Positions 1-64,000 of a stretch of DNA of 64,000 nucleotides are shown piece by piece. This DNA comes from Polyangiales bacterium (GTDB taxonomy: Bacteria; Myxococcota_A; Polyangia; Polyangiales; JADJQN01): positions 224,001 through 288,000 of the forward strand of contig CAXNJO010000006.1 in the NCBI GenBank assembly GCA_964202905.1. The letters run 5' to 3'. Position numbers and translations under genes: made by a program. Below the pieces are notes generated by a model that worked only from the letters and a program-made list of their open reading frames with translations, ran no database searches and was not told where the DNA came from. Positions within the stretch are counted from its first letter, which is position 1, and every line of letters starts with the position of its first letter.

Positions 1-551
1 AAGTTTCCGACATGCCGCCACTCGCGTTCCCACCAGAACTCCTTTCGGTAGCCACCTCCGCCCGTCGACGCCCCGGAACCCATCTGCTCGATGAAGGGCG
101 TCAGCTCGAGAATGCCCTGCGCTTGCGCGTTTCTCGGGGCCGCGATCGCGGCGCTGACCAAACCATCGACGGCCTGCGTCAGCCATGTGTGGCCGGGGGT
201 GATGTCCAGATACCAGACGGGATTGACGGCCCGGCGGCGCGCCTGCTTTCTGGTGATCGCGACGCCGTACGGCTCGAACTGGCAGCGCCGCCCGGTGATC
301 TGCTCGGTCAGCAGGCTGACGTATTCGAGCGGGGTCTCCGTGAAACAGACCGCGTTCTGCGATGTCGTCGCGGCCTGCGCGTTCTTCAGCGCTGGCACGG
401 CCTGGCCAAAGGCGCTCGTCGCGTTGATGGTCTGGGCAGTGAGGATGGACTTCAGCTGGTCCTTGGCGGACGTCGCGCCGTCCGCGCGAGTCAGATGAAC
501 GAGGAAGGTGCTGAGGTCGGACCTGCGATGGAGGAGCTCTTCGATCTTCAT
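1..551 (-). CDS. AbiGi-family (abortive infection, ADP-ribosyltransferase-like fold) protein, runs off window edge
   Basis: Manual translation from ATG at 551 (absent from the ORF track because it is truncated): MKIEELLHRRSDLSTFLVHLTR...VCFTETPL...YGVAITRK...NPVWY...FWWEREWRHVGN. The HLT / CFTETP / NPVxY / ExEWR motifs match AbiGi-like proteins. Confidence 0.75.
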   Translation of the reverse strand, partial: MKIEELLHRRSDLSTFLVHLTRADGATSAKDQLKSILTAQTINATSAFGQAVPALKNAQAATTSQNAVCFTETPLEYVSLLTEQITGRRCQFEPYGVAITRKQARRRAVNPVWYLDITPGHTWLTQAVDGLVSAAIAAPRNAQAQGILELTPFIEQMGSGASTGGGGYRKEFWWEREWRHVGN

Positions 552-611
552 GTTGTCGCGCCGAGCCTATCGCAAAGAAGCGGCGGTTCGCCGCACGCTT
601 CAGTGCGTCGC

Positions 612-1752
612 TCAGCCCGCCCGACGCGAGAGGTAGCGGTGGCCCGCCTCCTCAATCGTGAGCCGAGCCGCGACCTCCCCGCGGTCCCGCGCCACCGCCG
701 TGATCGCGTTCGCGATGTCGTACGCCGTCGTCGGCACCTTCAGCGCCTCCGTGATCGTCTGCGTCGACGAGCTCGACGGCAGCAGCCCGTTCGAGCGCGA
801 GCTCTCGGCCGACCGCCTGGACCTCGCTCTGGCCAAGGCCGAGCGCGCGGAGACCCTCGATCTCCTCGAGCGCCTCGTCGATGAGGAACTCGCTCGCGCG
901 GCGCCAACGATCGATGTCGCCGCGGGCCTCGGCGAAGGCGACGGGCACGACGTCCCGGAGTTGCTCGTGGAGCCGCTTCGGATCGCCGACGTGACGCATG
1001 CGCATCGCAGCCTCGGACCGCCAAGCCCGCATGCCGTTGGTGCACACGAGGCGGTACGTGATTGGCGTGACCTGCACCGAGCGGACGCCGACCTCGGAGT
1101 TGCCGATGTCGAGGCCCCACTCGATGATGTCGTCCTTCCTCACTGCCATGCTCTCCGCCGGCAGCGTGATGCGGAGCAGCGTGCTCGCGCCGACCGCCGA
1201 CGCCCGCACCCGGCACTCCGCGAGGTAGCCGGCGCGGTCGAGCACATCGCCCACGACCTCGAGCACGAGCTCGTCGTCGAGAGCGGCGTAGCGATCGCTG
1301 ACGACCGCACGGACCTCACCACCGGCGAGGCGAAGGAGCGCGGACTGCCGCTCCTTCGTCATGCCGAAGTTCATGTTCGCCATCTGCAACTTCGCGGGGA
1401 GGTCGCGGATGTACGACGGCGGCGCACCGATGCGGGTGCAGAGCTGCGAGAACGCGAGCTCCCGCAGCGGCATCGGCTGCATCGGCTCGCGCCCGGGGAG
1501 CGGGACCGGCGCGATGGCCATCGAGCCATCGGCGTGGCCGAAGGCCCAGGTCCTGACGTCGTGGGCGACGACGTCGTCACGCACGCCGTCCTCCGCGTGA
1601 GCGTCGAGCACGAGCTGGGCGGCCTCCTCGAACGAGACCGGGTGGGTGTGCGCGATCCAGCGCTCATGCTGGTCGCGGCGGGGGCGAAGCGGGGACGACG
1701 GGGTGACGATGGACGGAGCGGTGCGCTCCGCTGCCTGGGCTGCTGCGGTCAT
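612..1752 (-). CDS. DUF932-domain protein, apparent frameshift near 795
   Basis: RAVVSDRY, GLDIGNSEVG and RLVCTNG motifs. The natural C-terminus (TAYDIANAITAVARD...LTIEEAG) lies in the other frame (612-836). Confidence 0.75.
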
Positions 1753-2076
1753 GGGGATCCTCCTTTGGGTGAACGAGGCGGGTCCGCCTCACCCTCCTGA
1801 TAGGAAGAACGTCGTTCGCTTTGCGCCGTCGGACCGGCCTCGGGCCTCCACGGAGATCGCCATCGGCCCCGCGTCCGTTCAGGGCCTCCAGGCGCCCCGA
1901 GTCCACCCAGCCGGGCGCCCCCCGTCAGTCGGGGCCCGCCCGCTGCGTCATCACGACATCCCCGGCGAAACGGGCCTGCCGGCGTAGACGTCCGACCGCG
2001 CCCGCCATACCCTCGCGACGCCGAACTTGAACATCAACATGGAGCCCGGGCCTCGCCGGCCAGCACGCACCCCAAG

Positions 2077-5586
<3,510 letters not shown>

Positions 5587-5611
5587 GACGAGACCGGCCC
5601 AGGACAGATCC

Positions 5612-8536
<2,925 letters not shown>

Positions 8537-8585
8537 GGAGCGCCTCGATGACCACCCGCCTCGTCTCGATCGATAGGGGGACCCT

Positions 8586-11346
8586 GTGACTCTCAAGCCT
8601 TGGCGTGACGTCATCCTGCCGCACGAGGACGTGCTCGACGGGAAGTTCGACGAGTCAGAGTTCGCTGCCGACCTCACGAAGGTCGTGCGCGGCATCGCGA
8701 AGCCCGAGTACCAGGACCCCGAGCGGTTCTTCGAGCGCACGGTGATCACCGAGGGGATGAGCTTGCTCCTCCAGTCGGTGGTGAAGCGCCTCGCCGGCAA
8801 GGGAGGCGATCCCGTCGTGCAGCTCCAGACCGCCTTCGGCGGCGGCAAGACGCACACGATGTTGGCCGTGATGCACGTCGCATCCGGCGCGACCCCGGCC
8901 AAGAAGATGCTCGGCGTCGCGGAGCTCCTCGACAAGGCGAAGGTGAAGGAGCTCGTTCGCGCACGCATCGCCGTGCTCGACGGGAACGCGCTCGCGCCGG
9001 CGCAGCCGCAGGAGCACGGGAAGATCTCGGCGAACACGCTGTGGGGCGAGCTCGCGTGGCAGCTCGGCAAGGAAGAGGGCTACGCCCTCGTCGCGGAGTC
9101 GGACCGCAGCGGCACATCCCCCGGGAAGGACGTGCTCGCGACCCTGCTCGAGAAGTTCGCGCCCGCCGTGATCCTCATGGACGAGACCGTCGCCTACATC
9201 CGCCAGCTCGAGCCCGGCAAGAGCTACAAGGGCGGCACCTTCAGCTCGAACCTCTCGTTCCTTCAGGCGCTCACCGAGGCCGTCTCGCGCGTGCCGAACG
9301 CCATGCTCCTGGCCTCGTTGCCTGAGAGCATGATGGAGGTCGGTGACGCGCAGGGGCAGTCGACCCTCGACTCCTGCCAGAAGATCTTCGGCCGCATCGA
9401 GGCGGTGTGGAAGCCGGTCGGCACCGACGAGGCATTCGAGATCGTGCGCCGCCGCCTCTTCAAGGGCGTGCAGAGCGACACCGCCCGTGACGAGGCGTGC
9501 CGTGCCTTCGCCGACCTCTACACGCAGAACGCCGACAAGTTCCCCGCCGAGACGCGCGACGCCGTGTACCTTCGTCGCCTGAAGGCGAGCTACCCGATCC
9601 ATCCCGAGGTCTTCGAGCGGCTCTACGAGGACTGGTCGACGCTGCCGAAGTTCCAGCGCACCCGCGGCGTGCTCCGTCTCGTAGCCCGCATGGTCCACTC
9701 GCTCTGGCGCAGCGACAACCGCGACTACCTCATCCTGCCGGGCTCGATCCCGCTCGACGACCACACCGTCCGCAACGAGCTCGTGAAGTACCTGCCCTCT
9801 GGGTGGGATCCCATCGTCGACAAGGACATCGACGGCGCCCACGCCGAGCCCCGCCGCATCGACGACGACGTCGCCGCGCTCGGCGCGATGCAGGCGTGCC
9901 GCCGGGTCGCCCGAGCCATCTTCCTGGGCTCCGCGCCGTCCGTCGGCGGTCAGAAGGTCCGCGGCATCGGCGTCGAGCGTGTCCGTCTCGGGTGTGTTCA
10001 GCCTGGCCAGTCGCCGGGCAAGTACGACGACGCGCTCAAGCGTCTCGCCGACCGGCTCCACTACCTCTACAGCGGCAACGACCGCTTCTGGTTCGACCAG
10101 CGCCCGAACCTCCGGCGCGAGATGGAAGACCGCCTCCAGCGCTTCGACCGGAAGCTCCACCTCTATCCCGAGATCCAGGAGCGCCTCCAGAAGCTCGTGA
10201 AGAGCAGCGCGGTGCAGGCCGTGCACATCTTCGCCGGGAGCAAGGACATCCCAGACAAGCCCGACCTGCGACTCGTGGTCCTCGACCCCGACCACAGCCA
10301 CAAGCGCAAGGACGACACCAGCAAGGCCGTGCGAGGCGCCGAGGACATCCTCAAGAGCCACGGCGACAAGCCGCGCGAGCACCAGAACCGGCTGCTCTTC
10401 CTCGTGCCCGACGTCAACGCGGTACAGCCGCTCCGCGACAACGTGCAGCGCTACCTCGCGTGGCAGTCGATCGTCGAGGATGCCGAGCAGCTCAACCTCG
10501 ACAAGCATCACGAGAAGGAAGCCGGCAAGAGCCTCGCCGAGGCGGCGGCCCGCGTGGATGCGAGCATCCGCGAGGCATACCGGATCCTGCTCGCCCCGAT
10601 GGCGGAGGCCGATGCCGTCGGCACCGTCCTCTGGGAAGACGAAGCGCTCAACCTCGCCGGGAGCACCTACGACAAGGCGATCACCACGACGACCCGCGAG
10701 AAGGAGTGGGTGATCTCCGCGTGGGCACCGACCCACCTCGCCACGTTGCTCGCCAAGTGGTTCTGGAAAGACGGCAAGTCCGACGTCGGCGCCAAGAAGG
10801 TCTGGCTGGACACCTGTCGCTACCTCTACCTCCCGCGCTTGGCCTCCGAGGACGTCTTCGTGAGCACCGTGCGCGACGGCGTCGCCCATCGTGACTGGTT
10901 CGGCTACGCCTCAGCGCGTGAAGGACGGCGCCTACCAGGGCGTCCTCTTCGGCAGCTCCGGCAGCGTCTACCTCGACGACAGCGCCGTGCTGATCCGACC
11001 GGACGCCATCACCATCACCACCGGCGGGACCCGTACGGGCTCCCAGCCTCCGACCACGCCGATACCCCCGAAGCGGCCGAGCGGTCATCCCCCGAAGGTC
11101 CCAACCGGCCCCGTGTATCGGCGGTTCCACGCGACCGTCGACATCGGCGCCGATCCCATCGGCTCCTTCACCGAGATCGTGGAGAACGTGATCGAGCGCC
11201 TCGCTACGGAGTACGGCACCCACGTCTCCATCACGATCGACATCGAGGCCGAGCGCCCGAGCGGCTTCGACGACAAGACCGTCCGCGTGGTGAAGGAGAA
11301 CGCCACCACGCTGAAGTTCAAGACCGCCGAGTTCGAGACCGAGTAG
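8586..11346 (+). CDS. DUF499-family AAA+ ATPase, apparent frameshift near 10915
   Basis: [16 protein letters not shown], Walker [30 protein letters not shown]; typical C-terminus (RRFHATV...[10 protein letters not shown]) in frame 10891-11346. Confidence 0.85.
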
Positions 11347-11529
11347 CGATGATGCGAGGTGACATCACGGTCTTCGCGTCGCCCGGTGCTGCCGCGGTGC
11401 TGCACGGCCGGGCCCGCCGACCGTCCGGCGCCGGTGACTCGTCCTGCGCGGGGTGGCGCGTGGTCGTTCACCGCTGGAACTCGCGGTGGGCCGACCCGGC
11501 CGTCGGGCGCTCGGCTGGAGCATCCGCCC

Positions 11530-12975
11530 GTGCCGACTGAAAGCGCGACGTTCCTCACCGAGTACCTCCGCGCGATCGAGGCGGGGACAGCTGCCGTCTT
11601 CGCCGGCGCCGGGCTCTCGATGGCGGCGGGGTACGTCGACTGGAAGAGGCTGCTCGCAGATGTCGTTGCCGAGCTGAAGCTCGACCCGGACACGGAAAAT
11701 CTGGTTGCCGCGGCGCAGTACCACGTCAACGAGCGCCGCACTCGCGGACGCCTGAACCAGCTCCTGATCGACGAGTTCACGAAGGACGCCGAACCGAACC
11801 CCAACCACAAGCTCCTTGCCCGGCTCCCGATCGAGACGATCTGGACCACGAACTACGACATCTTGCTCGAGACCGCGCTCGCGGCCGAGCACAAGCGTGT
11901 CGACGTGAAGCATCGACAGCCCCAGCTCGCGATCAGCAAGCCGGGTCGCCACGTCACGCTCTACAAGATGCACGGGGACATCTCGTCGCCAGACGAGGCT
12001 GTGCTCGTGAAGGAGGACTACGAGACGTACGACGAGAAGCGAAAGCTCTTCTCGTACCAGCTTCAGGGCGACCTGGTGGCGAAGACCTTCATGTTCATCG
12101 GGTTCAGCTTCACCGATCCCAACATCGACTACCTCCTCGGGCGCATCCGCGGCCTGATGAGCCAGCACGTTCGCACGCACTACTGCTTCATGCGGCGTGT
12201 ATCGAAGCCGGCGAGCAACGCCGGCAAGATCCTCGCGGACTACCAGTACGACCTGCGGCGGCAGCAGCTACTCATCGGCGACCTCAAGCGGTACGGCATT
12301 CAGACTGTGCTCGTTGAGGAGTACAGCGAGATCACGTCGATCCTCGAGCAACTCGATCGTCTGGTCTACCGGAGCAACGTGTTCGTGTCGGGCAGCGCGG
12401 AGGAGTACGCACCGTTCGACCAGCCTCGACTCGACGCCCTCTGCCGCACCCTGGGCCGAACGCTCATGGAGCGTGGACGGAAGCTCACGTCGGGCTTGGG
12501 CACAGGCGTCGGAGGCGTGGTCATCCTCGGCGCGATGGAGGCAATCTACCGGAGGGCGGCCGGCCGCGTGGACGACAGGTTGACGCTGCGACCGTTCCCG
12601 CAGGAACTCGCGGCCGGACCCACGCGCGATGCGATGTGGACTCGCTACCGAGAGGAGATGATCGGGCGTGCGGGCGCCGCTGTCTTTATCGCGGGCAACA
12701 AGCGGGTCGGTGGAACCGTCGTCGTGGCCGACGGCTGCCTGGAGGAGTTCGAGATCGCGAAGGCGCTCGGGCGGACACCGATACCGATCGGCTGTACCGG
12801 GCACGCCGCAGCTCAGATCTGGAACGAGGTGCACACCAACGTCGACACGTTCTACCCAGGGAAGGCGAGCGAGGCGCGAACCGCCCTCGGCGTCCTCAAC
12901 GACCCAGCCTCGGCGGACGTGCAGTTGGTGGAAGCGGTGATGGCGCTTCTCGAACTCGCCGGGGGCAAGAGGTGA
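11530..12975 (+). CDS. thsA: Thoeris ThsA-like SIR2 + STALD/SLOG NADase effector
   Basis: SIR2 motifs [30 protein letters not shown] motifs [25 protein letters not shown], IPIGxTG. Confidence 0.85.
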
Positions 12976-13568
12976 GGCGTTGCGAGGCGGCCACCAAGAG
13001 CGGGAAGAGGTGCCTGAACCGGCCGAGCGATGGAGTTCGGTTCTGTCCGAAGCACATGGGCCGGCTCGACCCGAAGCAGGCGACGTGGGTCGTGGGCGGT
13101 GCTGCTGTGGGGCACGCCATCGTGCCCGTGGTCGGCGGCATGATCGGCGCCGGCGTGGGATGGATCGCTGACAAGTTGACGATGGAGGCGAGAATGGCGC
13201 GCAAGAGAGTGTTCGTGAGCTTCGACTTCGACAACGACCGAGCCCTGAAGGAGTTCATCGTCGGTCAGGCGAAGCTCGCCGACTCGCCGTTCGAGATCGT
13301 CGACTGCTCGCTCAAGGAGGCCGCGCCGATGAAGACGTGGGAGGAGAAAGCGCGGCGGGCCATCGAGGGTTCGGACATCGTGCTTGTCATGGTGGGTGCC
13401 AGCACCCACAAGGCGAGCGGCGTGCTCAAGGAGGTCGCGATGGCCCGAGCGGCGGGCATCCCGCTCGTTCAGATCATCGGATACAAGGACGGCACCTACA
13501 CGGCGGTGAAGGACGCGGGTCGGCTCTACGCGTGGAACTGGGACAACCTGAAGAAGCTGCTCGGCTAG
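12972..13568 (+). CDS. thsB: Thoeris ThsB-like TIR protein with N-terminal CCCH Zn-knuckle and glycine zipper (TIR alone from ATG 13194)
   Basis: GTG overlaps the thsA stop (GTGA). TIR: RVFVSFDFDND...SDIVLVMVG...GVLKEV. Internal GGAGG RBS at 13184-13188. Confidence 0.8.
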   Translation: MRRCEAATKSGKRCLNRPSDGVRFCPKHMGRLDPKQATWVVGGAAVGHAIVPVVGGMIGAGVGWIADKLTMEARMARKRVFVSFDFDNDRALKEFIVGQAKLADSPFEIVDCSLKEAAPMKTWEEKARRAIEGSDIVLVMVGASTHKASGVLKEVAMARAAGIPLVQIIGYKDGTYTAVKDAGRLYAWNWDNLKKLLG

Positions 13569-13604
13569 CCGCAAGTGCGGTCCTGCCACCGAGGCGGCCG
13601 GCGT

Positions 13605-14021
13605 CTACGGGAGGGCGCCGACGACGATCTCCTCGAGCCGCTCCGCGGTGTCGGCGACGAGGTCGAAGAGGGCGGCGCTCTGGGTGACCCCGGGCGCGAT
13701 GATCGCGATCGCCATCTTGGTGATGCCGCGCCCGATGAGGACCTGCTGCGTCACGGCGTGCTCACGCTCGCCGCCGATCAACGTGACGCCGTCGTGCGCA
13801 GGGACCGAGCTCTCCAGGGACGGCAGCGGGTGGGGAACGGCGGCGATATCGCCGGCGTAGGCGACCACCTCCTCGTGCCCGAGGATCCAGAGCACGACGA
13901 GCCGGGCGTCGGCCTCGCGCTCGAGGCGACGCAGTTCCTTCCGCAGACGGTGCTCCGTGCGGACGTCGATACGCCGCAGCAACCAGATGGCGGTGCCGGG
14001 GACGTCGTAGCTCGAGGTCAC
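13605..14021 (-). CDS. Hypothetical protein, possibly Roadblock/GAF-like alpha/beta fold
   Basis: Protein-like composition with helix-strand-strand...strand-helix pattern; GTG start at 14021. Confidence 0.45.
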   Translation of the reverse strand: MTSSYDVPGTAIWLLRRIDVRTEHRLRKELRRLEREADARLVVLWILGHEEVVAYAGDIAAVPHPLPSLESSVPAHDGVTLIGGEREHAVTQQVLIGRGITKMAIAIIAPGVTQSAALFDLVADTAERLEEIVVGALP

Positions 14022-14240
14022 GCCGGCCCCGGGTGCGATGCCGGCCGGGCGTGCGGTGCCGGCAGCAGCTGCATCGCGAGAGGATGTGCCGCTGGCTGGG
14101 TGCGAGCTGCGTCGTCGGTCCGGCGTTCTCCGAGACGGGGCGGGCGAGAATGGTACGTCCGCAGCCGCCCGTCCCCGCAACTGCCTTCCAGAGGGCCGCA
14201 TGCCGCGTCGGAGGCCCACTTTGGTGCTGAGCCGAGATCG

Positions 14241-14650
14241 CTCGTACCAATGTATCGAGGGGGTTGTGAGGGCTTCTGCTCTGGAGCCCCTGGAAAGACG
14301 GCCTCAAGAGGGCTCGTGCATGAGGCATGGCCCTGGGGATCGGCTCCAGGCATGCGCGACGTGGATGATGCCGACGGCACATGGCCATCGGCGCCCAGCG
14401 AGACTTCGGTCGGCGGGGTGGCTCCGGCGAGGATTCCCCGCCGGAGCCCATCGACAGGTCGTTCCCCATCGAGCCCGCGACTTGCCAAATCGCGGGAACC
14501 CCTCGCCACCTCACTGACAGCAGCAACCGCCACACAAGGCGCCAAGGACGCCTCAAGTACGGCCGCCACCGGACCGCCAGCCTCCGACGCCGCCCGACGG
14601 TCCAGCCAGGAGGGGCCTTTGGCCCCGCCCATATGGACCGCCCTACGGCG
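14241..14650 (-). ncRNA. Putative structured RNA downstream of the reverse transcriptase
   Basis: At least seven stem-loops, three abutting. Several imperfect pairs become G-U only on the minus (RT-sense) strand. Confidence 0.5.
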
Positions 14651-14721
14651 CATGAAGAGCGTGCGGGTGATCGCGACCGACTTGGCACTGACGGCCGCGA
14701 AACTCTGGTCCAGGAAGGCCA

Positions 14722-16041
14722 TCACAGCGCCCCCCGAACGATAGGATCCGCGAAGGCCTGGAACTTCGAGATCCAGGTCGTTCGCAGGTTCAACTTCACA
14801 TGGACAGCCGCCTCATCCACTGCGTGGAGGTGGCCCCGGCTGATCGCGCCGGCGGCCTCGCGAAGATCGTCGAGGCGAGACGCTGGATCCAGGGACAGCC
14901 GGAGCACGGCGTCTACGAAGCGGCTCCACAGCCGGCGGTTGCACGGGTCGGTGTCCCGCAGTCGCTCGATGACGGTGTCGAAGTTCTCGCCCGATAGACG
15001 GACGCCGCCGTGCCCGATGTCGTAGCCGAGGAAGTTGATGTTCGCGCCGCGAAGGTCGATCGGCTCCGGGCTCGTCTTAGCCGGGTCCGGGTGCAGGGCG
15101 AGGCCAGTGCGGCTCGCGAGGTCGTGAAGAAGTTGAAGTCCCTCGGCGGCACCAGCGCGCTCGCGGGCAAGGACGAGCAGGTCGTCGGCGTAGCGAAGGA
15201 GGATTGCCCGAGTGCCCATGGCGAGAGCGAAGGGGGCGTCGAAGATCACGTAGCCGACGATGTTGCTGAGCACTGGGGCGATCGACGAGCCCTGGTACAA
15301 GGCGAGCAGAGGCTCAGCGCGCACACCAACCTCGCCGGACACAACGCGCCGATGGTCTGGCCGTCGCACAATCGGCGCAGACATCCGCGCCGCGATGATC
15401 GTCATCATGGCGTCGTCGACCGGGAGCACCACGGGCAGCGAGGCGGCGACGTGGTTGATGGTGATGGACGGGAAGTAGTTGCGGACGTCTGCCCGTGCAG
15501 CCCACACGAATCCGCGGCGCAGCAGCGCCTTCGCCATGAAGAGCCCGGCATGAACGCCGTCGACGCAGCGGTAGGCCAGGATGGTGTGCGGCAGGATCTG
15601 CTCGGCGTGGAGGCTGAGTACCAACAGGATCAAGGTCTGCACGAACCGCTCGAGGAACGGGTGCAGGAAGACCTCGCGCTTCTCGTCGACCATCACGCCC
15701 AGGACGGGCGAAGGACAGGCGCGGCTCTTGGTCGCTGCGTAGGTGTGGTCATGCGCAGCGTCGAAGAACTTCGAGCCTGCCGCCCGCCGGACTGAGCCGG
15801 GTGCGAGACGAGCTCCGGGCGGGATCACGATCCTCCGGCCGTCGCGCCCCTTGCGCGTGGTCTCGACCACCGGCAGGTCACAGCTCGAGGCGAACGCCTC
15901 GTCACCGACGAGCGTGACGACGACGTTCCCGTCGGCGTCACGGAGGCTGCTCGGCACAAGGACGTCGCGGTTCACACGGGCGACGGCGTCGGGGAAGCGC
16001 TCTCGGCGGAAGAGCCCCTTGCTCGATGCAAGCTGGCTCAC
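14722..16041 (-). CDS. Group II-like reverse transcriptase (~439 aa)
   Basis: ERFVQ...AYR (RT2), ADVRNYFPSI (RT3), QGSSIAPVLSNI (RT4), RYADD (RT5), LALHPDPAKT, FLGY (RT7). GGAGG RBS and GTG start overlapping the upstream stop. Confidence 0.9.
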   Translation of the reverse strand: MSQLASSKGLFRRERFPDAVARVNRDVLVPSSLRDADGNVVVTLVGDEAFASSCDLPVVETTRKGRDGRRIVIPPGARLAPGSVRRAAGSKFFDAAHDHTYAATKSRACPSPVLGVMVDEKREVFLHPFLERFVQTLILLVLSLHAEQILPHTILAYRCVDGVHAGLFMAKALLRRGFVWAARADVRNYFPSITINHVAASLPVVLPVDDAMMTIIAARMSAPIVRRPDHRRVVSGEVGVRAEPLLALYQGSSIAPVLSNIVGYVIFDAPFALAMGTRAILLRYADDLLVLARERAGAAEGLQLLHDLASRTGLALHPDPAKTSPEPIDLRGANINFLGYDIGHGGVRLSGENFDTVIERLRDTDPCNRRLWSRFVDAVLRLSLDPASRLDDLREAAGAISRGHLHAVDEAAVHVKLNLRTTWISKFQAFADPIVRGAL

Positions 16042-16205
16042 GGGCGCCTCCGTGCGCGCTGCTGGTCTCGCGCACCAGCGACGAGCAGGCGGACAATCGC
16101 GGCGGACCGCGAGCGCAGCGTCGGGTCCGCACGGAGCATCCGGCGCAGCAGTCGGTCGAGCTCGACCGGGATGCAGACCGACACCTTGACGTACGAGCGG
16201 GTCAC
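16038..16205 (-). CDS. Ribbon-helix-helix DNA-binding protein, coupled to the RT
   Basis: VKVSVCIPVELDRLLRR...RSRSAAIVRLLVAG; its TGA overlaps the RT GTG. Confidence 0.7.
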   Translation of the reverse strand: MTRSYVKVSVCIPVELDRLLRRMLRADPTLRSRSAAIVRLLVAGARDQQRARRRP

Positions 16206-16241
16206 GGACGTCTCTATGACGCTCGTCCGAAAGACTGTCAA
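16205..16241 (-). promoter_or_regulatory. Candidate sigma70 promoter and operator for the RHH-RT operon (possibly leaderless)
   Basis: TTGACA (16236-16241), 17-nt spacer, weak -10 CATAGA, then GTG 7 nt later; inverted repeat CGGACG/CGTCCG at 16205-16229. Confidence 0.45.
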
Positions 16242-16302
16242 TCCCAGTCCGACTTCTTCGGAGGGATTCCGCTCGCACCGCGTTTGCGCTAGGCTCCGCG
16301 TC

Positions 16303-17037
16303 GTGAGCTGGGTGAAGCAGGAACTCGTGCATGTACGAGAGCTCGTGGATGGCGGGCTCTTTAGGAGCCAGTCGGAGGCGATCCGGGAGCTGCGAAAAGC
16401 GGGGGTTCCGCTGGTCGGACCCGTCTTCGCGAGGGAGGAACTGCACCGAGTCCTGCGCGCGGCGAAGCCCACAGAAAGTGTTTCGGACGAGCATGACCCC
16501 GTCGCGGTAGTCGCTCGTCGCTTGGAGAACTTTCAGATCGGCATCACCGACGTCACGCGCGGCAAGGCCCCGCTGGTTCGGCTCACCGCCGACCCGCCCC
16601 GCTTCGTGATCGACATCCTGAACGTGCCGGGGAAGCCGCTCCGCATCGGCCTCGGCGATGCCCGGCCATGGGCCCGTGTGTACGCCGCCAAGACGAGGCG
16701 ACGCGGCGTCGCGCAGTTCAGCGCGAACGGGTTCCTCGAACCGAACGCCGCCGCCGTCTTCTTCTTTGTACTCGTGGACGAGGGGCAGGTGTGGATGCTT
16801 CGTCGCGAGGATCTCGTGCAGCTCGATCACGAGGTGCGCTCCGTCCCGAAGGGGCAACGAGCGATCAAGGCGGCTGAGACCGGGATGGCCAAACACGGAG
16901 ACGAGCCGGGTTCCATGCGGCTGTGGTTTCCGCGAGGCGAGTCTCGGGATCTCTTTCATCCGGCGGAGCGGATCGCCAACGAGCACATGTGCCTCCAACA
17001 CGACGGTGTCTGGGTGGTTGCGAGGGAATCCACATGA
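16303..17037 (+). CDS. Hypothetical DNA-binding protein (N-terminal helical motif; possible degenerate PD-(D/E)xK-like fold)
   Basis: LVDGGLFRSQSEAIREL; AVFFFVLVDEGQVWML. Start uncertain; ATGA-coupled to the next gene. Confidence 0.5.
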   Translation: MSWVKQELVHVRELVDGGLFRSQSEAIRELRKAGVPLVGPVFAREELHRVLRAAKPTESVSDEHDPVAVVARRLENFQIGITDVTRGKAPLVRLTADPPRFVIDILNVPGKPLRIGLGDARPWARVYAAKTRRRGVAQFSANGFLEPNAAAVFFFVLVDEGQVWMLRREDLVQLDHEVRSVPKGQRAIKAAETGMAKHGDEPGSMRLWFPRGESRDLFHPAERIANEHMCLQHDGVWVVAREST

Positions 17038-17417
17038 CGGAGGCCGAGCGAATCACCTCGGCGCATCGCGGGGGGACGCTGTTCCTCTCCCGTGGCGGCG
17101 TGACGCTCAGCAAGTCGATCTCCGCGGACGACCCGGCCGGCGCGATCGTAGACGCCGCCCGCATGCTCGACGTCCTCTCGCCCACGCGGCACCTGACGCC
17201 GGTCCGGCTCATCGTCGGCATGGGCAACGCCTCGGCGCAGTTCGATGCGACGTGGCGGGCTGACGAGACCCTCGGGACGCTCGACGTCGTGCGTCGTGGC
17301 TACTTCGCTCCGAAGCTCGTGCGGACGGAGAACGGCGAGCTGACGCCTCCGATCCGCAACCTCATCGAGCGCATCGCTGACCTCATCCTCGGCGCCTCAC
17401 CTTCGCGTACGATCTGA
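17034..17417 (+). CDS. Hypothetical protein coupled to the recombinase
   Basis: ATGA overlap upstream and TGATG overlap with the LSR start. Confidence 0.55.
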   Translation: MTEAERITSAHRGGTLFLSRGGVTLSKSISADDPAGAIVDAARMLDVLSPTRHLTPVRLIVGMGNASAQFDATWRADETLGTLDVVRRGYFAPKLVRTENGELTPPIRNLIERIADLILGASPSRTI

Positions 17418-19173
17418 TGGCGGTGCGTAAGAACCAGAGCGAGCCCCGGCGGTGGGCGATCTACGCACGCAAGAGTACCGACGAGCAGCTGGCGTCGACC
17501 GAGACACAGATCCGCGAAGCTCGTGCGGCGATCGAACGACGCGGTGGGGTCGTCGCGGACGAGCACATCTTCATCGACGACGCGAAGTCCCGCGCCGAGT
17601 TCAAGAACCGGCCTGCGCTCTGGAAGATGATGGCCGGCGCCTCGGCGTCGGAGTTCGAGGCGCTGATGGTGCGCGACGAGACGCGGCTCGGCGGGGACAT
17701 GCATCGCACCGGCCTCTTGATGCAGGACCTGCTCGAGGCCGGCGTCAGGTTGTTCTTCTACAGCACCGGCGAGGAGGTGCTGCTCGACAACCCGACGCAG
17801 AAGCTCATCGCCACCATCAAGAACTACGGCAGCGAGATCGAGAGGGAGCGCGTGTCCTCGCGCGTGTACGAGCACCTCAAGGGCAAGGCGGAGCGACGCT
17901 GCAATCCCGGTGGCGCCGTGTTCGGCTACACGAACCGGCAGGTTCATGGTGTCGGCGCAGACGGGCGACCGGTGAAGGTGCGCACGGAGTACGAGGTGAA
18001 CGTCGTCGAGGCCGCCGTCGTCGTGCGCATGTTCACGCTGTACGCCGAGGGGAGAGGCCTTCGGTCGATCGCGAGGACGCTCAACGCGGACGGAGTGCCG
18101 TCGCCGCGAGCAGGCCGGCGCGGAACGGGGTCGTGGAGCCCTTCGACGGTGCGCTCGATGCTCACGAACCAGCGGTACCGCGGCTTCGTCCCGTGGAACA
18201 AGACCCAGAAGACGTACAAGGGCGGCACGAAGGTGCGCATCGAGCGCGACCCGGACGAGTGGATGCTCGTGCCCGCACCTGAGCTGCGGATCGTGAGCGA
18301 CGAGCTCTTCGTCGCAGCGGCAGCCCGCCGGCCTGGTCGTGCCCTGGCCAGCGGTGGCAAGCGTGTCGGACGCCCGCCTCAGTTCCTGCTGAGCGGGATC
18401 GCTCGCTGCGGGCAGTGCTCCGGCTCCATCCAGATCGTGCACACCAAGGACGGGCACGAGACCGTGCGCGCTTACGCGTGCAGCTACCACCGCAACCGAG
18501 GGCCCGAGGCGTGCTCGAACGGCCGCCGCCGTCCGATGACCACCGTCGACAGCGCCGTGACCAACTTCCTGATGAACGAGATCACCCACCACGGGCTGCT
18601 CGAGGAGATCATGGACGTGATCAAGCGTCGCCTCGTCGCCCGCCACGAGAAGCCCGGGCGTCGCGACCGGGCCACGCTGGAGGCCGACGGCGAGCAGCTC
18701 CGAGCGGAGATCGCCCGCCTGACCGATGTGCTCACGGTTGCGGGGTCGGCGGCGGAGCCGGTGCTCGAGGGGATCCGTCAGCGGCAAGTGCGCTTGGCGG
18801 CTGTCACGGTCGAGCTCGCTGCGTTGCCCGTGGTGAAGGGCGCGGACGTGATCTCCCTTGAGCTCAAGCGCGCCGAGCGGGAGGCGAAGCAGAACCTCGC
18901 CTCGATGGCGGAGCACATGAAGGCCGACACCGCCGCCGCACGGGCCGTCGTCGCCGGGCTCTTCCCGGATGGCATCCGGGCCTCACCGACCGAAGACGAC
19001 GACGGGCGCCCCCGCTGGCGCCTGGCGGCGCGCGGGCCGTCTTCGGGCCGGCGTCTTTCACGGACGCCGGAGTCACAAATGTAGCGTCCCTAAGCTCTCC
19101 GAGTTGGAACCAAATCGCCGCCTGGGTGGGCGAACTCGAACAGCTGCGGCAGATCGTGAATGCGGCCGCGTAG
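17417..19173 (+). CDS. Large serine recombinase A (probable frameshift ~19035; ORF as given stops at 19084)
   Basis: IYARKST catalytic motif, recombinase domain, Zn-ribbon CGQC...YACS...CS. The alternative frame continues ...TNVASLSSPSWNQIAAW...* across the att core. Confidence 0.85.
19079..19090. repeat. att core direct repeat ATGTAGCGTCCC (copy 1, A/B junction)
   Basis: Identical to 29144-29155 at the tRNA-Glu 3' end; both copies lie at the end of an LSR gene. Confidence 0.8.
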
Positions 19174-19328
19174 CGCCGGATCGTGTTGCTCTCGGTAGCG
19201 CCGTGGGCTCCATCCCCAAGGGATTGGAACCAGGGGGGAGAGACAGAAGCGAAGGGGCAAAGGACACGAGAACAAAGGTCCGCCGAACAACTCCAACCAC
19301 GGCGCGCGTCAGGGCGTAGGCTGAGTGC

Positions 19329-19582
19329 GTGGCGAACCGCTCAACAGAGATCGGACGGATCATGCGCGCCGGCGACACCATCCTCGCCCGCCAGATGATC
19401 CGCCGCGCGATCGAAGCGAGCCGCGGGAACTACGTGCGACCGCGCGCCTCCTCGGCGTCAGCAACGACACGGTCGAGCGACTCGTGCTCCGGCTCGCGCT
19501 TGAGAACGATCTCGATGCGGCTCGCCGCGAGGCTGCTTGGTGGCGGTACTCGCCGCGGAGCCAGGCGCGTCTACTCGAGTAG
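19329..19582 (+). CDS. Fis-type HTH protein, apparent frameshift ~19433
   Basis: IRRAIEASRGNY (19329 frame) joined to RATARLLGVSNDTVERL (19325 frame) reconstitutes a Fis-like HTH. Confidence 0.55.
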
Positions 19583-19584
19583 AC
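19569..19584. promoter_or_regulatory. Perfect 16-bp palindrome GTCTACTCGAGTAGAC, copy 1
   Basis: Seen directly; identical copy at 22967-22982. Confidence 0.6.
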
Positions 19585-19710
19585 ACACTCCGCATGCACG
19601 CGCCCGAGATTCCCGCCGCGGCAATCTACGAAGCGCCGCATAGCCGAGCCAGGGTTCCCTTCGCGCCCGGCGCGGCCCACCTCGAAACCACTTCGCGGTA
19701 CCCTACGGCG

Positions 19711-20520
19711 ATGCGATCTCGTACGAAGTCACCCGCTCCACGTCGCTCCACCGGCGCTCCCAAAGTGTTCTCCACGGACGAGTACGAGATCGCGCGGCGC
19801 GCCTACTTGGAGCACGGCACGATCGAGGCGGTCGCCCGCGCTCTTGCCTGTGACCGTCGCGGCGCCGCGCGACTTGTCGATGCTGGGGAGCCTGCGCTCC
19901 ACCTCCCGTCCCTGAGGGACGCGGCGCGCATCTACGCGTCCACCGTGACCGCGGTCGTTGGCAGGGCCGAGAGTGCGACGAGGACCGAGGAGAGCGCTCA
20001 GCTCGTCCTCACCCTCGAAGCGCGAGCCAAGGCGGCAAAGCAGGCGAGGAAGCACGAGGAGCAAGTTCTCGGCGACGCGACCAAATCGAGAGCGGACGAG
20101 GTGCGCCTCGTGAGGGCGAATCGGATCTCCGCCCTCGTGCTCGCCCAGGTGAACGCGGACCTCCTCAAGCTAAGCACGGGGCTGGCTCGTTCTCTGCTCG
20201 CCGACGAGGAGACGCTGACGAAGCTCAGCGCGGAGAAGCGGCTGGGGATCCTCCGGACCGTAGCGGGCATCGTTCAGCGAACGGCGGACGCGTCGAGGAT
20301 CTCGGTCAACATGGAGCGCCTACTCCTGGGTGAGCCTACCGCCATCCTCGGGAGGGACGGGCCGTCGACGGCCGAGATGAGCGTCGACGAGGCGGAGCAG
20401 TGGCTTGGGATCGCGAACCGCGCCTTCCAACGCAGAGCCGCGCGCCAGGCGCCGATCGAGACCGACAGCGCGCCCGTTCAATCCGACGAGGATGCGGACC
20501 TCACGGAGGCGCTGGGCTGA
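19711..20520 (+). CDS. HTH + helical protein, terminase small subunit-like
   Basis: N-terminal HTH (YLEHGTIEAVARALAC), long helical region, ERLLLGEPT motif. Confidence 0.45.
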   Translation: MRSRTKSPAPRRSTGAPKVFSTDEYEIARRAYLEHGTIEAVARALACDRRGAARLVDAGEPALHLPSLRDAARIYASTVTAVVGRAESATRTEESAQLVLTLEARAKAAKQARKHEEQVLGDATKSRADEVRLVRANRISALVLAQVNADLLKLSTGLARSLLADEETLTKLSAEKRLGILRTVAGIVQRTADASRISVNMERLLLGEPTAILGRDGPSTAEMSVDEAEQWLGIANRAFQRRAARQAPIETDSAPVQSDEDADLTEALG

Positions 20521-20548
20521 GCTGCCTCGAACCCGACCGCAGCGTAGG

Positions 20549-21178
20549 ATGGCGCCCATGGCCAAGGCTCGCACCGACGTGCCGCGCGCGACGAGCGACA
20601 ACCTGCTCCATGCGAGCCGTCACACATGTTGCCGCTGTCACGAGCCGCGGCTCCCGGTCGAGATCCACCACATCAACGGTGATCCCAGCGACCATCGTCC
20701 GCCGAACCTCGCGGTCCTTTGCCGGAACTGCCACGGGCTCGTCACGGCGAAGGGCTCGCTCGGCCGCTCGATCTCGCCCGGCGAGGTGAAACGCAGCAAG
20801 GCCGAGTGGGAGGCAGCGTGCGCGGCGGACGCCGACGAGATCGACGAGCCCGAAGAAGAAGCCCACGACATCGTGCGCGTACCGTCCGGCGGCTGGCACG
20901 AGTGGATCTACCAGCTGCCGGAGGGATACCGGCTCGTCGTCGGTTTCGATTCGGACGTGGCGCTGAACGCGCGCATCGCGCGGCAGAGCGACTACCGCCG
21001 GTGGTGCGCGGACGACCCGGATGCGGTGTGCGAGGTGTTCGAAGAGGAAATCTACGCGGGCGAGTTGGAGCACGCGGCAGACCGCGACAACCGCTACGTC
21101 TTCTGGCTGGAGAACGACGACGACGAGGACGCGATCGTCGAGGTAGACATCGCGGTGTGGGCACCGGCAGGCGAGTGA
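20549..21178 (+). CDS. HNH endonuclease with acidic C-terminal beta-rich domain
   Basis: CCRC...EIHHINGDPSDHRPPNLAVLCRNCH. Confidence 0.8.
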   Translation: MAPMAKARTDVPRATSDNLLHASRHTCCRCHEPRLPVEIHHINGDPSDHRPPNLAVLCRNCHGLVTAKGSLGRSISPGEVKRSKAEWEAACAADADEIDEPEEEAHDIVRVPSGGWHEWIYQLPEGYRLVVGFDSDVALNARIARQSDYRRWCADDPDAVCEVFEEEIYAGELEHAADRDNRYVFWLENDDDEDAIVEVDIAVWAPAGE

Positions 21179-21212
21179 ACGCCATGCGCAGCGGTGGGAC
21201 GCCGAGCCCTCT

Positions 21213-21835
21213 TCAGCGCGTGACTCGGCTCGCCCGGTCGTAGTCCCGCAGGGTCGCCGCCGCGCGGTCGCATGCGCCGACGTTCTCAGCGCACGTCACG
21301 CAGAGCGCTACGTCGCCGCCCGCGCCGCGAAGGAGCAGCGTGTGGAACTGCCGGACGTCCGCGAGTTCCTCTGCGCGCGCCTCCGCGGCGTGAACCCGCG
21401 TGAGCAGTTCGCGCATCCGGTCGCCGCATGCGCGGAGCCGTTCGAGGTCGTCTGTGCGCCGCAGGCTCTCCAGGGCCCGTCCCGCGCGCACGAGCTCGCC
21501 GAACTCGCGCCGAAGTTCAGCGCGGCTAACCACGGCGTTGCGCTCGCGCGCGGCGCTGCGCTGCAGCATCCTCGGGCGGGCTGTTATCGAGCGCTCCGGA
21601 GTTCGCGCCGCTGATGGTGGACGGTGTGGTTGGCTTCGATGCGGTCGCAGGCGCCAGCTTCGGGGCCGAGCGAGTCGAGGACGACGCGCCGCGGTCGAAG
21701 ATACTCGCGAGCATCTCGAGCCCGCAGCACGCCTCCGAACGCGACTACGAAGAGCAGCGCGCAGCCACCCCAGACGATCACTCCGAAGCGCCCGACGCGG
21801 CGCCCGCTTCGCTGAACCTCGTTGAAGTACGACAC
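21213..21835 (-). CDS. Membrane-anchored hypothetical protein, two apparent frameshifts
   Basis: TM segment (21584 frame), Ser/Thr/Pro linker (21526 frame), helical Cys-containing domain (21213 frame). Confidence 0.4.
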
Positions 21836-21837
21836 GA

Positions 21838-22602
21838 CTAGGCCGGCGTGAGGCGGACACCGATCGCGTGTCCACACGTCGTGCGCGTTAGCGCGCGGAT
21901 GGCTCCGACGCGCACGGAGACGGTGGCCGGGCTCGTCATGCATCCCACATCAACGCTGACGGCGAACACGTGTCTGCCGATGCACGTGGCGCCGCTCCGC
22001 GTCACGCCGCCGCCAGAGCCTCCCGTGCAGGACACGAGTCCACCGCTGCAGGTCACGCGGACCTCGACGACGCTGTCCGCGTCGCTCTCCCAGGCGAAGA
22101 CGCGGACGCCTCCGGCGAATCCGACTGTGCCGGGTCCTGCCGAGATCCAGTCCGCCGTGTCGGCGTCGCTCCACGTCATCGGGTAGGACGTCTCCGGCCA
22201 GCCCGCGCCGATCGCTGCGACCGCCGCAGTCTCGGGCGTGTCGTTGCTCTCGAAGACGTCAGCGACGCAGCCCGCGTCGGCCAGAGGGCCGAGGTCAGGC
22301 GGCGACGATGGACCGGCGTCCGTAGCGGAGAAGCCAGCATCGACGAGCGTAGGGCCCGCGTCGGTCCAGGAACCGGCGTCTATGGTCGAACCAGCGTCGT
22401 CGAAGAATCCGCCGTCGCGATCACGGCCGATGTCGGTCCGATCGCCGGCGTCGACGATGCTCGCCGCGTCCGCGCTGGCGTCGAGCGCCGGTCCCGCGTC
22501 GTCCGACGGGGTGGCGTCCGCGGGGGTCGAGCAGCCGAGCGTTTGAACCAAGAGACTGGTGACGAGCGCGAGCACGACCAAGCGGGGAGTGTGTCGGTCC
22601 AT
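21838..22602 (-). CDS. Myxobacterial-type lipoprotein with DAG repeats
   Basis: Signal peptide with TLGC lipobox, many DAG motifs, DVFESND motif, Cys-containing C-terminal domain. Confidence 0.7.
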   Translation of the reverse strand: MDRHTPRLVVLALVTSLLVQTLGCSTPADATPSDDAGPALDASADAASIVDAGDRTDIGRDRDGGFFDDAGSTIDAGSWTDAGPTLVDAGFSATDAGPSSPPDLGPLADAGCVADVFESNDTPETAAVAAIGAGWPETSYPMTWSDADTADWISAGPGTVGFAGGVRVFAWESDADSVVEVRVTCSGGLVSCTGGSGGGVTRSGATCIGRHVFAVSVDVGCMTSPATVSVRVGAIRALTRTTCGHAIGVRLTPA

Positions 22603-22666
22603 GCGTCGGAGCATACCCGGCCTATAAGGCGTGTTACCAGCCGACGCAGGTGCCTAGGGTCTCGGC

Positions 22667-22897
22667 GTGCCACGCCGCCCGCCGCCCCGCCTTCGAGACC
22701 GCCTCGCGGCCGCGGTGAAGCGCCTCCGCGCCGCGCGCAGCCTGACGCAGGAAGGGCTCGCCGAGGCTGCCGATCTCAACGCGCGACACCTCCAGAAGAT
22801 CGAAGTCGGAGCGATGAACGTGACGCTCGACACCCTGGAGAAGCTCGGCGGCGCTCTCGATGTCGACCCCGCCACGTTGATCGCCCGCGATCCGTAG
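22667..22897 (+). CDS. XRE-family HTH regulator
   Basis: VKRLRAARSLTQEGLAEAADLNARHLQKIEVG.MNVTLDTLEKL. Confidence 0.85.
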   Translation: MPRRPPPRLRDRLAAAVKRLRAARSLTQEGLAEAADLNARHLQKIEVGAMNVTLDTLEKLGGALDVDPATLIARDP

Positions 22898-22965
22898 CCC
22901 TCCGGCGAACCCGGTTGGCCGTGAAGCGTCCCCGCACTGACTGACACCAGCCGCCGAGATCGGAA

Positions 22966-22983
22966 TGTCTACTCGAGTAGACA
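22966..22983. promoter_or_regulatory. Palindrome TGTCTACTCGAGTAGACA, copy 2
   Basis: Seen directly. Confidence 0.6.
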
Positions 22984-23219
22984 GTGTCCTCGGGACGGTT
23001 TCGAGAGCCCCGTCGTACACAGCGGGAGCCCGCCGTGTACGAGCCCCGTTCTCTGGGAGCGGGAACGCGATCGCTTCGCGATGTCGAGCGCGGCGTTTCG
23101 ACCGTGCCCGCTTCCAGGGACAGCACGGGCGATGTTGCCCCGGACGCGAGCGGCATGGCGGGGCGCGATGCCCCCGCCGCGTCTGGTCGCGTGTGCTCGT
23201 GGAGGCGTGATCGCCAGAG

Positions 23220-26069
23220 CTACGGCACCTTGCGACCCTTCGGCTTCTTGCTCTTCTTGGCGGAAGGAGCGCCGCCTCCGAGAACAAGCTGCGCGCTCGT
23301 CAGGGTTCTGTAGAGCGCGAACAAGTACTCGACGCGCTCGCGGTCACTCGTGAACTTCGCCCCGCGGTAACACTTCTCGACGGCCTTATCGAGCGCCGCG
23401 TGTGCTTTCACGAGACGCGCGGGCATCGCGAGCGGGTCATAGAGTTCAGCGAGTGTGCTGCTCGGAAAGGCCGCTCGCGCGTCGAGAACCTCCTGCGAGC
23501 AGGCTCCGACCTTGGCGCGCTTCGCGGCGTCGACCTCGGTTGGCCACGGGAAGTTGTTGTAGACGATCCCCACGGAGTACCGATAGCGCGATTCGAGGCG
23601 CCCGCAGACGGTACGCACCCACGCCATGTGCATCGTCGACGTGAGAACGCCGAACTCGTAGAGCGAAGCGTTTGCCAGGACGTACACTTGGTTGGAGGGA
23701 ACGACGGAGGGAGGGAGATACGCGATCGGGATGAACCGCCGCAGCTCCAGCGATGTCGTCGGTATTGCGAGGAAACTGCTGGTCGGCTGCCGGATCTCCG
23801 CGAATCGAGCGGGGGTCTTCGCGAGTTCTTGAGTCGTCTCTCGACCGCGCTTCGCACGCCAGTCACGCACCGCTTTCACGCGCTTGTTGACCGCCGTGAG
23901 CTTGGCCAGATCGCCCGGCGGGGCGTCGACGAGCCAAAGACACCAGCGGTCAATGTTGTGAAGCAGCTCATTGCCTCCGATGAAGCGCCGAATGTACTTA
24001 GCCGCGGCTGGGCTCTCCGCGAGGATGCTGGCGCGATCCTCGGCGTCGAGTGTGTAGTGCCCACCGTCCAGCGCGAAGGAGCCGTACTTGAGTGTCGGCG
24101 CGCGCCCGATCGGTGTCCCTCGGTCGTGTAAGAGGACCGGAGGGCCCTCAACGAGATACTCGTTGATCTCCTTCACGCGGACGTGCCGCGACGCCTCCTC
24201 CTTCGGATCGTCGTAGTCGTAGAGCGTCGGCTTGTCCGCGGGCTCGAACCGTCCGAAGCCGATGATCACGCAGTGTACGTGCGCCTTGCCCCGAGCTTCG
24301 CTCGCCCAGGTGAATGACCTATGCGCGAACTGGATGCGAAGCCCGTCGCCGAACAGCTTCTCGAAGAGGACGCCGGGCTGTTCGCCTTGGGTGATGCTGC
24401 TCGTCGACACGAACGCCACCCGAATCTGCGAACCTCGGATGTAGTCCAGCGCCTTCGCGTACCAGGCGGACACGTAGTCAAGGATGCCGGAGCCCTTCAA
24501 CGGCTTGCCTTTCACGTCAGCGAAGATCGCCGTCAGCTCGGCCTTCTGCTCCTTCGTTTGTTCCTTCTTCCCGACGAAGGGTGGGTTGCCCAGGACAAAC
24601 ACCGAGTTGGATGGCGGCAGGACGGTGCGCCAGTCCGTTCGAAGTGCGTTGGCGTTTCGGATCGTGGGCGTCGCCCTCAAGGGCAGCCGCTTTCCAGGCA
24701 GACCGAATGCCTCGCCCAGCAGACGATTGGCCTGGTGATCGGCGAGCCAGAGGCCGACCTCGGCGATCCGGCAAGGCCACTCGTTGAGTTCGATGCCGTA
24801 GAACTGATCGACGTCCACCTTGCTCAGCTCGCGGACGTCCAAGAACAACGTCTGCGGTTCGTCCTGACGAAGCGCCACGAGCATCTCCTGCTCGATTCGA
24901 CGGAGTTCTCGATACGCGAGGATGAGGAAGTTGCCGCAGCCGCACGCGGGATCGAAGACGCGAATCTGTCGCAGCTTCGCGTGGAACTCCTTCAGGCGCG
25001 CGGCGCGTCGCGTCGATCGATCCTCTTTCAGAGCCGCCAGCTCCTTCTCCAGGTCGTCCAGGAACAGACTGCGGAGCACCTTCAACACGTCCCGTTCGGA
25101 CGTGTAGTGCGCGCCGATTTGTCGTCGCTCCGGCCCGTCGAGGATGTCTTGGAAGAGGCTGCCGAAGACCGCCGGCGAAATACGCGCCCAGTGGAAGTAC
25201 GCACACTGGAGCAGCTTCTCGCGCTGGGCTGACGTGAACGCCGCGGTTGGGAGGGAGCCCTTGAACAGCGCACCGTTCACGTACTCGAACGCGGCGAGGT
25301 CCTCGTCGAGGTTGCGCTGACGGTCTTGGTGGTCCTGGTCGAGTACCTCGAACAACTGCCCGAGGTACATGCCGAGGTCGCTGCCGTCGGGGTTAGTCCG
25401 TTCGAGAAGCTCAGTGAACTGTCGAGGCTCGAAGATGAACGTGTCTTCGGCGAACAGGCAGAATAGGACCCGGACGAGGAAGCGCTCCAAGGCGGCGCCC
25501 GCGTAGCCCGCGTCCTTGAGTGAATCGTGAAGCTCGCAGAGCAGCGCCGTCGCTTCGAAGTTCGCTGGATCTTCCGGGTCGACCTTTTTCGGCTTGTCGC
25601 CTTTGATGAACGCGAACTGCCGGATTTCCTCGTGGAGCTTCCCGAGTGGGATCTCGCTGTACCGGTACTCCTCGTTCGGCCTTGGGTCGTCCGGCTCGAG
25701 GTCGTAGATGCCGAACCGCGTGAAGTCGGAAACGACGACGTAGCGCGGCATTTCCGCCTGCCGGCCCTCGCGCAGCAAGTCACGTAGGTAGTCGAACGCC
25801 TGAAGCTCTGCCTTGTCGAGCGACTGCCCAGCCGATTTGTGCTCGACGAGAAGCACAGACGGCCAGAACAGATCCAGGCGGCCGTACTTGCCGCGGACGT
25901 TCTTGAGAGGGTGCTCGAACGACGCGACTGTCCTCCGCCTCATTCCAAAGATCAGGAAGAACTCGTTCCAGAAGGTCTGCTTGTCCGCATCCTCCTTCTT
26001 CGCGTCTGCCCACTCATGTGAGAATTCCAGCGCGCGGTGTCGGATCTCGTTCCAGTTGATGGTGGTCAT
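23220..26069 (-). CDS. MmeI-family type IIL restriction-modification enzyme
   Basis: N-terminal RLDLFWP..LLVEHKS nuclease motif, GAHYTS, DPACGCGNFL, GNPPF, C-terminal RLESRYRYS..IVYNNFPWP...LAELYDP. Confidence 0.9.
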   Translation of the reverse strand: MTTINWNEIRHRALEFSHEWADAKKEDADKQTFWNEFFLIFGMRRRTVASFEHPLKNVRGKYGRLDLFWPSVLLVEHKSAGQSLDKAELQAFDYLRDLLREGRQAEMPRYVVVSDFTRFGIYDLEPDDPRPNEEYRYSEIPLGKLHEEIRQFAFIKGDKPKKVDPEDPANFEATALLCELHDSLKDAGYAGAALERFLVRVLFCLFAEDTFIFEPRQFTELLERTNPDGSDLGMYLGQLFEVLDQDHQDRQRNLDEDLAAFEYVNGALFKGSLPTAAFTSAQREKLLQCAYFHWARISPAVFGSLFQDILDGPERRQIGAHYTSERDVLKVLRSLFLDDLEKELAALKEDRSTRRAARLKEFHAKLRQIRVFDPACGCGNFLILAYRELRRIEQEMLVALRQDEPQTLFLDVRELSKVDVDQFYGIELNEWPCRIAEVGLWLADHQANRLLGEAFGLPGKRLPLRATPTIRNANALRTDWRTVLPPSNSVFVLGNPPFVGKKEQTKEQKAELTAIFADVKGKPLKGSGILDYVSAWYAKALDYIRGSQIRVAFVSTSSITQGEQPGVLFEKLFGDGLRIQFAHRSFTWASEARGKAHVHCVIIGFGRFEPADKPTLYDYDDPKEEASRHVRVKEINEYLVEGPPVLLHDRGTPIGRAPTLKYGSFALDGGHYTLDAEDRASILAESPAAAKYIRRFIGGNELLHNIDRWCLWLVDAPPGDLAKLTAVNKRVKAVRDWRAKRGRETTQELAKTPARFAEIRQPTSSFLAIPTTSLELRRFIPIAYLPPSVVPSNQVYVLANASLYEFGVLTSTMHMAWVRTVCGRLESRYRYSVGIVYNNFPWPTEVDAAKRAKVGACSQEVLDARAAFPSSTLAELYDPLAMPARLVKAHAALDKAVEKCYRGAKFTSDRERVEYLFALYRTLTSAQLVLGGGAPSAKKSKKPKGRKVP

Positions 26070-26282
26070 GGTGCGGGGGCGCCAGGCTACCACGGTCGTT
26101 CCGCGTGGAGCGCCGTCGCACGCCCGGTCATTCGAGGCCCGGAGAGTCAGCATGTGCGGCGTATCGGACGGGACGGCCGACGGTTGTGCTCGGGTAGGGG
26201 GGTGGGCGAAAGCTCCGTGCGTGAGCACGGTTCGCGGCCGCTTCTCCCCCCGCGCGACTTTCGGGTGGCCCCCACAGTTCAT

Positions 26283-26302
26283 ATGGTATACACGTATACC
26301 AT
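26283..26302. promoter_or_regulatory. Inverted repeat ATGGTATAC-AC-GTATACCAT overlapping the resolvase start
   Basis: Perfect 9-bp AT-rich arms in a GC-rich background. Confidence 0.6.
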
Positions 26303-27041
26303 GCGACGCACTGCGACGACTCCTGCGAACGAACGATCGGTGGCCGGCTACGTGCGCGTCAGCACGGACAAGCAGGCAGACGGTGGCGGAAGCCTCGAAG
26401 CGCAGCGTGAGAAGCTTGAGCTGTTCGCCCGCCTTCACGACCTCGTGCTCGTCGAGGTCTTCGTCGACGCGGGCGCGAGCGCGAAGAGCCTGGACCGTCC
26501 AGCGCTTGACCAGGCGCGGGCGGCGCTTCGCTCCGGACGCGCGAGCGGGCTGTTGGTGACCAAGCTCGATCGCCTCACCCGGAGCGTCCGCGATCTCGAC
26601 GCGCTGGTGACCGAGCACTTCGCGAGCGGTCGATCGTCGCTCATCTCTATCGGTGAGAACGTCGACACGCGTTCCGCCGCGGGCCGGCTCGTCTTGAATG
26701 TGCTCACGTCAGTCGCGCAGTGGGAGCGCGAGGCCATCGGCGAGCGCACGTCATTCGTGATGCGGTCGAAGCAGGCGCGGGGCGAGTTCATTGGTGGGCA
26801 ACCGCCGTTCGGATTCCGCCTCGACGCTCAGGGGGACCTCGTGCCCAACCCCGAGGAGCAGCGGACGATCGACCGCGTGATTCAGCTGCGCGCCTCGGGG
26901 CTCTCGCTCGCAGCCGTCGCACTCACTGCGAACGCAGAGGGGCACGTCGGACGGAGCGGACGCCACCTCGCCAAGACGCAGATCGCGCGCATCGTTCGGA
27001 GCGCGGGGCACGGGAGCCGAGCCCTCGCGGAGGCAGCATGA
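26301..27041 (+). CDS. Resolvase/invertase-type serine recombinase
   Basis: GYVRVST, DAGASAKSLDRPAL, KLDRLTRS, IGERT, GGQPPFG. Confidence 0.9.
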   Translation: MRRTATTPANERSVAGYVRVSTDKQADGGGSLEAQREKLELFARLHDLVLVEVFVDAGASAKSLDRPALDQARAALRSGRASGLLVTKLDRLTRSVRDLDALVTEHFASGRSSLISIGENVDTRSAAGRLVLNVLTSVAQWEREAIGERTSFVMRSKQARGEFIGGQPPFGFRLDAQGDLVPNPEEQRTIDRVIQLRASGLSLAAVALTANAEGHVGRSGRHLAKTQIARIVRSAGHGSRALAEAA

Positions 27042-27232
27042 GCGACAGCACGAAGCAGGTGGCCTTTCGACTTCCGACGGACCTACTCGATCGCGTGGAG
27101 GCGTACCGAGCAAGGCGAATCGAGGCAGCGCCGGACCTCGACCTCTCGCTGACGAAGACGGTGCGAATGCTGCTTGAGGCCGGGCTCGGGGCCGTCGAGA
27201 AGCCGGCCGGGAAACGCCCGCGCGGCCGTTGA
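27038..27232 (+). CDS. Ribbon-helix-helix protein
   Basis: MSDSTKQVAFRLPTDLLDRVEAY...SLTKTVRMLLEAGL; ATGA-coupled to the resolvase. Confidence 0.7.
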   Translation: MSDSTKQVAFRLPTDLLDRVEAYRARRIEAAPDLDLSLTKTVRMLLEAGLGAVEKPAGKRPRGR

Positions 27233-27316
27233 CCGCCCACTCCGCGCGCTCCCGTTCAACTCGGTGAGTGCGGGCTCAACGCAGGTGCGCGGCATGATGA
27301 GTTCAGGAGCGACCCC

Positions 27317-27643
27317 ATGAACCCGAACGACCCCCGACCTCTCCCCTCCGAGCACGACGAAGTGCCCGAGGACGCTCTCGCGGCCAGCCAACAAACCCTC
27401 GAAGCTCTCGGCGACGTGGCGATCACGCTCTTCCTTCGCGAGCGCGGAATCAAGGCGCGCAAGCGCCGAAGAACGTTACCGACGCAGCCGCGGTCCGACG
27501 CCGCCGACATCCTTCCGGAACGGTCGCCGCTCGCTGCCCCGCCGGTCGACTCCTCGGCGACTTCCGGCAGGGGCTCGGCGGGCATTCGCGCACGGGTTCG
27601 GCGCCGGACCGTCGAAGGCAGCGACGCGGACGGTGCCCCGTGA
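27317..27643 (+). CDS. Small hypothetical protein coupled to recombinase B
   Basis: AGGAG RBS; GTGA overlap with the LSR start. Confidence 0.5.
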   Translation: MNPNDPRPLPSEHDEVPEDALAASQQTLEALGDVAITLFLRERGIKARKRRRTLPTQPRSDAADILPERSPLAAPPVDSSATSGRGSAGIRARVRRRTVEGSDADGAP

Positions 27644-29187
27644 AGACGCTGCCAGGGAACGACGGCACCAGGCTCCGCGCTCTGATCTACGCCAGAGTTT
27701 CGACGAAGGAGCAGGTCGAAAACCAGAGCCTCGACACCCAGGAACGGCTCTGCCACCAACTCTGCGAGAGGGAAGGATTCGAGGTCTTCGAGGTCTTCCG
27801 TGAGGAAGGGGAGTCCGCGAAGACTGCGAAGCGCACGCAGTTCCAGCGCTTGTTGTCCGTCGCGGCGAAGCGCTCGAACAGAATCCGCTTCGTCGTCTTC
27901 TACGCCCTGGATCGATTCATGCGGAACGCTGCGGAGTTTCACGCCATCCGTGGTCTCCTGACGACCTATGGCGTGAACGTCCGCTACGTCATGCAGCCGA
28001 CGGACGACAGTCCAACAGGACGGTTCACCGAGGGGATCTCCGCGCTCGTCGCGCAGCTCGACAACGAGGTCAAGGGAGCTCGCACCCGCGATGGACTCCG
28101 CGAAACCGCTCGGTTGGGACGGTGGGTTTCTAAGCCGCCGATCGGCTATCTCGGCGGTGCTCGACGGGGAGCAGGGCCGAGCCTCGTGCTGGATCCTGTC
28201 CGCGCGCCTTTCATCCGCCGTGCGTTCGAGCTGCTCGCTGCGGGCCGACACGAGAAGGCCGAGATCCTCGCGAAGGTCACGGCGGAGGGTTTCTGCGATA
28301 CGAAGGGCCGTGCGGTCGCGAAGCAGGCATTCGACAAGCTGCTCCGGAATCCTGTCTATTCGGGGCGCGTCGTGTCGAGGAAGCTCGACGTGGACGTGAC
28401 GGCGGACTTCGAGCCGATCGTTACAGCCGCCGTGTTCGAGACAGCTCAGGGCGTGCTGCAAGGGCGGCGGGTTTCGCCCGACGCGAGGACGCTCGACGAT
28501 CCGCGTCTCCCCCTCCGCCGGTTCGTTCGCTGCGCACACTGCGGAACCCCCGTCACGGGGAGCTTCTCCACGGGACGCGGTGGCACGTACGGCTACTACC
28601 GGTGCCGGCTCTCGGGCTGCGCAGGCTTCAATGCCAGCGCGCCGATCGTTGAGGAGAAGTTCGTTGACCTTCTCCGGTCGCTCGAACCCCGTCGTGAGTA
28701 CCTGCGTGCGTTTGGGAAGGTCGTGCTGGCAGCGTGGCGGCTCCGCCGCGACAGCGCCGCCGACGAGGCGCGGCAACTCGCGGCGACGATTGAACGGCTC
28801 CACGTGAAGAAGCGGCAGATCGTGGACGCCCTGATCGACGGCCGGATCGCGAAGCCCGAGTACGATGAGGCGTTGGCGGAGTCGCAGCGCCAGATCGGCG
28901 CGGCACGAGTCGCGGAGCAGAACGCGCGTAGTCGCGAAGTGAACGTCGACGACTTGCTCGCCTTCGCAGAACGCATCCTCACGGACGTCGCCGCGCTCTG
29001 GCTACGCCTAGACGCTAGGGGACAGCGCGCGCTTCAGCTCGCGGTCTTCCCTCGGGGTGTCAGTTTCGATGGCGAAGTCTTTAGAACCCCTGAAATCGCA
29101 AGCGTTTTCACTCACTTGCGGGTGCTCGCGGGCAGCGCTGAAGATGTAGCGTCCCCAGGGGGATTCGAACCCCCGTTAGCGGCGTGA
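27640..29187 (+). CDS. Large serine recombinase B, C-terminus encoded by the tRNA antisense strand
   Basis: IYARVST, ALDRF, LLRNPVYSG, CAHC...YYRC...C; ends VASPGGFEPPLAA inside tRNA-Glu. Confidence 0.9.
   Translation: MKTLPGNDGTRLRALIYARVSTKEQVENQSLDTQERLCHQLCEREGFEVFEVFREEGESAKTAKRTQFQRLLSVAAKRSNRIRFVVFYALDRFMRNAAEFHAIRGLLTTYGVNVRYVMQPTDDSPTGRFTEGISALVAQLDNEVKGARTRDGLRETARLGRWVSKPPIGYLGGARRGAGPSLVLDPVRAPFIRRAFELLAAGRHEKAEILAKVTAEGFCDTKGRAVAKQAFDKLLRNPVYSGRVVSRKLDVDVTADFEPIVTAAVFETAQGVLQGRRVSPDARTLDDPRLPLRRFVRCAHCGTPVTGSFSTGRGGTYGYYRCRLSGCAGFNASAPIVEEKFVDLLRSLEPRREYLRAFGKVVLAAWRLRRDSAADEARQLAATIERLHVKKRQIVDALIDGRIAKPEYDEALAESQRQIGAARVAEQNARSREVNVDDLLAFAERILTDVAALWLRLDARGQRALQLAVFPRGVSFDGEVFRTPEIASVFTHLRVLAGSAEDVASPGGFEPPLAA
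29144..29155. repeat. att core direct repeat ATGTAGCGTCCC (copy 2)
   Basis: Overlaps the tRNA-Glu 3' end. Confidence 0.8.
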
Positions 29188-29222
29188 AAAGCCGCGGTCC
29201 TGGGCCTCTAGACGATGGGGAC
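29150..29222 (-). tRNA. tRNA-Glu(TTC), CCA not encoded
   Basis: GTCCCCATCGTCTAGAGGCCCAGGACCGCGGCTTTTCACGCCGCTAACGGGGGTTCGAATCCCCCTGGGGACG folds as a cloverleaf. Confidence 0.95.
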
Positions 29223-29230
29223 AGGGAGCG

Positions 29231-29305
29231 TGGTGAGCCGTGCCGGGATTGAACCGGCGACCGTCGGGTTAAAAGCCCGCTGCTCTGCCACTGAGCTAAC
29301 GGCTC
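29231..29305 (-). tRNA. tRNA-Lys(TTT)
   Basis: GAGCCGTTAGCTCAGTGGCAGAGCAGCGGGCTTTTAACCCG...GGTTCAATCCCGGCACGGCTCACCA. Confidence 0.95.
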
Positions 29306-29329
29306 GCCGGCGAGGTCGCGGGCGGGCGA

Positions 29330-29358
29330 GCCTTAGCGCCCGAGCGGGGAGGGGTCAA
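29330..29358 (-). promoter_or_regulatory. Candidate sigma70 promoter of the tRNA operon
   Basis: TTGACC-17 nt-TAAGGC upstream of tRNA-Lys. Confidence 0.55.
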
Positions 29359-29567
29359 GACGCTCGGGGCGGGGAGGCCGCGAGATCCCGTCTCGCGGGG
29401 CTGAACGCCGCGGTGGATCGGGGGCCGCGCCGGCACGTCGCGCGCGAACGCGGCGCCGCGCGGAGGCGGGGCCGCAGGCCCATCGGTGACGCGCGACGAC
29501 ATGCCCGCGCGACGACGCACCCGCGCGAACGACCCGGCGAGCCCTTCAACCTGCATGATCGGCGCGG

Positions 29568-30644
29568 TCAGCGCGCGCCGGTGTCGCGGCGGCCGCCCGG
29601 ACGCTTCTGACGCCGCTCGGCCGTCTCGCGGGCCTCACCGCGCAGCGCGAGGAAGCTCCGCACGCGCGCGGGGTCGGCCGTCCCCGCGGCGATCGCGGCG
29701 CGCACCGCGCAGCCCGGCTCGCGGTCGTGCGCACAGTCGGAGAAGCGGCACGCGGCGGCAAACGCGACGAGCTCGGGGAAGGTCTCGTCGAGCGCGGTCT
29801 CGTCCTCGTCGAGCCAGAGCCCGACCTCGCGCACGCCGGGCGTGTCGAGCACGAGCCCGCCCCGCGGGCGGACGACCAACTCGCGGCGCGTGGTGGTGTG
29901 CTTGCCGCGCCCGTCCCCGCGGAGCGCGCCGACCGCGTGCGCGTCGGCCGGGTCGAGCCAGGCGTTGAGGAGCGTGGACTTGCCGACGCCCGAGGAGCCG
30001 AGCAGCGCGACCGTGCGGCCCCCCTCGAAGTACGCCTCGAGCGCCTCGAGCCCGCACCCCGAGGTGGCGCTCGTCGCGTGCACGGGCACGCCCGCCCCGA
30101 GCACCGCGGCGACCTGCACCGCCGTCGCCTCGGCGCTCTCGGGCGGGACGAGGTCGGCCTTCGTGAGCACGACGACCGGGCGCGCGCCGCTCTCGGCGAC
30201 GAGCGCGAGGAAGCGCTCGAGCCGCCGCACGCGGAGGTCGAAGACGAGCGAGGTCGCGAGCATCACGACGTCGACGTTCGCGCCGATCTGCTGCGCGCCG
30301 GCGGCCCGCCCCGCGGCCTTGCGCACGAGCGCGGTGCGCCGCGGCAGCACGTGCAGCACCTCGCGCAGCCCCCGCGCGCCGCGCCCGCCGACGCGCACGA
30401 AGTCGCCGACCACCGGCGTCGCGACGTGCCGCAGCGCGGGCGAGAGCGCGACCCGCTCGGTGCGCGCGCCGATCGCGACGTCCACCTCGCCGCGGTGCCC
30501 GACGACGACGCGGGCGACCTCGCTGCCGGGCGGCGCCGGCGGGGCCTCGGCGAGCCGCGCCTCCCAACCCGCGTCCCAGCCCCAGCGCGCGAGCGGGCCT
30601 CCCTCCGCGTCCGCCCCGCTCCGCTCGTCCCGTGGCTCGTTCAC
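29568..30644 (-). CDS. rsgA: Ribosome small subunit-dependent GTPase A
   Basis: VVGDFV, TKAD, GSSGVGKS, GKHTTT, DTPG, CRFSDCAHDREPGC. Confidence 0.92.
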   Translation of the reverse strand: MNEPRDERSGADAEGGPLARWGWDAGWEARLAEAPPAPPGSEVARVVVGHRGEVDVAIGARTERVALSPALRHVATPVVGDFVRVGGRGARGLREVLHVLPRRTALVRKAAGRAAGAQQIGANVDVVMLATSLVFDLRVRRLERFLALVAESGARPVVVLTKADLVPPESAEATAVQVAAVLGAGVPVHATSATSGCGLEALEAYFEGGRTVALLGSSGVGKSTLLNAWLDPADAHAVGALRGDGRGKHTTTRRELVVRPRGGLVLDTPGVREVGLWLDEDETALDETFPELVAFAAACRFSDCAHDREPGCAVRAAIAAGTADPARVRSFLALRGEARETAERRQKRPGGRRDTGAR

Positions 30645-31315
30645 CGCCCGCCCGGATAGCACGTGCGCACGACGCGGGCCGTGAAGGACGCGCGCAGGTA
30701 GAAACCGCGCGGCATCGTCGAGGTCGGCACCTCGTCCTCGCCGGGGGCCCGCACCCGCGCGCGCCCGCTCCGCGCCTTGGGGCGCACCTGCAGGGCGGCC
30801 CCGCGCCGCGCGTCGAGCGCGTCGATCCCCCCGCGCGCGACGAGGCCCTGCGCGGCCTCCCAATCGGCGCGCAGCGTGGCCTCTTCGTCGACGTCCGGCG
30901 ACCACAGCCACGCCGTCCCCACGCGCCGCGCCGCCCACGCCACCCGCGGACCGTGCTCGATCGGCACCCAGAGCACGCGGGCGAGCTTCGCGCGGACGGC
31001 GCTCGTGTCCCAGCGCTCGCGCTCGATGCGGCCGAGCGGCAGCGTGCACACGAACGTGCTCTCGCGCGGGCGCCCATCGGCCGTCAGCGGGATCGTCTTC
31101 ACCTCGACGCCGAGCCGCGGCAGGTCCGGTCCCGCCACGCCCGGCCGCGGTCGCACGTCGAGCGCGCGCTCGACCAGCTCGCCGACGAAGCCCTTCGCGC
31201 GCCGGGGCTCGTCCGGGAGCGGCAGCGCGTGCAACCCGGCGAGCTCCGCGATCGTCCGACCGGCGAGCGCCCGCGCGCGCAGGAGCAGCTCGGCCTCGCT
31301 CGCGGGCTCGTGCAT
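30641..31315 (-). CDS. mutH: MutH/Sau3AI-family endonuclease
   Basis: KGFVGELVERAL, PDLP.LGVEVKTIP, ESTFVC, LQVRPK, RGFYLR. Confidence 0.8.
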   Translation of the reverse strand: MHEPASEAELLLRARALAGRTIAELAGLHALPLPDEPRRAKGFVGELVERALDVRPRPGVAGPDLPRLGVEVKTIPLTADGRPRESTFVCTLPLGRIERERWDTSAVRAKLARVLWVPIEHGPRVAWAARRVGTAWLWSPDVDEEATLRADWEAAQGLVARGGIDALDARRGAALQVRPKARSGRARVRAPGEDEVPTSTMPRGFYLRASFTARVVRTCYPGGR

Positions 31316-31402
31316 GCCGCGCAGCGTGCGCCCCGCGGCGCGCTGCGGGCAAGGCGCCCCGCGTGATCGCGCCGGCTCCGCGAGGGCCGCTGCGCCCGCG
31401 GC

Positions 31403-34400
31403 TCAGCGCAGCTCGGTGACCTTCTCGCCGAAGATCCGCTCGAGCTGCGAGAGCAGCGCCTCGCTCGGCTCGACGCTCACGCCCGTCGTCGGGAACGTCA
31501 CGGCCCAGCGCTCGCTCGAGGTGAGCTCGAGCGTCACCGCGCACGGCCCCGGGTGCTTCGCGAGCGTCTCGCGCAGCAGCGTCAGCTTCCGCGCGTCGAA
31601 GCGCTCGACCGCGAGGCGCACGCGCACCGCTTTCGTGCGGGCGCGGAGGGCCTGGGCGAGCGGCGCGACCTCTTCGAGCAGCAGCTTGGCCTCGGTCGGC
31701 GTGTCGCCGCTCGTGTCCTCTTCCTCGCCGCCGCGTCCACCGCGCTCGCGCTCGTACTGCACGTCTCCGGTGACGACGACGGGCTCGCCCGCCGCGAGCG
31801 TGTCGGCGATGCCCGGCTGGTCGAGGATCTTCGGCCGCACCACCACCTCGACGCGGCCGAGCGAGTCCTCGAGCGTGAAGAACGCGATCTTCCCGCCCGA
31901 CTTCGTGGGCCGGACGCGGTAGCCCTCCACGGAGCCGCCGATCGTCACGCGCGCGCCCTCGGGCAGCGTCGAGAGCGACTCCGTCGTCGCGTTGCAGAAG
32001 CGCTTCAGCTCCGTCGCGTAGCGGTCGAGCGGGTGCCCGCTCACGTAGAAGCCGAGCGTCGCCTTCTCGCGCGCGAGCATCTCGCGGACGTCCCACGGCT
32101 CGCAGGCCGGGTAGTCCTGCGCGCGCGGCGGCGTCCCCGCCGTCGGGCCCCCCGCGCCTCCGCCGAGCAGCCCGAAGAGGCTCGTCTGCCCGCTCGCGCG
32201 CTCGGCCGACATCCGCTTGCCGCGCTCGAGCGCAGCCTCGATCGCCGCGAGCCCCTGCGCCCGCGCGACGCCGAGCGGCTTGTGCACCGCATCGAAACCG
32301 CCCGACTGCACGAGCGCCTCGCACACGTTCTTGTTCACGCGGCGCACGTCCACGCGCGCGCAGAAATCGAACAGATCGCGGAAGGGCTCGCCTTGCGTCG
32401 CGGCGCCGGGCTTCTTCGCGCCGTTCCCGTCAGCGGCGCCCGACTCGCCTCGCCGCACCTCGACGATGGCCTCGATCGCGCTCTGCCCGACGCCCTTCAG
32501 CCCGCCGAGCCCGAAGCGGATGCGCGGGCCGAGCGGGTCGCGCACCACCCCGCCGAGCGCGACGGGTTCGTTCGGTCGGCGCTTCTTCTGGCCCTTCGTC
32601 GCGGCCTGCGCCGTCGCCGCGTCGTAGACGACGGTGAAGTCGACGTCGCTCTCGTTGACGTCGGGCGGCAGCACCATGACACCCATGCTGCGCGCCTCGT
32701 TCACGGTGCGGACGACCTTCTCGATCTTGTCCTTGTCCGCGCTCAGCGTCGCGCAGACGAACTCCGCGGGGAAATGCGCCTTGAGATACGCGGTCTGATA
32801 GGTGATGAGCGCGTACGCCGCAGAGTGGGATTTGTTGAAACCGTATCCCGAGAAATAATCGATGAGCCCGAACACCGACTCGGCCTCTTCGGCGGTGTGG
32901 CCCTTCTTCTGCGCACCCTCGACGAAGGTGGCTTTTTGCTGGGCCATCTCCTCCGCCTTCTTCTTGCCCATCGCGCGTCGCAGCAGATCCGCGCCGCCGA
33001 GCGAGTAGCCGGCCATCTCCTGCGCGGCCTGCATGACCTGCTCCTGATAGACGATGACGCCGTACGTGTCTTTGAGGATCTTCTCGAGACACCTGTGCGG
33101 ATACACCACCTTCACGCGCCCGTGCTTGCGCTGGACGAAGTCGTCCACCATCCCCGACCCGAGCGGGCCGGGACGGTAGAGCGCGACCGCGGCGATCACG
33201 TCCTCGAAACAATCGGGCTTCAGCTTCTGGAAGAGCCCCTGCATCCCGGAAGACTCGAGCTGGAAGACGTTGGTCGTCTCACCCGAGGTCAGCAGCGCAT
33301 AGGTGGCTTTGTCGTCGAGCGGGATGTGCTCGAGCACGAACGCCTTGTCCTGCCGGTCAGGGCGCTTGTTGACGAGCTTCACGGCGAGATCGATGACCGT
33401 GAGTGTCTTCAGACCGAGGAAATCGAACTTGACGAGGCCCGCCGCCTCGACGTCGTCCTTGTGATACTGCGTGACGTATTCGCCCGGCTCCGGGCAGAAG
33501 ACGGGCACGTTGTCCCAGAGCGGCCCCTCGCTGATCACGACGCCCGCCGCGTGCATGCCCGCGTGCCGCGTCAGGTCCTCGAGGCGCATCGCCGTGTCGA
33601 GCAGGTCGCGGATCTGCGGGTTCTCGCCGTAGAGCGCCTTGAGCTTCGGCTCCTGCTCCATCGCGTCCTTGATGGGGACGCTCTTGCCCTGCACGGGCTC
33701 GGGGATGAGCGCCGCGATCTTGCCCGCGTCGAGGGGCGTCATCTTCATCACGCGCCCGACGTCGCGGACGACGCTCTTGCTCTTCAAGAGGTGGAACGTC
33801 GCGATCTGCCCGACGGATGAACGTCCGTATTTGCCGCGCACGTACTCGATGACGCGGTCGCGGTTGTCCATGCAGAAATCGATGTCGAAGTCCGGCATCG
33901 ACACGCGCTCGGGGTTGAGGAAGCGCTCGAAGAGGAGCCCGTAGGGAATCGGATCGATGTCCGTGATCCGCAGCGCGTAGGCCGCGATCGCGCCCGCGCC
34001 CGAGCCGCGTCCCGGGCCCACCGGACACCCGTTCTCCTTCGCCCAGTTGATGAAGTCCTGGACGATCAGGAAATAGCCGGGAAACCCCATCTGCACGACG
34101 ACGTCCGTCTCCCAGGCGAGTCGCGCGCGATAGGCCTCCTCGTCCACGCGCTTGCCGACCGCGGCGAACTCGTCGAAGCGCCGCTCGAGCCCGGCCTTCG
34201 CGAGGCTGCGGAACAACGCCTCTTCCGTGACGGCGGGCGTGTCGGCCGTCGCCTCGGGCATCGGGAAGCGCGGCAGCGTCGGTTTGCGGTTCGGCGTCGC
34301 CTGGCCCGCGCACATCTCCGCGATGCGCAGCGTGTTCGCGAGCGCGCCGTCGACGTGGCCGAAGATCGCCTCCATCTCGCCCGGCGAGCGCACGTGGATC

Positions 34401-35119
34401 TGGTCGGAGCCGTGGTGCGCGCGCTCGACCTCCTCGACCGTGCGCCCCGCGGCGATGCACGAGAGGATCATCTGCGCGCGGGCGTCCTTCTGCTCGAGGT
34501 AGTGGCAGTCGTTGGACGCGACGACGGGCACGTCGAGGTCCCGCGCGAGACCGACGAGCACGCTGTTGAGCGGCTTCTGCTCGTGCAGCCCGTGGTCCTG
34601 CAACTCCACGAACACCGACCCGGGCTCGAAGGTGTCGCGCAGCCGCGCGAGCGCGTCGCGCCCCGCGCGCGGCCCGCGGATCAGCACCTCCTGCGCGAGG
34701 TAGCCGCCCATGCAGCCCGTGAGCGCGACGAGCCCACGGTGGTGCTCGCGCAGCAGGTCGAAGTCGACCCGCGGCACGCCCTGCACGAGGCCCTCGACCC
34801 AGCCGCGCGACACGATGCGCACCAAGTTCTGGTAGCCCTCCTGGCTCTTCGCGAGCAGGACGAGATGGTAGTGGCTGCGCTGCGCGACGTCGTCGCGACG
34901 GCCCGGCACGACGTTCACCTCGGCGCCGAGGATCGGCTTGATGCCGGCCTCCTTGCAGTACTTCGTGAGCTGCACGGCGCCGAACATGCTGCCGTGATCC
35001 GTCACCGCGACCGCCGGCATCCCGAGCGTCTTCACGCGGTCGACGAGCGATTTCAGCCGGATCGACGAGTCCAGCATCGAGTACTGCGAGTGGACGTGGA
35101 GATGGACGAACTCGGGCAT
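31403..35119 (-). CDS. dnaE: DNA polymerase III alpha subunit
   Basis: FVHLHVHSQYS PHP domain, GPGRGS, SMPDFDIDF, KFDFLGL, YGFNKSH. Confidence 0.97.
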   Translation of the reverse strand: MPEFVHLHVHSQYSMLDSSIRLKSLVDRVKTLGMPAVAVTDHGSMFGAVQLTKYCKEAGIKPILGAEVNVVPGRRDDVAQRSHYHLVLLAKSQEGYQNLVRIVSRGWVEGLVQGVPRVDFDLLREHHRGLVALTGCMGGYLAQEVLIRGPRAGRDALARLRDTFEPGSVFVELQDHGLHEQKPLNSVLVGLARDLDVPVVASNDCHYLEQKDARAQMILSCIAAGRTVEEVERAHHGSDQIHVRSPGEMEAIFGHVDGALANTLRIAEMCAGQATPNRKPTLPRFPMPEATADTPAVTEEALFRSLAKAGLERRFDEFAAVGKRVDEEAYRARLAWETDVVVQMGFPGYFLIVQDFINWAKENGCPVGPGRGSGAGAIAAYALRITDIDPIPYGLLFERFLNPERVSMPDFDIDFCMDNRDRVIEYVRGKYGRSSVGQIATFHLLKSKSVVRDVGRVMKMTPLDAGKIAALIPEPVQGKSVPIKDAMEQEPKLKALYGENPQIRDLLDTAMRLEDLTRHAGMHAAGVVISEGPLWDNVPVFCPEPGEYVTQYHKDDVEAAGLVKFDFLGLKTLTVIDLAVKLVNKRPDRQDKAFVLEHIPLDDKATYALLTSGETTNVFQLESSGMQGLFQKLKPDCFEDVIAAVALYRPGPLGSGMVDDFVQRKHGRVKVVYPHRCLEKILKDTYGVIVYQEQVMQAAQEMAGYSLGGADLLRRAMGKKKAEEMAQQKATFVEGAQKKGHTAEEAESVFGLIDYFSGYGFNKSHSAAYALITYQTAYLKAHFPAEFVCATLSADKDKIEKVVRTVNEARSMGVMVLPPDVNESDVDFTVVYDAATAQAATKGQKKRRPNEPVALGGVVRDPLGPRIRFGLGGLKGVGQSAIEAIVEVRRGESGAADGNGAKKPGAATQGEPFRDLFDFCARVDVRRVNKNVCEALVQSGGFDAVHKPLGVARAQGLAAIEAALERGKRMSAERASGQTSLFGLLGGGAGGPTAGTPPRAQDYPACEPWDVREMLAREKATLGFYVSGHPLDRYATELKRFCNATTESLSTLPEGARVTIGGSVEGYRVRPTKSGGKIAFFTLEDSLGRVEVVVRPKILDQPGIADTLAAGEPVVVTGDVQYERERGGRGGEEEDTSGDTPTEAKLLLEEVAPLAQALRARTKAVRVRLAVERFDARKLTLLRETLAKHPGPCAVTLELTSSERWAVTFPTTGVSVEPSEALLSQLERIFGEKVTELR

Positions 35120-35255
35120 GGGGCACCCCTAGTACCGGGGTGGCCTGCGGGTGTAAAGCGTCGCTGCGCGTCGCGGCGTCGCGGGTGTCGGCGCAGCGAT
35201 GCGTTGCGCCGGCGCGACGGGGATGCTACGAAGCGCGCCCTCTCGGGAGAACGCA

Positions 35256-35768
35256 ATGACGAAGAAGTCGCCGCTCGCTCAGCTCACGGAGCGCTTCACG
35301 GACAAGGCCGGCCTCATCAAGGCCGTCGAGGGGCTCGCGTCGGGCGACCTCTGGATCGCACGCACGAACGCCGACAAGGGTCTGGCGCACGTCTCGAACG
35401 CGAAGCTCCTGAAGCTCCACGCCACCCTCAGCACCGTGCAGAAGGAGTTCGGCTCGCGCGCCGGGCTCATCATGGCGATCCTCACCGCCGAGAAGCGCAC
35501 GAAGGACGAGGGCTACAAGGCCCGGCTCGAGAAGTACCCGACGCCGCGCCTCCTCGACGCGCAGCGCGCGGCTGCCAAGCGCCTGAAGGCCGCCTCGGCG
35601 CCGAAGCGTAAGGCCGCACCGAAGGCCGCACCGGCGGTGAAGGGTGCCGCGGCGAAGGCCGTGGCGCCGAAGGGCGGCGCCAAGAAGGCCGCCCCGGCGA
35701 AGGGCGCCGCCAAGAAGACGGTCGCCAAGAAGGCGGCCCCCGCGAAGAAGTCCGCCAAGCGCGGCTGA
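35256..35768 (+). CDS. Basic protein with histone H1-like Lys/Ala/Pro tail
   Basis: GGAG RBS; globular N-terminus followed by AKKAAPAK repeats. Confidence 0.75.
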   Translation: MTKKSPLAQLTERFTDKAGLIKAVEGLASGDLWIARTNADKGLAHVSNAKLLKLHATLSTVQKEFGSRAGLIMAILTAEKRTKDEGYKARLEKYPTPRLLDAQRAAAKRLKAASAPKRKAAPKAAPAVKGAAAKAVAPKGGAKKAAPAKGAAKKTVAKKAAPAKKSAKRG

Positions 35769-36045
35769 TCGCGGGTGCTCCCTCCGGGCGCGTCGGACGC
35801 TTCGCGGCGTTCCCGGCGCGCCCTTTGGTATTCCGTCGACCGGGTGTGTCCGGGCCTCCTCCCCTTGCGCGATCACGGGCGGAACCCCGGCGCCGCGCCG
35901 TTGTCGGAGCGGGCATGGCCTCTACGCAGAGTCCGGAGCATCGCGCTGCGCCAGACCTGACGGCGCGCGTGCCCTCGCGGGCGCGGCCTGTTAGGCTCGG
36001 GCGCGCCGGCGCGAGGCCGGCTGGACGCCCCGTCGTCGGGGCGAG

Positions 36046-36711
36046 GTGAACCACGTGGCCGCATCCCCGCAGCTCGTCGCTCCCACGTCGCAGGTCGAGC
36101 CCCTCGACCCGGAGCTTCTCGCGCTCCCGGCGCCGCCGCGTGCGCGACGGGTGCTCTCGGCGGCGCTCATGCTCGCCACGGTCCTCGCGTCGCTCGCGCT
36201 GCTCGGCGCGATCCGCGCGGACCTCGGCTACTTCTTCGCCGAGGAGCGGGCCATCGACCTCGGCGACGCGACCACGCTCGACGTCGCGTCGTTGACGACG
36301 AACCGCTTCGTCCGTGTCGTCGGCACGCCGATGGCCTCGGGCACGGTGCACGTGCAACGGGTGCTCGGCGGCGAGACCAGCGCGGTCTTTCCGCTCGCGG
36401 GTCAGCGCGCGCTCCTCGTCTCGGCGCCGATCGCCGGGCGCGACGAGGAGGCGCGGCTCTCGCGTCGCGAGTGGAGCGGACGGCTCGTCACCTTCGGGCA
36501 GCTCGGCGGCCGGCTCTCCGGCGTGCGCGCCTACCTGCGGGACCGCGTCGAACTCCCCGTCACTCGGGATTCCTACGTGCTCCTCGCCGACGAGCCGCCC
36601 GGCGCCTACGGCTGGGCACTCGGGCTCGCGCTGATCTGCTTGGCGTTCGTGGCGGTCAACCTCGCGCTCGTGGTCCGGTGGTTCCGGCCCGCGCCGGCGG
36701 CCGGGCGCTGA
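36046..36711 (+). CDS. Membrane protein (2 TM)
   Basis: Hydrophobic segments near both termini. Confidence 0.65.
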   Translation: MNHVAASPQLVAPTSQVEPLDPELLALPAPPRARRVLSAALMLATVLASLALLGAIRADLGYFFAEERAIDLGDATTLDVASLTTNRFVRVVGTPMASGTVHVQRVLGGETSAVFPLAGQRALLVSAPIAGRDEEARLSRREWSGRLVTFGQLGGRLSGVRAYLRDRVELPVTRDSYVLLADEPPGAYGWALGLALICLAFVAVNLALVVRWFRPAPAAGR

Positions 36712-36794
36712 GCCCCGGGGCGTCCCCGGATGGGGGCGCGCGAGGTCGCTGGCGGCTGCGGCGCGTTCCGCGATAGGGTGCGGCCGTCGCCGCC

Positions 36795-38606
36795 ATGTCG
36801 TCGTTCCCGCGCGCTGCCCTGCCGCCCACCGATCACGTCGCGCGCGCGCTGTTGCAGCGTGGAGCGCGTGAGTCCGCGCTGCTCCTGCTGCGCGCCGCCG
36901 TCCGGCGGGACGCGGGCGAACGGGCCTGCGCCGCGCTGCTGAAGGCGCTCGAAGCGCGGCCCGATGCGTCCGTCGCAGGGCCTGAGATCGCGCTCGATCT
37001 CGCGCTGATCGACGCCTACGTCGCGCGCGGGATGCTGCTCGAGGCCCGCGCTCTGTTGACCGGAACGGGGCTCGATCGCGGGAGCGAGGGCGGTGCGCGC
37101 GCCCGCGCGCTCGACACGCTGATCGCGCCGATCCCGGCGGATGCGTCCCCGGCCCTCGCGGAGGCCGCGCGTCATCTCCTCGACGGGGGCGCCGCGCTCG
37201 CGCTCTCGCTCCTCGACGAGCAACACCGCCGGGGGGGACCCCTGCCTCCCTGGGCGGAGGAGCGCCGCCGGACGCTCTGCCAACTGCTCATCGATCGCGC
37301 CGAACACGGCGACATGTCCGGAGCGGGCCCTGCCGCGCGCGCCGTGCCTGGCGGACCAGCGGACGTCCGCGCGGACGTCGGACGTCTGATTCTGGCGCGC
37401 GAGGTCCCCCACGCGCTCGAGCGACTGCGGGCGCACGCGATGGCGGCGCCCCGGGACGTCGATGCCGCGGTCGCGGCGACGGCCCTCGAGCGACTCTGGA
37501 CGACGCTGCAAGGTCGCGAGGCGCAGCCCGCCGACTACGGCGGCATGCGCACGGTGCCCATGAGCCCGAGCCACGTCGGCGACCTCAACGTGCGGATGGG
37601 CAACCTCGGCGAGGCGGAGCGGATCTACCGGCGCATCGTCATGGACGACCCGACGAGCGCCGTCGCGCGCGCGACGCTCGACGATGTCCAGGCGGTCCGC
37701 CGCTACCTCGATCCGGCGGTCGGCGCCCCGACGCCGCTCGCCGGCATTCCGCGGGCCGCGGTCGACGCGGCGATCGCCCGCGAAGCCGAGATCGGCACGC
37801 GCGCCACCGAGCCCGTGCACGTCCCGGCGATCGACACGATCGAGACGGCCGCGCTCGCCGCGTCGCGCGCCACCCTGGCGCCTCCCACCCGCCCGGCGTT
37901 TGCCGCGCCCGGCCTGTCTGGCCCGGGGGCGTCGTGGTCCGGGGCCGAGGAGCTCGGCGCGGGCGGCGCGGAAGACGGCTACGCGGCGATGACCCATTTT
38001 CCGGGGATGCCGGAGGAGTCGACGCGTCGCGTCGCGGACGCCGACCTCGCGGCCCTGCGCGCTGCGGCCCGGTCCCCGGAGCGCGGCGTCGCGGCGCCCC
38101 GGGAGCGCGTCGATGCCGGGGCACCGCCCGTTGCACTCTCGAAGAAGGGCGCGGCCGCGGCGGCGCCGGTCGCCGCGGGGTACGGGTCGTCGCGCCCCGC
38201 TGCCGCCCGGGAATCCGACGATTGGGACGACGACGCGGCCACCGGCGTCATCGCGCCCGCCGTCGAGGCGGAGCTGCTGCTCAAGCAGGGTTTTGCCGAG
38301 CGCGCGCTGGCGGCGTTTCGCATGCTCGCAGCGCACGAGCCGGGCAACGAGCGCCTCGCGCGCCGCGTCGCCGAGATCGAAGCGCTCATCGCGCTCGAGC
38401 GGGCGCCGATGCCGGGCGAGCAGACGGTGCGCCGCGACATCAGCGCGCTGCAGCACGCCGCGCGACCGACGGCCCGCCTCCACGTCCCCGAGGATGTGCG
38501 CGCCTCGGCCGAGCGTGTGTCTCTGCCGCGCGCGCCTGCCGGGCCGCTCCCCGGCGTGCCCACCACCGGCGTCGTGCGCGTGCAGCGGGTCATCATCCTC
38601 CGCTGA
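36795..38606 (+). CDS. Hypothetical TPR-like protein
   Basis: TPR-like helices (GDLNVRMGNLGEAERIYRRI; AELLLKQGFAERALAAF). Confidence 0.6.
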   Translation: MSSFPRAALPPTDHVARALLQRGARESALLLLRAAVRRDAGERACAALLKALEARPDASVAGPEIALDLALIDAYVARGMLLEARALLTGTGLDRGSEGGARARALDTLIAPIPADASPALAEAARHLLDGGAALALSLLDEQHRRGGPLPPWAEERRRTLCQLLIDRAEHGDMSGAGPAARAVPGGPADVRADVGRLILAREVPHALERLRAHAMAAPRDVDAAVAATALERLWTTLQGREAQPADYGGMRTVPMSPSHVGDLNVRMGNLGEAERIYRRIVMDDPTSAVARATLDDVQAVRRYLDPAVGAPTPLAGIPRAAVDAAIAREAEIGTRATEPVHVPAIDTIETAALAASRATLAPPTRPAFAAPGLSGPGASWSGAEELGAGGAEDGYAAMTHFPGMPEESTRRVADADLAALRAAARSPERGVAAPRERVDAGAPPVALSKKGAAAAAPVAAGYGSSRPAAARESDDWDDDAATGVIAPAVEAELLLKQGFAERALAAFRMLAAHEPGNERLARRVAEIEALIALERAPMPGEQTVRRDISALQHAARPTARLHVPEDVRASAERVSLPRAPAGPLPGVPTTGVVRVQRVIILR

Positions 38607-38652
38607 GCGACCGCCAGCCCGTGGCCGCCGTCACGTCACGCGACGACGGCGA

Positions 38653-39717
38653 TCAGAAGTTGCCCCAGTCGAGGTAGGCCGCGACGAGGCGGTCCCCGAA
38701 GAAGAAGAACTCCATCGCGCCGACCGCGAGGAAGGGCCCGAAGGGCACCTTGAGCCGCCCTGCGTGCGCGGCGTCCTCCGCGGCGGCAGCGGCGCCTGCG
38801 GCTGCGTCGTGGGCGTCTGCGGCTGCGTCGGCTGCCGGCGCGATGGCGATTTCCCCTTGGCGATCGGCGGTTTGCGCCTTCCCGCCCTCGCGCTGCGGGG
38901 CGTCGCGCGTGTCACCATCGGCGGTTGCAGGCGTTGCCGCGGGGCGGTCGGCGGACGGCGTCGGGGCGTCGTCGGTCGCCACACCGGCGGGGGTCGTCGA
39001 GCGACCCGTCGCGATCAGGACCCCGGCGACGACCATCCCCTGCGCCGCGCCGGCGACGAGCGCGAAGAGCGCGCCCTGCCAGCCGAGCCACGCGCCGATC
39101 ATCGCGAGCAGCTTCGCGTCGCCCTCGCCCATGCCGCGCCGGCCGGTGAAGTGCTCGTAGACCCAGACGAACAGCACCTGCACGGCGAGGTAGCCACCGC
39201 CCGCGCCGAGGGCCGCGTCGCCTGCGCCGGGCAGCGCGCGCAGCGGCGCGGTCGCGAGGCCCAGCGCGGCGCCGGGGAGCGACACCTCGTCGGGGATCTC
39301 CATGAAGTCGAGGTCCACGAAGGTCGCGACGAGCAGCCCGCCCGCGAACGCGAAGTACGCGAGCGCCTCGAGCGCCGCGGGTAGCGCCTCGGTCCCTGCG
39401 GCGGCGTGCACCACGAGGCGTTCGGCGATGGCGAGGCAGAGCAGGCCCCCGAGCGCTTCGACCATCGGGTAGCGCGGCGAGATCGGCGCGCCGCAGCACT
39501 CCGCGCGGCCGCGGAGCACGAGCCAGCCGAGGATCGGCACGTTGCGGAAGGGGCGGATCGGCGCGCCGCACGCCGGGCAGTGGCTCGGCGGGCTGACGAC
39601 GCTCATCCCGCGCGGCCAGCGGTGGATCGCGACGTTGAAGAAGCTGCCCCAGAGCGCACCGAAGAAGAACGCGGCGAGGCGGACGAACGAGGCGGGCAGG
39701 TCGTGCGCGAGGATCAC
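38653..39717 (-). CDS. pilD: Prepilin peptidase (A24)
   Basis: GSFFNVAIHRWP, SHCPAC, MGEGDAKL, VPFGPFLA. Confidence 0.92.
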   Translation of the reverse strand: MILAHDLPASFVRLAAFFFGALWGSFFNVAIHRWPRGMSVVSPPSHCPACGAPIRPFRNVPILGWLVLRGRAECCGAPISPRYPMVEALGGLLCLAIAERLVVHAAAGTEALPAALEALAYFAFAGGLLVATFVDLDFMEIPDEVSLPGAALGLATAPLRALPGAGDAALGAGGGYLAVQVLFVWVYEHFTGRRGMGEGDAKLLAMIGAWLGWQGALFALVAGAAQGMVVAGVLIATGRSTTPAGVATDDAPTPSADRPAATPATADGDTRDAPQREGGKAQTADRQGEIAIAPAADAAADAHDAAAGAAAAAEDAAHAGRLKVPFGPFLAVGAMEFFFFGDRLVAAYLDWGNF

Positions 39718-39760
39718 GGCGGGGGCCGCAGCCTAGCAGCGGGCGCCGTGGACCGCGCGA

Positions 39761-40459
39761 TCAGTCGTCGCGGCGGCTGCCCCCGAAGACGCCGAGCCGC
39801 ATGAGGAAGTAGAGCAGCGTCAGGACGCTCGTCAGCGCCGCGGCGACGTACGTGAGGGCGGCGGCGCTGAGCACGCTCGAGACGCCCGCGCGCTCCGTGT
39901 CGACGATCAGCCCGCGCTCCCAGAGGATCGCCTTGGCGCGCGCGGAGGCGTCGAGCTCGACGGGGAGCGTCACGAGTTGGAAGAGCACCACGCTGCCGAA
40001 GAGCAGCACCCCGAGCCACGCGATCGCGATCGCCTGCGTCATGACGCCGATGCCGAAGAGGATGAACGCGAAGTTCGAGCCGAAACTCGCGACGGGGACC
40101 GCGAGGTTGCGCAGCGCGAGCGGGCCGTATTCGTCGCGGTGCTGCAGGGCGTGCCCGACCTCGTGCGCGGCGACGGCGAGCGACGCGACGCTGCGCCCGT
40201 GGAAGACGTCGGGGGAGAGCCGCACGACGCGCTCGCGCGGGTCGTAGTGGTCGCTGAGCATCCCGTGCGAGGCCTCGACGCGCACGGCGCGCAGGTCGCT
40301 CGCGTCGAGGATGTAGCGGGCCGTCTCCGCGCCCGAGAGGCCGCGCGCCCCGGGGACCGCGGACCACTTGCGAAAGCGTCCGCGCGTGAGCGCCGACGCG
40401 ATCACGGCGAGCACCATGGCCGGGCCGACGAAGAGCAGGTACGCGGGGTCGAAGTACAT
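39761..40459 (-). CDS. YugP-like neutral zinc metallopeptidase
   Basis: LSDHYDP, AAHEVGHALQH, TLPVELDAS.RA, AAALTYVAA. Confidence 0.9.
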   Translation of the reverse strand: MYFDPAYLLFVGPAMVLAVIASALTRGRFRKWSAVPGARGLSGAETARYILDASDLRAVRVEASHGMLSDHYDPRERVVRLSPDVFHGRSVASLAVAAHEVGHALQHRDEYGPLALRNLAVPVASFGSNFAFILFGIGVMTQAIAIAWLGVLLFGSVVLFQLVTLPVELDASARAKAILWERGLIVDTERAGVSSVLSAAALTYVAAALTSVLTLLYFLMRLGVFGGSRRDD

Positions 40460-40693
40460 GGCCGGGTCGATGTAAGGCGCCCGCCGTCGTTGGCAATGCC
40501 CGGCCTTGCGCGCCCGGCGGGAGCGCGGTCGTGCGCGCGCGCTATGCTCGGCCGCCGTGAGCCGCCGCGCGATCCGCGTCCCCGCCCCGCAGGACGCCTC
40601 TTCTCCGATGCCCGTGGGCCGTCTCGCCGTCCTCGCGCGAGGCTCTCGCGCGCGGTTCGCCGTCGACGAGGTCGTCGTCGTCGGGTGGCGGCC

Positions 40694-41806
40694 GTGACGG
40701 GCGGGCGCGAGCCCCGTGCGCTGCTGTCGGAGGCGCGCCGCGTCGTCGTGAAGATCGGCAGCAAGTCGATCGCGCGTGGCGAGACGCCGGGTGCGGGGCG
40801 CTTCGCGCAGGTCGCCGGGCAGGTGGCCCGCGCGCGGCAGCGTGGGCAGAGCGTGGTGCTCGTGTCGTCGGGCGCGATCGCGCTCGGCTTCGAGCGGCTC
40901 GGCATGAAGAGCCGTCCGCAGACGATCGCGCTGCTCCAGGCGAGCGCGGCCGCGGGGCAGTCGCAGCTCATGCGCGCGTACGAGGACGCGTTCGCGGCGC
41001 ATGCGCTGCCGGTCGCGCAGATCCTGCTCACGCACGCGGACCTCGCCGACCGCGATCGCTACCTCAACGCGCGCGCCGCGCTCGAGGCGCTCGTCGAGCT
41101 CGGCGCGGTGCCCATCATCAACGAGAACGACACCGTCTCCGTCGAGGAGATCAAGTTCGGCGACAACGACCAGCTCGCCGGGATGGTCGCGACGCTCGTC
41201 GGCGCCGAGCTGCTCGTGCTGCTCACGGACGTCGAGGGTCTGCTCGACGCGGACGGGGCGCGCGTCCCGCTCGTCGCCGACGTGGGCGAGGCGACCTCGC
41301 TCGTCCGCGCGACGACGAGCGACGTGGGCACCGGCGGCATGGCCAGCAAGCTCGCCTCCGCGCGGGCAGCGACGCGGCGCGGCGTCCCGGTCGTCGTCGC
41401 CGACGCGCGCGACCCGGAGATCCTCGACCGCATCGTGCGTGGCGAGGACGTGGGCACGCTCTTCCTGCCGCAGGGCGCGGCGCTCGCGAGCCGCAAGCAC
41501 TGGATCGGCTTCACGCTCAAGCCACGCGGCGTGCTGCTCGTCGACGCGGGCGCGGCGCGCGCGGTGAGCGGCGGCGACAAGAGCCTGCTGGCGCGCGGCG
41601 TGGTCGGCGTGCGCGGCGACTTCGAGGCTGGCGACCCGGTGTCGATCGTCGGTCCCGAGGGCGCCGAGGTCGCGCGCGGTCTCGCCCGCTACGACACGCG
41701 CGACGTCTCGCGGCTCGCGGGCGTGCAGAGCCGTGAGATCGAGGCGCGGCTCGGGCGCGCGGGCTCCGCGGAGATCGTGCACGCCGACGACCTCGTCGTG
41801 GTGTGA
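40694..41806 (+). CDS. proB: Glutamate 5-kinase
   Basis: VVKIGS, VSSGA, INENDTV, FGDNDQL, GTGGMASK, PUA domain. Confidence 0.95.
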   Translation: MTGGREPRALLSEARRVVVKIGSKSIARGETPGAGRFAQVAGQVARARQRGQSVVLVSSGAIALGFERLGMKSRPQTIALLQASAAAGQSQLMRAYEDAFAAHALPVAQILLTHADLADRDRYLNARAALEALVELGAVPIINENDTVSVEEIKFGDNDQLAGMVATLVGAELLVLLTDVEGLLDADGARVPLVADVGEATSLVRATTSDVGTGGMASKLASARAATRRGVPVVVADARDPEILDRIVRGEDVGTLFLPQGAALASRKHWIGFTLKPRGVLLVDAGAARAVSGGDKSLLARGVVGVRGDFEAGDPVSIVGPEGAEVARGLARYDTRDVSRLAGVQSREIEARLGRAGSAEIVHADDLVVV

Positions 41807-41915
41807 GGCGTCGCGCCCCGCGGCGTCCACGGCGCGTCGCCGTGTGACGAGGCGCTGGCCGCGGCCGTTGCGCCGTGATCCCGATGGTGCCAACGTCGCG
41901 CCGGTGCAGGAGCGC

Positions 41916-43208
41916 ATGGAGCCGGGCCCGCTCGAGGAGAACTCCGCGGAGGCGATCCACCGCGCCGTCGCGGCGGTGGCGCTCCGTGCGCGCGAGGCCG
42001 CGCGCGAGCTCGCTCGACTCCCGACGGAGCGCAAGGACGCGGTGCTGCGGCGCGTGGCCGCTGGGCTCCGTGGGCCGCACCGCGCGGCCGTGCTCGCCGC
42101 GAACGCCGCCGATCTCGCCGCCGCGGACGCGCGCGGGATGTCGGCTGCGATGCGTGACCGGCTCCGCCTCGACGCGGCGCGCATCGACGGCATCGCGGGC
42201 GCGGTCGAGCAGATCGTCGCGCTCCCGGATCCGGTCGGCGAGGTGGCCGAGGAGCGCGTGCTCGCGAGCGGCCTGCGCGTGGCACGGATGCGCGTCCCGC
42301 TCGGGCTCGTCGGGATCGTCTACGAAGCGCGCCCCAACGTCACGAGCGACGCGGCGGCCCTCTGCCTGAAGAGCGGCAACGCGTGCGTGCTGCGCGGGGG
42401 CTCGGAGGCCGTCCGGTCGAACCAGGCCATCGCCGCCGTGTACGCGGAGGCGCTCGCCGCCGAGGGCGTGTCGCCCGCGGCCGTCTCGCTGCTCCCGACG
42501 ACTGATCGCGAGGCGACGCTCGCGCTGATCCGGCAGGCGGGCGTCGTCGACCTCGTCATCCCGCGCGGCGGCGAGTCGCTGATCCGCTTCGTCACCGAGC
42601 ACGCGCGCGTGCCCGTGATCCAGCACTACAAGGGCGTCTGTCACCTCTACGTCGACGGTGACGCGGACCTCGCGATGGCCGAGGCGCTCCTCTTGAACGG
42701 CAAGGTGCAGCGCCCGAGCGCGTGCAACGCCCTCGAGACCCTGCTCGTCGATCGCGCCTGCGCGGAGACGTTCGTCCCGCGTGCCGTCGCGGCGCTGCAG
42801 GCGCGCGGCGTCGAGGTGCGCGGGGATGCGGCCGTGCGTGCGCTCGCGCCGGGCGTCGCCGCGGCCACGGACGCGGACTGGGACACCGAATACCTCGATC
42901 TCGTGCTCTCGGTCGGCGTCGTCGACGGGCTCGACGGCGCGCTCGCGCACATCGCGCGGCACGGCACGCTGCACACCGAGGCGATCGTCACGCGCGACGC
43001 CGCGCGCGCGCGGCGCTTCGTGCGCGAGGTCGACGCGAGCCTCGTGCTCGTGAACGCCTCGACGCGCTTCAACGACGGCACCGAGCTCGGGCTCGGCGCG
43101 GAGATCGGCATCTCGACGACGAAACTGCACGCGTACGGCCCGATGGGCCTCCGCGAGCTCTGCACGCAGAAGTGGGTCGGGCACGGGGACGGGCAGGTTC
43201 GCGGCTGA
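41916..43208 (+). CDS. proA: Glutamate-5-semialdehyde dehydrogenase
   Basis: YEARPNVT, KSGNA, CNALET, NASTRFNDG, ISTTKLHAYGPMG. Confidence 0.95.
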   Translation: MEPGPLEENSAEAIHRAVAAVALRAREAARELARLPTERKDAVLRRVAAGLRGPHRAAVLAANAADLAAADARGMSAAMRDRLRLDAARIDGIAGAVEQIVALPDPVGEVAEERVLASGLRVARMRVPLGLVGIVYEARPNVTSDAAALCLKSGNACVLRGGSEAVRSNQAIAAVYAEALAAEGVSPAAVSLLPTTDREATLALIRQAGVVDLVIPRGGESLIRFVTEHARVPVIQHYKGVCHLYVDGDADLAMAEALLLNGKVQRPSACNALETLLVDRACAETFVPRAVAALQARGVEVRGDAAVRALAPGVAAATDADWDTEYLDLVLSVGVVDGLDGALAHIARHGTLHTEAIVTRDAARARRFVREVDASLVLVNASTRFNDGTELGLGAEIGISTTKLHAYGPMGLRELCTQKWVGHGDGQVRG

Positions 43209-43234
43209 CCGCCGCGACCGCGAAGGGAGATCGC

Positions 43235-44008
43235 TTGGCGACCAGGAAGAGCATCGGGGAAGGCAAGGGAGAGGCGTCCGACGGCGGCCGCGCGACGGCG
43301 AGCGGTAAGCCGGCCGCCAGCCGGTCCGCAGCGGGCAAGACCGCGACGGGCAAGACCGCGACGGGCAAGACCGCGACGGGCAAGGCCGCGGCGAGCAAGC
43401 CAGCGTCCGGCACGACGGGCGCACGAGCGCGCGTCGGTGCGCGTCCGCGCCTCAAGGTCGGCTCGCGGCCCGTCTCGGCCGCACCGCGCGAGCCGGTCGC
43501 GGCAGCGCGTCGTGCGTCCGCGGCGTCCGAGACGCCCGCGCCGTCGACGGTCGCAGCCGCGACGCCGCGCAAGGCCTCGATCCCGCCCCCGCCGGAGGCC
43601 GTGCCGACGCGCGCGCGCACGGCGAAGACGGTGAAGAAGGCCGCCGCGAAAGACGACGCCGGTCGCCGCGTGGCGCTCGCGATCGCCGCGGCGGGGACCG
43701 ACAAGAAGGCCGTCGACGTCGAGATCGTCGACGTGCGCGGCAAGGTCGACTACGCGGACTACGTCGTCGTGATGAGCGGCCGCAGCGAGCGGCAGGTCTC
43801 GGCGCTCGCGCGGAACATCGAAGAGGACCTCCTCAAGAAGCAGAAGGTCCGCTGCAGCGGCGTCGAGGGGCTCGGCCAGGGGGCCTGGGTCCTCATGGAT
43901 TTCGGCGACGTCATCGTCCACATCTTCCACGAGGACACCCGCGGCTATTACGACCTCGACTCGCTCTGGGGCGATGCGGCGCGGGTCGTGCCGACGAGCC
44001 AGGCCTAG
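43235..44008 (+). CDS. rsfS: Ribosome silencing factor with long low-complexity N-terminal extension
   Basis: DKKAVDV...ADYVVVMSGRSERQV...WVLMDFGDVIVHIF...RGYYDLDSLW; TTG start with RBS. Confidence 0.85.
   Translation: MATRKSIGEGKGEASDGGRATASGKPAASRSAAGKTATGKTATGKTATGKAAASKPASGTTGARARVGARPRLKVGSRPVSAAPREPVAAARRASAASETPAPSTVAAATPRKASIPPPPEAVPTRARTAKTVKKAAAKDDAGRRVALAIAAAGTDKKAVDVEIVDVRGKVDYADYVVVMSGRSERQVSALARNIEEDLLKKQKVRCSGVEGLGQGAWVLMDFGDVIVHIFHEDTRGYYDLDSLWGDAARVVPTSQA
43332..43391 (+). repeat. 15-bp in-frame tandem repeat (CGGGCAAGACCGCGA x3 plus a variant)
   Basis: Encodes GKTAT repeats. Confidence 0.85.
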
Positions 44009-44010
44009 CG

Positions 44011-44451
44011 TTGCGCGTCGCGGTCGTCGCGGTCGGCAAGATCAAGGAGCGCGGGGTGCGGGAGGCGATCGACGACTACGTCGGTCGCCTCCGGCGCTAT
44101 GTGACGTTCGAGGAGATCGAGCTGAAGGACGGCGACGCCGCGGCCGTGACCGCGCGGTTCGAGCGGGCGATCCCCGAGCGCGCACGCGTCGTCGCGCTCG
44201 AGGTCGACGGCGAGAGCTGGTCGAGCGAGCGGCTCGCGCGCTACCTCGGGGACGCGGCGCTGCACGCGGTGCCCGCGGTGGCGTTTCTCATCGGCGGCTC
44301 GTACGGGCTCCCCGCCGACATCTCGCGGTCCGCGCACGTGCGGCTCTCGCTCTCGTCGATGACCTTGCCGCATCGGCTCGCGCGCCTCGTGCTCGCCGAG
44401 CAGATCTACCGCGGCTACACGATCCTGCGCGGCGAGCCCTACAGCCACTGA
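44011..44451 (+). CDS. rlmH: 23S rRNA m3Psi1915 methyltransferase
   Basis: AVGKIK, IGGSYG, LSSMTLPH, EQIYR...GEPYSH. Confidence 0.93.
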   Translation: MRVAVVAVGKIKERGVREAIDDYVGRLRRYVTFEEIELKDGDAAAVTARFERAIPERARVVALEVDGESWSSERLARYLGDAALHAVPAVAFLIGGSYGLPADISRSAHVRLSLSSMTLPHRLARLVLAEQIYRGYTILRGEPYSH

Positions 44452-44712
44452 GCCGCGGTGATCGCGCGGCGAGCGTCCCGCCTCGACGTGTCGTCCGGGG
44501 GGCTCATGCACCGCGCCCACCCGGCCTCGCATCCACGACGGCGAGGTCGATGTGGGATGTCTGCGCTCGAGCACGACGGGCACCGTGATGGGTGCCCGCG
44601 CCCGTCGATCCGCCGATCACCGTCATGACTGCGGCGCTCCGGCTGCGTGACCACCGCGAGGCGCGCAGCGGGGCGATGCGCCTCGCGCGCAACCGCCTTC
44701 GGCGCGTGGTCG

Positions 44713-45378
44713 ATGAGCGCGCCCGTGAGTGTGGCCGCGCTGCTCCGGGGTCTCGTCGAGCTGCTCGCGCCGCGGGGCTGCGCGGCCTGCGATCTGCCGC
44801 TCGACGAGGTCGACGCGGCCTTCTGCGGTGGCTGCGCGGCCTTGCTCGAGGAGGCGCCTGCGGGTCTCCGTCCGCCTGCGAGCGCGGCCGCCGCGTTCGT
44901 GCACGTCGGGCCCCTCGCCGACGCGATCCGCCGCTACAAATACGGCCCGCGCCCCGATCTCGCGCGACCCCTCGGCGCGCTGCTCGCGGAGAACGCACGT
45001 CCGCTCGCCGGGCGCGTCGACCTCGTCGTTCCCATGCCCTTGCACCCGCGCCGCCTGCGCGAGCGCGGCTTCGATCAGGCCGCGCTCCTCGCGGGCCCGG
45101 TCGCGCGCGCGCTCGGCGTCCCGCTCGCGATCGGCGCGGTGCGACGCATCCGCGAGACGACGCCGCAGGCGGGGCTCGACGCGCGGGGCCGCACCGAGAA
45201 CGTGCGCGGCGCGTTTCGCGTCGTCGCGCCCGCGCGCGTCGTGGGCTTCCGCGTGCTCGTCCTCGACGATGTGCGGACGACGGGCGCGACGCTCGCGGCG
45301 GCGAGCGAGGCGCTCTGCGCAGCGGGCGCCGCGGAGGTCCGCACGCTGACGCTCGCCTTCGCGGAGCGCGGCGCGTAG
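44713..45378 (+). CDS. comF: ComF-family phosphoribosyltransferase-like protein
   Basis: CxxC pairs, PLH..R..ERGFDQ, LDDVRTTGAT. Confidence 0.88.
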   Translation: MSAPVSVAALLRGLVELLAPRGCAACDLPLDEVDAAFCGGCAALLEEAPAGLRPPASAAAAFVHVGPLADAIRRYKYGPRPDLARPLGALLAENARPLAGRVDLVVPMPLHPRRLRERGFDQAALLAGPVARALGVPLAIGAVRRIRETTPQAGLDARGRTENVRGAFRVVAPARVVGFRVLVLDDVRTTGATLAAASEALCAAGAAEVRTLTLAFAERGA

Positions 45379-45387
45379 GCTCACCGC

Positions 45388-46287
45388 GTGTGTGCTGCGG
45401 GGCTGCGCCGCGGAGCGCTCGTGCCGATCGCCGCCCTCGCTTGCCTCGCGGCGTGCGGGGCGCCGCAGGCCGAGGTCGACGTCGGCGCCTACCTCCGCGT
45501 GGGCGTCGACATGCGCACCGAGTGCCGCAGCGTCGCCGACGCGCTCACGGACGGGGGGCTCGAGGTCGTCGCGCGCCTCGAGCGGCCCCGTTCCTGCGCG
45601 CTCGGTGCCGTCTCCGCGGACGGTGCGCGCTCCGCGGTCCGTGTCGTCACGGCGCGCGGCATCGCGTACGCGGCCGATGGGCGCGCCGACGGGCTCCCGG
45701 GCGGCACGACCGTCGCGCTCGTCGCACCTCCGGGGGGCGCGGTGGGCCCCGAGGTCCTCGTCGCGCGGGCGCCCTCGGCGACCGAGGGCCGCTGCGTCAC
45801 CGTCCTGCACGTGGACGCGCAGGGCGGCGCGCGGGAGATCGGCCTCGAGCCCGGCGCGCTCGCTGTGGTCGCGCCTGCTGAGGCGCCGACCTGCGTCACG
45901 GAGGTCCTCGACGTCGACGGCGACGGCACCGCCGAGGCCTGGGTCGCGATCCGCGCGCTCACGCTCGCCGCGACGGCGACGCGCGTGCCGACCGTGCGCG
46001 TGCCGCTCGCGCCCGGCGCCGGGGTCTTCGAGTACGTCCCTCCGCCGGAAGCGCATTGGCAGCGGGAGCGCGCCGCGCGGGACGTTGCGCGCACGCAGGC
46101 GCGCCGCGACCGCGACTTCCCCGCGGCGCACGCGCTCGCGGTCGAACTGGCGCTGGTCGCGCTGCTCGCCGGGGAAGGGCGCGCCGCCGCGTGCGCCGCG
46201 TACGACGCGGGCCTCGCGGGCTGGTCGCTCGTGGGCGAGCCGCTCGCGCTCGCCGAGCGCACGCGTGCGGCGCTCGCGGCCGAGTGA
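45388..46287 (+). CDS. Hypothetical lipoprotein
   Basis: LAAC lipobox; DVDGDG motif. Confidence 0.6.
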   Translation: MCAAGLRRGALVPIAALACLAACGAPQAEVDVGAYLRVGVDMRTECRSVADALTDGGLEVVARLERPRSCALGAVSADGARSAVRVVTARGIAYAADGRADGLPGGTTVALVAPPGGAVGPEVLVARAPSATEGRCVTVLHVDAQGGAREIGLEPGALAVVAPAEAPTCVTEVLDVDGDGTAEAWVAIRALTLAATATRVPTVRVPLAPGAGVFEYVPPPEAHWQRERAARDVARTQARRDRDFPAAHALAVELALVALLAGEGRAAACAAYDAGLAGWSLVGEPLALAERTRAALAAE

Positions 46288-46356
46288 CCGCGTGAATCGC
46301 GGACGTCGGGGCCTCGCGTGACATCGCGGGGGCCGGGTGGTAAGGGCGCAGCGGCG

Positions 46357-46842
46357 ATGGCGGGCAAGGGCAACAAGGGGCGCGACGCCGGCGTGCAAAT
46401 CGTCTGCCGCAACGCGCGCGCGTCGTTCGACTTCACCCTCGAGGACAAGCTCGAGGCCGGGCTCGTGCTGCGCGGCTCCGAGGTGAAGAGCCTGCGCGCG
46501 CGCCGCGCCGATCTCGACGGCGCCTACGCCACCGTCGAGGGGGGCGAGCTCGTCCTGCACAAGATGCACATCGCGCCGTACGAGCAGGCGGGCGTGTTCG
46601 GCCACGAAGCCCGGCGGACGCGCAAGCTCCTCGCGCACCGCCGCGAGATCGACAAGCTCGCCACGAAACTCGCGCTGCGCGGCTGCACGCTCGTCCCCGT
46701 GAGCGTCTATTTCAAGGACGGCCGCGCGAAGATCGAGCTCGCGCTCGGCTGGCCGAAGCACAAGGAAGATCGGCGTGAGGACATGAAGAAGAAGGCGGCG
46801 AATCGCGAGGCGCGCGCGGCCCTCGGGGCGAGGCGGCGATGA
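46357..46842 (+). CDS. smpB: SsrA-binding protein
   Basis: EAGLVLRGSEVKSLR, RTRKLLAHRREI, DRRED. Confidence 0.95.
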   Translation: MAGKGNKGRDAGVQIVCRNARASFDFTLEDKLEAGLVLRGSEVKSLRARRADLDGAYATVEGGELVLHKMHIAPYEQAGVFGHEARRTRKLLAHRREIDKLATKLALRGCTLVPVSVYFKDGRAKIELALGWPKHKEDRREDMKKKAANREARAALGARRR

Positions 46843-47126
46843 GCACGGACGCCCGCGTGAATCCGCTCACGCTCGCGACCGGCGAGCCGGGCGAGGTCGT
46901 CTCGTGGGATGGCAACGTGCTCGTGTTCCGCGCGCCGCGTGCGTTCGCGCCGGGCGCGCCCATCCGCCTCGCCATCACCCTCGGCGAGGGCGCTGTCGAC
47001 GTCGAGCTCAAGTCGATCGGCTCGCGCCGCGCCGAGGGCGACCCGCTCTTCGTCGTGCGCGCCCGCGCGATGAACCTGCGCCGCGAGGCGCGCGTGTCGC
47101 TCGACGCCTCGCTCCGCAGCGCCTGA
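46839..47126 (+). CDS. Small hypothetical beta-rich (PilZ-like?) protein
   Basis: ATGA-coupled to smpB. Confidence 0.5.
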   Translation: MSTDARVNPLTLATGEPGEVVSWDGNVLVFRAPRAFAPGAPIRLAITLGEGAVDVELKSIGSRRAEGDPLFVVRARAMNLRREARVSLDASLRSA

Positions 47127-47189
47127 GCCGGCGGCGCTGCGTGAGCGGCGCTGCGCGCGCGGTTCGCGCCGCTGCCGCCCCGCAGAGCG

Positions 47190-48518
47190 TCAGGCGTCGA
47201 GCACGCCGAGCACCGCGCGCCGCACGGCCGCGTAGTCCGCGGGCAGCTGCACCGGGCGGTTCGCATCGAGGCTCGGCCCGCCGGCGATCGCGTCCTCGTG
47301 GTAGCGCACCTTGAAATCCGTGAACTTCAGGCCGCTCGCCGTGGAGATCACGACGACGCGGTCGCTCTTGCGGATCTCGCCGCGCGCCGCGAGCTTCTCG
47401 AGGGCGGCGAGGGCGACGCCGGTGTGCGGGCACGTGTACGCCCCGCTGCGATCGGCGGCAGCCGCGGCCTCGGCGAGTTCGCGCTCGCTCGCCTGCTCGA
47501 CGACGCCGTCGTAGGCCTGCATCACGCGGATGGCGCGCCGCACGGAGACGGGGTCGCCGATGCGGATCGCGCTCGCCTCGGTGGGCGCGGCGACGACCGC
47601 TTCGAACTTGTCGAAGCCCGCCTTGTACGCGCGGTAGAGCGGGTTCGCGGCCTCGGCCTGCGCGACGCAGATGCGCGGCTTCTTCTGGATGAGGCCGAGC
47701 CGCAGCATGAGGTCGAAGCCCGCGCCGAGCGCCGCGACGTTGCCGAGGTTGCCACCGGGGATGATCACCCAGTCGGGCACCTGCCAGTCGAACTGCTGCA
47801 CGATCTCGACGCTGATCGTCTTCTGCCCCTCGAGGCGCAGCGAGTTCATCGAGTTCGCGAGGTACACGCCCGGCTCGTCGGCGAGCTGCTGCACGATCTT
47901 CATGCAGCCGTCGAAGTCCGTCTCGAGCTCGCAGACGATCGAGCCGCTCGCGAGCGGCTGCACGAGCTGCGCGGTCGTCACCTTGCCGCGCGGCAGCAGC
48001 ACGACGCTGCGGATCCCCGCGGCCGCGCAGTACGCGGCGAGCGCTGCGCTCGTGTCGCCCGTCGAGGCGCAGGCGATCGCGCGGATGGGCTTGCCGTCCG
48101 CGATCATCTGGCGCACGACGCTCACGAGCACCGTCATGCCGAGGTCCTTGAACGACCCCGTGTGCGAGTTGCCGCAGAGCTTGAGCCACACGTCGTCGAG
48201 CCCGATGGAGCGGCCGTAACGCTCCATCCAGAAGAGGTTCGTGCCGCCCTCGTCCATCGAGACGACGCACTCGTCGCGCACGTGCGGCGCGATCCATTCC
48301 TTCTTGCCCCAGACGCCCGAGCCGTACGGCCACTGCGTGCGCTTGTAGCGATCGTCGAAGAGGCGCATCCAGCCGGCGGCGCTGCGGTCCCCGAGGGCCG
48401 CGATGTCGTGGCGCACCTCGAGCAGCTCGCCGCAGCGCGGGCACTTGTAGATCACTTCGTCGAGCGCGTAGCTGCCGGAGCAGCCCGCGACGCACTGGAA
48501 TCGCGCGGAATAGGCCAT
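47190..48518 (-). CDS. thrC: Threonine synthase
   Basis: [33 protein letters not shown]. Confidence 0.93.
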
Positions 48519-48595
48519 GGGGGCGCGAGGATAGCCGAAACGCTCCGAGGCGCCGTGCCGCGAGCGGGCGCGCGCGCGGCTGCTATGCCTCGCGC

Positions 48596-49333
48596 GTGTC
48601 GCGTGCTCCCGGTCTCTTCGCGGCGTCCGTTCCGCACACCGCGCTCGTCATCGCGAGTGCGTGCGCGCTGCTCGCGTTCTCCGTGCGCGCCGACGAGACG
48701 CCGGCCGCGTCGCCGCCCGTCACGTGCGAGGAGCAGGAAGCGCAGCCCTTTCTCGTCCGTGGGAACTTCGTGCGCCGCGGGCGCGTCAGCCGTGACGAGG
48801 CGCGGGCGCGCAGCGAGACGCACGCGCGCGCGATCCGCTATCGCACCGAGCAGTACGGCCGCTTCGGACCCTTCGGCCGCCCGGAGTGGAACGCCGCGGC
48901 GCCCGTCACCTTCGCGAAGGCCGTGCGCTTCTTCGGCCTGCGCGTGCGGCTCCACGCGAAGGTCGTCCCCGCCGTGCAGTGCGCCGAGCGCGAGATCGTG
49001 CGCGCGTGCGGCGCCTTCCCGTACACGCCGCGCGCGCTGTCAGGGCTCCGCGACCGCAACACCTACCGCGGCGGCGAAGTGTCGAACCACGTCTACGGCA
49101 TCGCGCTCGACATCGACCCGCTCCGCAACACGTGCTGCGGCTGCGTGCCGCCATGGAACGAGGCGCCCGCGTGTCAGCGCCCCGCCGCGAGCGTGTACGA
49201 GCGCATGGACATGCCCGAGTGCTGGGTGCACGCCTTCGAGAAGTTCGGCTTCTACTGGCTCGGGCACGACCAGCTCATGGACACGATGCACTTCGAGTTC
49301 CTCGGAGACCCGTCCCGCATCGCCGCCGAGTAG
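48596..49333 (+). CDS. M15-family D-Ala-D-Ala carboxypeptidase-like protein
   Basis: [26 protein letters not shown]. Confidence 0.85.
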
Positions 49334-49366
49334 GGGCACGCGCGGTCGCGCGCACGCCGGGCGCGC

Positions 49367-49792
49367 TCAGCGCACCGCGCCGATCGTGCCGAGCCACGCG
49401 ACGACCTTCTCGAGGTCCTCGTCGCTGAGCCGCGCGGCAGAGATCGGCCGCATCCGCCCGGAACCATTGCGGATCTGGGCGCGCATGCGCGGCGCGTCCC
49501 AGTGGATGTCCTTGATGGAGGGCCCGTTGTCCTCGTCGCCGCCCGGGTGGCAGAGACCGCACACCGCCTCGAAGCGCTCGCCGCCCGCCGCGAGCATCTC
49601 GGGGGACGCCGCGCCCGCCGTTGACGCGGTGCCCTCCGCGCTGCTCACGCTGGCCGCGCCGCCTTCGCCGCCGGCGCTCGCGGTCGGCTGCGGCGTCGTC
49701 TCGTGGGAGGCTGCCGCGCCGCCGCCGCAACCCGTGACGAGGATCCACGCGGAGAGCGCCGCGCCGCCGAAGACCGTCTTGCCGTGGTGCAT
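49367..49792 (-). CDS. Lipoprotein c-type cytochrome
   Basis: VTGC lipobox, CGLCH heme motif, distal GRMRP. Confidence 0.85.
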   Translation of the reverse strand: MHHGKTVFGGAALSAWILVTGCGGGAAASHETTPQPTASAGGEGGAASVSSAEGTASTAGAASPEMLAAGGERFEAVCGLCHPGGDEDNGPSIKDIHWDAPRMRAQIRNGSGRMRPISAARLSDEDLEKVVAWLGTIGAVR

Positions 49793-49900
49793 GCCGTGCC
49801 TGCCCTTTCGTCGATGGCGCGTCTCCAAACGGCTCGTGCCCCATGAGCGGGGCGGCGGCGCCGGAGGTCGCTGAGAAGCTGTCGCTGGGAAGCTCGCCGC

Positions 49901-51024
49901 TCAGAAGTCGCCGCTCAGAGAGAACCCCGCGGCCGTCGGGCCGAACGCGGGCACCACGCGCAGGCGGGCGCGCTGCGCACCCGCGGCGCGGGGCGCCTCG
50001 TCGTCGCCCCAGTTCGTGAGGAACGCGAGGGTCACCGCCGTCGCGCCGAAGAGCACGGCGCCGCCGAAGAGGACGTCCGCCGTCAGCGCGAGCGAGCGGA
50101 CGCGCGCGTTGTCGGCCTCGGTGACGAGGAAACGATCGGGGTTCGTCACGTCGTCGCGCCGGACCTGGAGGCTCTGGCCCTCGGTGAGCGCGAGCACGCC
50201 CACGACCGCGCCGCCGAGCGCGCACGCGACCGCGACGCCGCCCGACGTCCAGAAGATCCACGCGTCGATCCCGCGGTATGCCTCGCTGAGTTGCTCGAGC
50301 GTGAACGAGACCTCGGTGCGCGAGCGCGCCGCGACCTGCACCTGCTGCTGCTCGGGGACGAAGCCGCGCATGCGCAGCTCGACGGTGTGCACGCCGCCCG
50401 GGATGCGCACCTCACGCCGCTCGGGGGAGAGCGTCGCGACCTGACGCGCGTCGACCCACACCTCGGCCGTCGGGACGTTCGACGTGAACACGAGCGTCGC
50501 GAGCAGGCCATCGAGCGCACGCATCGTCGCCTCGACCGTGGCGCGGTCCTCGGCGTTCTCCCCGCCCTCGTCGAGGTAGCGGCGGTAGAAGTCGAGCGCC
50601 AGGTCGTAGCGGAACATGCGCTCGTGGCACTGGCCGATGTTGTAGAGGACGACGAAGCGGATCGGGTTGCCCTCGAGCAGGTCGTAGGCGCGCTGGAACT
50701 CGACGAGCGCGGCGTCGAAGTTCTCCGCGGTGAGGAACGCCTCGCCGGACGCGATGTGCTGGCGCGCCTCGACGACCTCGGGCGGATCGGCCCTGGCGGC
50801 CTCCGCGGACGTCGCGGTGTCCGGGGCAGCGGGCGTCGCGGGCGTGGACTGCGCTTGTGCGGCGCCCTCGGTGCCCAGCCAAAGAAGCGCCGCGAGCGCG
50901 GCGACGATGAGCGTCCACCGCGCGCGGCGGACCGCGACTCCCCAGGTCGTTTCGTCCATGCGGACGGGGACGGTATCACGGGCGTTTGCCCGGCTCGTGG
51001 GCGAAAGCGTGGCGGACCTGCGCA

Positions 51025-51025
<1 letters not shown>
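49901..51025 (-). CDS. TPR + PEGA domain protein
   Basis: TPR (ALVEFQRAY...LYNIGQC), PEGA (AEVWVD...GVHTVEL), C-terminal TM segments; may start at 50959. Confidence 0.8.
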
Positions 51026-52755
<1,730 letters not shown>

Positions 52756-52878
52756 CGGGTCTCCGGCGCTGCGCGGATCACCCCCGGCGATCCGGGCCCG
52801 CGCCCGACGCGAGAGTGCGCCCCGCTCGGCCCGTGACGCAAGCGTGACTGCGCCGCGGCCTGCCGCGCGGCGCCGTCC

Positions 52879-53853
52879 TCAGCGGGGGCGCTGCGTGGCG
52901 CCCGGGTTCGCGGGCAGCGCGCCCTCCGCGCCCGGGGGGGGCCGCGTGAGCGTGTGCTGCGCCTCGAAGATCTCGCCGGCGGCGATCGTCAGCTGGGTGC
53001 GCCCCGCGAAGGGCTCGGCGAGCCGCGGGTCCATGTACTCCCACTCGGCCGTCCAGGCGTCACCCTCGTGCTGCGTGCCTGTGAGCCGCAGCGCCACCCA
53101 GGGCACCCCGTCGAAGGCCTGCGCGTACCAGGCCGCCACGGCCTCGCGCCCCTCGTGGCGCGTCGGGCCGCCGGTGTCGCTCACCGTGAACGGGTCGAGG
53201 AGCGAGCCCGTCTCGGCGAACAGCGAGGCGAGCGCGGGCACGTCGCGACGGTTGAAGAACGCGATGTAACGCCGGAGGATCTGCTCCTCGCGCAGCAGCT
53301 CAGGCGGCAGCGATTGGTAGACCATCCGCACCTCGAAGCCGCGGCACCAGTTCGAGCGCTGCGTGAGCACCTCGAGGTCGCTGCCCACCATGCGCACCTC
53401 ACCCGGGCGCGGCGGGTCGGGGCGCACGGCGTTCTCGCACTCGGGCGTCGCCGGCAGCGAGACGCGCTGCACCTCGCGCAGCTGGAACTCGCCGTTCGAG
53501 GTGGGCGTCGCGGAGATGAGCACGGTCTGCGTGCACTGCTCGCGCGCGAACGTCTGGTCGAAGGCGAGCAGGAAGCCGGGGCGCCCCTCGCCGAGCGGCA
53601 TCACGCGCAGCTCCTGCTCGAAGCCGCGCGGCGACAGATCGAGCGGCGCCTCGGTGCAGTGCGACTCCGTGTAGCGCCACCGCGTGCCCAGGAGCTCGGG
53701 GCCGGCGGGGCGCCCGGTCCGCACGCGTCCCCCGCCGCCGCCGCTGGTCCCCGCCAGGTCCGCGGACTCGTCGGGGAGGGTGCTCTGGGTGCCAACGCCG
53801 CACGCGGCGAGCGCGAGGACTGCGAGGAGGAAGATACTCAGGCGCGCCGTCAT
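52879..53853 (-). CDS. Lipoprotein with C-terminal SnoaL/NTF2-like domain
   Basis: LAAC lipobox; RRYIAFFNRRD..ALASLFAE...GREAVAAWY. Confidence 0.7.
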   Translation of the reverse strand: MTARLSIFLLAVLALAACGVGTQSTLPDESADLAGTSGGGGGRVRTGRPAGPELLGTRWRYTESHCTEAPLDLSPRGFEQELRVMPLGEGRPGFLLAFDQTFAREQCTQTVLISATPTSNGEFQLREVQRVSLPATPECENAVRPDPPRPGEVRMVGSDLEVLTQRSNWCRGFEVRMVYQSLPPELLREEQILRRYIAFFNRRDVPALASLFAETGSLLDPFTVSDTGGPTRHEGREAVAAWYAQAFDGVPWVALRLTGTQHEGDAWTAEWEYMDPRLAEPFAGRTQLTIAAGEIFEAQHTLTRPPPGAEGALPANPGATQRPR

Positions 53854-53906
53854 GGGGGCGTAGCCAAGCGCCCCGCGCCCGATTCGTCAAGCGTCGCGAG
53901 CGCCTG

Positions 53907-54881
53907 TCACCAGAAGATCGAGCGCCGCTCCTTCAACCCGCGGTTCACCATCGATTGGATCGTCTGCTTGACGACCCAGACCTTCTCCTCGATCACGCCG
54001 TCCTCGTCGTCCGGGTCCCCGGTGAAGCGCAGCGGCTCGCCGAAGTAGATGCGGTACTTCGTCGGGAGCGGCAGGGCCATCCCCACGAAGAGCTGCGGGA
54101 GGACCGGCACCGCGGGCATGCCGAGGAGGCGCGCGAGGGGCTTGAGGTCGGCTACCGAGGGGTACTGCTCCTCGGCGCCGATCACGGCGACGGGGATGAT
54201 CGGCGCGCCCGTCTCGAGCGCGAGGCGCATGAAGCCGAGCCCGAAGTCGACGAGCTGGTAACGGCGGTCGAAGGTCTTCGAGATGCCGCGCGCGCCCTCG
54301 GGGAACACGACGAGCGTCTCGTCGTTGCAGAGCAGGCGCCGCGCGTTCTCGGGCGAGCCGACGACCTGCCCGACCCGCGGGAAGAGCACCGAGATGAAGG
54401 GCAGCTCGGCGGACCACTTCTCGACCATGCTGCGCGGGAAACGCGGCGGCTCGGCGTCGAGCATCAGCGACGCGCCGATCGCGAGGCCGTCGAGCGGGAT
54501 CTGCCCGCTGTGGTTCGCGATCACGAGCGCGCGTCCCGCGGGCACGTTCTCGATGCCGAAGACCTCGGTGCGGAAGTAGAAGCGGTGCAGGAACGCCGCG
54601 ACCGCGAGCGCGTAGCGGGCCGCCTGCGGGTCGAAGCCGAACGGATCGACGCCGACCTCGTTCGGGTGCTGCTCGATGCGGGCGAGGCGCGCGTCGAGCT
54701 CCTCGCCGAGCAGGTCCTCGACGCCGCGCACGACGCGATCGCCGAGTCGCCGCGCCGCGCGCCGCAGCGCGCTGCCGTCGTCCTCGCGCCGTTGTCCCCA
54801 GCCCGCGAACGGCACGATCGGCGCACGGTGCGTGGCGGAGGGCGGGCCGGGCTGGCGCTGATCGGAGTTCGGAAGGGCCAT
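53907..54881 (-). CDS. Lysophospholipid acyltransferase family protein
   Basis: NHSGQIPLD, FPEG, GFMRLAL. Confidence 0.88.
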   Translation of the reverse strand: MALPNSDQRQPGPPSATHRAPIVPFAGWGQRREDDGSALRRAARRLGDRVVRGVEDLLGEELDARLARIEQHPNEVGVDPFGFDPQAARYALAVAAFLHRFYFRTEVFGIENVPAGRALVIANHSGQIPLDGLAIGASLMLDAEPPRFPRSMVEKWSAELPFISVLFPRVGQVVGSPENARRLLCNDETLVVFPEGARGISKTFDRRYQLVDFGLGFMRLALETGAPIIPVAVIGAEEQYPSVADLKPLARLLGMPAVPVLPQLFVGMALPLPTKYRIYFGEPLRFTGDPDDEDGVIEEKVWVVKQTIQSMVNRGLKERRSIFW

Positions 54882-55115
54882 GGGCGGCCGGCATCGTGGC
54901 GGCGCGCGCCGCCCGGATCAAGGAGGCGGGCGGGAGGCGCGACGGGGGGGCGTGGGAGCCGTATCCGGATGGCCGCGCGGGTGCGCGATCCTTCGTGATG
55001 TCGGATTGCATCTGCAACCCGATGTCATCGGACGAGCGAACCCGTGCGCGGCCCGGGGCCTCCTCGGCGCGCCGTGAAGTTGACGGCGCGCGCGGGGCGG
55101 GCGAGGTGTCGAGGG

Positions 55116-55910
55116 ATGCGCAGGGCGTGGCAGACCGTGGCGGTAGGCATCTGCGTCGCGGCGCTGTTCGCGCCGAGCTTGCCTGCGCAGGCCGATGGGC
55201 CGGGCGAGGAGGCGCGCGCGCGTGTCTCGGAGGGGCCGCGCAGCGTGCCGCGGCCGCGCGGTGCGTCGCTCGCACGGGCGCGGATGCTCGGGCTCGGGAC
55301 CCGCGCCGTGGCGACGCGCCTGCTCACGGCGGCGCCCGAGGCGCGCTGGACGGCGGCGGTGCACGGGCGTCGCGCGCGCACGCTGCTCTGGCCCGTCGAG
55401 GGGGCGCGGCTCGGGCGCGGGTTCGGCTTCACGCGTCGCGAGCGCCAGGACCTCCGGCACGAGGGGCTCGACATCGCGGGGGAGACGGGCGCGGCCGTGC
55501 GCGCGGTCGCCGACGGGCTCGTCGCCTACGCCGACAACGGCGTGCGGGGCTTCGGCCATTGCGTGATGCTCGTGCACGCGGACGGTGCGGTCTCGCTCTA
55601 CGCGCACCTCTCGCGCATCACCGTGCAGCCCGGGTGGCGCGCGACGCGTGGCGAGCGCCTCGGCCTCGTCGGGGCGACCGGCATCGCGCGTGGCCCGCAC
55701 CTGCACTTCGAGCTTCGCGAGGGCGGCCGCACCCGCGACCCGGAGCCGCGCTTCGCCGCGATCCCGGGCCGGCCCGCAGCGGTGGTGCGTGTCGCGGCGC
55801 CACGCTCTCCCGCGCCGCCGCCGGGGCCCGACGCGCCCCGCGCGCACGCCGCGCGCCGGGCACGCTGCGGCCATGATAGAAACGGCGCCTTATGCGCATC
55901 CGGTCGCTAG
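55116..55910 (+). CDS. M23-family metallopeptidase
   Basis: HEGLD, YAH, GPHLHFE. Confidence 0.85.
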   Translation: MRRAWQTVAVGICVAALFAPSLPAQADGPGEEARARVSEGPRSVPRPRGASLARARMLGLGTRAVATRLLTAAPEARWTAAVHGRRARTLLWPVEGARLGRGFGFTRRERQDLRHEGLDIAGETGAAVRAVADGLVAYADNGVRGFGHCVMLVHADGAVSLYAHLSRITVQPGWRATRGERLGLVGATGIARGPHLHFELREGGRTRDPEPRFAAIPGRPAAVVRVAAPRSPAPPPGPDAPRAHAARRARCGHDRNGALCASGR

Positions 55911-56581
55911 CGGTCGCGGGTCGGGGATGGAGGTCGGGCGCGCTCGCGGCGCTCACGGTGCTCGCCGCATGCGGCGGTGACGACGACGGGCCGCCGCCGG
56001 ACCCGGCGCTCGAGCCGACCTACGAGAACGTCGAGGCGATCGTGCGCCAGTCCTGCACGTTCTCGGGCAGCTGCCACGGCGGCACGTCGTCGGGGCGCGG
56101 GCGGCTCAATTTCCAGCGCGCCTTCGACGAGGGGCGGCCCATCACCGACGAGCTCTTCGAGGTGCCGTCGTGCGAGTACGCGCCGTACCCGCGCGTGAAG
56201 CCCGGCGTCCCCGAGGAGAGCTGGCTGTGGCTCAAGATCGACAGCCCGACGGACGCGAGCGGCAACATCGTCTTCACGCCCGACCCGAGCTGGGACTCGG
56301 GCGTGCGCGTGCTGCCGGACGGCGGGCTCGCGAGCTCCACGTGCCCGCTCGTCGTGCGCGGCGCGCTGAACTTCGGGAAGCTGATGCCGATGGGCTCGCG
56401 CTCGGGCATCAGCGAGAGCCGCCGCCGCGCCATCCACGGCTGGATCCTCGCCGGCGCGCCCGGGCCGGACGGGGGCGTGACCATGCGCGACGCGGGGGCC
56501 GGCGATCTCGGCGCCCCGGACCTCGGTGCCCCGGACCCCGACGCCGGCTTGCCCGACGCCGGCTCGCCCGACGGGGGCTGA
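55892..56581 (+). CDS. Lipoprotein, cytochrome c-like (CxxxxxCH)
   Basis: LAAC lipobox, SCTFSGSCHG, PG.PEES.L..K, MP...I..WI..GA. Confidence 0.65.
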   Translation: MRIRSLAVAGRGWRSGALAALTVLAACGGDDDGPPPDPALEPTYENVEAIVRQSCTFSGSCHGGTSSGRGRLNFQRAFDEGRPITDELFEVPSCEYAPYPRVKPGVPEESWLWLKIDSPTDASGNIVFTPDPSWDSGVRVLPDGGLASSTCPLVVRGALNFGKLMPMGSRSGISESRRRAIHGWILAGAPGPDGGVTMRDAGAGDLGAPDLGAPDPDAGLPDAGSPDGG

Positions 56582-56625
56582 GCGCGCGCCCCCCGTCCGC
56601 GGGAGGCGCTATGCTCGCGGCGCCC

Positions 56626-57699
56626 ATGGCCGACGAACCCAGGAAGTCGAAGCGCCCCACCGCGCGCTTCCGCAGCGCGCCGCCCCCTCCACCCGCGGTG
56701 CCCGCGTCCGACCCGGCGCCGCCCCTGTCCCCCGCTGCGCCGCGCCGATCGCGCGGCCGCGCGCCGGCGAGCGCGACCGAGGGCGCGGTGCTCGTCACGG
56801 GGATCTGCGGCCGACTCGGGCGCCTGCTCGCGCGCACGCTTCACCGCGACGACGACGTGGTCGGCATCGACCGCCGCGCCTTCGAGGGCAAACCGAAGGA
56901 CATCGTTCACCACCAGTTCGACCTGCGGCGCAAGAAGACGCGCGACGTGTTCCGCGCGGGCGGCATCCGCGCCGTCGTGCACCTCGGCGTGATGCACGAC
57001 CCGCGCGCGAGCGACAAGGAACACCACTCCTGGAACGTGCGCGGCTTCCAGAAGCTGCTCGATTACCTCGCGGAGTTCGAGATCCCGAAACTCGTCGTGC
57101 TCTCGAGCGCGAACGTCTACGGGCCGCAGCCGGAGAACCCGCAGTTCCTCACCGAGGAGGCGCCGCTGCTCGGCGCCCAGACCTTCAGCGCGATCCGCGA
57201 CCTCGTCGAGGTCGACATGCTCGCGCAGAGTTACTTCTGGCGGCATCCGTCGACCGAGACGGTGATCCTCCGGCCCTGCCACATCCTCGGCAGCGTGCAC
57301 AACGCGCCGAGCAACTACCTGCGGCTCGCGCGGCCGCTCACCGTGCTCGGCTACGATCCGATGGTGCAGGTGGTGCACGAGCGCGACGTGGTCGATGCCC
57401 TCGTGCTCGCGCTGCGGCCCGGCGTGCGCGGGATCTTCAACCTGCGCGGCCCCGGCGAGGTGCCGCTCTCGCGCTTGCTGCGCATGCTCGGGCGCAGCCC
57501 GATGGCGGTGCCCGGGCCCGTGGCGGAGGCCGTGCTGACGCGCATGTGGAAGCTGCGTCTCACGTCCTTCCCCGCGCCGGAGCTCGACCACATCCGCTAC
57601 CTCTGCATGGTCGACGATGCGCGCGCGCGGGCGACGCTCGGCTACGCCCCGCGGCGCTCGCTCGAGGAGACGGTGCGCGCGGTCGAATCGGAGCGCTGA
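56626..57699 (+). CDS. NAD-dependent epimerase/dehydratase (extended SDR)
   Basis: VTGICGRLG, SSANVYG, QVVHERD. Confidence 0.85.
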   Translation: MADEPRKSKRPTARFRSAPPPPPAVPASDPAPPLSPAAPRRSRGRAPASATEGAVLVTGICGRLGRLLARTLHRDDDVVGIDRRAFEGKPKDIVHHQFDLRRKKTRDVFRAGGIRAVVHLGVMHDPRASDKEHHSWNVRGFQKLLDYLAEFEIPKLVVLSSANVYGPQPENPQFLTEEAPLLGAQTFSAIRDLVEVDMLAQSYFWRHPSTETVILRPCHILGSVHNAPSNYLRLARPLTVLGYDPMVQVVHERDVVDALVLALRPGVRGIFNLRGPGEVPLSRLLRMLGRSPMAVPGPVAEAVLTRMWKLRLTSFPAPELDHIRYLCMVDDARARATLGYAPRRSLEETVRAVESER

Positions 57700-57813
57700 G
57701 GGGCCCGCTCGAGGCGGCGGCGCGGCGCGCGCGGTGACCCGGTGGATGAAACGACGCGGCCCCCGTGGCGTCGTTCCGCAGGGGCCGTCGTCGATCGGGC
57801 GGGCGTGTTCTGC

Positions 57814-58836
57814 TCAGCGGTTGCGGCAGATCGCGTCGATGCAGCGCTCGTCGGCCGCGCACTCGGACTGCTGCGCACACTCGGGCATGCGCTCGTTCGC
57901 CGTGTAGCAGAGCGACTCGGTGCCGCCGGGCGCCGATTGGCAGAGGACGAGCTGGACGTCCGCCATCATGCACTCGGTGTTCATGCCCGTCGGGCAGGGC
58001 GTGCGGCACACGCCGTCGCGGCAGACGCTGCCCATCGCGCAGTCGGCGTCGCGCGCGCAAAAGGGGCGCGGCTCCCACGTCGGTCGGCAGAACTCGTCGA
58101 CGCCGCACGCGTCACCCGCGCCGGTGCAGGTCGCGCCGCGGCAGTCCGCGAGGCAGCGCCCGCCGACGCAGTGCGTGCCGCCCGTGCACTGTGCCGACGA
58201 CGTGCACTCGGTCGGGTCGGCCCCGCAGAAGCCGCCGCGGCACGCCTGGCCGGACGCGCACTGCGCGGCGCTCGTGCAGAGGTTCACGCAGGCGTTGTCG
58301 ACGCACGCGCGGCCCGCGCCGCACTCGTAGTTGAACTGGCAGGTCGCCGACGGGGCGCGGCAGCCGCCCTCGAGGCAGAGCTCGCCGCCGGTGCAGTCGG
58401 CGTTCGAGCGGCACGCGCCGGCCGGCGCGCAGGTGCCGCGGAAGTCGCAGACGAAGCCGCTGGTCGTGCAGGCTGCGTCGTCGGTGCAGAGGCCGGAGGG
58501 CGCGCAGGCGCCGCTCGCGCAGTAGGCGCCCGGCGTGCAGTCGCCGTCCGTGCGGCAGGGGGTCACGGGCTCGCCGGGCACGCAGACGTTGCGCGCCTCG
58601 TCGCACACCTCGCCGGCGATGCAGTCGCCGTCGTCGACGCAGCGCGGGGCGACCTCGCAGACCCCGCTGGGAACGTCGCAGCGCAGGCCGTCGGAGCAGT
58701 CGTCGATGGTGTCGCACGGGCAGCCCTCGCCGACGCAGAAGACGGGGCCGTCGCCGCCCCCGTCGCCGTAGATCGGACAGCCGCTGAGGGCCAGCGAGAG
58801 CGAGAGGGCGAAGAAGGTCGCTTGAAGCCTGTTCAT
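57814..58836 (-). CDS. Cysteine-rich repeat lipoprotein
   Basis: LSGC lipobox; repeated C-x-x-D-x-D-C...C...C units. Confidence 0.85.
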   Translation of the reverse strand: MNRLQATFFALSLSLALSGCPIYGDGGGDGPVFCVGEGCPCDTIDDCSDGLRCDVPSGVCEVAPRCVDDGDCIAGEVCDEARNVCVPGEPVTPCRTDGDCTPGAYCASGACAPSGLCTDDAACTTSGFVCDFRGTCAPAGACRSNADCTGGELCLEGGCRAPSATCQFNYECGAGRACVDNACVNLCTSAAQCASGQACRGGFCGADPTECTSSAQCTGGTHCVGGRCLADCRGATCTGAGDACGVDEFCRPTWEPRPFCARDADCAMGSVCRDGVCRTPCPTGMNTECMMADVQLVLCQSAPGGTESLCYTANERMPECAQQSECAADERCIDAICRNR

Positions 58837-59020
58837 GGTCGGCACGCCTCGGGTGGGTGGGCTCGCGCGCACGGGCGCGCCGCGGGGTCATCGTGAGCCG
58901 GGGGGCTCGTGGCCGCGAATGCGACGAGCGTGCCATGAGGCGCAGGCGGTGCGGATGCAAGGTTTCCGCGGCTGTGCGCGCGTCGGGGGGCTTGCGACCC
59001 CGTGAGAAGTGAAGCGCCGT

Positions 59021-60037
59021 TCACGGTGTGCGGCGTGAACGGGCGCCCCGCTCGGCCCGGCGCCGCGGGCGCGCGTGGCGGCCGCGCGGGCGATGGAACA
59101 CCGACCGGTCGAGGGGCAGCACGCGGTCTTCGAGCTGGGCCGCCGAGGGCGTGACCCCCGCGGGCAGCGCCGTGAACTGCGGGAGCGGGTTGTGCGCTGC
59201 GCCCTGCGCGTGCCACTCGAAGTGGAGGTGATCGCCGTGCGCGAGGCCCGAGCGGCCGACCTCGCCGAGCACCTGCCCGCGGCGCACGCGTTGTCCCGCG
59301 ACGACGTAGCTCGCGCGGGCGTGCGCGTAGAAGGTCGAGGTCGCGTCCGGGTGCACGACGATGACGAGGTTCCCGTAGCCGCGCAGGCCGTTGTCGCTGT
59401 AGGCGACGAGGCCGTCGTTCGCGGCGCGGAACGGCGTGCCCGCGGGCGCGCCGAGGTCGATGCCCTGGTGGTTGTGGCGTCGTCGGCCGCGCCGGGTCGG
59501 GCCGTGTCCGCGCCAGAGGGCGGCCCCGCTGACCGGGAACAGAAGATCCCCGCGCGCGGTCGTCGGCGTCGCGTCGGTCGCGTCGCCGGCCGGGTCGCGT
59601 GCGCTCGTCGCCTGCGACGCGGCTGGCTCCGGGCGGAGGGGGAGGGCGTCTCCCCGCGTGGCGTCGACCCAGCGCGGCTCGGGCACGTCGAGCAGCAGGC
59701 GCGCCGCGGCGCGCGTCGTCCCGAGGCCGAGCGCCCGCGCCCGTTCGGCGTCGGGGCCTGCGGGTCGCGGCACCCTCCGCGGCCCGCGACACATCCCGCG
59801 CATCGCGCCGCGGCGCACGCACCCGAGCGGTCCCGGCGGGAGCCACTCGGTCGGCGGCGGCGTGTCGAGACCCGGCTCGCGCGCGGCCTCCTCCGGGGTC
59901 GCCGGGCGCGTCGGAGCACGCGGCGTGTCGCCGGCGGTCTGCGGGTCGTCGGCCTGCGCCTCGGTGGGCGCGGCGACCCCGGAGACGTGCGCCGCGACGA
60001 ACGCTGCGACGAGGACGGATGCGCGCCGGGCGGACAT
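59021..60037 (-). CDS. M23-family metallopeptidase
   Basis: HQGID, YAH, GDHLHFE. Confidence 0.85.
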   Translation of the reverse strand: MSARRASVLVAAFVAAHVSGVAAPTEAQADDPQTAGDTPRAPTRPATPEEAAREPGLDTPPPTEWLPPGPLGCVRRGAMRGMCRGPRRVPRPAGPDAERARALGLGTTRAAARLLLDVPEPRWVDATRGDALPLRPEPAASQATSARDPAGDATDATPTTARGDLLFPVSGAALWRGHGPTRRGRRRHNHQGIDLGAPAGTPFRAANDGLVAYSDNGLRGYGNLVIVVHPDATSTFYAHARASYVVAGQRVRRGQVLGEVGRSGLAHGDHLHFEWHAQGAAHNPLPQFTALPAGVTPSAAQLEDRVLPLDRSVFHRPRGRHARPRRRAERGARSRRTP

Positions 60038-60054
60038 CCGGAGGGCGTAACACG

Positions 60055-60600
60055 TCAGCCGCGGAACGTCGGTCCGAGGGCGCCGCAGCGCCGCAGCGCC
60101 TCGAAGAGCACGATCGACACTGCGTTCGAGAGGTTCAGCGAGCGCACGCCGCCGCTCATCGGGATGCCCCACACGCGCTCGCGGTTCGCGTCGAGGAGCG
60201 CGCGCGGCAGGCCCACCGACTCCTTGCCGAACACGAGCGCGTCCCCCGGCGCGAACGGCGCCTCCAGGTAGCTGCGCTCCGCGTCGCCGCTGAAGTAGTG
60301 GCACTGCGCCCCGGGCGCGCTCGCGGCGCCAGCGCGGGTCCACGCCCGTTCGAAGTCCGGGAGCGACGCGTGCTGCGTGACGTCGACGAGGTGCCAGTAG
60401 TCGAGCCCCGCGCGGCGGATGCTGTGCTCGTCGAGCCGGAAGCCGAGAGGGCCGACGAGGTGGAGCGGTGTCGTCGTCGCGGCGCAGGTCCGCGCGATGC
60501 TCCCCGTGTTCGGCGGGATCTCCGGCTCGACGAGCACGACGTGCAGGGGCGGCGCGAGGAGCGCAGCGCGCAACTTGGGGGCGGGTGGCGGCGCGGTCAT
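60055..60600 (-). CDS. trmL: tRNA (cytidine(34)-2'-O)-methyltransferase
   Basis: EPEIPPNTG, RRAGLDYW, FGKESVGLP, RSLNLSN. Confidence 0.93.
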   Translation of the reverse strand: MTAPPPAPKLRAALLAPPLHVVLVEPEIPPNTGSIARTCAATTTPLHLVGPLGFRLDEHSIRRAGLDYWHLVDVTQHASLPDFERAWTRAGAASAPGAQCHYFSGDAERSYLEAPFAPGDALVFGKESVGLPRALLDANRERVWGIPMSGGVRSLNLSNAVSIVLFEALRRCGALGPTFRG

Positions 60601-60653
60601 CGTCGCGGTGCTTCTTGACGCGAAAGCGCGCGGAAAGATAGCCTCGACGCGCC

Positions 60654-61733
60654 GTGCGCACCCTCCCGATCGAACGCCCCGTCGTCGCACGTCCCTCCGC
60701 GCGCCGGGCCGCGCGCGCCCCGTCCGCGCTCGTCGCTGCCCTCGCGCTCGCCGCGTCCCTCACCTGCGCGTCGTCCGCGTCCTCCGCTTCGGCGCAGGAG
60801 ATGAACGTCACGCTCGCCCGCCTGCGGACGCCCGCGGCCGACGGGACGCCCTGCTTCGCGACGGTCGCCGCGCCCGGCGGCGGCGCGTCGACGCGCTCCT
60901 ACTGCGGCGACGACGCGGCCTGGGCGGGCATCGCGCAACAGTTGGGGATCTCGATGGCCCCGCCGGTGCTCACGCCGGGCAACACGCTCGGGCCCTCGGG
61001 TTTCTACGTCGGCCTCGAAGGTTTCATCACCAACATCTCGGGTGGCCGCGGCTTCTGGCTGCGCGGCACCGAGGGGGACGCGACGGCCGCGATCGAAGGC
61101 GAGAACCGCTTCACCTCCGGCTCGCTCTACTGGCAGCGCCTGCAGGTGCGCAAGTCGCTGCCGCTCGGCTTCGAGCTGGGCACCTCGATGGCGCATCTCT
61201 TCACGACCTCGTACTGGTCGCTCGGCTTCGACATCAAGTGGTCGATCCTCGAGGGCTTCCGCACCGGCGGCGAGGGGTTCATCCCCGACCTCGCCGTGCG
61301 CGGCGCGGTGCAGACGCTGCTCGGCGAGAGCGAGTTCAACCTCACGATCCCGAGCCTCGAGCTCATCCTCAGCAAGGGCTTCACCATCGCGCACGCGGGC
61401 ACGATCACGCCGTATCTCGCGGGTCAGTACGTCTGGGTGCTCGCGGACAGTGAGCTCGTCGATCTGACCCCGGGCGCCGACGCCGCGACCGGTGGCACGT
61501 CCGCGTACAACGACAACTACGTCTTCGGTCAGATCCGCTCGAACCGGCTGCGCGGCGTGATCGGTCTGCAGGGGCGCTATGGCGTGCTCACCCTCACCGG
61601 CGCCGTCGTCTTCGACCTCGACCAGGTCGACGACCCGACCGCCGGAAACGGCGACGCGCCGACGGCCGACGAGCTCGCGCAGAAGCTCCCGCGGCAGTGG
61701 TCGGCCAACTTCGGCGTCGGGCTGAGCTTCTAG
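60654..61733 (+). CDS. Putative outer-membrane beta-barrel protein
   Basis: Signal peptide, alternating beta pattern, C-terminal GVGLSF. Confidence 0.7.
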   Translation: MRTLPIERPVVARPSARRAARAPSALVAALALAASLTCASSASSASAQEMNVTLARLRTPAADGTPCFATVAAPGGGASTRSYCGDDAAWAGIAQQLGISMAPPVLTPGNTLGPSGFYVGLEGFITNISGGRGFWLRGTEGDATAAIEGENRFTSGSLYWQRLQVRKSLPLGFELGTSMAHLFTTSYWSLGFDIKWSILEGFRTGGEGFIPDLAVRGAVQTLLGESEFNLTIPSLELILSKGFTIAHAGTITPYLAGQYVWVLADSELVDLTPGADAATGGTSAYNDNYVFGQIRSNRLRGVIGLQGRYGVLTLTGAVVFDLDQVDDPTAGNGDAPTADELAQKLPRQWSANFGVGLSF

Positions 61734-61805
61734 AGCGGCGCTTCGCGTCGCGTGAGCGACGTCGATCGCCCACGAAAAGGGTATGTAGGCGGCGCGGATC
61801 GCCCA

Positions 61806-61836
61806 CGAAAAAGGGCACCCCGGAGAGGGTGCCCTT
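61806..61836 (-). terminator. Intrinsic terminator after ald
   Basis: GGGCACCC-TCTCCG-GGGTGCCC hairpin followed by TTTTT on the minus strand. Confidence 0.75.
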
Positions 61837-61889
61837 CGTCGTCGACGCGGTCGCTCTGCCCGGCGCGGGTGGGCGCGGGGCCTCGGGAC

Positions 61890-63002
61890 TCAGCCGATCG
61901 CGCGGTCGAGCGGCGTGTAGTCGACGCCGACGCCCTGCGCGACGCCCTCGTACGTGCACGCGCCGTCCCAGCAGTTGACGCCGAGCGAGAGCGGCTTGCT
62001 CGCCTTCACGGCCTCGACGATGCCCTTGTCGGCGATCTGCTGGCAGTAGCGCAGCGTGGTGTTGGTGAGCGCGAAGGTGCTCGTCTGCGCGACGGCGCCC
62101 GGCATGTTGGGGACGCAGTAGTGCACGACGCCGTGCAGCTCGAAGGTGGGGTGGTCGTGCGAGGTGGGCTTGCACGTCGCGATGCAGCCGCCCTGGTCGA
62201 CGGCGACGTCGACGATCACGGAGCCCTTCTCCATGCGCTTGATGAGGTTCTCGTCGACGAGGTGCGGGGCCTTCGCGCCCGTCACGAGCACGGCGCCGAT
62301 CACGAGGTCGGCGTCGACGACGGCCTTCTCGATGTTCTTCGGGTTCGAGTAGAGCGTCTCGATGGACGAGCCGAAGACGTCCTCGAGGTACGCCATGCGC
62401 TGGCCGTCGACGTCGAGCACGGTGACGTGCGCGCCCATGCCGATCGCGATGGTCGCCGCGTTCGCGCCGACGACGCCGCCGCCGAGGATGACGACCTTGC
62501 CGCGACGCGTGCCGGGCACGCCGCCGAGGAGGAGGCCCTTGCCGCCGCGCTCCTTCTCGAGGCTCGTCGCGCCGACCTGCACGGCCATGCGGCCCGCGAC
62601 CTCGGACATCGGGCGGAGCAGCGGCAGCGAGCCATCCGCGTTCTGGATGGTCTCGTAGGCGACCGCGCGGACCTGCTTCTTCATGAGCTCGCGCGTGAGC
62701 TCGGGCTCGGGCGCGAGGTGCAGGTAGGTGTAGAGGATGAGGCCGGGGCGGAAGAAGCCGTACTCCGCGGGGAGGGGCTCCTTGACCTTCATGACGAGGT
62801 CTGCGCCCCACGCGTCGGCGGCCGTCGGCACGATGGTCGCGCCGGCCGCGACGAACTCGGCGTCGGAGATGCCCGCGCCCTCGCCGCCGCCCTTCTGGAT
62901 GAGGACCTGATGGCCGCCGCGCGTCAGCGCGAGCACGCCACCGGGGTTGATGCCCACGCGGTATTCGCGCGTCTTGATTTCCGTCGGAACGCCAATCTTC
63001 AC
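61890..63002 (-). CDS. ald: Alanine dehydrogenase
   Basis: [43 protein letters not shown]. Confidence 0.96.
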
Positions 63003-63131
63003 GTCGTCCTCCTCGGGCTGAAAACTGGCGCGAGACTAGCCGTGCGCGGGTCGCACGCAAGACGGAATCCCGTGCCGCGGCGCGTCAGAAACGCCGATTT
63101 TTTCGGGCTCGCGGGGCCCTCGCGCGCCGCG

Positions 63132-64000
63132 TCAGGGCGCAGCGGGCGGGGCGCCCGCGGGGGCCGCGGGCATCTCGTCGACGACGAGGTGGTTCTCGCC
63201 CGTCGCGGTCGAGACCGCGAAGCCGAAGCTCTCGTCCCCGGTCGGGCGCACGACGTCCGGGAAGTGGAACCACGCCGCCTGCGCGCGCTCGGGCGTGAGG
63301 TCGAGCACGTAGTAGCCGCGCTGCCAGAGGTTCCACGCCTTCGCGTGGGGCGCGGCGCTGCGGATGCGTCCGTCGAGCGTGCCCGCGATGCCGCGGCTGA
63401 GGCCTGGCGAGGTGATGCCCGGCGCGACGAGCTCGACGGCGAGCGAGCCGCGGCCCGTCGCCGGATCGTACGTCGCGGGGTTCGTCGGCTCGCGCGCGAG
63501 GTCGGCGGCGATCGACATGTGGATGTCGCCCGTGAGCACGACGACGTCATCGAGGCCGTTGGTCTCGATCGTGTCGAAGAAGCGCGTGCGCGCGGCGGGG
63601 TAGCCATCCCACGCATCGGTGTTGAAGAGCAGCGGGAAGGGCGCGACGACGACCTGCTGCGCGACGAGCTTCCAGCGCGCGCTCGTGGTCGTGAGGCGCT
63701 CGAACGCGAACGTCTCCTGATCGGCGCCGAGGAGCTGGCGCGCCGGCTCGTTCACCGCCGGGTCACCCATGCCCGAGGCCTGTTCTTCGCGACCCCAGCG
63801 GCGTGAGTCGAGCACGACGATCTCGGCGAGGTCGCCGTACGTGAACGCGCGCCAGATCTTCGCGGCGTCGCTCTGGTCGCGCAGCGGCATCCACTCGGCG
63901 TAGGCCTGCGCGGCCGCGGCCTTGCGCGCGGCGTAGTCGCCTTCGCTCGCCTGGTGGTTCTCGGCGCCGTCGCGCCAGGCGTCGTTGGTGATCTCGTGGT
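63132..64000 (-). CDS. phoD: Alkaline phosphatase D family protein (5' part outside window)
   Basis: DHEITND, EWMPLR, LDSR, DAWDGY, LTGDIH. Confidence 0.88.
   Translation of the reverse strand, partial: HEITNDAWRDGAENHQASEGDYAARKAAAAQAYAEWMPLRDQSDAAKIWRAFTYGDLAEIVVLDSRRWGREEQASGMGDPAVNEPARQLLGADQETFAFERLTTTSARWKLVAQQVVVAPFPLLFNTDAWDGYPAARTRFFDTIETNGLDDVVVLTGDIHMSIAADLAREPTNPATYDPATGRGSLAVELVAPGITSPGLSRGIAGTLDGRIRSAAPHAKAWNLWQRGYYVLDLTPERAQAAWFHFPDVVRPTGDESFGFAVSTATGENHLVVDEMPAAPAGAPPAAP

Follow-up and report, generated by a model that had tools for sequence, protein, structure and literature searches.

A conserved structured non-coding element directly downstream of an unclassified group-II-intron-type reverse transcriptase gene and its possible role as a partner RNA

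Introduction

To our knowledge, every pair of a reverse transcriptase (RT) with an ncRNA (non-coding RNA) that has been dissected so far gave unexpected DNA synthesis, and all the defence-type pairs among them that we know of involve retron or UG/Abi RTs. The products of such pairs include the msDNA of retrons, the gene synthesis of DRT2, the homopolymers of DRT9, the telomerase-like repeats of DRT10 and the hairpins of UG27. In the class-2 DRTs (DRT2, DRT9 and DRT10/UG17) the RT is described as working with a cognate structured ncRNA, both scaffold and template, which lies upstream of the RT gene. Retrons, which often reside on prophages, combine an RT with an effector and with a structured ncRNA that adjoins the RT on its own strand; their msr-msd region precedes the RT gene and is marked by flanking inverted repeats and a branching G. 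Free-standing RTs of the group II intron-like kind are also known, of which G2L4 acts in double-strand break repair, in the available part of its description without a dedicated RNA, and no G2L-type RT with a cognate ncRNA was found in the literature searched.

Two further systems are relevant to the arrangement described here. DRT3, composed of Drt3a/UG3, Drt3b/UG8 and an ncRNA, carries this RNA downstream of its RT (PMC8632793) and needs it in structured form, as stated in the available portions of two sources (PMC8632793, PMC13174585). In UG27, hairpin arrays template short cDNA hairpins, according to the accessible part of a preprint (bioRxiv 10.64898/2026.09.22.753630).

The window analysed in this work is a stretch of 64,000 nucleotides from a Polyangiales bacterium (assembly GCA_964202905.1, contig CAXNJO010000006.1, positions 224,001 to 288,000). 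In it, a conserved structured non-coding unit is contiguous with an RT gene, a feature shared with the RT-ncRNA systems. As in DRT3, the unit lies directly downstream of the RT gene; on the other hand, DRT3 uses two RTs of the UG/Abi lineage and a short template RNA, whereas here there is one group-II-intron-type RT and a much longer unit of ~314 nt in which no template motif was identified. The likeness to UG27, as far as the text available on that system goes, lies in the location on integrated mobile elements (prophages in UG27) and in a long intergenic region adjoining the RT with several hairpins. The UG27 hairpin units are conserved in structure and diverse in sequence, and one homologous locus examined here (L001) has a hairpin of the type called H1 below twice in tandem. 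UG27 is, however, described with two accessory proteins and repeated units of ~150 nt, whereas the present locus has no conserved accessory protein and no direct-repeat family in 13900-14800. The class-2 DRTs resemble it in the pairing of enzyme and RNA, a role which is here proposed. In contrast to retrons, the conserved structure follows the RT gene, only ~130 nt separate the RT start from a divergent upstream gene, and the family loci compared share no effector gene beside the RT.

The reverse transcriptase gene

The RT gene occupies 14722..16041 on the minus strand and encodes a group-II-intron-type RT of 439 aa with a GTG start and a YADD active site. The start codon is preceded by GGAGG at 16051-16047, the GC3 frame signal begins near 16050, and the start position is common to all homologues. 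A 759-aa ORF considered as the RT gene was an artefact, the real gene being 16041-14722. The protein matches RVT_1 with 29.0 bits, and YADD and the other RT motifs are invariant among homologues. Its AF2 model (pLDDT 95.1) has as best Foldseek match the group II intron RT GsI-IIC (E 4.8e-13, TM 0.60-0.63 over ~419 columns), with G2L4 also near (E 1.8e-12) and the solved RT-ncRNA complexes of DRT2 and DRT9 among the structural neighbours (E 2e-10 to 4e-10). By sequence, the best matches are Cas6-RT-Cas1 (3.3e-11) and G2L4 (1.2e-10). The RT is thus predicted to have a group-II-intron-type fold and, by its motifs and model, appears competent, while it belongs to an unclassified kind of enzyme.

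This RT fits no retron, group II, DGR or CRISPR-RT model and appears to fit none of the DRT/UG models. Despite its fold of group II type, it reaches only 51.8 bits with the group II maturase model TIGR04416 (cut-off 300), and the NCBIfam models Drt2 NF041746 and retron_St85_RT give 17.8 bits (cut-off 390) and 27 bits (cut-off 235), respectively; PADLOC retron profiles stay at or below 24.8 bits. The PADLOC profiles for UG/Abi/DRT enzymes, for which PADLOC lists no cut-offs, range from 16.9 bits (Drt3a) to 45.8 bits, with Drt9 at 28.5 and UG17 at 40.2, all under the 65.3 bits of the generic RT profile. The enzyme likewise does not appear to be UG27, its relatives reaching at most 29.8 bits. When 20 RT relatives were scanned with PADLOC, the 18 closest behaved like the RT itself, and the remaining two (P0076, P0083) are ordinary group-II-type RTs with 105-171 bits on the same UG profiles. 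Relatives of the RT are rare, with ~57 clusters among 1.84 billion proteins.

The enzyme shares its fold with free-standing group II intron-like RTs, and like them it is without intron RNA: a scan of 12000-20000 on both strands at E up to 1 detected no Rfam family, neither for the hairpin array nor for a group II intron ribozyme around the RT. A diversity-generating retroelement was considered and rejected, blastn of 14001-14760 having found no template/variable repeat pair in the 5.68-Mb genome. An assignment as CRISPR-associated RT was discarded too, although the RT domain resembles those of RT-Cas1 proteins, as no direct-repeat family was found in 13900-14800 and Pfam gave no Cas domains in the neighbours from 91 to 31948.

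A structured core behind the RT gene

An earlier note, made from the letters of the window, had described a dense array of hairpins at 14241..14650. All of its named stems are present in the sequence and appear again when the minus strand is folded by minimum free energy. The part from 14408 onward proved to be conserved, whereas L001 does not keep the left third (14241-14407). The conserved structured core, 14408..14721 on the minus strand, runs for ~314 nt from the RT stop codon and consists of three hairpins, H0, H1 and H2, followed by a four-way junction.

H0 (14671..14700, minus strand) is a hairpin of 9 bp that starts ~20 nt past the RT stop codon, outside the range covered earlier. In L002, the second of two close homologous loci available, all 9 of its 9 pairs are kept, 6 of them with a one-sided change, and there H0 forms on the sense strand only, because 5 of its pairs are G-U. 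It is kept in L001 as well, with one A-C at a G-U position. H1 (14588..14650, minus strand) is long and bipartite, its apical stem being G+C-rich and closed by a triloop. It folds with a z-score of -4.66 in the window and of -4.86 in L002, and two of its pairs carry a two-sided change relative to L002. In its place L001 has a tandem pair of hairpins built to the same plan. A REP element was considered for these tandem hairpins and rejected, only one weak 30-nt match being found elsewhere in the L001 genome. H2 (14515..14571, minus strand) is a long hairpin of 23 pairs, 8 of them G-U, with -33.7 kcal/mol on the minus strand versus -12.6 on the plus strand. Near its position L002 has a 6-bp hairpin offset by 1-2 nt, and H2 was left out of the covariation with L002 because the MAFFT alignment is out of register here, the register being alignment-dependent.

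The four-way junction (14415..14501, minus strand) is closed by a helix of 14497-14501 with 14415-14419 and bears the arms H3 (14474-14496), H4 (14451..14472) and H5 (14420-14448), all on the minus strand. A long-range pairing of 14497-14505 with 14256-14265, which had been put forward as a possibility, is disfavoured: the local closing helix is kept, with a compensatory change in L001. H4 has 8 bp and an invariant GAACGA loop; its stem reads UCGAUGGG/CCUGUCGA in the window and UCGGCGGC/GCUGCCGA in L001, which amounts to two two-sided changes and one one-sided change, with a G-U pair at the same position and an identical loop. Beyond the junction follows a variable tail (14040..14407, minus strand) which has no coding signature and holds H6 (14371-14391) and H7 (14281-14349); no similarity to L001 was found in this tail.

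Folding energy and strand bias

Folding of both strands of 14241-14650 against shuffled sequences gave -225.3 kcal/mol for the minus strand (shuffles -198.35 +/- 6.52, z -4.13, 0/100 shuffles as good) and -196.1 kcal/mol for the plus strand (shuffles -181.54 +/- 6.41, z -2.27, 1/100 as good), so the RT-sense strand deviates further. Strand-specific G-U pairing had been reported for this strand, and it is indeed found: in H0 to H6 there are 18 G-U pairs when the minus strand is folded versus 0 for the plus strand, although such pairs are favoured on the minus strand in any case because this strand is G+U-rich. The asymmetry is also seen in the cores of the homologous loci, the G-U pairs on the sense versus the antisense strand numbering 19 versus 3 in the window, 14 versus 5 in L001 and 16 versus 1 in L002. 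The window core folds at -189.2 kcal/mol in the sense and -145.2 in the antisense direction, and 8 of 9 elements are more stable in the RT sense. The strand specificity thus stands for most stems and fails for the largest stem of the left third, H7, for which the plus strand gives the lower energy (-34.6 versus -27.6). The whole 690-nt gap shows only a small strand asymmetry (z -2.95 versus -2.46, 30 shuffles), a 711-nt stretch has a z of only -1.93 (20 shuffles), and over the whole gap of L001 the antisense strand is as strong (z -7.16 versus -6.55).

Conservation in homologous loci

The core was compared in three sequences, those of the window, L001 and L002. L002 ends 215 nt past the RT, and its DNA alignment with the window extends 134 nt beyond the RT stop codon; the downstream DNA is 75% identical over 65 nt, the coding sequence 69.5%. 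Of the 34 pairs derived from the window, L002 keeps 30 in an unfitted MAFFT alignment, with 7 one-sided and 2 two-sided changes, whereas slid controls were 31-50% paired; a two-row shuffle control (142/500) is uninformative at two rows.

In L001 the core spans 5318-5632, that is 315 nt versus 314 nt in the window, and the junction lies equally far from the stop codon; the RT gene itself is broken by two frame shifts. In an alignment fitted to the structure by a model, 27 of the 36 junction pairs have letters, and 24 of these 27 are paired, 7 of them changed on both sides, including three two-sided changes in H3 that depend on the register. Slid controls were 41-51% paired, with 0-1 pairs showing a two-sided change. 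Base-pair-preserving changes are therefore seen both in the junction relative to L001 and in the stems relative to L002. Together with the strand bias, these pairs bear out the idea of selection on a single-stranded structure in the RT sense. The structure is real, conserved and non-coding, and it lies on the RT's own strand.

In five more distant RT loci the coding signal stays low for 370-420 nt or more past the stop codon. Two of them, L004 and L039 of a second RT subfamily, share a different downstream structure of 28 pairs with 5 compensatory and 0 broken pairs. The sense fold of L004 is no better than shuffles (z -0.42), and the block shared by L004 and L039 has more G-U pairs on the antisense strand.

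Coding tests of the stretch

The earlier note had regarded an overlapping 235-aa ORF (14018-14725) as non-globular, and the present tests show that it is non-coding. There is no coding signature by GC3 in any frame of 14040-14750, and all frames of the tail remain at or below 0.16 on GC3 minus GC2. Substitutions relative to L002 are spread evenly over the three phases in the non-coding stretch (24/29/19), as opposed to 124/102/173 in the RT coding sequence, and the amino-acid identity to L002 is 20-24 of 58 in all six frames. The ORF has no protein-level match to L001 or other loci in an all-against-all comparison of ORFs, and no Pfam or PADLOC match.

Searches for further copies and relatives

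A single-sequence covariance model of the four-way junction (R1) finds 5549-5632 of L001 with 39.4 bits (E 4.9e-6), the sole locus among 8 sources; its other match above noise is the window's own antisense palindrome, and on the five distant RT loci (L004, L036-L039) it found nothing significant. With a second model (R2), only the L001 genome was matched among 32 genomes of family f8, and two weak matches fall in coding DNA without an RT. A pattern scan of viral sequences for the H4 motif gave 23 matches, about the estimated chance number, and none of them fits R1. No second copy of 14001-14760 was found by blastn in the 5.68-Mb genome, which returned the region itself and chance matches of at most 64 nt.

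Homologous DNA was found at one locus in a scan of genome contigs, one in metagenomes and none in viral sequences. A sample of 401 genomes of the phylum contained only one further member of the RT family, and in 401 genomes of the order there were six genomes with the family, that of the window included. The assembled contigs of four public DNA runs gave identical pieces and unrelated short matches only, with no variants seen in the non-coding region.

Genomic context

Thoeris ThsA/ThsB lies immediately downstream of the RT-RNA module, which is cargo on an integrative element beside its recombinase module, with a large serine recombinase adjoining and DUF499, SNF2-NOV_C and MmeI-like genes nearby. 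What follows the core differs between loci: a 138-aa ORF (13608-14021) and Thoeris in the window, xis-int in L001. The 138-aa ORF was rejected as a partner of the RT, having no family match and being absent from all other loci.

The divergent upstream gene has a PD-(D/E)xK-like fold, with VIA Z scores of 7.9 to I-Ssp6803I, 6.6 to MepB and 6.1-6.4 to Hjc and a Foldseek E of ~0.01 to SPARDA. Among 401 genomes of the order, 10 contain it. In 9 of 12 loci it points in the same direction as a serine or tyrosine recombinase and lies upstream of it; in L001 and L037 the integrase is on the far side of the RT from it, and in L053 the available flank has no recombinase. As it tracks the recombinase, and as six loci have no RT within 1.5 kb of it, this gene was dismissed as an RT effector and therefore assigned to the recombinase module.

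Proposed role of the RNA and alternative readings

We lean towards the reading in which 14408-14721 is the RT's own 3' partner RNA, acting as scaffold or template, as its sequence features suggest. Such an RNA would be transcribed with the RT message or just behind it and bound by the RT, the junction with its GAACGA loop being the likely recognition site. As in class-2 DRTs, UG27 and retrons, cDNA synthesis may use it as scaffold and/or template, and enzyme and RNA would form a self-contained cargo module of integrative elements. It is the neighbourhood, and only this, which points to an anti-phage function as the most likely one. RNA linked to an RT is known from phage-defence systems, and here it would belong to an unclassified enzyme. 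The locus suggests that a dedicated RNA, located 3' of the gene, was also gained by an RT lineage near the group II intron, G2L and CRISPR-associated RTs. The system is compact, with one enzyme of 439 aa and ~314 nt of RNA, the core is delimited and a candidate recognition element is at hand in the junction with the GAACGA loop, so direct cloning and testing are possible.

A rather unlikely alternative, which nevertheless deserves serious consideration, is that the structure is a cis-acting 3' UTR of the RT message involved in termination, protection from 3' exonucleases or regulation of the RT, the RNA being neither bound nor copied. The structure begins at the stop codon on the mRNA strand, and no separate promoter consensus was found in 13500-16500, as would suit such a role. 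In the same region, however, neither a terminator consensus nor a terminator-like site with a T-run was found, the unit is long for this function at ~314 nt, and a specific four-way junction, an invariant six-base loop and compensatory changes at 50-58% RT identity exceed the need of a stabiliser. Moreover, in the literature searched, as far as the available portions of the sources go, the conserved RNAs adjacent to RTs whose function was tested are all partners of the enzyme.

It is improbable that the integrative element, rather than defence, is what the RT-RNA pair serves; in such a role the pair might, for instance, prime or replicate the element after excision or aid its integration. The RT does lie within ~2.5 kb of a site-specific recombinase in all 7 family loci examined: in four, the recombinase comes after the PD-(D/E)xK-like gene diverging from the RT, in two it comes after the RT's 3' non-coding region, and in one a small resolvase lies ~2.3 kb upstream. 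Slots adjacent to integrases are, however, typical places for defence cargo too, as in satellite and prophage hotspots, and this counts against such a service. The divergent slot of a related RT-less element (L051) is occupied by a phage-type DNA primase, but five other RT-less relatives hold unrelated or unknown genes there. In addition, the RT is single-copy, and its RNA has neither a second copy nor a target-like repeat in the genome. A specific form of this idea, to which we give a still smaller chance, is that the RT and its 3' RNA are the replication or priming module of the element, with RNA-templated or RNA-primed DNA synthesis coupled to the serine/tyrosine recombinase. If this were true, the module would fill the slot in which the related element has its DNA primase; retroelements that use recombinases, such as the eukaryotic DIRS, would be a counterpart in logic.

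It is very improbable that the structure works in the form of single-stranded DNA, be it a single-strand origin, a site of primosome assembly or a recombination site of the mobile element. Strand-specific hairpins with G-T wobbles on an integrative element would be in line with it, and a single-strand origin had been offered in the earlier note as the alternative to an ncRNA. It is now disfavoured, since it is the RT that the motif accompanies and not the backbone of the element: the motif is colinear with the RT although the downstream genes differ completely between loci, in the 32 genomes of family f8 it was found only at the RT, and it was unseen near RT-less elements with the same recombinase module. 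Pfam scans of the neighbourhood also showed neither conjugation nor rolling-circle genes.

Chance hairpins of a G+C-rich spacer, formed without selection on structure, are harder still to credit. High G+C DNA folds strongly, and the modest z-score of the 711-nt stretch and the weak ones of distant loci would fit; nonetheless, the shuffle results for 14241-14650 and for H1 alone, the pairs kept through changes in two homologues and the downstream identity exceeding that of the coding sequence speak against it. Finally, it is scarcely conceivable that the stretch encodes a protein, be it the 235-aa ORF, a product of some other frame or an RT extended by frameshifting. The frame that overlaps the end of the RT gene (GTGA) does stay open over 235 codons in the window, over 117 in L001 and over at least 71 in L002, but long open frames are usual at 68% G+C, and the GC3, codon-phase, six-frame and protein-match results given above all oppose a coding role.

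A possible small open reading frame upstream

On the other side of the RT gene there is a possible small ORF (16041..16211, minus strand) of ~57 aa, which has a weak GC3 signal and no Pfam or PHROGs match. It is absent from L001, and L002 and L036 have another upstream ORF instead. Its TGA overlaps the GTG of the RT (GTGA), and its product has, as an impression only, the look of a ribbon-helix-helix protein.

A conserved structured unit beyond the reverse transcriptase gene

The reverse transcriptase (RT) gene on the minus strand is followed, directly after its stop codon, by a conserved, structured and non-coding unit in RT sense that travels with the RT (the core, 14408-14721, minus strand). 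The hairpin stretch after the RT is non-coding, and between 14040 and 14750 the difference GC3 minus GC2 is at most 0.16 in every frame of both strands, compared with 0.3-0.5 in the flanking genes. Neither Pfam nor PADLOC gave a match for the 235-aa ORF at 14018-14725, a 308-aa ORF or a 389-aa ORF on the plus strand. Protein-level conservation of the 235-aa ORF, which the earlier note had set against its own reading of the region as structured RNA, was not found, as the ORFs of eight loci compared all against all gave no cross-locus match. In a 176-nt ungapped block aligned to L002, a close homologous RT locus, 72 substitutions fall 24/29/19 across the three phases and amino-acid identity is 20-24 of 58 for all six frames, whereas substitutions between the two RT coding sequences number 124/102/173 by phase. 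In each of the three close loci the frame overlapping the RT stop codon stays open, an observation that carries no weight because G+C content is high.

The hairpin array described in the earlier note at 14241-14650 is real, in that every one of its stems is present in the sequence and was recovered by folding. In RT sense this range reaches -225.3 kcal/mol versus -198.35 +/- 6.52 for shuffles (z -4.13; 0 of 100 shuffles as good), and on the plus strand -196.1 versus -181.54 +/- 6.41 (z -2.27; 1 of 100 as good). The strand specificity claimed for the array was borne out in part: eight of nine elements fold more stably on the minus strand, the exception being the large stem at 14281-14349, for which the plus strand is the more stable. 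All G-U pairs of hairpins H0 to H6, 18 in number, are on the minus strand, whose richness in G+U favours wobble pairing. When the whole 690-nt gap is folded, the z values of the two strands differ little (-2.95 versus -2.46; 30 shuffles).

Comparison of the core between close loci

Close-relative DNA for the core was available from two loci, namely L002, a 1742-nt contig with an RT identity of 58% and 215 nt beyond the stop codon, and L001, on a 3.2-Mb contig that a genome search places in the order of the window, with an RT identity of about 50-56%. DNA similarity to L002 extends 134 nt past the RT stop codon, and a 65-nt stretch there is 75% identical, the coding sequence reaching 69.5%. Of the 34 pairs derived from the window for H0, a connecting stem and H1, L002 keeps 30 in an unfitted MAFFT alignment; seven pairs are altered on one side and two on both. 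Displacing the partners by 1-3 columns leaves 31-50% paired, and the shuffle control (142/500) cannot discriminate in an alignment of two rows. H0 of L002 contains five G-U pairs and can therefore form on the RT-sense strand only.

With L001, a colinear 55-nt match (E 0.006) corresponds to the centre of a four-way junction composed of a closing helix and the arms H3, H4 (loop GAACGA) and H5. Derived from the window sequence alone, a covariance model matches L001 at 5549-5632 (39.4 bits, E 4.9e-6), its second above-noise match being the window's own antisense palindrome. The fitted L001 alignment has letters at 27 of 36 junction pairs, of which 24 are paired, seven with changes on both sides and two with a change on one; in slid controls the paired fraction is 41-51%, with 0-1 two-sided changes, and 3 of 500 shuffles reach the observed values. 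Two changes in H4 and one each in the closing helix and H5 can be trusted whatever the register. The core measures 314 nt in the window and 315 nt in L001, where the space of H1 and H2 is taken by two tandem hairpins of H1 design, which are not a dispersed repeat in the L001 genome. Beyond the junction no similarity between the window and L001 was found, so that of the range in the earlier note the junction part is kept in L001 and the left third (14241-14407) is not. The whole of 14040-14407 may represent a variable tail or spacer.

In L001, the closest full-length relative, the RT is split over three frames (4001-5314), implying two frame shifts that reflect either real decay or long-read assembly error; the 3' structure is intact despite this interruption.

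A model of the window plus L001, searched over the 32 genomes of the family of L001, recovered only the locus of L001 itself (E 3e-13), together with two weak matches inside a conserved coding region where there is no RT. Neither a second copy of the region in the window's own genome nor a direct-repeat family within the region was found. A pattern scan of viral contigs for the H4 motif gave 23 matches, about the number estimated by chance, none of which fits the covariance model, and the assembled contigs of four public DNA runs contained no variants in the non-coding region.

The reverse transcriptase and its putative partner RNA

At the window's G+C content of about 68%, every one of the six frames contains long open stretches, and real genes were told from artefact ORFs by codon-position G+C. 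In the RT frame this signal is confined to 14722 to about 16050, a GGAGG (16051-16047) stands before a GTG at 16041, and all RT homologues start at the residue matching this GTG; the RT is thus a protein of 439 aa (16041-14722, minus strand). On the same grounds a 759-aa ORF was rejected as the RT, its first 320 residues being spurious.

Pfam RVT_1 is borderline (29.0 bits, cut-off 29.6), and the RT motifs, including YADD, are kept in the alignment of relatives. The AF2 model, built from 41 relatives (mean pLDDT 95.1), has as best structural neighbours the group II intron RT GsI-IIC (E 4.8e-13, TM 0.60-0.63) and G2L4 (E 1.8e-12), followed by DRT9, DRT2, retron and DGR RTs; by sequence, the top PDB chains are Cas6-RT-Cas1 (3.3e-11) and G2L4 (1.2e-10). 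None of the curated RT models reached its threshold (group II maturase, 51.8 bits versus 300; retron St85, 27 versus 235; Drt2, 17.8 versus 390). Among PADLOC profiles a generic RT profile scores highest (65.3 bits), with UG26, UG17, UG4 and Drt9 at 28-46 bits. Among 20 relatives scanned, the 18 closest behave likewise, and the other two, P0076 and P0083, are ordinary group-II-type RTs with 105-171 bits on the same UG profiles. The family is rare: seven relatives were obtained by a word-indexed search of 5.8 billion proteins and 57 clusters at E <=1e-30 by an exhaustive search of 1.84 billion representatives, and the RT occurs once in its own genome.

DRT3, UG27, DRT2, DRT9 and DRT10, described as RTs with ncRNAs, offer analogues for a candidate partner RNA. 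The ncRNA of DRT3 is reported downstream of the RT (PMC8632793), and in UG27 hairpin arrays are described as templating cDNA hairpins (bioRxiv 10.64898/2026.09.22.753630). By analogy, the structured unit is a putative partner RNA of the RT, as scaffold, template or both, and the pair might act in phage defence or in the service of its element. In the literature searched, no report was found in which a group-II-like RT is paired with a cognate ncRNA on its 3' side.

Distant members of the RT family

In five distant members from the same order (L004 and L036-L039; 30-36% identity to the window RT), the coding signal likewise stays low for 370-420 nt or more past the RT stop codon. L004 and L039 share a conserved block differing from that of the window, with a consensus of 28 pairs, five compensatory and none broken; their sense-strand folds are no better than shuffles, and the G-U asymmetry of the block favours the antisense, so that the structure may belong to either strand. 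This second subfamily carries short tandem repeats in the first 60-80 nt past the stop codon, with three copies of a 15-mer in L039 (about 1395-1440, minus strand) and degenerate copies in L004 (2437-2500). Directly upstream of the RT and overlapping its start, L002 (2-220) and L036 (863-1507) have a conserved ORF without family match, at a place where the window carries a different small ORF.

Recombinase module and genomic neighbourhood

A divergent, unannotated gene upstream of the RT (16171/16300-17037, plus strand) is conserved in six of seven loci with sequence upstream of the RT; among 401 genomes searched in the order, 10 have it. The AF2 model of its product (pLDDT 74.8) resembles PD-(D/E)xK nucleases with middling scores (VIA Z 7.9 for I-Ssp6803I, 6.6 for MepB and 6.1-6.4 for Hjc; Foldseek E about 0.01 for the SPARDA nuclease domain). 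The gene leads, through a small ORF, to a recombinase in nine of its 12 loci, and in this three-gene run (16171-19084 in the window) stop and start codons often overlap. Six of the runs (the window, L040, L042, L051, L054, L057) end in a large serine recombinase and three (L041, L052, L055) in a tyrosine integrase. No recombinase was found in the available flank of L053, and in L051 a phage-type primase occupies the divergent slot. Given these runs and the six loci of the gene that have no RT within 1.5 kb, the divergent protein was rejected as a partner of the RT and assigned to the recombinase module, where it may serve as a directionality or accessory factor.

The RT and its 3' region are variable cargo beside this module. 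The integrase of L001 and L037 is found on the far side of the 3' region, the non-coding stretch being followed by a xis-like gene and then a tyrosine integrase. Other cargo nearby comprises Thoeris, a DUF499 protein, an SNF2-NOV_C helicase, AbiEi/AbiEii and an MmeI-like enzyme, a gene neighbourhood that fits a defence island on integrative elements. The Thoeris-type pair consists of ThsA (SIR2 + STALD (SLOG), 11359-12975) and a ThsB-like TIR protein that ends at 13568, whose coding signal begins near 12980, the listed ORF start of 12636 being probably too far upstream. Convergent with these genes is a 138-aa ORF (14021-13608), the next minus-strand gene after the non-coding stretch, for which family searches gave no match.

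A second mobile or defence segment at 19100-29305 includes a restriction-modification enzyme resembling MmeI (23223-26618) and the second large serine recombinase (27640-29184), whose gene overlaps at its end a tRNA-Glu (29149-29222) adjoined by a tRNA-Lys (29231-29305). An SNF2-family helicase with C-terminal NOV_C is found both on the element of the window (2077-5583) and on that of L042 (14489-18061), and the two elements are suggested to share part of their backbone.
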